Assembly (NCBI GenBank): GCA_002633005.1
Contig: NMRA01000043.1
Coordinates: forward strand, 246,857 to 310,856
DNA length: 64,000 bases
Origin: Phoronis australis
Lineage: Eukaryota > Animalia > Phoronida
Reading direction: 5' to 3'
In this document: piece after piece, positions 1 through 64,000 of the stretch
How the letters are laid out: the number at the start of each line of letters is the position of its first letter
How positions within the stretch are numbered: position 1 is the stretch's first letter
Made by a program: the position numbers and the translations under genes
The notes under the pieces: generated by a model
Told to the model about the DNA's origin: nothing
Seen by the model: the letters and a program-made list of their open reading frames with translations, nothing else
Databases searched by the model: none

Positions 1-1770
1 AACAGAACTAGAGATGAGTCTTGACTAGTATATTGAAGAGGGTAAACATTACATGAGGAGAACAACTCTCAATGAGGAAAAAACACAGCTAATACTACTA
101 ATACTGCTCATAAAACTACTACTACTCCTGAATACAAGGGATATACCATACTCGTCCGGGTTTTGGTCCATGCTCGGCTTACCGCCCACCCCCCGAAAAT
201 TTCCATTTTTCATTTTTAAGCGTCCACGCTCGACTTACTGCCCACCCCCAATTTTTCATGGTCCACATTTCCGTAAAAGTATCTGTGCTTCTGTGAATGT
301 TCGCTTACTTTTCTGGGACAATGGGAACCGGGACCTTGCCTTACTATGGCGGTAAAATACCCGAATTCTCATGGCCTTTACTGAAGGAGACACAATTGTT
401 TAATTTGGCTCACGTGCGGAACTCTTGTCGGCATGTACTGATCACTGACACAGCGCTTGTCGAATGTATTTCATTTGCTTTAAAAGAACTAGCAAAGCAG
501 TACTTGACAGGGATATCACGTCCGTGGCCAACCTTTCTGCGATTCCCCATGACAGTAAACGAAACATGACCACCTTGAGTATTGAAATAAGAAAAAAAAT
601 GGTCCATTGTGACAAGCCAACTTGTGTCGCTATTCATGTCTTGGTTAAACGCATATTTTTAATCACTTTCACTCCTGACACCAAAATGGAAGCGCCCAAC
701 CAAAGGCAAGAGTGCAAAAAATCAGCTTGTCATTAGCGCAAGTCGAACATTCTGTCCACGTTCCACGTGGTCAAAAACTTATTTTTTGAGCTTTTGATTT
801 GCCTGATGACTTTTTACAAGATGTGTTTTTGCTTCATTATTTTGGCAGCTGACTGAGTACCCCTATTGCCTTATGGTATAATGTTCATTCTTGAGCACTT
901 GCTTTGAGCAACAGCGGTTTTGGCTTTGAACTCAAAAAGAAATATACAATGTATATAAAATGTCACATTGTTCAAAGTATTCAATAAGAAGACCTGTCAA
1001 TCATTAGCAGTGCTTGGTTGCCTAAGTGTCCAGCAGGAAGCAAATCTTTACACAATCAAGTGCTTCCCTTAACTAGTAGAGTCTTGTTTGATCCGTCTTC
1101 CTGTCAAAAAACTTGCCCTACTGAACGCACGCCTACCTGTAGGAATACCTTAGTTCTAAGAGATGGATGACCAGCAGCGACCGAGATACATAAAAACCCA
1201 ATCATGTTCAGGATCACGACGCCACTGTATCGGGTGCGCAGGCCGTCAAGTCTGTTACTTCAATCCCCCAACCTGTATTTTAACTGATATTCTTGAAGTC
1301 GAACATCAGTATAGCTCCGTCAGGGTAAAATCTGTCCTCCGTGCAGTCAGCAACAACTCCCAACTTTTCAAAAATTTCAATTTTAACCGCCCATGCTCGG
1401 TTCACTCTCCACCCCGTTTTTTATATTCCCAATTTAAAGGCAAAGGCAACCTTTTTCCATGTCATTTTGAGCTAAAATAAGGTTGGTTGGTTATCCTAGA
1501 CATTTTTCCACTTAATTACAGCTTTTCGTAATTTTATAAATTACTCGTCCGCTACTCCGGAAGTGACGTTTTAGGAGGCAAGCGTTTCCCGCCACTTGGT
1601 TTTGCGTTGACTTTACCATGCGAATCTGTTCTATTCTACTTTTGTTTTGTGCTGTTTTTCAACAATTGTCGCCACCACTTTCCATCGGCGAGTATTCTGC
1701 GGGAAGATATGTTAGTAGAGAACTCAACTACGTTGGATTTAGGGATTGTTTAGTGTGTTATAAGCTGAAA

Positions 1771-2075
1771 ATGGCTGGAGTCGGTGACCCGTATCACAGT
1801 GGCAGTAGTGTGAGTGACGGAGACCTTGTTCACAGCAGTGGTGACAAGGAATTTTTTCACAGACATTCAGTGGGTGGGTACATGTTTGAGCCCGAGTATA
1901 ACGAGGCAAAGTACGCACAGGCACAGGCAGCTGTTGGGAGAAACGAGGCGGCTACTGAGGACAGACGTGGTGACACATCTTTGTGCAAATGCACTGTGTG
2001 CGTTGTTATGCCTACCTCAATGGAATGCTTGTGCTGTTCAGAGTTCGACGAGGCCAAGCCACTACTGGACATGGT
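1771..2075 (+). pseudogene. Kolobok accessory KolX-like protein (P2X7 C-terminal/Nanor-like Cys-rich), N-terminal fragment
   Basis: Motifs YMFEPEY and CKCTVCVVMPTSMECLCCSE. Truncated where it meets the opposite-strand transposase fragment (junction approximate). Confidence 0.8.
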
Positions 2076-2861
2076 TAAGTGGACCTCCAGCATACCACGG
2101 ACAGAGGAACAACTGTCCCACTTGCCAGAGTGTCCCGCGACACACTCCCACTGGATGGTGACCTGAGCACCCAAACTGCTTACACCGTGTCGTGTGACTC
2201 CCTCGCCACACACCTGGCACCTTCTAAATAGCTCCAACACTTTAGACAAGTCCACAATAAACTTATCTAAGTTTGGCTCACCGATCTGTTCACTGGACGA
2301 CGAACTGTCCTCTTCACTGGGTGTCGAACTGAGCCTGTAATCACTCCCACTATACTCAATATCGCTGCAGGGCTGCTTAGAGGCTCTGGGCTGGAGAAAA
2401 TAGCACAGGGTGAATCACTACTGGTTCCATGAATTGCACACTCTGAGGTACGTTCGGAGGCACGGGTGACAGTAGATAAAGTGCCTCCACTGGCTCCAGT
2501 CACTACTGGCCACAGCTCGCGAGGCTTCTCGCTTCAAAAACGCACTTCTCGGGGGTGGCGACGGGGCACTGCCGGGAATCAACACAGACGGAATGGCATC
2601 CTTCTTTAGACGTTGTTTCGCAGGGACTTTCATCAGTTCAGCGTACAAATCCCTTTCGTAATCGGACGGCAGAAAGTGCTTGCCACACCGTGACGCGGTA
2701 ATTCTCCACTGCTTTGTACGTTGCGTGGACGGGTAATGCGGCGTTCTTCACACGAAAGAGCCAAGTACGGCGAAGTGTGCAGGAAAGCGATGCAAAGGTA
2801 CTCCCAAAGCGCGCGTGAGCCGATAATTAGTACATCCTGGTACGCAGCAACAGTGTGGCAT
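2060..2861 (-). pseudogene. Kolobok transposase N-terminus (THAP domain + zinc ribbon), frameshifted and truncated
   Basis: ATG at 2861 gives MPHCCCVPGCTN...LHRFP; after frameshifts CGKHF...LKKDAIPSV (THAP), then CQVC...WECVAGHSGKW. The catalytic domain is deleted. Confidence 0.85.
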
Positions 2862-4067
2862 GTTGACGGACTAGTAAATGAAAGCAAACGACGACGGAAC
2901 TCTACACAACCGAGGTAGAACAATGACTGACTCGGCAGCTCTCACAGTCAGACTATATGAAAAGAAATTGGCGCGAAATGCTTGCCTCCTAATTCGTCAC
3001 TTCCGGAGTAGCGGACGAGTAATTTATAAAATTACGAAAAGCTGTAATTAAGTGGAAAATATGTCTAGGATAACCAACCAACCTTATTTTAGCTCAAAAT
3101 GACATGGAAAAAGGTTGCCTTCGCCTTTAAGCGCCCTGGGCTGTAACGTGTACGAGTATGCTATATAGAGACTTAGAGAAACAGGAATTAACCAATCAAA
3201 TAAGACAAACAAATAAAGATGCACTATGCAGACAAATAAACAGTTCTAAGAATAGGATGTATTACTTATCCTCTACTCTTAGAAAGTGGTGATCAACAAC
3301 AACAGAAAGTTATATAATACATAATACTAAATGATGCAAAAACACATTCTGCGACATCCTCCTCCCCCCATGCAATAGTTGAGGAATTAAAAACAAGTAG
3401 TACTCAAATAAATGTACAATGAACAAAGCTAGAATTAAAATGAGTAATATAATAAGAAATAGGTGCAATAAACATGTGAAAAAGTGGACATATGAAAAAC
3501 GAAATAATGTATTTGAATCAATCATTTGTCCAATGTCGTATATTCTGACGAGCCTGGAGAGTTGCCGGTCATTGTGGTCATGGAGGATGCAGTGTTGAGG
3601 CCGAATTAGGTGGGGTATTCGTAGTGTCGACGAATGGCTGATTCGGAATGGAGTTGACACTTATCTTGAGCGGGTAAAGCTTTAAGTCACGGGACGCTTT
3701 TTTCTGGATGACTGAGAATGAATATCGGCAGAGCGAATGAACCGTTCATGCCTGTAATTGAGGCGCTCTACTCGAGCCATTTTCAATAGAACACGCGGCT
3801 TGTCGTCGTGAACCAATACAACGTCGCCGATGTTGATGGGTGAAGTTTGATTATGTCAGGTTACAAGTTGTTGTCGTTCACGAAGCAGTTAAATACTCGT
3901 GCTGCCAGCGGCAAAAGAAATGACTCATGAGTGCAGATCACCTTGTATACTGCAATTGTACCATAGTCGCGTCGAAATTGGGGGTCAGAGAGTCTGTCAG
4001 TTTGAATGTCAAAATGTGGGGTACAGGGAAAAATGCAGTTCGACTGTGTACGAGGTGGTTCGTAGGA

Positions 4068-4180
4068 ACAGAATAATAGATGAGTCTTGACTAGTATATT
4101 GAACACTGCAAACATTACACGAGGAGAACAACTCTCAATGCGGAACAACCACAGCTAATACTACTAATACTGCTCATAAC

Positions 4181-4255
<75 letters not shown>

Positions 4256-4485
4256 ACTCCTGAATACAAGTGAAAGTGACATATATATAGAGACTAGAGA
4301 AACACCAAGTTACCATCAAATAAGACGAAAAAATTAAGATGCACTTAATCCTGACAAACAAACAGTTCTAGGAATAGCAAGTATTACCCATCCTCTACTC
4401 TAAGGAAGTGGTGATCAACAACAACAGAAAGTTGTGTAATTCGTAATACTAAATGATGCAAAAACACAATAACACATTCTACGAC
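4068..4485 (+). repeat. Diverged direct duplicate of 1-143 + 3162-3355, containing (CTG)23 at 4185-4253
   Basis: Shared blocks gatgagtcttgactagtatattgaa, ctactcctgaatacaag and gtggtgatcaacaacaacagaaagtt. The other copy has a short (CTA)n at the microsatellite position. Confidence 0.85.
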
Positions 4486-4604
4486 AGATAGGGCAAAGTA
4501 TTATTTTGATGTTACATTATTGCACGATGAATGCTTTCAGTCATCCAGTTGGGTCATAGTATAAGAATCAATAAATCTATTACTGGACTTACGGTACGTG
4601 GAGA

Positions 4605-4646
4605 TGGCTACGTTGCGTCCTCCTCTCGAGGACTTCTTCAGGCCAC
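4605..4646 (-). ncRNA. Minimal type I hammerhead ribozyme-like motif (variant core GCAA)
   Basis: Minus strand reads tggc-CTGAAGA-agtcct-cgagagg-aggac-GCAA-cg-TA-gcca: stem I, stem II and a palindromic ACGT in place of stem III. Confidence 0.65.
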
Positions 4647-5096
4647 TGAGTTGTCACGTGACTTGTCATGTGATCCGTCGTACAGTTTTCGCGAGATTCT
4701 CTTCAGTGCCCTATCCCATGTCCTAGGTAAGTGAAACCGCAGCCCCCCCGTCTATTGAGGCTAGGATTCTCAATTCTCTCGTAGATAGCTTCTTTGACCC
4801 CTCTCCGAAACCAGTTTTCTTCTCTATCCAGGATCTTCATATCTTCCATGGCGAAAGAGTCACATGGCTTCCACAGACCACTCTTTCGCCATGGAAGATG
4901 TGAAGATCCTGGATAGAGAAGAAAATTGGTTTCGGAGAGGGGTCAAAGGAGCTATCTACGAGAGAATTGAGACTCCTAGCCTCAATAGACAAGGGGGGGG
5001 CTGCAGTTTCACTTACCTAGGACATGGGATAGGGCGCTGAAGAGAATCCCTTGGAAACTGTACGAAAGATCACATGGCAAGTCACGTGACAACTCA

Positions 5097-5136
5097 GTGG
5101 CCTGATGAAGTCCTCGAGAGGATGCAACGTAGCCAT
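5097..5136 (+). ncRNA. Minimal hammerhead ribozyme-like motif (variant core GCAA), second pLTR arm
   Basis: tggc-CTGATGA(5102-5108)-agtcctcgagaggat-GCAA-cg-TA-gcca. Confidence 0.6.
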
Positions 5137-6540
5137 CTCCACGTACCGTAAGTCCAGTAATAGATTTATTGATTCTTATATTACATTATTGCATTTGTTG
5201 TGAAAAAATGAGAAAATAAAACTTCACCTGCCGAACATAATCTAAATTGGTGAGATTTTCTCGTATGAATAGCAAAATGTATGGTTCCTAAACTTTCTGA
5301 GGACTCTGGCTTAAGTGAAATTAGTCAATGAATAGGTAGCAAGAACTACATCTTATTACTTCACTTGATCATCTACTTTTTCTTATGAAGGTCAAGTTTT
5401 ATAGGAAATGATGTATTTTGTATGAAATTAGAAAGCGGATTTCCGAACTGCATGAGTTTAATTTGCCTGAAGTGGTGCAGTTCTCTGTTCGTTGACACAA
5501 CATATTTTTAGCCGATGATTAGAGTTTGGCATAAATATACCTGTCGTGGTTCAGGATGTAATAAAGCTTTCATTAGAAATCGGATGCAATTGTTCATCAA
5601 ATTCTTGTTAACTAGTTTCAGGATTGACGTAGGCTGCCTGCTGTGCAATACAAGATAAATAGGTCAATAGGACAACAATTAGTTTTCTTATCAAAGGAGT
5701 TAAACAAACAAATGTAAACAAAAGTATAAAAAGTTCTTTGCTGCTAATCATCCATTGGAGGAATTCTGTCAATCATACAGCAGTTCTGTCAATCACACAA
5801 CTTGATTTGGGCTCTACATTCTAGTTGGGTAAGCCCTGAGGACAATTATCAAGTACACCTAATGTATAAAAACATTTGTTGAAAAATGTAGATTGGTTAG
5901 CATAGGATGTGATCAATTACTTTATTGAGCATTTTTATGTAGCCAACCACTGGTGGGATGTTACCAGTTTCAATTAAATCTGTAATCATGTGATTTGTCA
6001 ACTGGTATGTTACTAGGCACTAACATTGTTATAGTTTTGTTTGGAATCAGGTGTTGAAATCAAGGAAAATTTGATTATATGTTGAAGTCATTTTCATTTA
6101 TAGGATTTGTTTTTTTGTAAAGCTGCCACATTCAGTGGTCGTACTATAATTAGGAACTGATAATTTGCTTTGACAAGTTCATGAGCTGGTGATCGACTGT
6201 GCAAGTCTATTCTAATGTTTGGTCTTCATTTCCCACAATTACAAACATTGTCAAAAGGTAGATATGACATGTACCTTTTAAATTGTGTAGCTTATATTTG
6301 ACGATGCTTATCTTTCATTAAAAAACGAAAACAAAATTTCACTTGTCGGCCATATTGTGTCCTAAGTTAGTGGGGTTTTACGGTAGGTAGTTAGATATTT
6401 TTAATCCTTAGATCTGTGGTTACCCTTCTTTTACCTGGGAAGGTAAAGCCATGTTCATTCATTCATTGTACTGGATTTAATAAAATGTCGATGGGAGGTC
6501 CAAGCATAATTGAATTGTATCTCAGCTATCCACTGAATTA

Positions 6541-8964
6541 CCGTAATCGTTCGGGTTAACGCCCTGGGCGGTTAAATTGGCGAATCCAAAAAATCGGGGG
6601 AGGGCGGTTAACAGAGCAGTGGGCGGTTAAATCGAAAATCCACCTAAAGTAGGGGATGGGCGGTTAACCGAACATGGGCGCTTATTACGACAGACAACAG
6701 CCCTGGGCGGTTAATCTTACCTGGCGATCTAAATCCCCACACGACAATCATACTCAGAACGCGTAGCCCTTTTCAAAGAGCTTTATCGTCACGTCACCAA
6801 ATGACTGTGAAAACTTCATAACAGCGGATGATCCCTACAAAGGTTCTCTTGCCCTCAGATTAGTCATTCACTATTAAATTTACAAAATTGCTGAGTAATA
6901 GCCCCGTGCCGTCCTGCGGTGCGCAGACGACCAGTGACCTCGCAGCCTCCACTAGAATTAAAACGTTTCAAGATGTGACCTTGCTTAAGTGCGCGCGTGC
7001 AAGCTTCACGTGTTGCAGAGGTCAGACATCAAATTTATGGTTACAGTCTCGTACTATATGTAGCTGTCAAGTTCCGACTCAGAGAGCAGTTTTAAAATTG
7101 GTTGTAATAAAAGTTTGAAAAACTTAACTCTGTTGTTTTTTTGTGTTTGGGATGTTATAGTCGACATTCCGTGACTCAAAGACATTTTCACCGTATGCTT
7201 CTGCGGCTAGCTGTCTTATCTCGACAGCCCGGCATTGCTCTCTTGCCGTTGCGCCAAACATGCTATGCAAAGAAGTAAGACAAGGATCGGGGGTGGTCGA
7301 GCCAGTCGTCGATCAAGAATAAAATTTCAAGCAACTGCATAAATATGTTACAAAATGTCAGAAAACAGCAATGTTTCAATTCATTATTCTAAACGATCAC
7401 CTTACCAAACTTCGTGGTGGAAAAACATTTATTTTTCATGCAAGATGTCCAGATTATCCTATTTATATCACTTGTAATATCGCACTGCGGCACTGTTCGG
7501 TCCCGCTGTTATCGCGCAATGTCTCAGTCGGCTGACAATCGTGACTTGGAAATGCCGTCAAGTAATATAACGGCCTCTTTCAATATGCATCTCGTTTTTT
7601 ATGGCCAAAGATAGTGGCGGTATTCAGCACGCACGTAGGGCCTACGTGTGAGTCACCTGTCAATCACATGTTGGTGTCAAGGTAACATGCACTCCAAAGT
7701 GTGGGAACTTGCGCACGTGCACCACTACAAATCAGTCACACATAGCGACAATCCGACGAAGTAACAAAAACGGGCGTGACTATGTACTTTTAAGCTGTTG
7801 TTACGAAAGACCCAGTTCTTTACGATATTCCTCCGTTGCCAATGTTCCCCAAAACTGCGATGTCAAGTCTATTCCCATATTTCCCGGCTCGATGCTCCCT
7901 AAGCCCATCCCTGTAACTAGCTGCGTGAATCTCCTACCCACTATCGTCAAGCAGTCTACGTCGTAGATATTTCAGACTCGAATGGTAAGAATTTTTGTTC
8001 AGGCTGAAAATGGCCAATGTATGAACAAAATTATTCTGGATGGCTAAAAAGGGGATGTGGAAACGATAATTCACACAGTCACGCTTACGTGGGGGCTGAC
8101 GCAAGAAATAGTAAAGAACAGCCAGCGACTTTTCTTAAATCTGCTAACCAGTTTGACTGAGATGCAATAAACGAAAAACAAAATTTGACCAGCCGTTTTT
8201 TTATTACTTCAAGATCATACACAAACATACATTATTGCCAACGTTTGAATTCAGAAATCGACAGGCAGCAACGAAATTGGTAACCCAGTAAGGCACTTGT
8301 ACTGTCCCTTCGGTCGCCCCACCTCCTCTATAACCCGGCAGTTATATTCATCAAAATATTGAGAATTTGACATCTTTCCGTGAGTTGTGAGATTTGTTCA
8401 AAATACGAGAGCTTCCCACCTTAATAGAATTTGGAGGGTTGGCAAAACCATTGTCACATTTCTCTGGCCTGATTTTTTCGAATATATGTTTTATCTAGTG
8501 CTCTGCAGACGGAAACTCAGCGCGGCAGACAAAGTCGCTGAAAGTGGAGCTTTTGACGCCGGTGGCGTTCTTAAACTTTGCAAACAAGGGAAGAAAATAA
8601 AGTGACGAAAAGGTTCAAGTATTATATTTTGAAGTGAGTTCATGACCCAAGACAATAACTCGTTACCTGTATTGTAATTCAGATTGCTAAACCACCGTCT
8701 CGGAGTCCCGGCGTCGTTGCACTCATTGTGATCGTCGATCTTTTTCTAAAAGTTGCGGAATCGCGCGTTTCGTTAGCACTAGGCGCTAAATCTTCATTCT
8801 TTAAGTCGGGGATGGGCGCTTAACCGAGAGGTGGGCGCTTAACTGGAAATCTTCAAAAATCGCAGGGGGCGCTCAACCGAGCAGTGGGCGGTTAAATCGA
8901 AAATCCAATTAAAGTCGGGGATGGGCGGTTAACTGAGCATGGGCGTTAACCCGAACGATTACGG
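6541..8964 (+). mobile_element. Non-autonomous Tc1/mariner (pogo-like) element
   Basis: TA TSD at 6539-6540 and 8965-8966. Perfect TIR ccgtaatcgttcgggttaacgccc. Subterminal repeated gggcggttaa motifs at both ends. No transposase ORF recognised. Confidence 0.9.
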
Positions 8965-10502
8965 TAAGTTGCTATGGAGTTTGATTTTGAAAAAAATGTT
9001 TAACAAAATTCAATTTCTGATTTAGTAAGACAGTCATGGTGGGATTGTCATTATTAAGAGTTTAATACATAGTTAATTTTAACTGTTAATAGTTTATGGA
9101 AATGAAGCGGACAAGGTATCCAAGTTGCCCAATGACAACTGTGGCATACTGCAGAACCATGGAATAAATACTGAACAGAGTGATCTTTTGTTCATTTGGG
9201 TGATTGAGACTTTTTGTTGGCCTAAGCAACAATTTTTGAAACAAGGAAATACTGTCTCAAATGATTGGTTATTACTTATCTTTTATTGCCATCTTGTGTT
9301 GCAGCAAGAACATTGAACTAAAAGCAATTCAAAGACTGTTTTGCAGAGAATAAAAAAATGATTGACTTCGATTTCCAAAGGTCGGCCATTTTTAGTGGTG
9401 TCGGACCAGCAATGTGCATACACATATCCATCTTGGCTGAAGTTCTGAGATCCACATGGTGTAGTTCATTGTAAACTGGTTAAGACTTTTCTAGTCGTTA
9501 TTCCCCACTGCTATGATAAAATTGGTTATGAAATCAAAAATATTTGGCCAGCGAGACCAATCACTGCCGAGTCAAAAAGCGGGGGAAGTCATTGTGAGAA
9601 AGTGGGCGATGCAGCAGTTTCTCGTCTCTACAAAAATCGTAGATGAATACATCCAATGTTGTCTGCAGTTGTTTCGAAAAAAATTTTGTCTTGCAGCGGA
9701 AAAATGTTGTGAAAGTGTATATCGCCACATTCTGCATGTTTCGATGTACATAATAGCTAGAAAAATACCAGAAACATCGTGAAAATAGGAACCACAGATG
9801 TGATGCTAATTTTGCTACAAAACTAATCAACGGGCGTTATTAAGCAGTGTGCAAGGCTTTGCCACCAATGGGCATTGTTGTGGAAACCAAACCGAGAAAT
9901 TTTAATGGCCAATGCAGCTTACGACCACAATCAAGGGCAAAAATTCTTTTTGCAGTTAACGGTAATAGTGAATTTTGCTTGAACTCGGCCAGTGTGATGG
10001 GGAACTCGCCTGTGGTCAGTCCAAGTTGCTTGACCGAGAGCTATGGATCATTTTGTCGGACTGGTTTTAACATGTACCGTACTGTAGTTGCTTAGAAACG
10101 TTGGAAAAGGATTTTGAGACCAGAGTGTAGGCTGATTATTGAGAGCTTGACGAGCATTTAGTGAATTAAAGACATTATTTTGCAGGTTTTCTGCGCTGGA
10201 GTCACAAAAGTTTGATAATGCAGCATGTAAATTGTAATGCTGGAATGGGTCAATGAAAATGATTGGAAGAGTTGTATGTCAAACTGTTGCCAATTAGATA
10301 TTTTTGTTGCTTGTGATTTAATAATGTAGTTCAATTTGTAACTCCCCTCAGCTAAAGTGCAGTTTTAATCTTGACTGAAACTGAATGAAGCCCCAATGAC
10401 GGTACATGTTGTGCTGTTTTTTAATACCATTTTAACACCCTGTTAAGCTGTCTAACAGATGAAAATGAATTGGGCCTTCTACTCCCATAAATTTGGTCTT
10501 AT

Positions 10503-10735
10503 AGTATTCCTTACCATGATAGTATTCCTTACCGTGATGGTATTTCTTACCGTGATGGTATTCCTTACCGTGATGGTACTCCTTACCTTGATGGTACTCC
10601 TTACCGTGATGGTACTCCTTACCGTGATAATACTCCTTGCCGTGATGGTACTCCTTACCGTGATGGTACTCCTTACCGTGATGGTACTCCTTACCGTGAT
10701 GGTACTCCTTACCGTGATGGTACTCCTTACCATGA
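10503..10735. repeat. 18-bp minisatellite (ccttaccgtgatggtact), ~13 copies
   Basis: Directly visible tandem units; explains the overlapping repetitive ORFs in the track. Confidence 0.95.
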
Positions 10736-11837
10736 TAGGATTCTACTTTGAACATCAAAACATTCAGTGACTCAAGAAATTGCTTCAGATTATAATGAAC
10801 TCAGCCAACTGAACCAAAACAATTGCAAATTCGAACATGTTGGAGTACGCACAACGTGTGGCATCGAAAACATCGATGACTCAAGAAAATGGATCAGTTT
10901 GTTGAGGTAAGCCAACCCTAAAATTGCTAATTCGAAGCTAGCGCAATACTTGTAATGTGTGACTTGAGTTGGTAACGGAAATTGGCGTCTTTCATGGTAA
11001 AGAATAGTACGAGGCTTCTTTTGTGAGAGAGAAAGGCCATATTCAATTTTGCTTCTGTAGCCAGGTGGAAATACAGCCTTCAGTCATACTGTCCCATTGA
11101 TTGACTGGTTGTTCACTGGAAAATGTGGGAAACTCGCTCATCATGATTTATGGGTGTGAGTGTTGATTTTTGAGGCTTAGGTTACCTTGGTATTCTTGTT
11201 GTGATGTAAATGTGCTTTGAAATTGGAACAATGAAAGCTAATGCAAGTGTAATTGCAAATGGGAAAACCTGCATTGCATTAGCAACATGAGCAAATGAGT
11301 GAGCCAACAAAATACAATTATATAATTTCTACCCACTACACCCTAACCAATATTGAATTAAGTGTCTAGAAAAGTAATTATTGCTCTAACTGACCTTATT
11401 AGTTCTCCAATAATGAAATAGTTGGGGTTCACTTTGTCTTATTCTTCATAACTAAAGGCCCTTTCATATTGACTTAACTCCGGTCTGAGCGGAGCGTCAA
11501 CGTAAACAGCACAGTTAACTGGACCGTTCATACTGTCTTCAGTAGTTAATGAACATCAAAGTAAATGGTTGGTGACGCTGTTGTCATCGAAGTTATCGCA
11601 AGGTAGCGCTGCACGCTAAGATTTTTTCAATGAGACAATTTGAGAACCTTTACATGTGCTAAATGACATTAAACTTATTTTTAAATGGATTAGTAGAGCA
11701 AAACATGAGCAGCTATTAGTGACGACGTTACCCTATAACTCTTGACGATAACAGTGGCACCTAGCGATAACTTCGATTGGACTGAAGTTAAGCGTTCATA
11801 CTGCACCGCAGCGTCGATTCTTAACATTTGGATCAAG

Positions 11838-11913
11838 TCCACAGTCTAGTGCTATATGCCGGAAACACATTCATATCCACAGTCTAGTGCTATATGCCTG
11901 AAACACATTCATA
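11838..11913. repeat. ~38-bp tandem duplication
   Basis: tccacagtctagtgctatatgcc(g/t)gaaacacattcata x2. Confidence 0.9.
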
Positions 11914-12074
11914 TTCGTTATTTGTCTGAAATTAAAAACCGGACGATTGCCACACAAATGAAAAAGTTCATGTTCACTCTATAAAAACAATTACTACGGT
12001 TTTAAATCGACATGTTTCTGTGTCTGTGTTTCATCACTTGTTGCTGGACCTAGCTGGGTGGCCATTATATACTC

Positions 12075-12121
12075 TCTTCTGATGATGGTGTTTGAATAAA
12101 TGACTCCGAAACATGTCAAGT
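12075..12121 (+). ncRNA. Minimal type I hammerhead ribozyme (Penelope-type)
   Basis: ctt-CTGATGA(12079-12085)-imperfect stem II-GAAA(12108-12111)-catg-TC-aag, with palindromic ACATGT in place of stem III. Lies in an inverted repeat ~11983-12146 whose left arm carries a decayed copy. Confidence 0.7.
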
Positions 12122-12441
12122 CGATTTAAAACTGTAGTTGTTTTTAATAATATATGCTGCTACTTGCTATCATGGAGATCATGTTCAATCAACATTTCGT
12201 CTATTCATTAGACATCATCTGGATCATATTTACAAAGGACAGCAAGTCCGACACACAGCTGAGGTAACATCCATAAAGTGAAGTGAGAGATACAGGGAAT
12301 ATAGTCACCATAGTTATCTGAAATTTCATCTGATTTAATGGAATGTCTTTAATTATTTTCTGTTGACATAGACTCGTGAACGTGAACTTTGTGCCAGAGG
12401 TACTGGACGATTAATGCAATTGTCTGTTTTTGTCTTCGCAG

Positions 12442-12554
12442 GAAAATATGTTGGCAACCGTCCAATCAAGCTCAGGAAGAGTACCTGGAAGGACCGAAAT
12501 GCTGACATTGTCAAGAAAAAGGAAAAGGAGAAAAAACGATTGGGTTTCAAATAA
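12442..12554 (+). CDS. RBM42: RNA-binding protein 42, last coding exon
   Basis: Acceptor tgtcttcgcag at 12431-12441. Phase-1 exon encodes GKYVGNRPIKLRKSTWKDRNADIVKKKEKEKKRLGFK*, matching the conserved RBM42 C-terminus after the RRM. Upstream exons not found in the window. Confidence 0.92.
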
Positions 12555-14799
12555 TCGTTCTTTATTCAGTACAGAGCTGGTTTGCCGACACCGTGTGGTG
12601 CTTAAAAGAGTACTAAACACTGTTTGGATGATTTCAACCTCGTACTGTCACCTGCTAATGCATGTTGGCGTCTCACTTGAGTGGTGAAAACACAGCATTC
12701 AACTAAAAGCTTATACTCACCATTATCACATATTAGATATTATGGTTCTTAATGGCTGGTCTTTTCCTACAATTGTCGTGTAACTCACTTAAAGCGTAGG
12801 TCACGCTTTGCCAGTTGTGCAGACTTTGTAAGGAATTTTTTATTTTCCTCGGAATTATTTGAGGGTTGTCGTGATTATTATCTAGTTACAGAGAACCAGA
12901 TGGGAATGTCGTTTTCAGATTTTCAAATCTTTAAATATGCCAAAACTGGGTTTAGTATCTGTTTAAATAAAATATAAAAAGTAGAGGTATTAAATTTACA
13001 ATTTTGTCTCCTAAAAAGTATTAACCTCTAACAAGTATTTTCACCGCATGATGGTTAACACTACAGGTTTTCATCCTCTGTATTTAAGGTATGGTCGTCA
13101 TTGTTCGTACAGATAAGTGACTTGTTACAAGGCTTGGAATTGTCCACAGAAACGCGGATTTCCATTTTTTTTCTTTTATTCGATCCACATATTTTTGTTT
13201 TATTTCTGCGGAAAATCGGGATTTGCCATAAAATTATCGCAGTAAATTGGTTTCTCTCTGCGGCGTTGCTGACGACTCGAAAAGCGGAAACTGCTCTTTA
13301 TGTTTCAGAGGAACGAAAATTGTATAATTTCGGATCACAACCGCTCGAATTTGCCGACGACTCGTAACCATATATATAAGAAACATGTTTTCTTAGTTGT
13401 GAGTGACGTCATTGGCAATCGAGGAACAGACAAATTCAAGTGCCTGTGCCTGGGATAGCTTGGTTCAACAATGGCGTCTGCATTTGGTGTGAAGTTGCAG
13501 TGACAAATAGTGCAATTCTGCGGTCAAAAATGCGTGGAGCGTGGAGTTGACTGAACATTTCGTGGTAAAAGTGGATAAAAGAAACGGTCAATGTCTTCAC
13601 AAACCAAGGTTTGTGCTCTGTAAACTTTGAGAGAGGAACAATTACGGAATGCGTGGTCGAGTCGCCTTGGACTAAGTTGGAGTCAGAGGACTGACTGAAA
13701 ACGATGAAACGCTAGAAATAACAACTCTTCCTGAAAGGAAATTCAACCGTAACCGGTTACTTGTTGGATTGGAATCGTGGAATGTGAGTGATGTATGAAA
13801 TTCTTTTGTTTGATCCCGCATGCATGCCCGTTGCTGTTGGCTGCTAGTGCTAGGCCTGACCGCCTGAGTGCGATTTTCTACGTGCCGCTGAAATGGGACA
13901 CAAAGTGCTATTTTCGTTACTGCAAATGTGTTTTAAATTGCCTTTTATGTATTTCAATTTATTTTGCCATTTTTCGTGTTCTATGTTGTGACTCGAGTTT
14001 TGTAGTTCGAGAGAAGTGATCACGTGACAGATTCTGAATGATCTGATTGGTCTAAGCCATTGTTTACAAATTCTGCCAGTGACCTGGTAGGCCTAGTTAT
14101 TTCTTGTCACGTAGTTTCTTCTACACCAGTGTGGCGTATGAACAATTAACTCATGTAATCACTGTTTGAAACTGAAAAGTTTGGCCAACTTAGGATTGTG
14201 GTTGATGCATTATATGATTTAAAGTATGTTATTTTTTACTTTTATTTTTCCATACTAACTGTTGGGGTATGAGCCACAGGTTTTCGTCTTGACTTTTTTT
14301 CCATTTGCGTTGGAATTTAATTGCTTGTTGGAATTAAATGTGTATGTACTTCAGGCTTTCTAGATAATCTATGGATCTATTTTCAATTTTTTTTGTAATT
14401 TTGTATCGTAATTATAAGAATTGATAGTAATTTTATAGGTCTCCCTGCAGCAAATCAAGAATAAGCTCCTGCCACTCACATTGCAAATTTTTCATCATTA
14501 TCTTTATCATTTTAATTCTAAAAAATATCTTTTGTTGCATCTAATTGCCTTCATTGTTGTTGCTGAAATAGATGTCAGGTACTGCTTAAGATGAGTGCAT
14601 TTTTGCCAACACGCCACAGTAACAGGTCATCCTGTGGTACTAATGTTTACTTTCGATCTGTTGAGGTATGGTTTAGATTGAAATGTGTACTTAGCGCCGT
14701 AAAAATTTCCTCTTTTTTGTCATGGGTCATTCCAAGCCCTGTTATTAATATTCCGATTCCTGTTTTGCTAGTCATTGGTTAGGACTGTTGAATAAAAAC

Positions 14800-14922
14800 G
14801 TTATGATGTGGTAGGCATGTGTGAAACTGTGTCTTTATCTGGGAATAGGTGTATGGCCTTTGTTATGATGTGGTAGGCATATGTGACACTGTCTTTATCT
14901 GGAACTATGTGTATGGCCTTTG
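14800..14922. repeat. ~61-bp tandem duplication
   Basis: gttatgatgtggtaggcat...gtgtatggcctttg x2. Confidence 0.85.
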
Positions 14923-15235
14923 TGTGCAACAATAATGATTGAAACTTAGTTTGATTTATTTTCTCACCACTGGAGACGCTTTTAAGCAAAAATTGGTGTC
15001 AAATTGTGTTCACTGTGTGCCATTGATTGGTGTGCGTACAGAACGAAGACCTTTTACTGCTGTTTTGGAGTAATTCAAACCTCCAGCAAACTGCCAGCAA
15101 AAGTAACCCTTGTGACTGTTACATTACTGGCGTTTTTGTTGATAGCCGAAACGCTAGCATTTTAAACAGCACGTGAACCAGGTATGAGACACTGTTTGTG
15201 AAATAACCTGATGCTTTGGGTAAGAGCATATGGCA

Positions 15236-15422
15236 TTTGTTGATTGACTTAGGGTTGAAAGTTTGCTGGATATTTGTCAGGTGGGATACCAAGTTTTGTT
15301 GGTTGACTTAGGGTTGAAAGTTTGCTGTTCAGAATATTTGTCAAGTGGGATACCAAGTTTTATTGGTTGACTTACGGTTGAAAGTTTGCTGAATATTTGT
15401 CAGGGGGATACCAAGTTTTGTT
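15236..15422. repeat. ~60-bp tandem repeat, 3 copies
   Basis: ttgactta(g/c)ggttgaaagtttgctg...gggataccaagtttt x3. Confidence 0.9.
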
Positions 15423-16406
15423 GCATGAGAGAGAACTCAAAAACAATGAGTTTATGTGTGGATAGAATTTTGTGTTTAAACATTAAAGTGATCCTCCAAT
15501 GGATGAGGATTGAACTAAATACATAGTAAAATGTCTTATTTGTGGAAATGGTTGTCTATTTCATGGTTATAAATGATGCACTGTCTTGTAGATACAGTTG
15601 CATATGTTTCTGTTTAGTCCCTCTTTGAAGGCTTTTCCATTGTGTAGTGTAAAGTTAAATCTGTCCTTTGTTGTCATGACAACCTCTTGCAATAAATGGA
15701 TTGTTTTCATGTATGTGCGGTATGGATACATATTTTGCATTTAGGACAATTTGTAGCTTTCAGCTACTAATGGATTACTAGGAAGCTGTAGTTCAACTAA
15801 TTGCAGTGCCCCCTATGTTACTTTTTCTCTTACTCATAGATACTGGCTATAGGAGGCTCTAAAGCATGTTACTGCAAAGAAAGATGAAATGGTGACTTCA
15901 TGCACAGATAAATGCTATTTAGGATGTATTAAGTTCCAAGCATATTCAAATATTTCAAGCTATCTCTACGCCACATATGGATAAAGACGTCAACAACAGG
16001 TTCTCAACTTGCAAAACGCACATTTCAATTACTTCAACTATTCCCACTAATCGTTGCGCCACCTGCAGGCAATTCAGTGACTCTCAGGTCTTTCTTTCTC
16101 ACAATGCTAGTAATACTTCAGATGGCGCCACAATTGGTAGAATTAGTTGAATAGCTCAGGCAGGATAGTTTGAGATGGCTTGGGATTAGTTGGATTCAAC
16201 TAAAATCAGCTAATTCAACTATTCCTACTAATTGCTGCGCCACCTTCGGACATGAAGATAACGTACCTGACAACGTCCACAAGCTCACAATGTTAGAGAC
16301 TTCAATCGCGAATTTCAACTAATTCAACTATTCCCACTGCTCACTGCGCCACCTGCAGGGGCAGTTTGATAACAAACATGATGTCAGCAACAGGCTTGCA
16401 TCAGTG

Positions 16407-17351
16407 TAGGCAATGACCATCGCCTCTGTTGGCCCGAACCAGAGGCGATGCAGAGGCTATAGGCGCTCTGTACGCCGGAAGCTTTTCGGCGAATTATGCC
16501 TCGCACCGACTAAAACATCAAAGTCACGTTGTTATAAATACCTTTTGCGCATAGAGGAACACCTTACGAGGTTGTCGATGTGTCTTTAAAATTCATTCCA
16601 ACTCGAACAAATACTACCGTTATTAAACTTTTTCTTCGAGCAGTCCGTATTTCAGTTCCCAAAATCGTGAACTCACCATTTTCACTGGGCGCACGCCAAG
16701 AGATTTGACCTCATTCTTTTAACCCGGCTGAAGGTCAGAAATTGCGGTCTTACCGGCGAACTTTGAAAGCTAAGTCCCCGCCCTCTGCGTAAGTGCTGCC
16801 GGAAACCAGCCGTGCATTTGCCGTTTTGTTAAACATTAAAATGTCAGATATGTGCACAAAGACTATTAAATGTCATATCAACAGCATATATTTTTATCAA
16901 ATACAAACGATAATTCATTGAAATACAATCAGTTTCAAGTAACGCCAAATAAAGACAAGTAGTGGTGGCATTTTGGAAATGAACATTTGACTGACAAGAC
17001 CGCAATGGCTCACCTTTGGCCTATTTAAAAATTGAGGTTATGAAGTCGCATCACGTAACGAGTGAGGTAAAAATTGGAGCGTGCGCAGTATAAAAATAAT
17101 GAGTTCACGATTTTGGGAACTGAAACAGGGACTGCTCGATGAAAAAGTTTGATAACGTGAGTATTTGTTCAAGTTGGAAGGAATTAAATACATCGGCAAC
17201 CCCCTAAGGTGTTCCTCTATGGGCAAAAGGTATTTATAACAACGTGACTTTGATGTTTTAGTCGGTGCGAGGCATAATTTACCGAAAAGTTTCCGGCGTA
17301 TGGAGCGCCTATAGGAGCTGCATCGCCATCAGAGGCGATGGTCATTGCCTA
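16407..17351. mobile_element. Foldback MITE with ~270-bp TIRs, MULE-like
   Basis: taggcaatgaccatcgcctctg... / ...cagaggcgatggtcattgccta. Imperfect 9-10 bp TSD gcatcagtg / gcatccggtg. Confidence 0.85.
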
Positions 17352-17367
17352 GCATCCGGTGTTGATG

Positions 17368-18169
17368 CAGTGGCGGATCTAGGATATCACAAGGGGGGGG
17401 CCCAACTTTTTGTCCGGCTGTAAGCATTTGCGCAAACTGAATCACGATTGTAGATGCGCATAGCACCGAATTGGGGGGAGGTCGGGAGGGGGTTTGCCCC
17501 GGCCCTCCCGCTCAGGAAATTTTTCTGTTTTTACCTCTAAAATTTTCCTTGATTCCTGAAGACAAAAGAGGCAAAAAAGAAAAAAAAAGGAGAACGTGTC
17601 GAACAGCAAAAACTGCAAAAACTGAAGACTCGAACTCACGACCTCGCGCTCAGCGCGCGCGTGCGTTACCACTACACCACCACGACTTTCTAAAACAGCT
17701 ACTCATTTATGGTCCATAGCGTTTGCGCGCGAAAGCTACTTCTTTTTGTAATGCTCATTACACGTTTTATATTTTGTGCCATCAATTTGTCGTATTTAAA
17801 ATAGTCTTCAAATGGCCAAACGACCAAATCCGTTTTTCGTGTTGGCAATAATGACGGGCTTTGGAAATCGTCTTAAGATAAGGTTTGACAAAGAGAGTAT
17901 TGCGAGTTTCTGAGTGATTCACTAAGGCTTCGATTAAAATTCACATCTTACCAGCAGCTTCTGTTTTTTCATCGTCACTCAGGTTCCATTTTCTTTAAAA
18001 AATGAAGCAAATTTTCTTCATTGCACAGTGGAGCAGACGACGGAAACGGAGTCGTAGTGTGCAGCGCCACTGCCGGTCGCCTGGGATATCGCGGGAGAGC
18101 CTATAGTTCCGTTACGAATGCGCCGTGTTCCGAATTTGACACTTGAAATTGGATTTGAACCCCCCCCCC
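17368..18169 (+). mobile_element. hAT-like non-autonomous element, left part (runs into gap)
   Basis: Terminus cagtggcggatctagg followed by a G-run, as at 38925. Internal 17700-18169 is a close homolog of 47728-48214. Confidence 0.75.
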
Positions 18170-18879
18170 NNNNNNNNNNNNNNNNNNNNNNNNNNNNNNN
18201 NNNNNNNNNNNNNNNNNNNNNNNNNNNNNNNNNNNNNNNNNNNNNNNNNNNNNNNNNNNNNNNNNNNNNNNNNNNNNNNNNNNNNNNNNNNNNNNNNNNN
18301 NNNNNNNNNNNNNNNNNNNNNNNNNNNNNNNNNNNNNNNNNNNNNNNNNNNNNNNNNNNNNNNNNNNNNNNNNNNNNNNNNNNNNNNNNNNNNNNNNNNN
18401 NNNNNNNNNNNNNNNNNNNNNNNNNNNNNNNNNNNNNNNNNNNNNNNNNNNNNNNNNNNNNNNNNNNNNNNNNNNNNNNNNNNNNNNNNNNNNNNNNGTA
18501 GACGCACAACTCCCTTAGGATCAAAACTACGTTTTGTCTTTGTTTTCCCCGGCACCATTCTATCATAACCACACCTCGTTGGTTCAATGTTATGGCGAAT
18601 TTGTGAATGAAAGGACTGAGGGTATACCGAAGCTGTTCTGTACCTGGCGGGAGACTCAATTTACTTGAAAGCCCTTTAACCTTTGACCTTGGATAAGTGG
18701 TAAACAAATATCCACGCGGTTGTGCGGTTCCAAGGTGGTTCTGCTAAATCTTTTTTTTTTCTCGCTACGCAGTATATATTTCGTATTTGAAGTTCCCCGA
18801 GAATGAAGATAAGGTATTTTGCTAGACACAAGTGAAATATTGTAAAAATGGCCCATTTTTGTGAATAAGGTTGGACAAT

Positions 18880-19840
18880 AGTATCGCACTGGACACTGAA
18901 TGACCCATGACAGACAAAGTGCACTCTGGAATGGGTCCGGCAGAAACCAAAAAAGGACCCCCAAAAATGAGCTAGCACATACATTTGAGGTACCACAAAA
19001 ACCAACTCCATGTGTCACAGATAGCTAAAACCCCTATGGCAGACAAAATACACTCTAGGTTGTGCCCGGCAGAAACCCCCAAAAATCTCAACCACGTTAT
19101 GCCATCAAAAATTTGAGCTAGACTAGATTTTCGAGGTACCGGCCAAAACTGATTTTAAATGAACAATAGTACCGCACTGAACACCAAATGACCCCCGACA
19201 GACAAACTGCACTCTGGATTTTGCCCAGCAGAAACCCCCAAAAATCTCAATCAACGGTATACCGTCAAAAATTTGAGCTAGACTAGATTTTCGAGGTACC
19301 GGCCAAAACTGATTTTAAATGAACAATAGTACCGCACTGAACACCCAATGACCCATGACAGACAAATTGCACTCTGGAATGGGTCCGGCAGAAACCAAAA
19401 ATGACCCCCCCCCCAAAAAATGAGCTAGCACATACATTCGAGGTACCACACAAAACCAATCCCATGAGGTTCAATACATGTCACAGGTCACTAAATGCCC
19501 TATGACAGGCAAAATTCACTCTGGATTGTGCCTGGCAGAAACTCTCAACCAAAGTATGTGTTATCGAAACTTTGAGGTACCCGAGGTAGCGGCTAAAACT
19601 GACTTACAACCAATAATGGCGCCGCTCCAGATGATCCATGACAGACAACAAATTGTGCTCTGGAAAGCGTTCGACAGAAACTCAATTACACCGTAAAAGG
19701 AGCTAGGTCATCATTCGGGGTACCACAATAAACAATTTCCTGTGATTCAGATAGATGTTACTGGTTACCAAATACCCTATGACAGTTAAAACCCACTGTG
19801 GGTTGTGCTCGCCAGCCCCAGAAATCTCAACTACCGGTAA
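18880..19840 (+). repeat. Complex satellite-like array of alternating ~130-160 bp units
   Basis: Repeated gacagacaaa(g/c/t)tgcactctgga...ggcagaaacc...gagctag...gaggtacc. The same family is inverted at 26780-26874 and 37989-38645. Confidence 0.85.
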
Positions 19841-20399
19841 GTAATTTTGAAAATATATGACATATTAGATGAGTTTATACTTTTGCGTCTACTGAGCTCT
19901 CACAGTGGTTGTTAAATGAATGATGGTGGAGAGTAAGCATTTTGTAAAGTACCTGATAACAGTAAAACTTTGAGATTCCAGGAACTGTCTAAAAGCAACC
20001 CACTCAGTGAAGTTTAAGAACGCAGATTGTGTAAAATATCAAACGCTATCAAAACTGCCAGCAGAAAGGATATGTCAATGACAACACATGATGGCCCCTA
20101 AATTTTCGATAGATAGAGAAACCACGAAAATTATTTCCAAAGAGCCCTTTCATCCCATTAACTACTAAACAATACGTTGAAAGAAAAGTAACAGACGTGT
20201 TTTTAAAAACCTTCTTTAATCAAAATGAACTACATGAAATAGAGCAACACTTTCAAACAGCATAGAAACAGATAATTAAAATCGCTGTATCGACGAGAAC
20301 ATCAAGCCGCTGTACGTTTAATGTCAACAGTAGTTTCGTGTTAGTTTTAATACGCTTCAATATCAGATTCGTCACTGCTACTCCGGCTTGATTCGGGCT

Positions 20400-20707
20400 C
20401 GCTTGTTTCGTCATAGCCCAATTCCTCTACCTCTTGATCGGCTTGGTTTTCTTGTAAATGATCAGCACCTTCAAACAGCCAGGACATCAGGAACGACAGA
20501 TCCACAAAACCATTCGAGAGTGTAGTATCGATTTTGTACCTTCCAACCATAGGTAAGAGGATCCAAACCGTTTCCCGGATCGGCCGAATCCCCTCGACAC
20601 CAGAGTAAGGCAACATAATGGGCTCATTTGAGCTTGTTCAATAGTATCTTTCAGCAAGGAGGGAGCAATGCGCAGTCAATCTTCTTGATGTTGGACATCG
20701 GCTTTTC
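20400..20707 (-). pseudogene. Academ-like transposase C-terminal exon, decayed
   Basis: Acceptor tttatttcag at 20708, then KIDCALLPPC*KILLNKLK*AHYVALLWCRGDSADPGNGLDPLTYGWKVQNRYYTLEWF. Matches the LPP[CT]...RA.Y...W...P..YGW...W pattern of Academ proteins, followed by an acidic tail. Confidence 0.7.
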
Positions 20708-21046
20708 CTGAAATAAATAGTGAGAAAATTTTATTGACGAGGGACCAATTGTCTAAAAGCTGACGAACAAAAACATAAAACCTCGCCGCCATTTACTGTT
20801 TTTAAAGTATGACGTCAAACTGGGCCTTTTGGTTTAATAAATACTATGAAAACATTTGAAATTATTTTCGTTGCTTTTATGAACTATATTTTATCAATAA
20901 CAGTTATTACCTTGTTTATTTTTCCGGTCATCTCGATTGATTTCAGATATCTCGCTTCATTGACATCTTTGACTCCTCCCTTCACGAAATAGGAGGCATA
21001 TGTATTCTTCTAACTTTCTTTCGTCCGGGACATATACGCTTATTAA

Positions 21047-24000
21047 GAGTGACTCCATATAAAAACCAACAGGTAGAGTCTATAGCCAAAATCACCGATT
21101 TATTGAAATTTAGCACATGAGTTTGGTTTGTTGAGATGTAGAAAAACCTCACTTTTAAAGAATTTTCATTCATTATTTTTCTTTTTATGACCTGTACCTC
21201 CATTTTGCAACAAAATTGGGCGTCGAAGTAGGCATGTTTGAATGCATTTTACTAGCATGTGTGGTAAGGACAAAACAAATGAATAATACGAATTGAAAGG
21301 GCAATGACTGAATAATTTAATGGCATAACTTTCAAAATCCATTTTTAAATTTGTACGTTTTGACTTTGTGAGGCAAAAACGGCTATTTTTCAGGTTTTCA
21401 CTGAAGCCATTTTCGGCCAAATTTGGCACTCTGTAGCAGCCATAACGCAGCTTTCCTGAAATTGACTTTATAATAAGTTGTTTAGTGATTCCTAACCTGT
21501 TCATAATCTAAAGAGAAAAGGCAGACAGCATTATTAATTACCATTCTATGAAAACGGCATTGATGATCATTGCTTATTACATAAAATATGTAACGTAAAT
21601 CAACTGGCATGCGTGGTTCTAAATGATAGATGGCGCTGTTTTTGTTTACGTAGAGACTGAAGACGCATCTAGAATAAGAGCAGTAACACGAGGACCTTGC
21701 TATAATTCAAGACTTCGCGAGATATTGCCCTGCATTTTAAATGAGAACACGTGGTTTTGGATAAATTTTAGAGAGGTTCTAGTGTTACTGAACTCACCCC
21801 TGCCTTGTTTTCTATCTGCCTTGTTCGTGCCACAGGCAAAGGAAGGCACCCAAGGTGGATATGGCCCCTTAGTGTCCAGTGCAAAAAATCCTTCAACTTG
21901 TCAATAGTCATTGTAACTTTGGGTTCATATTGTAATGTCCCTGCTGGTTGCTACAAATTTTAGTCGCCACCAGTCTCCAGAAATCTGGTGTTCCCCCCAC
22001 ACACACCGGGCACCCTAACTGTTGTGTACAGGTCACACAATAACAGGATGTTTGGAGGTTGTTATTGTTTATGAGTTCAGTAGTTTAATTGGTATTATGT
22101 CATGCGATTCCTGGTATAGGAAGTGTGTCATAGGTAACGCATCACATGTTGTTATGTAGTTGTGTGTATATATATTGTTATGATATGTAGAATAAATCAG
22201 TTCAGTGTTCAGTTCACTGAATTCTGTTCGTTTCACTGCGTAGTTCATGGAGTGTCTACTTTATTTGACAAAGTAAGATACACAACACTAACGCTGAATA
22301 TTTCTGCCAGTGTGATCATCAGTGGTATAAAAAGGTACACATTCACAGTGAATAGACAATAATTCACAAGAGACAATTTTATTAATGACTCATTCATGAC
22401 AGACATGAAGTAAACAGAAGTAACGCTCTCGACTTCATATATCACACATCTTTGACTGGTATGGTACAAAACTAGGCTAAACGTTGAGCTCATTTACCAC
22501 TTCATTCAGTAAATCTGACGATATAACAGCATCTTCAGCAGAAATTGCATCGTCATAAACATTGCTGCAGACAACCTCGAAAAAATCCACCAATCTGCGT
22601 AAACACTTTACTAGTGGGTTCTCGTAATGTTTTCTCCATTTTGGCACTTCCGAGGGTGAACGTTTTTATCTGACTTATCTCCTTCATCGAATATGTTCGT
22701 CAGAAAGTTCTTAACCTTTGCTGAAAATCTTGTTGACCTTTTACCTTTTTTCAATGCCTAACCTATTGCTTCAACATTCGTCTCATCCAAATAGTACTCT
22801 GAGGCTGCCTCAAGTGACGCTCCGGTTCTGGCATCTGAAAGCATTTCTGACCACTGTCGTGCGATGTGGTCATACGTGGTTTCCCTCTATAAATGTTCAG
22901 TGTGGTTACCCACATCCAAATGCTGACCTAGTTCTGCGTCTGTAGCAAAAAATTTCGAGTAGCCTTGCTGGGTACAAGGGAACTTTTGTTGAGGCTCTTC
23001 ACTAGATAGAATGCCAACCTTAACTCTTGGTGTTGAAAATCCGCCATGTCTAGAGATGTTAGTGTATTTTAGAGAAATAGGTTTCCCATTTTCTCAGTAT
23101 TTGTAAGAACTTATCGTCACCTACATGGAATGATTTCCACTCGTGAATTCCTTGGGTGGAATAGTGGGAATTTGGGAATGTGCTTATACCATGAACTGAG
23201 TATTTTGGAAAAGACTTTGTTGCATTGACTGAACATGCATACACATAACATCCCTTCACACGGCCACTGGAAAGTAATGCTTCTTCCAAATCCAGAAAGT
23301 GTATGATATTGTTACCTTCGGCTACAACTAAGTACTTTGCATGTTGTTTGAGTGGAGCGATCTTGCGATCACAGAGATCCTTTCCATTCTGACTTTTACT
23401 AAAGTCATATCTCGAAACAGAAATGCCGGTAGAATTTGACAAGGCTGCTACGTTCAGAAGGAGATGAGCAGAGTGGTAACATCCAGCATTACATGACTCT
23501 TCCATGACTGGTCCTTTTCAGTCAGAAATTCACCGACTCTGGGTAGTACGAGTGCGTACTCTGGCACAGGCCTTGCTTTGTGAGGTAGTTTCCTGTATCT
23601 CAAATGTTCAGTGGTGTCTTTGACATAACTCACTCAAGCACAAAGCTTTTGTGATCGGATTTTTTGCAGAATAAACTCTAAAGGAACAAGAAGGCCCATC
23701 GACATCGTCCGCCATTTTGTCCTTTTAAAGTGCACTTGCTTCTCTCAAAACCAGTCATTACAAATATCAATTCTTACTCGTTTAATCTTAAAGGCGTTTA
23801 TTTCCATTTAAAATTTCTACAGAGTGTTTAAAATTAACCTGATAATGTAAAAGAAATGAAAGAATACAATAGGGTTACACGTACATTTTTACATATCCTC
23901 AAGCTTAACCTCAACTGACTCCCTCAGTGGGCAAAGGTCATCGGGTTCAGGTTTGATACTAGCCGCGTAATAAACCCGGAAAACATCTTGTTTTCATTTG

Positions 24001-24636
24001 AAAGAGTTTAGACTTGGTTTCTATAACTATTTAAAGCAGACTTCTTGCCTAAAAGTTTATTCAAATGGTCTGTAACCTCTGCTCGTCATTTCCAAACTAT
24101 GAAAATAGACAGTTTTGCAAGACAATTTTCACTAAGGTGCAAAGTTGAGGCAAGATTTTGTATTGCTCAGTCATTAAGACTAACTCCTTAACAGTATGTT
24201 CAAAACGTCACATAAGGCTACTAGGTGTTTTATGGCAGTAAGAAGGTCACAAAAATGGCCACTAAAATTAGCCCCAAAAAGTGGTCTGTGGATTATCTCC
24301 CCTGTCTAGCACAAAACTGTCAGATTGTAATAAATGACACAGAATTAGGTACAGTATACGGTGGTTATTTCAGCCACCAAAATATAGCTTTTGATCTATT
24401 TTGTATGTTACTCATTTTTGTTGCCGAAAACATGCGATTTTTGAGACGGCTAATATACCCAATTGTGCCAATTTGTGTTATCATGCTCCAGCGGCAAAAT
24501 TATGGGTCATTGAGCGCACAAAATTTGGCATTTGGGTTTATGTTAGGATACCTACCCATGTACAAAAAATGAAGTTGTTTTAAATTTTGACGTATAGACT
24601 GATTTTTGAAAATCTGGTTTTTATATGGACTGTCTC
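21047..24636 (-). mobile_element. Sola3 DNA transposon, decayed
   Basis: TTAA at 21043-21046 and 24637-24640, GAG...CTC termini, shared terminal motif GAGnnnnTCCATATAAAAACCA, internal Sola3 transposase remnant. Confidence 0.8.
22570..23640 (-). pseudogene. Sola3 transposase remnant
   Basis: SCNAGCYH...YDFSKSQNGKDLCDRKIAPLK (Sola3 SDNAGCYH / GKxxCDR motifs). Downstream FPCTQQGYSKFF...LGQHLDVGNH finger. Stops and frameshifts present. Confidence 0.85.
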
Positions 24637-24884
24637 TTAACTTTGAGAAGAAGCTGACAAGTGTCCCAGATGAGTCTTTCATCAGGATTTCCAGAGGCCT
24701 CACTTTCCTTTCCTATACAGTGCTGCTGTGACGTCATAGGCTGTGATTGCATGCAGACCAGGCAATGCTACAGCGAGACCCCTTGTTACCGAAACACGCT
24801 GTAGTTACTTAGAAATTTATTTCGCCAAGTATGTTGGTCTTCCATCAAGTTTTTACTTGGCGGAATTCTTCGAATTCTGACAAG

Positions 24885-25901
24885 TATGTTGCTATCGTCA
24901 ATTTTTTTTTGTTCGCACTGTACAGGTAGCAATTTTCGTCCGATTCTCACGAAGTTTGCACGCGACGTGTAGATCGAAAAGTCCTGGAAGCCTATTGTTT
25001 TTGGTCATGAACGAATTCAAAATGGCAGACGTGGTGGCCATTTTCTTTCTGATTTCAGAGTCAAATGCTCATAGAGGCCGCATTTTTCGACGTACAGGGC
25101 TGAAACGTGGTATGATTATTATAGAACACATGTGCTACAACTGTGCCGAAAATCGTTGACTTTAAGTCAAATATGGCAGAACTATTGGAAGTGGCGCATG
25201 CGCACCTCGTTATCTGGCCGAAAACGTGTAGAGGGCGCATTGGAGAACGAATCACTTTCAAACTGGTCACGTGTTTGTTGCTATTGATCAACTTTTATAA
25301 AATTTTGTTAAACCGGAAGTCACTTTCAAGATGGCGGCTGTGGTGCATTTGCACCCATTTTCAATCGTTCTGGTGTCGCATTTTTAACGGGAAGAGCAAA
25401 TGACGTGAATTTTTTCTTGTGGATTCCTTGAAGTATGCTCTTTCAAAAGTTCTGAAATAAAGTTTCTCTCAGACTTACCGTTTTCGAGTTATTTGACTTT
25501 GAATTTCAAAAAACCGCAAAATTTCAATTTTTTTAAAAAAATTAGGGAATGTTGCGAAACAATCAATTTAGATAGAATTTGTAACGGGCTTTCGTAAATG
25601 TTTTCCATTTTTCGACAGGACGTCTACTTTTCGAATTATTTGAGATTTTCTGATAGCGCTGTTCCTTTGTTGAGCTCTCTTACTGCATTGATGTTGGTTT
25701 AGTTTATTTGAACAAGACTGTAGCTTATTTCTTACTAATTTATGACGTCTAAGTTCGTCGTATGAATGTTGTGATGTTGTTCATCATCGCCACCTTCATC
25801 ATCACAATCGTCATCGTCGTTAATTTTGCCTATTGTCGGTCAAGACTGTAGGTAAGCACTAAACAATCAGGCCGCGGCCAGGGCCACGGAGCATTTTCTA
25901 G
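24885..25901 (+). repeat. Possible non-autonomous Helentron/HINE-like interspersed repeat
   Basis: Typical internal phrases (caattttcgtccgattctcacgaagtttg, caaaatggc) and a GC-rich end ggccgcggccagggccacggagcattttctag. Boundaries uncertain. Confidence 0.35.
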
Positions 25902-26240
25902 CTTCTATTGAACAAGAATGTAGCTTATTTCTTTCTGATTTATAACATCTAAGTGCGTCATATGAATGTTATGATGTTTTGCAGCATCATCACCATCGTC
26001 ATCATATTCGTCATCTTCTCCGTCGTCGTCTTTTCAGTTAATTTCGCCAATTGTCGCTCAAGCTAGACTGTAGCCTATACTTGCTGACTTACTGATGCCT
26101 CTACGTTCGTCTTGTGAATGTTATCATTACTTGAATTGTTCATCATCGCCACCATCATCGTCAAATTCGCCATCTTCGTCATCATCTCCAATCGTCGTCT
26201 TTTCTGTTAATTTCGCCAAGTGTCGCTCCTCGGAGCACTT
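25710..26240. repeat. Diverged ~170-200 bp tandem triplication with (CAT/CGT)n cores
   Basis: Units start near 25710, 25910 and 26065 with aga(c/a)tgtagc...gaatgtt...catcatc...gttaattt(t/c)gcc. Confidence 0.75.
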
Positions 26241-27496
26241 TCATTTATATATTTATTTAAATAGGATTGGGATTCCAGCGCGTGGCTGCGCTCCAAATTA
26301 GTGGCGATTTGTATTTCATCACGGAGGACATTATACCGGCCATCGACAAATGACTCCGCGAAACTAAAACATTGCAAACACTATACACTACACTGAATTT
26401 CGACACCATGTAAAAATTTCTTCAAAAACTTACCACTAGGCGAGTTAACTGTCTTACATCTTGACACCCGTCTGCTTTTCGCTTGTTGTGATCATCAGAG
26501 TAAACACAGGCTTTAGTGAACGAAAGTTTTCTATAAGTAGTTTTTGTTTCCTGCGGTCCCGCTTTTTGCAGTTAACTTACTAAATACACCACTTTTGTCA
26601 CCAATTGAGAATATCTGTACTTCGATTTCCGTGGTGCAATTTTAACATCTTGTTGTCCAGTTGTTTAGGTTTCCCAACGAGTACTTGAACTATCAAGGGG
26701 AAGCTGCATGGTACATGTAGCTCCATTTTTTAAGGTCCTTTCTGGGTTTCTGGCCTACTACTTCCTGTGTAAAATTTATCTTTCACGGGTCATTGGGTAT
26801 TCAGTGCAGCACAATTGTTGGTTTTAAATCAGTTTAAGCCCGCCGATACCTTGAAAATCTAACTGTCTCAAAAACACCCCGGCCAACCCGCGATCGAGAA
26901 CGACCGGAAGGCGATCGAGAACGAAATTTGGCGCGAGAAGCGAAGCCAGAAAATGTAAGTAAATTTGATGAATTTTTGGTTGTTCTGAGCTTCAATACGA
27001 AAACAGAGACATGAGTTCAAGGCGTAACACATTGAGGAAGGCCAGGTAGAAGTTTAGGCTTGTGTCTCGTCCAAATATTGGAGAAAAGTTACGTTAACCG
27101 ATGCATCGCTTGAGCCGAAGGTGATTTGTATGTCATTTTTGCAGATTTTGGTTATTTTTGGTTCTATATCAATATATTAATCATGAAGTTATGAAGAAAT
27201 GACGTATGAAAATGTAACCCAACGCCTGTTTTCCGTAGCATTGTCAAGATCTCTGATTTATGAACCTTTTTCTGTTAAAAGAAGCGATCGAGAACGCAAT
27301 GATAAGCGATCGGGAACGCACATATGAGCTCGCTAAAGCGATCGGGAACGCATTGCGATGTGTTGAACAATAATGAACATTTCAGTAATAAAGAGTTTTA
27401 AAAGTTACAAAACAAGTGTGGTTCAATGAATTAATGATATTTTGCATCATTACTGTGTTACTTTCGTGTCAAAAACTAAATTTCATAGCATAGCAT

Positions 27497-27784
27497 CCCT
27501 TACCAAAAAGGCCTCCTGCAAACACTTGCAGCAAGCTTGCCGCAAAAGTTTCTGCAAACCAGCCACAAACACATGGAATGATCTGTTGTAAGTTGCCTGC
27601 AACCCAGCTGCAAACATTGCAGCAAGCTTGCTGCATGTTTGCCGCTAGCATGCAGCAAACTTTCACTATGCAAATGAAGTTTGCAGCAAGCTTGCAGCAA
27701 ACACCTCCATGTCCTTATTTGGAACAGTTCCTGCAAGGCAGCTGCACACATTGCTGCAAGCTTGCTGCAAACATCTTCATGGGG
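27497..27784. mobile_element. EnSpm/CACTA-like MITE in intron 1 of the large element
   Basis: CCC...GGG ends and multiple direct/inverted tgcagcaagcttgc motifs. TSD not clear. Confidence 0.55.
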
Positions 27785-28202
27785 TTATATAGAAGTTTCT
27801 GCGAACCACCTGAAAAAATATTGCTGATTACTATTTTTGCTTCCCAATATGGTTTCATGAAAGACCAGTCTACTGAATGGGCTTTTGTTGAAGTTGTATG
27901 TTGAAATTTGCAATATTTCGACTAGGGATATCATCCAACAGCAACATTCATTTAGCTAAGGCATCAAACATAAATTAAACCTTTCCATTCTACAATATTT
28001 CTTAGATGCTGAAAAGAACAATTCTACTCCAGACCAATCTGCATTGCACCAATCAGTGGTGTTGCATAGGGATCATGGGATGATCGCTCCACTTTTCTTC
28101 CTTAGCATATATTTCCATAAAATCACCATGAGCACTACAAGTACAGCAAGTGTTATATTTTAGTTATGGATATTTTCACAAATGATTTTATTTTTATTTC
28201 AG

Positions 28203-30020
28203 GAAACAATTTCATTGTTATTATTGCCCGGCAAGCTTCAACGACCATGAAAAAATCATTGCCCACGCTGTGGCGGTGCACCCTTCCAGGGTTTTAAAGT
28301 ACAGGCGTCTCCTTTTAGATGAAACTACTGGGAAAATGGGACTCCAAATTAAGACGCACCCAGGAGTTATTCCACAAGACGTATCAGCTGGGGGAAAACA
28401 AATTGTTGCGGCTGATGAAAGTGAGTGCCGAATATTTTTACAAAACTGCGACAACAAAAGAAAAATACCGAACACGCCAGTGAAGTCAAGCAATGATAGT
28501 GAGTTTGCCAAAGAAAATCTGAAAATAGATGAGACTCCCAGTAATGAAGAATTAGAGTTTGACAAGTTGTGCTTCTTGCTTCCCCAAGTCATAGAGACAA
28601 TTATGAAAGAAAATGGTCTCATGGAATCTTACGTGAAACTGAATGAACTTCTTGCCTCAGGTAGACTGCCTTTGAACAACATATGTTTCCTACTATTCCT
28701 GGATATAGTCGAGTGGTTTTCGGTAGCAAACACTTCCAAAATGCGTTACCAAAACCCACAAACTCTTAGGTTCTGGGAAATTGGCTACCAGCTATTTCAT
28801 GGAAAGTTCATCAGATTTATGTCTGGACAACGAAATACAGGTCAGATTTTAGATCAGTCAACATCAAGGGGAGAGTATAGCCCAGATGAATCCAAAGTGA
28901 ACTTTGCGGTGCCATCTCTGACTACAATACAACATAACCTTTCTAAAAGGAGTCCGTTTTTTCCAGGAATAAACAGGCTGACAATTGAAAATATAGCCCA
29001 CACTTATGAAAGCTCTCCTGTAATTTTAGCTGTGGATGGAAAAAAAATAAGTCGCGGAAAGGGCAAACGCATGGGGGATATTGAACTGTGGGGTTTTGAA
29101 CCAAAGCCAACTCTTCAGGAAAGACTGAACCAAGTTGAAAGGGAAGTGGAATTCGTGAATGAGCTAACCAAAGAAACGGATAGACTAATGACCTATAGTG
29201 TTCAGACCATTAGTGCAATACCCTCAACATCACGTGAAAAAATTCATTCCGGACTCGTTGAATTGATTAAGTTCATAGGATATCGTAATAAAACAATGAG
29301 AGACACTGAACAGACGCTAATCCGCTCTGAAGAGAAGTTCAAGCGACTCGGCGGAGATGACTGGATGAAATCCAAGTATTTCCCGGTCATCTCTTTGATG
29401 AGGACAAAACGCAGTGAAATTTGTGCCCACCTAAAAGAAGGTCTTCAGCTGTCAGACGAGATCACAAAATTGGGAATTGACCTAAATGGGAAATCAAACC
29501 TTTATTCCGAGAAGTTAGTTAAGCTTGCAGAACAACAGAACTTTTATTCACTGAACCCGAACTTCAATAAGTCGACTGATCCACGTTATATGCAACAAAG
29601 AACCCCGGAGTGGTTTTCTTTGCGCAGCGAAGCGAAAGTTACTGGAAGTACAGCCAATTGTGCACTCGGCTTAGAGACCTTAAAAAGACAAAAAGAACAT
29701 TTTCACCAAGTAATTCACGGCATAGAAAAACCTCGTCACAGTGCACTTAACACTCAGAGAATGCTTTATGGAACTGAACACGAACTGGATGCAGTCGCAA
29801 CAATGACATCTAAAGTGTTGCCGTTTCTGTTTCCAGAACTGAGCTATTATGAAGAAGGATGCCAAACAATAACTCACGGCGACAAAGCAGCATTCATGGT
29901 AGTGAGTTCGGATGGCAGTCTCAGAACAAATGATAATGCAGAACCAATAATGATGTATGAAAACAAGTGCAAAGCACCCCAGTCCTATAATCCTAACGCA
30001 TACTACAAGATTCCTAAATA
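28203..30020 (+). CDS. Main open exon: C2H2 finger, first catalytic-Asp strand, coiled region, YqaJ-like (lambda exonuclease, PD-(D/E)xK) domain
   Basis: About 605 codons open from the acceptor ttttatttcag (28202) to the gap. YqaJ motifs QRTxEWF, TGS, G.xxE, SxDG, ExKC, IPxY. Confidence 0.85.
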
Positions 30021-31207
30021 NNNNNNNNNNNNNNNNNNNNNNNNNNNNNNNNNNNNNNNNNNNNNNNNNNNNNNNNNNNNNNNNNNNNNNNNNNNNNNNN
30101 NNNNNNNNNNNNNNNNNNNNNNNNNNNNNNNNNNNNNNNNNNNNNNNNNNNNNNNNNNNNNNNNNNNNNNNNNNNNNNNNNNNNNNNNNNNNNNNNNNNN
30201 NNNNNNNNNNNNNNNNNNNNNNNNNNNNNNNNNNNNNNNNNNNNNNNNNNNNNNNNNNNNNNNNNNNNNNNNNNNNNNNNNNNNNNNNNNNNNNNNNNNN
30301 NNNNNNNNNNNNNNNNNNNNNNNNNNNNNNNNNNNNNNNNNNNNNNNNNNNNNNNNNNNNNNNNNNNNNNNNNNNNNNNNNNNNNNNNNNNNNNNNNNNN
30401 NNNNNNNNNNNNNNNNNNNNNNNNNNNNNNNNNNNNNNNNNNNNNNNNNNNNNNNNNNNNNNNNNNNNNNNNNNNNNNNNNNNNNNNNNNNNNNNNNNNN
30501 NNNNNNNNNNNNNNNNNNNNNNNNNNNNNNNNNNNNNNNNNNNNNNNNNNNNNNNNNNNNNNNNNNNNNNNNNNNNNNNNNNNNNNNNNNNNNNNNNNNN
30601 NNNNNNNNNNNNNNNNNNNNNNNNNNNNNNNNNNNNNNNNNNNNNNNNNNNNNNNNNNNNNNNNNNNNNNNNNNNNNNNNNNNNNNNNNNNNNNNNNNNN
30701 NNNNNNNNNNNNNNNNNNNNNNNNNNNNNNNNNNNNNNNNNNNNNNNNNNNNNNNNNNNNNNNNNNNNNNNNCAATTAGTAATAATACTTGTATTACAAT
30801 CAAAATTGTGTCTTGAGAGAACAACTTGAATGTATGCCAAGCTTTAATTACAATATACCGAGATGTTTTATTCTTAACGCACGACAAAATCTATAATAAT
30901 TGCAACAACGATATTATTTACTTGACTAAACTAACAACAGCAACACAGAGCGTTGAAATGCACCCAACGGGATGTTTATTAGCATTGAAAATGGCGCAAA
31001 ATATGTCGAATGCCAGTGGAGAAAACCATGAAATCTGACTTTCCCCCGTGGAAAGGCATGCTTAGAACAGCATGTCGAGCATATTTAAGCATTTTATTTT
31101 AAATTACCTCATTACTTGTCAACTGAAAAAAATCACTCTTAAAAATTATAAACATATTTATTTTTCCCATGTTCATCTAAAATACTTGAAAACTGGCGAA
31201 TACTTCA

Positions 31208-31850
31208 TCGATTACTATTTTTGCTTCCCAATATGGTTTCATGATACATCAGTCTACTGAATGGGCTATCATTGAACTTGTAGGCCTATGTTGAAATTTG
31301 TATTATTTCGACTATAGCGATATCATCCAATAACATCATTCATTTATCTAAGGCATCAACCATAAATTATACCTTTCTATTCTACAATATTACCATGGTG
31401 TTGAAAAGAACAACTACAGAGGTTATATCCAGTTATTACCATACTAGTGGACGTTCTAAACACATTCTACTCCAGACTAATCTGCATTACAGCAATCGGA
31501 GGAGTTCCATAGGGTACATATGGGATGATCGCTAGTGTTTTCATCCATGTTTGTTCGACCCAACTTTGAGATGCTGTGTACGCCATTTGTTCCGGTGTTT
31601 TCAACTCAAACTTGTTGCCTCGTAACCTCTGCAGTGTCTCTAAGTGGACGTTCTAAACACATTCTACTCCAGACTAATCTGCATTACAGCAATCGGAGGT
31701 GTTCCATAGGGTTCATATAGGATGATCGCTATTGTTTTCATCCATGTTTGTTTGACCCAACCTTGAGATGCTGTGTACGCCATATTTGTTCCGGTGTTTT
31801 CAACTCAAACTGGTTGCCTCGTAACCTCTGCAGTGTCTCTGGCTTTCATC
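31208..31850 (+). repeat. Intronic repeat: diverged copy of 27825-28088 plus ~200-bp tandem duplication (31446-31840)
   Basis: gattactatttttgcttcccaatatggtttcatga...attctactccagac shared. agtggacgttctaaacac...gcagtgtctct x2. Confidence 0.85.
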
Positions 31851-34800
31851 AAGTACATTATGTCACTCAATATTCACAAACCTAAAATATGAATGCCATT
31901 TCACTTTCCACATAAAGGCATTTGTGATAGCATTATTAGAATCTCCATTACGTTTTAAGTCAAACTTTTGCTCTTCTGCTCATGTATGAACAGACAGTTA
32001 AACTTGTGTTCAATAGTTTGACTGCAGACTGAGAATGCGTATGACTGAAGGTGATGGCAGTTAAAACACCTACCAGTAGTTAAATATACAACATGCTAAT
32101 CTTATTTTGTACCCAATAATTACCATGCATTTAACCAAAATAAAAATTTGTTGTTCCTATTGTGAATCAAACAATCAGAGAGCGATGTGAAAATTGACAC
32201 AAACTTAAGTTTTACAGTCTCAATTAAGTGGACTGGTTACATGTAAAACTATTGACAATGTTTTGGAAACTAGTTGATTCTGGTCTCAACCCCAGTTAAC
32301 TCATTTGAAATCTGTGCTGTACTTTTCCCTAACCATTATAACCTCCAATTTGGCTGAATCAGTAAGAAAATCAACTTGCTTTTGTTTGCAAGACCAAAAC
32401 TACTGATTCATGAATGAAGTCTAAGTAATTTTACTTAACAATCACATCAATATAAATACAATTTTAAATTCAGAACTCACATCCATACAGTTCTTCAGTT
32501 ATCCATGTAGAGTCTAGGCTGTACCAAAACCGTTTGAATTTGGTTCAAATGAAAGCTTATAGGTCACTTCCCAGGCATGTAACCTTGACAACCACATGCT
32601 TTCCTTGATAACAGTCCCACCAGATCAACATGTGGCTGGGCTAGCATAATTTAAATAAACAATCAACAGCCCCTGAGGCATTAAACATTAATGTAATTCA
32701 AGAGGCATTCCTTGAAAACTGTCCTAGCAATTCAACATGTAGGTGGGCTAGTATGATTAAAGTGAACAATAACCCTAGAAGCATAAAACAATAATATAAG
32801 GACACTNAAAACACCTCTCTCGAAACTCTAAATGCTGTTGAAAATGTAATTGAAAGCTCAGTAACAAATAACGTGCAGAATTCGCATGAGTTCCTTGGAC
32901 AGGACTATTTTGTCGAACCATGGTTGTTCCAAGAAGAACCAGGTGCTGCACAAAGTTTTGGTGTAACATCTGACGTGCTCTCTGGGGCTTTTGAGGCCAT
33001 GTACAGTAGTGGCCATGACGACTTCTATGTGCAAACTGTGATCGATATGAGTGTTGATAAAATACCTTTAAGAAGAGATGGTGACCATATGGAATTGGGC
33101 GAAGAAAATCTCAACTACACAGTATATCCCAGTGATGACAACACATGTGCGGACACAGAACATGTACTTGAAAGTAAGGAGAATGGAAATGCGGAGCTAT
33201 TAGTTTCTGAGAATCGTTACACTGTGGACACTGCAACGTCTGAATCCATGCTGAATGCTTTAAAAGCAAATGAAAAGGCTGAAAACTATCATAAATGGTC
33301 ACAAAAAAACTGTTGAAGACTTCAAAAGACTTTTTGCATGTAAGACCATGTGCACTTGCAACAAGGCACTCCACAAGTTTGAACTCCAAATGTGTCTACA
33401 AGTGTTACGTGTGCAGCACGGTGTTTGTTTTGACATTAAACCCTCAAAGAAGGAGCTAGTTTAGTTGTTCACGTCTACATTGAACTTTGGGGTAAATCCC
33501 CCTAATAGGAAGTATCATCAGCGCAATCGAAGTGTTTGCTCACTTAGAAAAATGTGTTGTTCTGTTTTGGAACGTGCATCAAAACAAGAGCTTGCTAAGA
33601 TTCTCGCAGAAAACACATGGGATAAAGCTTTACAGCAGTGGATTGAATCTGGACCATTGTACCTCACTTCATGTTTTCTTGATAGTGAAAATAGTATGAA
33701 GAATTGGTTTTCTCGTCCAAATACCGACCATTACGGCAAGAACAGGTTCCACTTCACCGACGCCTGTCACATTTTGACNTGCTCACTTAGAAAAATGTGT
33801 TGTTCTGTTTTAGAACGTGCATCAAAACAAGAGCTTGCTAAGATTCTCGCTAGCACAAAACATGGGATAAAGCTTTACAACAGTGGATTGAATCTGGACC
33901 ATTGTACCACACTTCATGTTTTCTTGATAGTGAAAATAGTATGAAGAATTGGTTTTCTCGTCCAAATACTGACCATTACGGCAAGAACAGGTTCCACTTC
34001 ACCGACGCCTGTCACATTTTGACTTGTATTAGGACAAAACTCTGTACTACTGGAATTGCTGGTTTAAAGCGAAAAGCATGGGAAGATGTTGCTCTATCTC
34101 GCAAAACCCATCTCAATATTGCTGTGATTGAGGATTGCGTTGACAAGCAAGACGTAGCTTTAGCAAGACGTGTATTTTCCAGGGATGTTCAAGAAAATAT
34201 GCTTGACGAATATGTCAACGAGAAAGAATTTTGTGAGGTAATACGAAACTGGTTTGATGTCGAGGACGAGCCTGCCATACCTGCTGCTGAAAGATGCATC
34301 CGAAGGCTTCGACTTAGAAAATGGCTTTTAGAAGAATTTGCAGTGAACACGTTTCCGCCACAAACCCGATATATCAGAGGCATACCGATACAGACTTTAG
34401 AGGCATTGTTGGTGCACTTGGAAAGGAAAATGCAAATTTTCCCTTTCTGCAGAAATCAAACATATAATATTCATGCAATAGGTTCTCAGCAGGTGGAAAA
34501 CTTCTTTTCAACATTCCGAGATATGGACTCCACTGGACAAGGGACACCAAAACCAGACTCCATTCCTCATATGATGACAGCAGTTGCAGATTTAGACTAC
34601 TGCAGAATTGACCCAAGCAGGTAAGCATGATTTAGAATCAAGCTTGTTTCCTACACATGATTAACTGTAAATTACGCGGACATATCAACTCTCATGTTTG
34701 ATATTCTACAAAAGTGTTTTTTCAGTTAAAATTTTGAAGATGTGGCAACAAAACGCTCCGTGAATAAAAAAGGAAAAAATTTTTCACATACCTATCCTCT

Positions 34801-36370
34801 GAGCTGTGACGGTAAAAAAGTTTTGAGGGCGATGTAAGTGTAAATTTATTTTCACACAAGGGCTCGTACGTATAATCAAAATAGTAAGGAACTAGTTGAA
34901 CTGTAAGAAATTATATTAATTTAACAATTAGCTTGTCATGTTTTGTAAGAGGTGCCACTAAGAATTTAAATTGTTTTAAATTCATTCACGTTTACATGTT
35001 TAATCTTCTATAAAACCCCCTACTTGGTTTCAGATCATTCTATATGTCAACCACACGAGCCGGAGTGTATCCAATGATACAATTTGAGTCCGATGAAACC
35101 CAAGAATGTTTTCACGGCCAAACGCAAGGCATTCATTCTGCATTAGTTTTTAGTCTGATAACTCCAAGGTTAGTGTTATGTGATACACGTTAACTGTAAT
35201 TTTTTCTGTAGTCAACTTTTTCTTTTTTCGTCTTCATCTATTCGTTATCATAATGTCGCGTATTATAGTGCTGATAAAGGCACGTAAAGCACCATTGTTT
35301 TAAAAAATATTCAAATCGTGGCATTGTCAAATAAGCAAGGTCTTCATGAGCGCCGGGTCAAAAATACCCTTCAATAAATAAACGTCCAAGCGCTTATGCG
35401 TCCTATTACGGTATTTCCACTACTTTGAAAACAGTGGCAAGTGTAATGCAGCTCACAGGCTAGCGTCGAAAGCTTTAAAGGAGGATTGATTATTCATAAA
35501 ATTTTGAGACCTCATAAGGTCGTAACCCTTTNTTGATTACTCATTAAATTTTGAGACGTCATAAGGTCGTAACCCTTTCATTCTCTTCAGTAGACGACGA
35601 TACAAAATCCAAGATTCCTTTTTCCAGGGACCATTACTTTGATTCAGTGCAAAGAGATCGGAAGAAGCATCTTCGGAAAGGAGGGAAAGTGTCGTTGCCA
35701 AGCGAGTCCGCCCATGGTGAGAAAGGAGTGCGACAACACCATTCGTGAGATGACTCGAAGATACCTGCTCATAAACGACTCGGATTTCAAAATTTGTCAG
35801 AAGTTGTGTAGCCAAAAGTATTATGGTGATAAAAGTGGTGGGATTTTGTTTAATGGTTTACTAATAACATCCATACCGAGTTGAACAGACTGACTTGCTA
35901 CATCCTTGTGACTTGTATGTGTTTTGTGTTCTTGGTCCCGAGTTCACTGTGCTATTTCAGTTCATGGGACATTGAAAAAGAGCGAGAGGAGTTGTAATAC
36001 ACATACTATATTGTGATTTTCTAAAAACGTAGTGACAATGTTGTCTTTAAGTCATTTCAAGACACACTATAGTAACTACACTGGAAATCAACAATATGAA
36101 AGCAAATTCCGTAATAATAGTAATTGTTTAGTCACACATCATCTCAAAATAGGTCATAAAAATATATAAAATATAGCTCTGGGTAATCAACATTACAAAG
36201 GCATTGAACATTGGAATGCATTGCACTTATTATAAACACTTATTTTCTTTTTAAAATCTTATGGTAATAACAATGGCCAATGGCACTTAGTATGTCATTT
36301 GAACATACCTAAACACTACAAAAATGCACTGGTTCTGTTTAAGATACATAAAATAACACAAATGTAGAAA

Positions 36371-36748
36371 CTTTAGAAAAAGGTTCAAAATATCACATCT
36401 GGCAACTGCCAACCATAAACTCTTTTAATCAGAATAAAAACTTAAACAAATTTCACTACTGGACTTAATGAAGCTTCTGTTTTTTGTGCCTACAGTGGGA
36501 GGCATAATGCTTGTACGATTTGCCGCATTCACAACAGAAAGCAGTGACCTCATGTTGTGACGCAATGTGTCGCTTTAGGCTCACTTTCTCTGTGAAGCAT
36601 TGGTTGCAGGCATGACACTGAATTGTCTTGTCTCCTGAGCACAGTGCTTCATGTTGTGACTTTTTGTACCTATCGAAAAACTTCTTGCCACATGAAACAC
36701 ATGAAAATGCTTTGTAGTTTGCGTGCTGGCTCATGTGATCTTGAAACT
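36371..36748 (-). other. Duplicate of the zinc-finger 3' end across a single-n join, probable assembly artefact
   Basis: Near-identical to 36750-37128 and separated by n at 36749. Confidence 0.75.
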
Positions 36749-36843
36749 NCTTTAGAAAAAGGTTCAAAATATCACATCTGGCAACTGCCAACCATAAACT
36801 CTTTTAATCAGAATAAAAACTTAAAAAAATGTCACTACTGGAC

Positions 36844-37923
36844 TTAATGAAGCTTCTGTTTTCTGTGCCTACAGAGGGAGGCATAATGCTTGTACGATTT
36901 GCCGCATTCACAACAGAAAGCAGTGACCTCATGTTGTGACGCGATGTGTCGCTTTAGGCTCACTTTCTGTGTGAAACATTGGTTGCAGGCATGACACTGA
37001 ATTGTCTTGTCTCCTGAGCACAGTGCTTCATGTTGTGACTTTTTGTACCTACTGAAAAACTTCTTGCCACATGAAACACATGAAAATGCTTTGTAGTTTG
37101 CGTGCTGGCTCATGTGATCTTGAAACTTTTGTTTGTCTCACGAACACTTTCCCACAGTCCGTCACTGGGCAGGTGAACGTCTAAGTTGCAGTCCTGTCAC
37201 AATGCTTTGATGCCATGTGGTCAAGCAGTGTTGATTTTTTACTAAACGAAGCTCCAGAAGTCACACATAGTCCTTTGTCACAAGCACTAGTTCTCCTTTT
37301 TGAAGGTGTAGACGTTAAGAAGCTAAAAGACTCATCTTGTGGCAGAAGTTCAACTAAAAAATATCAAAAGCATTTCAGTTATGTGTTAGGTTAAATCTCA
37401 CAAAAATCATGAAAAACAGTGAAGTATAATAAACAATCAACCCACCCGGCGCCTATTTCAGGGTACGTATTAAATGTAAAACTGACATAACACCGTAACT
37501 TGAACGAGTATTCAGGCCAATGCATAGAAAAAGAATGTGCGTTCACGATCGCCATATGAAAGTAACGATTTCGTTCTCGATCGCCGTCTCACACAGGGAC
37601 AAGCTTGTATTGGTAAATATCTCGAATTGTTTCACAAAACATAACTTCGAAAGGTGTCCCCTGGGGCAATGAAGCTCTAAACGTCACACTTCTTTACTTT
37701 AGAACTCTGGAACTGCTAATAACAAGTAAAGGCATTTTATCGGAAGGCATTACTTTCTGGGCCCTTTATTTGATAAAATAAGCAAAAGCCAAGCATCATT
37801 TCATATCGGCAACAAAGGTTAAGCTCTTACGCTTTTCTCTGTGTCGCATTCGTGCCAAAGTAGCCACTATTTAAGAAGAAAATGACACTAAGACTCACCG
37901 GGTACATCATCGTCGTCTGCCAT
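36844..37923 (-). pseudogene. Transposon-borne C2H2 zinc-finger gene (5 fingers), two exons
   Basis: Exon 1 37923-37899 MADDDDVP + gtgagt. Exon 2 37353-36844 after ttttttag, phase 1 matches. Fingers CVTS..H..H (degenerate), CPVTDC, CVSC, CHAC, CCEC. One in-frame TAG (~37181-37183) and one frameshift (~37128). Confidence 0.85.
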
Positions 37924-37988
37924 TTTTGCGGCAAAGTGGCGTTCTCGACCGCTTTCCGGTCGTTCCCGATCGCGGGTTGGCCGGGGTG

Positions 37989-38645
37989 AAAAATGTCATA
38001 CCGTGGTTGAGATTTTTGACGGTTTCTGCCAGGCACAATCCAGAGTTTATTTTATCTGCCAGTCATAGGGCATTTAGTGACCTGTGACATGTATTGAATA
38101 TCATGTAATTAGTTTTTAGTGGTACCTCGAATGTATGTGCTAACTCATTTTTGGGGGGTCCTTTTTTGGTTTCTGCCGGACCCATTCCAGAGTGCAATTT
38201 GTCTGTCATGGGTCATTTGGTGTTCAGTGCGATAATATTGTTCGCTTAAAATCAATTTTGGCCGGTGCCCGGGCCTCGAAAATCTAGTCTAGCTCAAATT
38301 TTGATGGCATGCCGTGGTTAAGATGTTTGGGGGGTTCCGCCGGGCACAACCCAAAGTGTATTTTGTCTGTAATAGGGGTTTTAGTGATCTGTGACATGTA
38401 TTGAATCACATGGAGTAGGTTTTTAGTGGTACCTCGAATGTATGTGCTAGCTCATTTTTGGGGGGTCCTTTTTAGGTTTCTGCCGGACCCATTCCAGAGT
38501 GCAGTTTGTCTGTCATGGGTCATTCGGTGTTCAGTGCGGTACTATTGTTCGTTTTAAATCAGTTTTGGTTGGTACCTCGAATATCTAGTCTAGCTCATTT
38601 TTGGGTCCTTTTGTAAGGCCCCCAGGGGTCACACCCAGAGTGCAG
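37989..38645 (-). repeat. Inverted copy of the 18880-19840 satellite-like array (continues from 26780-26874)
   Basis: ggtacctcgaatgtatgtgcta(a/g)ctcatttttgggggg...tttctgccggacccattccagagtgca repeated. Confidence 0.85.
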
Positions 38646-38924
38646 ACAACGGCAGACGTCCATTTCTGTACATACTAAGGTTGACTCTAAATGCTCCCGT
38701 GGTCAGATGTTGGTACCTCGTTCATCTATGCTAAGTGCTCTGGGCTGCCGGTTTATTATTTCGAAGTCCTGAAGTCATCTCCAACTTAACCACAAACGGT
38801 GGAAGGTGTATGGCCACTTTAGATATAAAACCTTCTCCAAAGTTATATTGCATAAAACTCATTTTTATAGTCTGGTGTGAAATTTAATCGCAAAAGAACC
38901 TTTTATATGGAATCTGTGTGTGAA

Positions 38925-39233
38925 CAGTGGCGGATCTAGTATACCATAAGGGGGGCCAACATGTCGCCTCGGGGAATTGGCCCGAAAGTTGCGGTGCGGG
39001 GGCTGGGTATGGGTATGTGAATCTTCTGTGCGGAAAATCTATCGGTGGATTAAAAAAAAAAAACCGGAACGCGATCTGGAGTCCGTGCCGCCCTTTCTCC
39101 GCTGCCGGTCCTAATTACTGATTCAACTCAATATTTTCTCACGCTTCACGCTGTTGTTGTTTCATTTTGCTTGCGCCAGCCAAGAAGGGGGGGGGGGGCG
39201 GGCCCCGTGCCCTCCCCCCTAAATCCGCCTATG
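38925..39233 (+). mobile_element. hAT-like MITE with 5-bp TSD
   Basis: cagtggcggatctag...ctaaatccgcctatg, with GTGAA at 38920-38924 and 39234-39238. Confidence 0.85.
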
Positions 39234-41791
39234 GTGAAGAAGTCATCACATGAGCGACACGTTCTCATATTGACTGAACTTGTGTTCTTGTGCTCACCCT
39301 TCGCCACCCAATTTTGTCCCACCTCTGCGCTGAGTTCATGTGCTCTGAATTACAAATAATAAAGATTATGTGTCCTTTCGCCCGCTTCCAATGACTGTGT
39401 TTCTATATTGTGTAAGATTTCAATTAAAATATCGCTGAATACTGATTAGTTGCCAATTTCAGTGAAGTAAACATGTGAACACGGCCACGTCAACTTTCTT
39501 GAGCAAATAAACCTTCACGTCAGTACGTAAGCTTGCCAATTTTGTCTGTAAGAAGGACACATGAATGCAACATGTAAGCTTACAAGGGCTTTGTACGTAG
39601 GACATGGATTGAAAAATGTCATTACGTCATCATAGATGGAATTTGCTGTAATGATGGCGCGATTTGCTTGGCACTGACACCACGCACCTTAAAAACATCC
39701 CAGCCGAGCCGAAATTTCCTGTTAGACTGTGCGTCATGACACTACCAGGTAATATGATATCTAACCGTAAATTATCATGACTGTTTTATGCGTTACAACC
39801 ACGTGACGTGCAAATGCACAATTTGAAGTGGCTTGTCATTTCCGGGGGAAGACCAAAAATCGTCAACTTCCTGAGATGAAATGTAACACTGAACGCAGAA
39901 CTAAATGACAAACTTCACATGGTACCTGGTGACGATGTGTAAAATCTTGAACTACTGACTGTTTTCTTTGAAAAACTCAACTGAAATTCCCCGCGGAACG
40001 CAATAACAAATAGTCGAGATAACCTACATTTCAAAAGATGCCAAGTCGATGACGAGGTCCTTAGTTTTATAGTTGTTCAGTATAACTTGAGTAAAATATG
40101 GCCAGACCTATAATAGGTTTTATTTTAAAATTGCGAAATCAATCACTTGTGTTGGCACTACACAAACTGTCAAACTAATCCAAGAGTTCACTTCCCAAAC
40201 CTTCGCCGATTTTGTTTGCTTTTATAAATTTTGTTAACAATGTGAAAAACAGCTTGCGTTCGGCCCATTACCAAAGATACTATATAAAGTAACTATAAAA
40301 TCTTTGTCATTACTAATCTTTCCAAAATCGTACTACCCATATGAATTTCCCACACATAACGAGTGTCCGAATAAATAACAAAAACGGTTGCTGCACCACT
40401 TTAGATATCGTCATGAGTATTTGGTAAAATATTTACAGTCTTCCTCGAGCAATAAATTTCATTTTATTGCGTGGTTACTACGCGCCGTGTTTTGTCTTAG
40501 CTTTATATAAGTGTGGTGTTCTGTTTTATTCACACCAGGCTATCACCAGAAAGTTTTAACTTATCGTTTACCGTTTGGAAGAATTTCACAGTTGAACGGC
40601 GAAAAACATGTGGTGTAAAATGGTCATATGCTTTGGTAAGACTCTAAGGCGATGTTGTAAAATTTCGGAAATGCGGTCTCGGAACCCACCGCACAAATTT
40701 TCATTGGTATTAAAAGATCCGATAATGTGTTTGTTGTTTTGGTAGCATACTTTGTACATTGTTCACGGTAATTTATGATGCTCTGTTCTTCAACGTTTGA
40801 TTCGCGGTTCATTGTTATTTGTAGTGACTTGTAGTGATCTTAGGCTATTTATTGACTAACCACGCCGAGCAGGCCCGTAGCCAGGGAGTTCGATCGCGCC
40901 TCCACGCCCCCCCCCCCCCCCCCCNCCCCCCCCGCGGACAGTCCAGCCCCAGCCTATCCGTTAAAGATGGGACACAGGTGGACAACAACAACAAAATTTT
41001 GGCAGCTACCGTTACTTAAAGTTCACTCTCGATTTTTATCAAAGCCAAAAATCTTCTTACTAATGATACTTAAATAGCATAAGAAAGGACAATCTCCTGT
41101 GTTTTCAAAAGTTCACAAATACGCCGTAGATTTTGGGAACTTGGTTGAGTTCCTATTTGGGACTGTTTCGTGCAACCGGACACTGAACTCCGACAGTTCA
41201 TTACTCTAATTGTCTGCTAATGAGTCGGAACTGACATGAATAAAGTATCCCCCATCTGTGTAACTGTTTAAAGGATGTGCAAGAGTTGAATAGTTTCTAA
41301 AACATTGATTACACTGTTTACATATGAGCTCAGTTCCAATCACCGCCGATCGTGATTCTTAAATCGAACTAACGACTCATTCTGAAGCAGGAACAGCATC
41401 TGGGGCACGGGTCCGGGCTGCGGCGATCGATCAACGGCGGTTTTAAATTTGTAAGACTGAATGGGAATCTTTGACTTCGAGATGACTGGCAGGGACAGGG
41501 CAGCCTACTAACTGCATTTAGTTTCGACCATGCCATACGTATGGTTCCAGTGGGTGAGGTTCAGGTGCAGTGGCCCTAAACTTTTCATTCGCGCTATGAA
41601 ATTATGTGATCTTGACATGGATTTGATGAATGTATGGTGTTTGATAATTCATGAATATCCTACTTCATATTTTTCATGGCTTGGAGTTTTCCTCTTTTAA
41701 GAGGATTTCCTCTTTTTTGGATTCAATTTCCTCTCATATGATCTCCAATTTCCTCTTTTTTCATCTCTTTATGAATATTTTGACTTTATTC

Positions 41792-41813
41792 ATGCAAAAA
41801 ACGTTTCTTGCAG
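41792..41813 (+). CDS. Candidate signal-peptide exon of the Kazal inhibitor
   Basis: ATG CAA AAA ACG TTT CTT GCA G|gtaaat is phase 1 and joins the next exon to give MQKTFLAVILYQVAARS. Alternative ATG at 41771. The true first exon may lie elsewhere. Confidence 0.3.
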
Positions 41814-42028
41814 GTAAATTTGACAGCACATAAAGTATTTCTATCTCATATGTCTATTCATTTGTAGAAAATTACATCACCTGGAAAATTTTCCTATTTT
41901 CGTCACGGGTCATTCTAAGCCCTGATTCTTTTAAAAACGAAAGTACATACTAAGTTTTACAGTTTTCGTAAGACATGCGAGCAATTTCGCGTGTGTATGC
42001 AATTTAAGCAAAGCGCTTGAGCACCCGA

Positions 42029-42105
42029 CATGGGCGGTGCAGCAATGAAAACAGTGGGGGCCTCTAGCCCCCCCCCCAGGTCCTAGTTATGGTGCGCCAC
42101 CTATG
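42029..42105. mobile_element. 77-bp hAT-like mini-MITE with 5-bp TSD
   Basis: catgggcggtgca...tgcgccacctatg, with CCCGA at 42024-42028 and 42106-42110. Confidence 0.75.
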
Positions 42106-42541
42106 CCCGAGCGGTTTAGGTACATGACTCAGTGCATCTGATAACCGAAGCATCGTTTATTTTTGCATGTAAAAGTATAAAAATCACACTAGAGCCCGAA
42201 ATAATTTTGAAGTTGTGAACCTTAGGCCGTAATAAACCTTCGAAGAAGTAAACATTCGGAATAGTGAACCTTCGGAGTGAAAGTTTGGAATAGTCGACCT
42301 TCGGAGTAGTGGGCTGTCCAGTGATGTAAGCAACTTAAGTAACATTCAAAGGCCTTACTGAAAACTCCTCAGTGTCGACGTTTTCAAAATATCAAAGGTC
42401 TACCGTTCTAGAAATTCGAACCAATTAAGCTCCGGGCTTGTTGAGTAAACCTGCACTCAAACGACTGATTGGAACAACCTGCCTGATATACAGAGTGAGC
42501 GCTTGAAATCAGTGATTGTAAGTCGTTAATATTTATTTCAG

Positions 42542-42640
42542 TTATCCTCTACCAGGTGGCAGCCAGGTCTGCAGAAGACTGCAATCGAGCTTGCCAGATG
42601 ATTCTGCGTCCAGTTTGCGGAAGTGACGGTGTAACATATC
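42542..42640 (+). CDS. Kazal-type serine protease inhibitor, exon (end of signal peptide + first half of domain 1)
   Basis: tttcag|...|gtacgt, phase 1-1; ILYQVAARSAEDCNRACQMILRPVCGSDGVTY. Confidence 0.9.
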
Positions 42641-44412
42641 GTACGTCCATTTTGCATTGGCTTCGATTTGATAAAAGCATTGACAATTACTGGAACACTT
42701 TATTGAACAAATAGCAATAGAAAGATATTTTTTCGGCAGTAACATAGCTGCGCTTAGCAGTCTGAGACCTAACACTGAGGGATCTAGGATGTCACCATAG
42801 AGGCGACAACCTTTGATGTGCTCCTGTCGGTAACTTTTTTGGCTTCTTCAACCCTATACTTCTTGAACTAGATTTGTAGTGTAATTTTCAACGTTTTGTG
42901 CCCGTTTCAGCGGATATGGAGATTATTTATTAATCTGGATTAGATCATAGCCAGTCGTGATAGTATTGTGAGGTAAAGAGTCGGTTTGATCAGCAAGGGT
43001 AGCACATCCAATTTTTTTCCGTATATGCGCGTATGTGGCTACATTCGAAGCTGTGCAGTGCTGTAGTTGGGCGTAGGCGCACGTAAGCGCAGCCAACCAC
43101 CTTTTGGCATTTAAACTTAACACCTACGCACTATAAGTTACGTTACTGTAACAGTACTAATTCAGTGGAATTTCAAAATTCCGTGCTCAAGGTGATACCG
43201 TGGGCATTGAGCGCCTACTTACCTCTAATTTTACCACTACAGCACTGAAGCTGTGCCTATATTGAGAATTACGCACACCCGCCTGAACATGAAGCATTTG
43301 ATTAAAATCATGCTTGGAGTAAGTTCCGCATTTATGGGCGCATCCCATTTGTTTGTTTCAGCCTCTTGGTATACGCCTGTACAAAAGACACCTGCTTGCA
43401 CTTACATGCATAAGCAAAACTTAGGCACATGTTCCTGTAAGCGAAACACTCGAGTGAACAATTTTCTTAGAACAAAATTATTTCGGGTATAAGCGTGTGG
43501 GCAAAAACACGCGCACAGTGACAACCACAACAATTGCGGCCGGTATAATCTATACGAAGGAATAACAGCTTTGACCAGCTAACGTTATTAAAGTTGACAA
43601 CTGCCGACCTTCACGATATGGGTCCTTTACGGCTGCTTTACATGTCACCGTTATCTTCTGCTATCATGGCGCATAACTTAACCATAAAGATAAAGAATCA
43701 TCAAATGTGATTCCAGATTTTTAAATTTGACAGTGCTTCGTACTTCATACCTGGACACCTGGCAATGTTTTTAGAGACTTAGCGAAGTGCAACTATACTA
43801 TCGTGGAACACCCTGTTACTCATGATTGTCTCCTAATTACAGTATAACGCGTATTTAGACCTCCACTCCTGACGTTAAGCTGCACTCATATCCTGAGTTA
43901 GGCGCACGCGAAAAACACTTGAGCGAACCAAGGGGCAAGTTTTTTAGAATAGCGAGTTAGTAAAGCTTGTCTTCCTCGTTACAAAACGGTAGATGTTGAC
44001 GTGTTTTCAATTTCGCGTTAACTATTTTTAAGTTTAAAGTCCCATTTCATCACAGAAATGGCTGATCTTCTCAGACTTTCCGATACGGCACTATTAGCAA
44101 TAGTTTTTATGAGACCCGATTAGTGTCAGATTTCTACTTTAAAAAATATATACTTTTACGGTGTTAATAGTTTTAGAGTTTTGGATAAATGCACGGACTT
44201 GTCTTACATAACTTAAAAAATAAAACTAGGCCTGCTATGAATAGACAAAAGGCACCCGTATGCGACTATGTGCTGAACACAGAAGTATTTTTTGAAAAAG
44301 GCATTGTTTCTGATATAGAGGCATGTGACTAAATACGCGCAAATATAAATACAGGTTATTTCTGAATCCTGCTCCACAAGTAATCAAAAAGTAAAAAATT
44401 GTGACGTTTTAG

Positions 44413-44580
44413 CTAACCAGTGTCATTTGGACGTTGCCATATGCCAAGACGATCTTGAGGGAAGAAAACTGTGGAAGGAAGCCGATGGTGCTTGCAAGGT
44501 TAATAAAGAGACTATCGTCTGCAAGAGCAAATGTCCTAAAATTTACCTTCCAGTTTGCGGCTCCGATGGTAAAACTTACG
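44413..44580 (+). CDS. Kazal inhibitor exon (domain 1/2)
   Basis: ttttag|...|gtaagt, phase 1-1; PNQCHLDVAICQDDLEGRKLWKEADGACKVNKETIVCKSKCPKIYLPVCGSDGKTY. Confidence 0.92.
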
Positions 44581-44944
44581 GTAAGTCAATGGGAATACTT
44601 TGCATACATATTTTTCCTTTTAATGCTTTTAAGCATTTTAAAAAATGAATGCTTTCTTATGCGCCCACGTGGCTGAGTATTGTCACCCTCTCTGTTAAAG
44701 CATCTCGCACGCCCTCTGTCGCCCTCCCTATTATTTCCCTCAGGGCTAATTTGCATGAAAGTAAGCAGTTGCCAATTTTCATAAAGAGCAAGATACCAAT
44801 ACTCAATGCAGTGTTCTCTAGCGGCAAATTCATTTTGTCCCTGCCTTTACTACTTCCGTGTACCATGTATTATTTTTTTGGTTCTTGTTTATGTAAACGT
44901 TAGGCCATCTGTAATTAGTGTACTACAACTTTAATTTCTACCAG

Positions 44945-45127
44945 CCAATGACTGCGTCCTTGAGGAGGCCGTATGCGAGGCAGATCTGAAAGGGTTCAAA
45001 CTGAGCAAAGACTATGACGGCCCATGTAAAGGCGAAGTGCAGGCGACAAAACGGGAGCAGACTAGTTGTAAGAAGCCATGTCCCAGACATTACCTACCCG
45101 TGTGCGGCACCGACGGAGTGGAATACG
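44945..45127 (+). CDS. Kazal inhibitor exon (domain 2/3)
   Basis: ctaccag|...|gtgagt; ANDCVLEEAVCEADLKGFKLSKDYDGPCKGEVQATKREQTSCKKPCPRHYLPVCGTDGVEY. Confidence 0.92.
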
Positions 45128-45583
45128 GTGAGTACAGTTTCTCTTGAGGCTACATACAGGTTTATTTCGAAAATCTTTGTGCCGTTTAACATCGACACAT
45201 ATTATTGTCGACCGGACGGACAGAATGTATCGGGTGCTACAACGTGCAGCGAATATCCACAAATTTTTAATTGCTCCCAACACCTGTCATGAATGGTAGT
45301 CTGTCTATCAAGTTTTTAGCACATAGGCGGATCCGTCCTAGCAAATAATTAAAGAGAGCCCTCGCAAAACGAATTTGTAGGAAGTTGAACAGAAATTAAG
45401 AATCGGAAGACGGTTCAAGATAGTGATAATAACATTGGATGACTTGGGATACTGTGATACGTGCTTTATTCCTTTCCACTTTTGATGGTCCTCCTTTTCT
45501 CGCACTCCGACGCCCTATCACATCCATCTCATACTATACCAGGATAGACTTCAGTCAAAGTTTGAAATTGCCCATACCTTCAG

Positions 45584-46009
45584 GGGCCCGGTTGTATGAA
45601 ACAGTCCCAAATAGGGACTCGACTAAGTTTCCTAAATCCTCTGCGTATTTTTGGACTTATGAAAACATCGATTGTCCTTTCTTGTATTGTTTTAGTTTCA
45701 TTAAAAAGTCAACTTTTGACTTTGATGCAAATCTAGAGTGAACTTTACGTTGAATTGTCAATATTATCGGAAATAATTAGGCATCTTTTCATGCAAAACC
45801 CCAATTTAAGGACTGAGTTCCTTTTTATTTTCAATTAACTCTGGGCTCAGTTTTTAGTAATATTATTAGAAAATGTCATTCAGAGAGGAGCTAATAATAA
45901 AGCTGAAACCATAGAACTGCATCTGTGTCTCCATAAAGACACCTATACGCAAAAAGACTTAGGGACCTTAGTTCAGTCCTTATTTGAGGCTGTTTCATGC
46001 AAGCGGCCA
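45584..46009. mobile_element. PIF/Harbinger-like MITE
   Basis: Imperfect TIRs ggcccggttgtatgaaacagtcccaaatagggact / agtccttatttgaggctgtttcatgcaagcggcc, with CAG and CTG flanks. A solo end of the same family lies at ~41145-41185. Confidence 0.7.
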
Positions 46010-46358
46010 CTGGGATCCTTTTAGAGACAGGTGCTACTGATTAAGCCACACGGCCTCAAGTCTGTGGGCCAATTTGGAAGATTACTAGGCCATGTTAGCT
46101 TTTTCTGCTTTTTGCTATTCCAGTTTTAATGGGCCCGTTGGACCGAGTTAAGCAATCACAGCACGTCAATGAAATTATTTCATCCGGGTGACAATATGTG
46201 TCGAGTGCGAAGAGACTGTTTCACACTTCGGGCGTCGTAGCCTGAACCCTCGGAAGTGTTTCACATCTGTGCACTTGCTTCAGTTATTGTGGAACAAAGC
46301 GCTTGCGACTCTCAAAATAGAGATCGCGCTTGGATAGCTCTATAATAACACACTTTAA

Positions 46359-47137
46359 GGAGAAGACAACAATTTTTGCTGTCATTTTGGTTAAATTCCG
46401 ATTTTCTGGGTATTCTAGATAAATTGATTAAATTGCTCCCCGGTTCTAGTTAATTGTGTATGCCCCTGCACCCCGGGGCCTAGCGCACGGGCCAAGTCAT
46501 TCCCCATCTGCATTTACACGCACTTAATTCGGACTGTTTGACATCAGACTTGTTCGTCAACAAGTTCGAGCGTTATTTGCCACAAGTCGCATTCTAGTTT
46601 GCTGCGAACCAGGCTCTTGAGCTCTCGAAATAATGATTAGACCCGCCGAAGTTTGTTCGTTCGTGTCGAGAATGTTGCGTACCAGAGCTAGGTTATGAAG
46701 CCTGGGACTTGCTAAACATGTTCTGAAGAAGGATGTCTTACCGTCGGTCGGTGCTTCCATTGTCTCCTCCATCGAAACCCAAACTCTCGCGAAGCCGAGT
46801 CACTTCAAGGCCACGGAGTGAAAAGTAACCGCTGCGTCTAAAGTCAACAACCAGCACAGCTGCACTATTTTCGTGGTTCGGGTCGCCGAATCCTTCCATT
46901 TCCTGTCCACGTCAGATCACACGTTGGCTAACTCCCAAGCGAACTAGTTCAATCTACGATAGTCCGAACTTACTCGTCCAAGGTGAATAATTACGGTGAC
47001 CGTTGCGAACGTCACTTCGAAAGACGCATGTGTTCTTAATTAGAACACGTGGTATTTTAATTAACTTTGGCATTTATCTAGAATAAATAGAAAATAACAA
47101 TTTAGTCAAAATTGACAACAAAAACGATTACCTTCCT
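46359..47137 (+). mobile_element. Decayed Kolobok-like element with THAP remnant
   Basis: TTAA on the left. ~85-bp diverged TIRs resembling the 1438-3126 TIR (tgtcatttt...tat(t/c)ctaga). Internal VCCEPG and VLKKDVLPSV fragments. Confidence 0.6.
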
Positions 47138-47727
47138 TTCTAGCAAGGGTTAACTGTAAGCCTACGCTAGGAAGCAGACGGTGACTGAGAATGGTGTCGC
47201 CAACCGTTTTTTGAGACCTGCTAGACAATGGTGTCTTGACCATTCCCCTTTGCAGTAACAAATGAAGTGTACACATAAGTTTTACTATGAAACACCTCCG
47301 AGAGGTAATTTAGGCAACGAAAATTCACAAGGTGTTCAGGATGGACAACATCTCATCTTCAAACTGGAATACCGCATTTTTTTAAAATACATTCACAACC
47401 GATTGGAAAACTCTTATTAATAGACTCTAGAATCGACGCATAAAACATTAATCAATAATAGAGGTTTACACTTCGTAGGATCCTTCGATGCTGGTGACGT
47501 CAAACTAAGATTGCTTCACAACGCTAAGTCATGGCCCACAACAAACATAGTTAGGTAACTAGCAACGTTTCCCCGGGGCCATTTAAGACCAACAGGAAAT
47601 AGAATTTCGCTTTTCTTCAATGATCGAAGGCTGATAAACACGTCACCGCTAGCAATGATACATGTCGTATAACACACACACACGCACACACACGATTTAA
47701 CTCCTAATTTGCTACTAAGAGACCTAC

Positions 47728-48393
47728 TTATTTATGGTCCACAGCGTTTGCGCGCGAAACCTCCTTCTTTTCGTAATGCTTATTACATGTTTTATATTTT
47801 TTGAAACAGTTCGGAACAAATTTGTTGTATTTAAAATAGTCTTCGATTGCCCAAAAGACCAAATCCGTTTTTTGATTTAGCAAAAATGACGTGATTGCTT
47901 TGGAAATCGTCTTAAGTTAAGGTTTGACAAAGAGAGAAATATGAGTTTCTGAGTGATTCACTAAGGCTTCGATTAAAATTGACATCTTAGCAGCAGCTTC
48001 TGTTTTTCATCATCACTCAGATTCCATTTTCTTTAAGAAATGAAAGCAATTTTCTTCATTGCACAGTGGAGCAGACGACGGAAACGGAGTTGTAGTGCCC
48101 AGCGCCACTGCCGGTTGCCTGGGATATCGCTGGAGAGCCTACACTTAGCCATAGTTCCGTTACGATTGCGCCGTGTTCCGAATTTGACACTTGAAATTGC
48201 CCCCCCCCCCCCCCNNNNNNNNNNNNNNNNNNNNNNNNNNNNNNNNNNNNNNNNATTTAAATCTTGTTTCAGTCGTATAATTTTTATTACCGGGGTTAAA
48301 CTCAACATTTCCCTACGCGTTTGCTGTTTTATTTTTTTTTCGGCAGCCAAAGGGGGGGGGGCGGGCCCCCTGCCCCCCCTAAATCCGCCTATG
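47728..48393 (+). mobile_element. hAT-like element, right part
   Basis: Homologous to 17700-18169. Ends ggggcgggcccc...ctaaatccgcctatg as at 39233. Confidence 0.75.
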
Positions 48394-49507
48394 GATTTCG
48401 ACCATAGTACCGCTATAAATTTTATCTCAACTTGTTCCCGTACTTGAGAAGTAACTTTTGGGTTTTCGAAGAAATGATTTGGTTTTTTAGACCATGCTGG
48501 GCACATAAAATGACACGCCGTCACAATTAATGTTAAGCGCTAACGAACAGTTCTTTCGAAACCATCCACTGGTGGGACGTTCAGTTTGACTAAAGAACAA
48601 TTTAAGATCAGTTTTATAGGAGTAAGGAGTTTAAATTTTTTGTGTGTGTTGGAAGCTGCTTTGACAATCATTCAAGGTTATTTTTATATTTATCGTCGTC
48701 ATGTTTGTGAGCGTACAGAATTTGTTTTTTCTGTTTGGGGGACCAGGCCGAATTTCTTTGTATACGGTCAGGCTAGCTGCTATAACATAGTCGCCCACGT
48801 GCGCGACGCCCGTATTGAAAGGTAGACAAGCAAGCAACGGGCAAACACCAGCACGATAGTTTACTGTACTCATTCATCTTTATGTCTTATTTGAAGTAGT
48901 TGTATAATACTTAGGTAGCAGTCTGAAGATTTATTCCTTTGAGTTATTCTTTGCTATTGAATATTGACGGTAATAAATGACCAGGCGGCAGAACAACACG
49001 ACACTGAAGGGTCGGTCAAGAGTTATCCAAATAACGTAAAAAGTGAAGTGGTTTTGATTCTTCAAGACAAAAAGAGACTGATGCGCATCATGTTAGCATT
49101 TCAATTGATAAAACAAAATTTTGATAAATGTATCTGATGTCCATCAAGAGAGGGTGCTGTATTCTTGTCTTTTTCAAAAGACAAAAGAACGAAATGACCA
49201 TTTTGAAGGTTTTTCAAAAGCTACTTCGTTATGCTAACGTGCACAATTGATAGGTCCACTTAGTCACTGGAACTATAAGTCCGTGTCCCGTTACATCTTA
49301 AAGTGGCGCTTACCAAAAAGAATCCTGAATAAAACATTACAGATGAATATTTCGTATTATAACATAAAAATATTTCAGAATAACGTTTTTATTAAGGAAT
49401 CTTGTTTTTGGTAAAAAAAGAAAGTTTCTCTTTAAGATGGGGCACGCTTCGAATCAATAAAAATGTCCAAATAAGAATGGGGTTGGCGTTCTTATACATA
49501 TGGTGCA

Positions 49508-49727
49508 TAGTTTATTACATAATAGGGAGGACAGTTTATTACACAATAAGGAGGACAGTTTATTACACAATAAGGAGGACAGTTTATTACACAATAGGGA
49601 GGACAGTTTATTACACAATAGGGAGGACAGTTGATTACACAATAAGGAGGACAGTTTATTACACAATAAGGAGGACAGTGTATTACACAATAGGGAGGAC
49701 AGTTTATTACACAGTAGGGATGACAGT
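49508..49727. repeat. 24-bp minisatellite, ~9 copies
   Basis: agtttattacacaata(a/g)ggaggac tandem. Confidence 0.95.
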
Positions 49728-49819
49728 TGGTTCGTGACATAACACTTCTGTAAACCTTCCATCCGTCAAAAACTAGCTTTTGATTCAAAATGGCCTCAAT
49801 TTATCCCCTTTTTAAAACA

Positions 49820-50158
49820 GAGATGTCTGGGTTTGGATAGTGTCAGTACATTATGACTGTTTGAGATGTCTGTGTTTGGATAGTGTCATTACGTTATGAC
49901 TGTTTGAGATGTCTGTGTTTGGATAGTGTCATTACGTTATGACTGTTCGAGATGTCTGTGTTTGGATAGTGTCATTACGTTATGACTGTTCGAGATGTCT
50001 GTGTTTGGATAGTGTCATTACGTTATGACTTTGAGATGTCTGTGTTTGGATAGTGTCATTACGTTATGACTTTGAGATGTCTGTGTTTGGATAGTGTCAT
50101 TACGTTATGACTTTGAGATGTCTGGGTTTGGATAGTGTCAGTACGTTATGACTGTTTG
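49820..50158. repeat. 40-43 bp minisatellite, 8 copies
   Basis: gagatgtctgtgtttggatagtgtcattacgttatgact(gtt)t tandem. Confidence 0.95.
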
Positions 50159-50422
50159 ATGAGCATGCTCTGTAATAACCGACTTGCTGAGCCTTGCGTG
50201 CGGTCAGTAACGCTAGGACCTATGCTAGGACCTAGCTAAAATCTAGTAAAAGTCACGTGCTTTCCTTTAAAATACAATTTGCTCCTTGGTGTGCATAGTG
50301 TTGTTCACCTACGATATTCGCGCACTCCCATCCTCAGCCCAGGCGCGACTTACAGACATCCTCATTTTGTTTTTACATGCAAATTGAAAATATCAGCTCC
50401 AATTAGAAATAAATATTTTCAG

Positions 50423-50557
50423 CTAACCAATGCCTACTGGAAATTGCCATTTGTGAATCCAAAGACGGCTTAAAGCTGGACTACGAGGGTAAATGTTGTC
50501 CTCTCATGTGCCCGTTTAGCTACATCCCCGTGTGTGGCACCGACGGCGTCACTTACT
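50423..50557 (+). CDS. Kazal inhibitor exon (domain 3/4)
   Basis: ttttcag|...|gtgagt; ANQCLLEIAICESKDGLKLDYEGKCCPLMCPFSYIPVCGTDGVTY. Confidence 0.92.
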
Positions 50558-51643
50558 GTGAGTATCATTTGAATTAATAGATTTTTACGGAGTGCGTCTT
50601 CCGTTGTGTATTTTAAAATAATCTCGGTAGGTCTATGAGAAAATTAGCGGAACTCCTTAACTGACAGAATGAGGGTGATAGGCGTAAAGCGAAGATTTTT
50701 CAGTTGCCGCGATGATTAGTGGTCCAGGAAACGCAGCCCTGAAATAAGTTCTTTTCTACTAAACTAGATTTTTTTCTTAAGAAAGACATTGTTTTCCTGA
50801 ATACAAATTCCGGGAGAAAAAAATGCCATTCTTCAAAAAAAATGCGGTTGAGTATAAAGAACTAAGTTTAGAAAAAATAGAAATGTGATTTATAAGAATA
50901 GAACTGCAGTTCATGAGAAGAGCACTGGGTCAATGAGAAAATCACACTTTTAATTAACACACTCATGAGGGAGGGAGATTGTGCACACCATATGTCGGTC
51001 CACACGAAAAATAAGCAACCGATTTAGCGTGTGGTGTATACCGATACACCCCTTATTATTTCACTGCGACAGTTCTAGAAGATTTGAAAACACAAAGTTG
51101 GCAGAAATTTTGCGAAATAATGTTCTCTTGGAATCAATCTAAATGGCTCCTTCGATAACTTTCGGTAAAATTCGTCGACAGTTTGCATGTAAAATTAGAG
51201 AGGCTTCGCAAAGCCACGTGAAATACTTAACTGCACGTGCCGATTAACGTTACAGTAACAAAAATGAGTTTCGAAACAGCTAAATATTTGCGTAAACGTG
51301 AAAGTAAACGTGAACTGAATTACTGAACTCGGGGTGCCGTCCAGTTATTTTAGGCCAAGTACATGTCAGATTAGTTTACAAAAACTAAAAAGTCACTCTG
51401 CCAAAGCAACTTCTTCTACGTGAAAAAAGTCGTTTCTATGAACTCCTGCGAGAAATGGTCAACTCTTAGAATGCGAAATTTATTTGAAGTTTAAAATAAA
51501 TAGATGCATATAAATTACACACGAAAAAAGTTAACGCAAAATTATATCTGTTAAAAATCCATTCTAGTTCGATGATATCCAGCGAACCCCGACAGAATAA
51601 GGATTTTGGAAAAGGTGCTTTCTTGCACTCAAATAAACTTTAA

Positions 51644-53317
51644 AGTCCTTCTCTCACGCGTTGTTAACCCTTATTACATGGTTAGAAGATGTTATAAGGA
51701 TCCAAGAAGTACCTACCCCATAACTAATACACGATCCGTACTCGAAAAAAGTTTAAATGAACGCGCCACTCACGATACGCACCCGAAGAAACACCGCCAT
51801 TTTGAACTTGCCGCGAACCCGGAAGTACAATTCATTCAGGAACCCAGGCCGAGAAAACGCCGTCAGTGCGACTGGAGCAGTGCCTGTACTGTTACCAGCC
51901 AGCAAACGGGGATAAAAAAATCGACAGCGCGCCTTAATTTTGATAAAATCAAACTACGGACAATTTTATGGAATTTGCTGAAGAAATGTGATTAATAAAT
52001 TTTTGACAGAAATTATTTTGCCAGACTCGGGACCGCAGCCTATCGGACCCGGTGCGGATCGAGACCAGACACTGGCGAACGGTAAATACATGCGGTTGCA
52101 AGCTGTTTTGTCGAAGTAAAATGGTCAAATGATAAATGCTGCATATATTCAAGGGTAGTTTCAGACACTTGCATGAAATTACGGGCTGGTTAGTCCTGTG
52201 TCACACTGCCGCGGCAGACCTTAGTTAGCCTCAGTCACCAGCTACCAGTGAAGACTATAGTCAAAATACAGCTTGTTAGTAGGCCTATACAGCTTTGCGC
52301 CAAGGCTACCCGTAGGCCTTACTGGTCGCTGGCCACAAACACAAAAAACACAAAAATTGAACAAAGTTTCTTTTTTTGTAGCAACGTTTGTCAAAATGTA
52401 TCAACGTTAAATCTTCACAAATTACAAAGTAGCCGATTGAACATGCCTTTCAGTTCAGCAAAAGTCGCCATTTTCGGTGCCGCCAGAAATGAGACGAAGT
52501 CCAACGGGAATTGTGAGCACATTTATCACTTAATGAGTAACAACTGCGAGGCAAAAATTTGGTGAACACTGTTAAATCGTGCAGAATAGTAAGTAAAGAT
52601 ATGTCTAACTAAATTTCACCGTAATTTGTTGGCGAAAACAATTTACACAAAGTTTTAAACTCGTAACTCATCCCGCTGTCCTCCAATATGGCCGACGCGA
52701 TCCAAACAAAAGTGACCCAAATTTCGCCACAAAACTTGCAATAACTTTACAGTGCTTGCCCCGATTTTGATACTTTTTCGATTTTTACCGAGTAGAATGT
52801 ACTACCTTTCCGATGATAGCAAAGTACTTTTTCAAAACGAGGAAAAAATAAACCGAAAAAAATTGGTTCGACACATATTGGTTCCTAGGTTCGATCCGCC
52901 TACGTAAGGAACTAAACACCAATGCTATTTTAACATACTAAGTACGCGTAACATTCCAAAAAATCAACGACCACTAACTACAAACTATAAATACACTACA
53001 TATGCAAACGAATCACGATATATTACTAATAAAACAAAATAATGAAGACTTTTCGAGCAAGCCATAGCACATTCAGTTACAAAGAAAAATGGCGGCGTTC
53101 AGGACAAGTTCCTGAACTGATGAGCCGGAAATGTGGGTACGGAAATAACTGATGACAACCGGTAATCATACGCTCAGAGAGAAGAGTCAAATACTGTTAA
53201 AAATCGCTTTTGGCAAGAAAGGCGAAAAGAATATAAAGAAAGGGTGTCGAAAATAAGAATTTATGTAGTAAGTATTTTCGGATACTGGAACCACATGGGC
53301 AGTTTGAGAGAAGGACT
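51644..53317. mobile_element. Non-autonomous Kolobok-type element
   Basis: TTAA TSD at 51640-51643 and 53318-53321, with TIR agtccttctctca / tgagagaaggact. Confidence 0.75.
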
Positions 53318-54295
53318 TTAAGAACATTTATAGGCAAAACAATCGTGTCCATTTTATGCTGAAGCAAAGAAGAACGGTTGAGAACCCTATAAAAATAAAA
53401 ATCATTCGATGTCTTACCAAATAAGAATTAAAAGGGGCCACAGGTTTCGCGTTCAAAGCGACGCAAATCTCTGTGTATTCCCGTAAAGTACTCAAATACT
53501 ATCAGGATTACGTCACAGCCAACAATGGCATGTATGACGCGGTATTTAAATGCGTGATAATTCACGTTCACGTCGCTTTGCGAAACCTCTCTAATTGCGT
53601 GACATTTACGCGACGTTTGCATTAACTGCCGCTTGACGTCTGTAGATCTCCCTCTATAGTTATCCTCGATTTAATTTCATTGGTCACTAATCGTTCGCTG
53701 ATTTCCCGCATATGGAAATGACGTAAACTACGTGTAACTGAGAGGGTATGATCAGTACAACCCTCTGACCATCCTGTCCTTTTCGGAAAACGTAACGGAT
53801 GGGATAAACCTGACTAGCTCTTGAAAATCTAAGTTTTGACAGTGGCCATTTTACCGCCATAAAGATCGTGAGCATGGTATTTCCTCGGATTGGAAAAGAC
53901 ATTTGGACTTGGAAAGAATGCTATTATGTCTCGAGACTTTGGGTCCAATGTTCATCAATTGACAGGGTGAAAACAGTTTGTTTAATTGAGCCTGCACAGT
54001 CAAGTTGAGACAAAGTACCAAGCTCAGAAATTGTATATTACCCCAAGTAAAAAGCTATTAGAGTGTAATGAACTACGGTGCAGGAATCATGCCCTGCAAT
54101 TAACCAGCAGTGAGTGCGCAATGCGGGTTTGTAGCGGCACATTTAAAAATAAATCGTGAATCGTGATTTTAATCAACAACTTTGAAGACACCTGTACTCG
54201 TGGCGCTAACATTTTGCCATAAAAAGCCAAAACTGTATCCTAGGAACCAGTAAGGTTTTATGCTCAATGTAAATGTTTTCTACGGTCCATTTCAG

Positions 54296-54384
54296 CTAAC
54301 CAGTGCGCGCTTGAGGTCCAAAGTTGTCTGAGTTCAAGGAAAGGTGGCGACACAATCAAGATAGCTCATCCTGGACTCTGTTAA
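54296..54384 (+). CDS. Kazal inhibitor terminal exon (end of domain 4)
   Basis: atttcag acceptor; SNQCALEVQSCLSSRKGGDTIKIAHPGLC*. Confidence 0.92.
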
Positions 54385-54502
54385 TTTAACCAGTATACAG
54401 AGTTTGAAAAGACAACTATAGAACATTAAGAAATGGTTAAAACTGTGCTCAAATATTTCCTTTGTATTATGATGTAAATGTAACCAGAAAATTGATTATC
54501 CC

Positions 54503-55820
54503 AGAAATAAAGTTCACAAAGCACGCTCATTCACTAGACCTGTAGAAATGAAGTTCACAAAGCACGCTCATTCACTAGACCAGTAGAAATAAAGTTCACA
54601 AAGCACGCTCCTTCACTAGACCTCTAGAAATAAAGTTCACAAAGCACGCTCATTCACTAGACCTGTAGAAATAAAGTTCACAAAGCACGCTCATTCACTA
54701 GACCTGTAGAAATAAAGTTCACAAAGCACGCTCATTCACTAGACCTGTAGAAATAAAGTTCACAAAGCACGCTCATTCACTAGACCTGTAGAAATAAAGT
54801 TCACAAAGCACGCTCATTCACTAGACCTGTAGAAATAAAGTTCACAAAGCACGCTCATTCACTAGACCTGTAGAAATAAAGTTCACAAAGCACGCTCATT
54901 CACTAGACCTGTAGAAATAAAGTTCACAAAGCACGCTCATTCACTAGACCTGTAGAAATAAAGTTCACAAAGCACGCTCATTCACTAGACCTGTAGAAAT
55001 AAAGTTCACAAAGCACGCTCATTCACTAGACCTGTAGAAATAAAGTTCACAAAGCACGCTCATTCACTAGACCTGTAGAAATAAAGTTCACAAAGCACGC
55101 TCATTCACTAGACCTGTAGAAATAAAGTTCACAAAGCACGCTCATTCACTAGACCTGTAGAAATAAAGTTCACAAAGCACGCTCATTCACTAGACCTGTA
55201 GAAATAAAGTTCACAAAGCACGCTCATTCACTAGACCTGTAGAAATAAAGTTCACAAAGCACGCTCATTCACTAGACCTGTAGAAATAAAGTTCACAAAG
55301 CACGCTCATTCACTAGACCTGTAGAAATAAAGTTCACAAAGCACGCTCATTCACTAGACCTGTAGAAATAAAGTTCACAAAGCACGCTCATTCACTAGAC
55401 CTGTAGAAATAAAGTTCACAAAGCACGCTCATTCACTAGACCTGTAGAAATAAAGTTCACAAAGCACGCTCATTCACTAGACCTTTAGAAATAAAGTTCA
55501 CAAAGCACGCTCATTCATTAGACCTGTTGAAATAAAGTTCACAAAGCACGCTCATTCACTAGACCTGTAGAAATAAAGTTCACAAAGCACGCTCATTCAC
55601 TAGACCTTTAGAAATAAAGTTCACAAAGCACGCTCGTTCATTAGACCTGTTGAAATAAAGTTCACAAAGCACGCTCATTCACTAGACCTGTAGAAATAAA
55701 GTTCACAAAGCACGCTCATTCACTAGACCTTTAGAAATAAAGTTCACAAAGCACGCTCGTTCATTAGACCTGTTGAAATAAAGTTCACAAAGCACGGTCA
55801 TTCACTAGACCTGTAGAAAT
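54503..55820. repeat. 41-bp minisatellite, 32 copies, containing AATAAA
   Basis: agaaataaagttcacaaagcacgctcattcactagacctgt tandem, highly homogeneous. Confidence 0.97.
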
Positions 55821-56298
55821 TTCAATCAGCCATGTATTTACAGCACCGACCATCTTTAAATGATAAATCATGACCAGATTTTCTACAGCTACAGCCAGTT
55901 AACCCTGGGCTAATAATTTCAAAATTTAATTCAGTAAAATTATAAATCTTTTAATGTTATGCTTCTGGCAGCATCCTGACGTCTCGGTATTTTCAAGTGA
56001 TGGGATAATATACATTTTAATTTAAGGAATACGGCATTTAATTCAATTCGTTCTAGGAGGAATTCGATTATTTCTGGTCGTTTTTTATTTGTGAAATTAA
56101 TTAATTTTCGGTAGCAGCCCTTTATTAGCACAAACTTGACGGCTTTCCATTGGCATGCAGTTACATAAAAATGGCCGAAATAATTAGAACACAAGTAGTA
56201 GTCAGTACCACTGTTCCTTGAATAAAAAAATATGTCGCATTTCCTTTAAGATTTTGAAGTCTCTGTTAATCAGTCATGAAAAACCTGTGCTGAATTAA

Positions 56299-56620
56299 GA
56301 GTGACTCCGTGTAAAAACCAACAGGTAGAATCTATACCCAAAATCACAGATTTTTTTTTAAGATTTCGCACGAGTTTGGTTTGGTGAGATATAGAAAAAT
56401 CTCGCTTTTTAAGTTTTTCTCTTTTTATGACCTGTACCCCCATTTTGCAACAAATTGGGCGCCGAAATACACATATTTGAAAGCATTTTACTAACATGTG
56501 TAGTAAGCTGATAACAAATGAGTGATACAGTTTGAAAGGACTGTTATTGAAAAGTCTAATGGCATAACCATAGGCGTGACTTTTTCCCGCCAGATGTGAA
56601 TTTGAATTTCTGAAAAATTT
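56299..56620 (+). mobile_element. Sola3 terminal fragment
   Basis: TTAA then gagtgactccgtgtaaaaaccaacaggtaga..., homologous to 21047-21360. Confidence 0.8.
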
Positions 56621-56660
56621 CCATCCAATTTTGACGAGAAACAAGGCATAATATCAAACC

Positions 56661-59340
56661 ATGGACGACGAAACTAGAAAAAGGAACGCCAGCACCGAAA
56701 GCACTGCATTGAATGCGATTACTAAGAAGATGACGCAAACCACACTAGATTTTAGAAGTATTACCCCAGTCCGTGAGGCAGATCGCAGTACCTGTGAAAG
56801 TGACCCTGAAATTCTCAGGTTTCAAACGGCACTAACATCGCCAGAAGTGATCAAAACTTTGAGAGAGTAACTGATAGATCCTGCCCTCACCGAGATTAAG
56901 AGCTTTTATGAATCCAAACTAAAGGAAAAAGACTACCAGATTCATGACCTCAAGGTGCATGTGAGTGACCTTCAAAATAGTGTGGACAATCTTGAGCAAT
57001 ATTCCCGTAGAAATGATATAGTAATCCACGGAATCAACGAGCTAGAAAATGAACGCAAAGGGGACACTGATAAAGCCGTTATTGATCTCGGCAAGATGCT
57101 TAATATCGACATCAGTTACGAAGACGTACGTAGATCTCATAGACTAGGACCCAAGAAACCCAATCAGTCAAGACCAATCATATGCAAATTCATATCCTAA
57201 AACACCTGCGCGATGGTTCTACACCAAAAAGTAACTCAAATCCCAAGACAGACCACTGTACATTAACGAGAATTTGACAAAAAGGGAGATCTAGTCTATT
57301 TGCTCGCTGTCTGTTTCTGTTTCTGTGGTGACGTCAGAGGGTAGGCACCGGGATAGTCTCTAGCCCTTCTCCTTCCAGTATCGCACGCAATGTAAATTTG
57401 GTGATGCAACCAAGTTCGTGCTGGTTACACACTCTTCGATCTTTTCCCCTGATACGAGTTTTTGCTGCATCTCCGTATTGCCATCCTCGCTCTATGAGGC
57501 GCTTTGTTGCCCATCTCTCCTGCTGTTGTGCAATCTCGGCATCTGTAAGCGATTCACGCACTCTGGAGATTACATCTGCTGGTGTGAGGAGCTGGTCGGC
57601 AATCGGTTCTGTGATGCCTGCAAGCTCATCCGCCTTGACGTTGAATGAGATGCCACAGTGTCCTGGTATATAAACACTGGTGAAGAGACCATTAATAGAG
57701 CTGAACAGAGGGATCCAGGAATCTTTCACAAGATCAGTTTTTAGCCTGCTAATGAGGCTGACGGAGCCTGTAAGTAGAAATGATCTGTCTGCAGGTGTTG
57801 TGTTCTGTGGGAGCCATACTAGGGCGTCTTCATATGCTTCACATTCAGCTCTAAAAGACGAGGATTTTCCAACCCGTGCTGTTGACCATTCGAAGAGGCG
57901 TTGACTCTCGGGAGTCCAAGCAACTGCTGCCCAAGCCGTAGTGTCATCTCTTAGTGAGCCGTCCGTAACAACAATGATTGTGGGAGATTGTTCTTCAAGC
58001 CATTCCAATACAGTTGCTTGGTTGATACAGTCAGCTCTTTCCCGACAACGACGGCCTCCAATCTCCATGGTGTTGATGACAAAGTTTGTGTCTTTGGACC
58101 ACTCTATGCTGTCGATGTTCTCCACTGGACATACCTCTTTGACAAGCTCCCTAGCTCTGATAACGCATGATTGAACATTTTCAGCCTCTGTGCAGTGTGC
58201 TCATCACTGTGCTCTCTCAAGTCCAGGTACAGAGGATGAGAGTTGGTTGTAGCTGCCTTTAGAAATGCTTGGGCTGCTAGTGTCTTCTGTTTAGTACGGG
58301 TGCTATTGATACCTAACCAGTATTGGAGACTGTCTACCGGAGTGGGTCTAGCTGCACTGGTTGCTATTCTCATGTCCTGGTTTTGAATCCTCTGTAGTTT
58401 GGTCATTGACGGTTGGGAGGCACATAGGCACAGATGGAGCCTATACTCAGTTCTTGCGCCGACAGTTGCATTCATGAGCTGCACCAGGCTGTTTTGTTGT
58501 ATCTGCTGGGCTGCTGCATATCTCAACAGTGACAGGCTCTTGGCACCTTTCTCAGCTAGGAATTCGAAATGGGAGTTCATCGTCATTCTTCTATCCATCT
58601 TAATTCCTAGATAGGTAACTTCAGAGACTTGAGGTATCAAGGCTCCCATATATCCCAGCTAGGTGAACATGTTTGGGTTGAAATAACTCGTGAGGCTAAC
58701 ATCCATTCCCCTTTATCTGGTTGGATGGACATCTTGTTGTCTTCTGTCCAATCGGCCACACCATCACTTGCTGATTGCAGGCCCTCCACGGCATGTCTTG
58801 GAACGTTCGCCTCATTGGCGACTATCAAGTCATCAACATAGCTGTATGGTGAAGCTCCACCTACACTTGCTGCTTGTATGAGATCTGACGTGCAGACGTT
58901 AAAGAGCACTGAGCTGAGAGGGGACCCTTGCGGGAGGCCTTCAAGAGCTTGCTTCAAAGATGCTTGACTTCCACTTGCCGAGTTTGAGTTGACATCTGCG
59001 GGTATCCAGCAAGACTAGAATCCAACGGATCATCATATCGGACACCTGCATTTGTCTGAGTTTGTTGGCAAGAATACCCGCATCCACCTTGTTGCAGGCG
59101 TCTTCCAGATCGAAGAGAGCAATCGCAGTGTGTGGCGAAACCTGCATTCCCTGCTGAATTTCATGCAGTATCGCTGTCAGCGCCTCGTGAAATCACACAC
59201 AATAAGCAGAACCTGGACCATGATGGAAACATTTTGATTCAAATGAAAGAAAACAAGATCAAGCAAATCAATTCGAGACAGACTTACTTGTGCTCGAAAA
59301 CTGTGAACTGTAGCCTGTATTCCGCATCACTGAATTGATG
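56661..59340 (+). pseudogene. CR1/L2-group LINE ORF1, split by a nested LINE
   Basis: Coiled coil, then LEQYSRRNDIVIHGI...RSHRLG...RPIICKF...YINENLTK up to 57311. Resumes at 59171 with RCQRLVKSHTISRTWT(M)DGNI. Stops and frameshifts present. Confidence 0.85.
57312..59170 (-). mobile_element. 5'-truncated I-group (Ingi/Nimb-like) LINE with RT and RNase H
   Basis: FDLEDACNKV, GLPQGSPLSSVLFN, YVDD, YLG (RT); VTDGS, RAECEA, YIPGHCGISFNVKADELA (RNase H). (ACAGAA)n 3' tail. 8-bp TSD TCGCTGTC at 57304-57311 and 59171-59178. Confidence 0.9.
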
Positions 59341-60759
59341 ATTTGTAGAATGCAACACATATTAGTCAAGCTATAGCGTAATCTCATAGTCAACTCTAGC
59401 CATGTTTGTTTACTCTGTTCTGGCGCAGCCCGAGTCTTTCACTCCGAGTCTACTCTTACAGGCCACCCAGTAAACAAATCCTTGTCTTTAACCCACACAT
59501 CCGTTTACAGGTGCAGTGTTGATAATGAAGGGGTTACATAACTAAGACGAGTCATCATAGTGACTATTACCTCACTAGCACACTTTTGTTTTCTGACTCC
59601 TAATTTACCCCAAATCCTAATCTCCAGAAATTGCTTCATAGTAGTTACCAAAAGGTCACTGCATACTCTCTTGGTACACGTTAGCATAAATTTAGAGGCT
59701 AGGAAAAGTGAGAACGTGCAGACGCATGCTTACAAGTCATTCTCTGAATATAACCTGTGACCCAATAACATTATTATGCGCTCAAAGAAAGTCAAAACGA
59801 GCTCTTGCCGATAAATTTTGATTTTGATATTGGCATGGCAATTTTTGGCCCACTGAGAAGCTCGGTGCAGCAAAAAGTACAACTCGCGTGAATTTTGATT
59901 TTGCAAGTGATAAAGTGACTTAAAATGCACTTCTGGGTCAATTAGCAGCAGCTTATACGCATAGCTTCCTAATAACAATGAGACAACAAGGAGTGAAATC
60001 AGAACATCTTATATCTTAGTAATGCATATTTTTAAGGAATTTTACGACTCACTTGTGTCTTGACTATGAAACTACACTGAACTTGACAACTGCAGCTATA
60101 TCATTCATATACGTGTACACATGTTACCTCAAATGATTCATTTTCATCTACTGATCTAGTCATCCCATCAAGTGTCACTCAGTTCATGAGTTCAATTCGC
60201 TTTTTAAGTTGTTTCAACTTTAATAACCATTGACGTTCAAGCTAAAATGGCCAATCGAGTATAGTATTGACTTAGAGCCCTATTTGACTCGGGCGGCGAC
60301 ATGTGCAATAATATCAATGTAATTGGCAATATCCTTTCATCCCAAAGTACAGTATTCATGTTCTACATATGTACAAATTGTCTACCACGTTGGCTCTTAC
60401 CTATTTGTATTAATCTCACATCTGTAGTACGCCTATCCACTTCACTTTTTAATGTTACTCAATCATCAGTTTTCTATTTACAAAATTTAGCCTAAGTAAT
60501 TGTAATTAAATTAGTAGTGGTGGGAATTTTCATGCCTCCCCTTTTGTTTACACCCTGGTGTTCATTGCTTTTGTCCTTACTTAATTACTTTTAGTCTATT
60601 CACACGCCTGTACATATTTTTTTTCTTCTGTTGTTAGATAAGCATGCTAAGTATGAACTGTATGAATTTATTAGGTTTTAACTACACACACAATAATTAC
60701 AATTGTCCGGGTGTCTGGAAAACAAAAATACCCAATTGCTTTTCGCCTATCACGCTCGA

Positions 60760-63700
60760 CCTCACTTTTCTATAAGGAAAACGACCGCGAACTGCGCACT
60801 AACGTATTGTTTACTACACAGTGAAGAACTCACGTTGTGATATCAGAGTTATCATTGAGCAAACGAACTAATAAAACAATTGTTATCAACGGGTATTTCA
60901 ACGCAAGAAATAGTACTTGGTACTCAGAAGACAATGACAACCAAGCCGGTCTCGAATTATTCGATATTATCCTCTCAAATGACTGTGTACAACTAATAAA
61001 CGAACCGACACGTTTAACAGAGTATTCACATTCTTGCCTTGATATATGTATTACTAACAATCTCGGATTAATTGAATCCACTTCTGTAAGGCCTCCCATT
61101 GGTAACTCGGACCACCACGTTATTGAAACAACATTCACACTCAACTGCTTACCTAAAGAACCAGACGTTATCAAGCAGATCTGGAATTACAACCTCATTA
61201 ACATGGACAAACTGCGCTCTGACATAACCACATTTAACTGGGCTGAAATACTTAACAAAAGTGACATAAATGACGCAGTCTCAATATTCACACAGTCACT
61301 CTACAACATACTGAATAATAATATCCCATCAACCATGAAAACAATAAAAAACAAGAACAAACCGCGGTTTAACTATAACATTAAGACTGAAATAAATAAA
61401 GGAAACAAACTGTACAGATCGTTCAGAAAATCAAATAACCCGTGCACGTTTAAGTGCTATGAAGAACAGTGCAAGAGTGTGGAAGAACTAACTAAAAGGA
61501 CAAAACAAGACTATTAGATGAAAAATATCTCCAACATCAACAATGTCTCAAAAAATTCAAAGGAATATTGGGATATAAAAAACAAAATTCGAAGACAGGT
61601 AAAGCAAGCTTCATACCCCACCCTCCACTCAAAGGAATCCAACACTCAGGCATCATCCAAAGCTGAAAAAGTAAGTTATTTTTAGAATACTTCACCGCCA
61701 TGAGTCACGTTACACCAACAACAAGCTTTCTCGAATTCCCAAACAGAACATTAGAACACCTCTCTGACATACAAGCCCAACCATCTGAAGTGCGACAACT
61801 ACTAGAAAATATTGACGAAAACAAAAACGACGGTACCAATCTCATAATCAATAAAATGATTAAGATAATAGCAAGAGAGGTTACAGCTCCTATGACAACA
61901 TTATATAACAAAATACTACAATCTGGAAAATTTCCTTTGAACTGGGAACTTGGTGTTATGATACCAATACACCAAAAGAACTCCAAAACAGACAATGCCA
62001 ACTATCGCCCCATAACTCTACTTAACACCCTATCCAAAATTTTAGAAAAAAATAATTTCTCAACACATGTTTGACCACCTCTCTTCACAAAACCTCATAT
62101 ATCGTCGCCAATTCGGATTCATGCCTGATAAAAGCACTGTGTCCTAACTTACAGAAATTGTACACGAAATCCACCTCCAGTTTGAGCAAGGATACAACGT
62201 GAGATCCGTTTTCTTAGACATTGCGTCAGCTTTTGATGTCGTTCACCATGATCTGCTTCTACATAAATTACAATCTTACGGTTTTTCTTCAACTCTTTTC
62301 TCACTTTAAAATCATATCTGGAATGTCGAACTTACAAAGTCCGAATAGAGGGTGTCTTATCACGCTCATCAACGCCAGGTTTCGTTAATGCTGGAGTACC
62401 ACAGGGTAGCGTACTAGGCCCCTTACTCTTTTTATCGTACATCAATGATCTTCCAGACACAATAAACTCTAAGATATTCTTATATGCTGATGACACTGCA
62501 ATTTTCTACCCATTCTCAAAAGAGAGTCCCCATGACTCCTTACAATTGCAAACTGACCTAAACAAACTCTATGACTGGTCTTGCAAATGGAAGATGAAAT
62601 TTAAACCTGAAAAAAGTGTTGATCTTATATTTTCTAAGTCTAATAATACTCAATTTCAAATAAATCCAATGCTGGAATTATCACTCAATGGGGAAGTTAT
62701 TCCCAATAAGTTCACACACAAACACCTTGGATTGATACTAGACCATAACCTTACATTTAGGCCCTACACCTCACGGTCGCGATCTCGTTCACAAAGTACA
62801 AAAATTAATCAATCCAGTTAGAATTGTCTCTTGTCATCTCAACTCCATGCATCTTGAAACTCTGTTCAAGTCTTTTGTTCTTCCACATCTAGATTACTGT
62901 GACATAATCTACCAATCGGCAAACGCTGGCATACTTCTTCAATTAGAAAGACTACAATACCAAGCAGCTTTAGCCATAACAGGAGCATACAAAGGATCCA
63001 ACACAATTAAGGTTCTAAACAGTCTCAACTGGAGCAAACTAGCAACCCGTCGTAAACTCCACTTGTCCATGTATACATTCAAAGTTATAACCAACATAAA
63101 CAATTACTCAAACAAAATCCTCTTTGACTCCTACGAAAGACCTAACACGAGACCAGAACTGCGGCAAAGTAATATGCATACTATTCCATCTTCCCTCAGT
63201 CAAGCCTTCAGAAAATCTACCATATTAACTTGTATAGACAACTGGAATTCCTTACCATCCGAAACAAAAGAAAGCACTTCAATCGTCACTCTAAAAATAA
63301 CTTTCAAATGCATACTACTACTCAAGAGTTGCCAGTCCCATTGACATCTTCCAACTTCCTCGCAACCACGAAATAATCCTATACAGATCAAGATGCGGTC
63401 TATTTCAAATCAACAAGAAATTTAGACAAAATTTTAATAATATTTCGCCTCTGTGTTGCTGTGGAGACGCACAGACAAATGCTCATGTTTTCTTTGCTTG
63501 TGAGGTATGCAAGGAGGAGAGGGTACAGCTTTTCCAGACACTCGAACAATACCCCAATATTTATAAAAAAATATTCTGAAATTCCGCAAGTGTACAACAG
63601 AATTTTTTCTATATGGAAGTCAAGAACTCAATCCAAATGAAAATAAGGTTTTATTCGAAATAGTATCAAAATTTCTTTATAATAATAAATTTCTTTGTGT

Positions 63701-63970
63701 GAGTGAATAGAATTGTATAAATGTGTATGAAAATGATTTACTTACTTTCGTAATCATATGTCATTGTAATCTTAACAACAGTTTTTTTTTTTCAATTTAT
63801 GCATTTGTGTAAAATAATTGTATACAGATTTCTTTTTTTATGTATTTGTGTAAAATAATAGTATACAGATTTCTTTGTACTTTTTAACCCAGATATAATG
63901 CCTCTTGGCGCTTTCTGGGCTATGTATATTCATTGTATCGAAGATTTCGTAATAAACATTATAAAAAATA
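60760..63970 (+). mobile_element. CR1/L2-group LINE ORF2 (APE + RT), decayed, with 3' UTR
   Basis: QLINEPTR...LDI...SDH (APE); NYRPITLL, GVPQGSVLGPLLF, YADD at 62483-62494, HLG, PHLDYCDI. 3' stem-loop cccaga...tctggg, AATAAA and A-rich tail. Many frameshifts. Confidence 0.92.
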
Positions 63971-63972
63971 AC

Positions 63973-64000
63973 CATAGGCGGATTTAGGGGGGGGGGGGGG
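63973..64000 (-). mobile_element. End of another hAT-like element copy
   Basis: cataggcggatttagggggg is the reverse complement of the ends at 39233 and 48393. Confidence 0.75.

Follow-up and report, generated by a model that had tools for sequence, protein, structure and literature searches.

In DDE transposases, additional domains have been described as being inserted after strand 5, ahead of helix 4, and the P superfamily is characterized by GTP dependence and a 17-nt staggered cleavage (PMC7776569). Several superfamilies carry a lambda-type exonuclease, the role of which is stated as unknown in PMC4482050. The window analyzed here, the whole stretch of 64,000 nucleotides from Phoronis australis, harbors a transposon in which an entire second nuclease very probably resides between the first two catalytic aspartates of a P-type enzyme, an arrangement kept across hundreds of diverged relatives. 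The positions of its features are compiled in Table 1.

Table 1. Features of the transposon and its target site, given as positions of the window
Feature	Position	Strand	Remarks
Left 5-bp target site duplication	26870..26874	.	AAAAA; empty-site joint
Left terminal inverted repeat	26875..26923	+	Starts CAC, 49 bp; continues to 26932 at 88%
13-bp motif, five copies	26890..27350	+	Two in the inverted repeat, three ~400 bp inside; candidate protein-binding sites
Transposase exon 1, end	26953..26954	+	AT of a split ATG; GT..AG joint 26954-28203, one X4 contig
Transposase intron 1	26955-28202	+	
Transposase exon 2, first part	28203..30020	+	C2H2 finger, helical region, first catalytic Asp, long helical hairpin, N-terminal part of exonuclease
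First catalytic Asp codon	29035-29037	+	
Lambda/YqaJ exonuclease, N-terminal part	from about 29596	+	
Assembly gap	30021..30772	.	True length about 992 bases
Repeat-rich segment	30773..32806	.	Absent from X1/X2 bridging contigs; loose end at 32806
Transposase exon 2, second part	32808..34620	+	Acidic low-complexity insert, helical domain, DxxH, GTP-binding-domain-like insertion, catalytic Glu
DxxH	34004-34015	+	
Catalytic Glu codon	34496-34498	+	
Transposase exon 3	35034..35168	+	GT..AG joints, RNA runs X7 (3 and 6 reads) and X8 (14 and 9 reads)
Transposase exon 4, coding part	35628..35800	+	Basic C-terminal tail; in-frame stop 35746-35748 in this copy
Convergent C2H2 zinc-finger gene	36844..37923	-	Five fingers; strand-biased RNA reads 36375-37547
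Zinc-finger gene, predicted intron	37898-37354	-	
Zinc-finger gene, predicted mini-exon	37923-37899	-	
13-bp motif, four copies	37540..37973	-	Right end: one pair in the inverted repeat, one pair subterminal
Right terminal inverted repeat	37940..37988	-	
Right 5-bp target site duplication	37989..37993	.	AAAAA; empty-site joint and flanks

The transposon comprises positions 26875-37988. Its 49-bp inverted ends are complementary at 46 of 49 positions, the first 22 being perfect, and the arms in full extend over 26875-26932 and 37931-37988; by a crude estimate, ~1e-13 such pairs are expected by chance in 64 kb. A first-pass annotation made from the sequence alone had proposed 49-bp CACCCC repeats as the borders. 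Raw RNA reads labelled with this species were mapped, and per run 20-54 reads with unlike flanks stopped at 26875, revealing many flanking sites. The short target site duplication that the annotation had reported next to the CAC termini can now be specified as 5 bp. Reads and one contig join 26869 to 37989 at an empty site and thereby skip 11119 bases, corresponding to 11114 plus 5. This duplication was read at one site only, inside an A-run, and is probably the rule for the whole family. Other units of the flanking repeat may be the source of the empty form; within the 64-kb window itself, no exact empty-site unit was detected. Without the extra segments and duplications described below, the element would measure about 8.65 kb. 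A 13-bp motif gave nine matches in the window, all of them at most 480 bp away from either end (0.02 expected). No exact match to the terminal 22-mer was found in the viral or prokaryotic contigs searched.

The plus-strand gene is one spliced reading frame, and all protein motifs quoted by the first-pass annotation are present in the order it gave. Contigs of runs X1 and X2 join 30020 to 32808 via 992 letters, which is in frame by arithmetic. Judged by the spacing in homologs, these 992 bases are expected to encode RNase H strands 3-5 together with the remainder of the exonuclease, and also the second catalytic Asp, which was found in homologs and falls into the N gap of the window. In these contigs, the gene lacks the segment 30773-32806. 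This segment has 200-300 bp in common with intron 1, carries minus-strand spliced reads and is likely a contig placed wrongly, unless this haplotype carries it as an insertion. In the assembly, the second part of exon 2 is disturbed three times: by one surplus base near 33303, by a stop codon at 33462-33464 and, at the N at 33779, by a duplicated stretch of 243 bp. Tandem duplications also occur at the single Ns at 35532 and 36749; these two are skipped by public contigs and look like assembly artefacts, as does the one at 33779, judged from its N and the near identity of the copies. The copy in the window is damaged as assembled, by stops and frameshifts. The reads across the exon 3 joints were all of one mate direction in both X7 and X8.

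A structure model was made on the homolog P0099 (pLDDT 87, pTM 0.79). Residues 62-1137 of the model superposed on residues 200-569 of the P transposase chain 6p5a with a Z score of 26.4 (rmsd 2.8, 317 residues), while other DDE enzymes scored far lower (Transib 11.0, RAG1 9.7, Hermes 8.8, BbRAGL 8.4) and the superpositions with Transib and RAG1 had an rmsd of about 5. The predicted structure, the conserved residues and the Atlas features described below point to an RNase H core of the P-type DDE class, DxxH included, and to a GTP-binding domain inserted between strand 5 and helix 4. In the model, strands 1-2 with the first Asp are followed by a helical hairpin, the exonuclease, and strands 3-5 with the second Asp, and the GTP-binding-like insertion and the last Glu come after a second, acidic insert. 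In the homologs, the exonuclease lies between the first and the second catalytic Asp; the superposition on P transposase across both insertions agrees with the earlier proposal of a YqaJ exonuclease within the RNase H-fold core. When the N-terminal half of the window protein was modeled alone, the strand of the first Asp did not form, which is expected if its partner strands sit downstream of the exonuclease.

Residues 281-485 of the P0099 model superposed on LHK-Exo (Z 15.2, rmsd 2.7, 172 residues). A profile search led from the exonuclease to PDB 3syy (E 1.3e-4), and Foldseek matched the separately modeled N-terminal half of the window protein to lambda exonuclease alone (E 0.041). The nearest viral structures were phage and giant-virus YqaJ proteins. 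The domain has a PD-(D/E)xK fold, and the window has kept its own E, D, E and K residues. Pfam YqaJ matched 32 of 38 aligned relatives (E<=1); the ORF of the window gave no match at this threshold because it is truncated by the gap.

For the kinship with P, structural evidence was needed since DxxH alone is common to five superfamilies (PMC9587614). The first-pass annotation was right about a P-like core, its DxxH being a softer sign of P elements. Its assignment of the AVDG motif to the first catalytic Asp agrees with an invariant residue at the expected position of a P-type core: among 91 aligned relatives (gaps excluded), this Asp is conserved in 53/53, the second Asp in 78/79, DxxH in 77/77 and Glu in 71/71. 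The Pfam model of the P-type RNase H N domain matched in 10 of 13 long homologs, after YqaJ and with its second half only (from positions 53-67 of 137); in one of the 13 the match exceeded the curated cut-off. For the C-terminal frame of the window, the nearest Atlas features were clusters of the P-type GTP-binding domain (PF21788; 0.97, 0.95, 0.94), at an Atlas recognition of 2246, just below the 2300 mark. None of 58 C-terminal homologs matched PF21788 or PF21789 at E<=0.2, and P transposase was not reached by sequence or profile searches of the PDB. The link to P is based on one predicted homolog structure, partial Pfam matches and Atlas features.

The C-terminal part was matched by 556 clusters at 50% identity, and the relatives are 20-33% identical to the reference row. 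Homologs above 2987 residues were not found in a search of that size range, nor were relatives found in viral contigs. From 183 candidate stretches, 18 metagenome loci were obtained, none of which contains both element ends. Locus L003 begins with CAC and L008, a deletion copy, has CAC just outside a 59-bp inverted repeat, which is no more than suggestive. For the tree, which comprises family members only, 59 of the 91 rows were used, namely those in which none of the three exonuclease columns was empty and gaps made up less than 20% of the core. The exonuclease is catalytically dead but retained as a domain in 5 of these 59 rows and also in L015. Among DDE-intact proteins, its residues were lost in three independent cases and in one clade of three diverged proteins (support 100/100). 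These exonuclease-dead proteins may lie in mobile elements or outside them, and the DDE-intact clade fits a role of the exonuclease that is helpful but not essential.

The five C2H2-type fingers encoded on the minus strand, facing the transposase, were confirmed (Pfam zf-C2H2, E 1.5e-6), even though the first is degenerate. This count excludes the stretch 36371-36748, a second copy of the 3' end of the gene beside a single N, which was rejected as a source of extra fingers. As assembled, the gene is interrupted by a stop codon (37181-37183) and shifts frame near 37130. Regarding the suggestion to look for the same partner in relatives, a facing C2H2 gene was detected in two of three informative loci (L011 and L012) and in L008, where it lies inside the 59-bp inverted repeat. 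The exonuclease-dead type L015 revealed no C2H2 match in the 2.2 kb of downstream sequence covered. The relatives with such a gene are only 24-31% identical. Transposase and zinc-finger gene in all likelihood form a two-gene unit.

The best explanation, to which we assign a probability of roughly 0.55, is that of a P-type transposase containing a lambda-type 5'-to-3' exonuclease inside its fold, by which the donor site would be resected and the element re-copied by repair. The ends would be paired, cut and joined to a target by the transposase, the joining sites being staggered by 5 bases. At the donor flanks, the exonuclease would lengthen the 3' single strands; this would favour the sister chromatid as repair template, so that each jump would add one copy overall. 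The five-finger protein might bind the 13-bp end motif and take over end recognition or promoter control, as THAP does in P. For the single step that resection of the donor break aids repair in copying the element back, the odds are about even. P donor breaks are repaired by homologous recombination or NHEJ (PMC7776569), and the occurrence of the same exonuclease in the unrelated superfamilies ISL2EU and KolobokE (PMC4482050, PMC9587614) suggests a general benefit. Only tentatively may the elements be regarded as an undescribed sister group of P at superfamily rank, widespread in marine invertebrates, in which the five-finger protein replaces THAP for end recognition, the stagger has become 5 bp and copies are gained, by means of the built-in exonuclease, in a self-templated manner like a homing drive.

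It is less probable that the exonuclease trims the non-transferred strand from 5' to 3', generating the long 3' tail which P obtains by its 17-nt stagger. This possibility accords with the tethering of the nuclease within the catalytic fold, with its conservation in about 95% of the relatives and with the dependence of P transposition on a stagger of 17 nt and on looping out of the transferred strand (PMC7776569), but it conflicts with the DDE-intact proteins that have lost the exonuclease residues. Moreover, the same nuclease accompanies Kolobok and ISL2EU enzymes, which are not known to require such tails. Rather improbable is a mainly structural or DNA-binding function, or a limitation of the element by degradation of excised copies, with catalysis being incidental. 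While the retention of dead domains is in line with such a function, the exonuclease residues are kept in most of the 91 aligned relatives (gaps excluded; D 75/77, E 72/76, K 72/76), which at 20-33% identity argues for selection for catalysis. A point against the resecting role is that lambda exonuclease acts as a ring of three ("toroidal" in PDB titles), an arrangement that does not combine easily with a transposase dimer.

The gap, the foreign 2-kb segment and the three duplications within the element could also raise the suspicion that the architecture is an artefact, i.e., that nested elements or separate genes were joined by the scaffold and a host zinc-finger gene was captured by chance. 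This is very improbable. The halves are connected in frame by two public contigs, L001, L004 and L005 contain both of them in ORFs of 1337-1532 codons that run without interruption, both the DDE and the exonuclease sites are kept in 32 of 37 full-span proteins, and facing C2H2 genes recur in the diverged relatives. Separate nested elements, named by the annotation itself as a possible refutation, are largely refuted, and its view of exonuclease and DxxH/E halves as one protein is substantiated by single homologs of 1,100-1,700 residues and by the one frame in the public contigs. Since a single chain with naturally exonuclease-dead members is available, the role of the exonuclease becomes directly testable. 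The family also accounts for bivalve proteins labelled only "YqaJ domain" or "uncharacterized".

CAC termini and a 5-bp duplication are shared with Transib/RAG elements, of which ProtoRAG also has two tail-to-tail genes. However, the core is far nearer to P than to HzTransib, RAG1 or BbRAGL, and the partner gene encodes a C2H2 array instead of a RAG2-like protein. As the transposase is not of the RAG1-core type, this assignment was rejected. With lambda exonuclease, YqaJ and LHK-Exo, the nuclease shares the fold and the catalytic E..D..ExK residues, but it is embedded in a transposase chain while those enzymes are free. KolobokE, common in invertebrates, likewise combines, in a fusion protein, a C/DxxH-containing DDE transposase and a lambda-type PD-D/ExK nuclease; the nuclease is placed downstream there and inside the core here, and RR..YY termini with TTAA contrast with CAC..GTG and 5 bp (PMC9587614). 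Given these differences and the P-like core, Kolobok was dismissed. ISL2EU (PHIS group) is also a two-gene animal element with TIRs and a YqaJ exonuclease, but encodes the latter by a separate second ORF and has a Harbinger-type transposase with THAP, an AT duplication and mostly GG ends (PMC4482050). A separate YqaJ ORF, the AT duplication and GG termini being absent here, ISL2EU was discarded too. No paper with the same architecture was found in the full-text literature searched; the status as an undescribed family applies to this literature, and Repbase or Dfam families may bear on its novelty.

With the P superfamily (P element 6p5a/6pe2, 1360, Galileo, THAP9 and zebrafish Pdre), the element shares the split RNase H core, the GTP-binding-type insertion and DDE with DxxH. 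Introns and TIRs are common to both as well, as are short repeats in subterminal position, roughly 400 bp inward, which have been described for the zebrafish element (PMC7776569). On the other hand, P has a single transposase gene between its TIRs, whereas a second, convergent C2H2 gene is present here and in L011, L012 and L008. The distance between the first two aspartates, holding the helical hairpin and the exonuclease, is about 540 residues compared to 73 in P, and that between the second Asp and DxxH is 170-560 compared to 33 in D. buzzatii P (PMC3698922). The duplication is 5 bp (one site) as opposed to 7-9 bp in P (7-8 bp, up to 9; PMC3698922). A THAP domain, already reported missing by the first-pass annotation, gave no Pfam match in the window or the homologs searched; among the N-terminal patterns of 26 relatives, C2H2 occurred in 16 and THAP in none, so that a C2H2 module takes its place. 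The earlier statement that the element fits no superfamily is thus better replaced: it is P-related in kind but lacks two membership features of P, THAP and the 7-9-bp duplication. A P-type enzyme with a different end recognition and a shorter target stagger should be useful for understanding the unusual chemistry of P.

The element is real, and so are its inverted ends, which the first-pass annotation had described as 49-bp terminal inverted repeats (see table). Nine copies of a 13-bp motif were counted across the 64 kb, each lying at most 480 bp from one of the two ends (0.02 expected). The left boundary is used by the element in same-species public data: three contigs, together with sets of 20, 29 and 54 RNA reads, carry unlike flanks that end exactly at 26875 (agreement 0.46-0.6). 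The empty form, supported by one contig of sequencing run X2 and by eight and seven reads of the RNA runs X7 and X8, joins 26869 to 37989. As it skips the element and five bases, the target duplication is AAAAA, in line with the short duplication proposed earlier. It was seen at one site, in an A-run within a dispersed repeat, so the empty form may derive from other repeat units. The units of this insertion target are 145-160 bp long and show very high contig depth; an inverted copy of the flanking repeat lies near 19 kb.

The homologous protein P0099 (1145 residues), approximately 31% identical to the C-terminal frame of the window, was modelled by AlphaFold2 with a 91-row alignment (pLDDT 87, pTM 0.79). 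A Foldseek search with this model revealed LHK/lambda exonuclease and P transposase at E < 0.001 and nothing else. P transposase was also the top VIA-align match (Z 26.4, rmsd 2.8, 317 residues), followed at lower ranks by Transib (Z 11.0), RAG1 (9.7) and Hermes (8.8). The aligned chain range 200-569 includes the residues D230, D303 and E531 of P transposase, as numbered in the accessible text of PMC7776569. Since the match spans model residues 62 to 1137 with the exonuclease at 281-485 (Z 15.2), the split RNase H core is predicted to close around the exonuclease, in line with the earlier proposal of an exonuclease within a P-like RNase H-fold core. On the other hand, sequence profiles did not reach P transposase, which counts against the P link. 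The two halves of the window itself agree with the P0099-based reading: the model of the N-terminal half, in which the downstream strands are absent, did not form the first-Asp strand and best matched lambda exonuclease, and the Atlas clusters nearest to the C-terminal frame carry the GTP-binding and RNase H C families of P type.

The N-terminal frame detected 13 proteins (1089-1706 residues, 29-45% identity) and 18 further, shorter ones. The five named homologs are all from bivalves (Mercenaria, Pinctada, Mytilus and, twice, Dreissena). With the C-terminal frame, 556 representatives were obtained at E<=0.001 and 96 at 1e-30. The family has a constant order of xDGKK, about 190 residues, YqaJ motifs, second Asp, variable insert, DxxH and Glu. 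The second Asp, in the context (S/F/T)DG(Q/E)W, follows ExK by about 230 residues, and the catalytic Glu lies 162-172 residues downstream of DxxH; the window lacks the second Asp because its position falls in the assembly gap. Of the 38 members aligned, 32 match YqaJ and 15 match the P-type RNase H N model; where positions are given, the latter matches cover just the second half of that model and lie after the exonuclease. Among 91 aligned sequences, counting rows with a letter, conservation amounts to 53/53 (D1), 78/79 (D2), 77/77 (DxxH) and 71/71 (E) for the DDE core, and to 75/77 (D), 72/76 (E) and 72/76 (K) for the exonuclease.

The ATG of the plus-strand gene is split by the first intron. 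Run X4 was guessed to be DNA, yet the contig carrying this joint is spliced. Another X4 contig of 5073 bases, which is about the expected size of the spliced message, starts exactly at the acceptor 28203 (first 248 bases aligned). For the two 3' introns, every junction read was of one mate direction. RNA depth over the coding parts was low (about 2-14), and reads across the zinc-finger gene were biased to the opposite strand. The assembly gap (30021-30772) is bridged by X1 and X2 contigs, in which 30020 is joined to 32808 via 992 letters; by this length the reading frame is preserved between both gene halves, and the letters are possibly stop-free. The 2-kb segment 30773-32806 is missing from these contigs and is probably misplaced in the assembly. 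It has approximately 280 bp in common with intron 1; spliced reads of the minus strand map to it (31879-32479), and a short stretch near 30932-30966 is high-copy. Public contigs pass over the duplications next to single Ns at 35532 and 36749, and that at 33779 is presumably of the same kind. An extra base near 33303 is lacking in both contigs, 9 of 14 X7 reads and one of three X8 reads. As assembled, the window copy contains stops at 33462 and 35746 as well as lesions in the zinc-finger gene.

Three of 18 related metagenome loci extend more than 1.5 kb past a near-complete transposase. The zinc-finger partner was recovered as a facing multi-finger C2H2 gene in two of them (L011 and L012, 24-25% identity to the window), but not within 2.2 kb in the third, L015. 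In the deletion copy L008, a perfect inverted repeat of 59 bp encloses the start of the transposase together with a C2H2 frame that faces it. Because the fingers are generic (window versus L011, 27%), it is the arrangement, not orthology, that counts as evidence for a two-gene unit. Both window genes begin less than 80 bp from an end, each with a mini-exon. In the distant relatives L011 and L012, the zinc-finger gene is far larger, and its N-terminal portion is coiled-coil or proline-rich. THAP was absent (0 of 26); on account of this and the site size of five fingers, the zinc-finger protein may be a THAP substitute binding the 13-bp motif.

Coordinates of features in the window and in related loci
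Feature	Position	Strand	Remark
Left inverted end	26875-26932		46/49 terminal bases pair with right end
Right inverted end	37931-37988		46/49 terminal bases pair with left end
Intron	26955-28202	+	splice junction carried by a single X4 contig
Intron	34621-35033	+	spliced in both RNA runs
Intron	35169-35627	+	spliced in both RNA runs
Dispersed repeat	18870-19840, 26718-26869, 37994-38602		insertion target, with inverted copy near 19 kb
Likely Kolobok deletion copy, part of KolX kept	1434-3130		TTAA at both ends, ~170-bp inverted repeats; frame with weak P2RX7_C match, E 0.03
Probable decayed DNA transposon	41014-45750		4.7 kb between ~160-bp inverted repeats (79-84%); no ORF >=170 codons inside
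Long fold-back palindromes, MITE-like	4557-5183, 16444-17327		
Tandem array, 41 bp	54339-55950		
Tandem array, 24/43 bp	49450-50170		
Tandem array, 18 bp	10465-10780		
Decayed non-LTR retrotransposon frame	57334-58658	-	
Decayed non-LTR retrotransposon frame	60825-63344	+	Pfam: endonuclease, RT
Zinc-finger gene, L011	7225-8382	-	
Zinc-finger gene, L012	7971-10409	-	
Exonuclease-degenerate member, L015	1898-7990		2031-codon frame, extra insert in GTP-binding-like domain

Judging from fold and ends, the P-type enzyme would cut and paste the element. For the P element, the accessible text of PMC7776569 describes 17-nt staggered cleavage and repair of the donor break by HR or NHEJ. The 5'-to-3' exonuclease may act on the donor flanks or on the element's own ends. 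In the tree, its residues were lost in 5 of 59 rows by at least three events, one of which is a clade of diverged proteins (support 100/100), and DDE is kept in all four of these rows spanning all three acids. The same nuclease was acquired by Kolobok and ISL2EU elements of other chemistry, according to the accessible parts of PMC9587614 and PMC4482050. Both observations favour action on the donor, to which we assign a probability of roughly 0.5 to 0.55; formation of tails at the element ends, the main rival, is less likely. The exonuclease-degenerate branch comprises L015 and the proteins P0067, P0108 and P0110; downstream, L015 has a same-strand ORF of no known family in place of the C2H2 gene.

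In the literature searched, no description of such a design was found. The accessible texts of PMC5718144 and PMC10294476, one of them a bivalve survey whose curated library holds no P families, do not mention YqaJ, and the terms searched had no match in PMC12730594. It is quite possible, though somewhat less likely than not, that some family member is already catalogued in Repbase or Dfam. New here are the ends, the duplication, the second gene, the splicing and the exonuclease-dead clade. Membership was rejected for KolobokE, ISL2EU and Transib. The claim that the element fits no superfamily is better put as a relation to P elements, whose way of working it would share. It is not filed as a canonical P member since it lacks THAP, has two genes instead of one and, at one site, a duplication of 5 bp, compared to 7-9 bp for the P element in the accessible text of PMC3698922.
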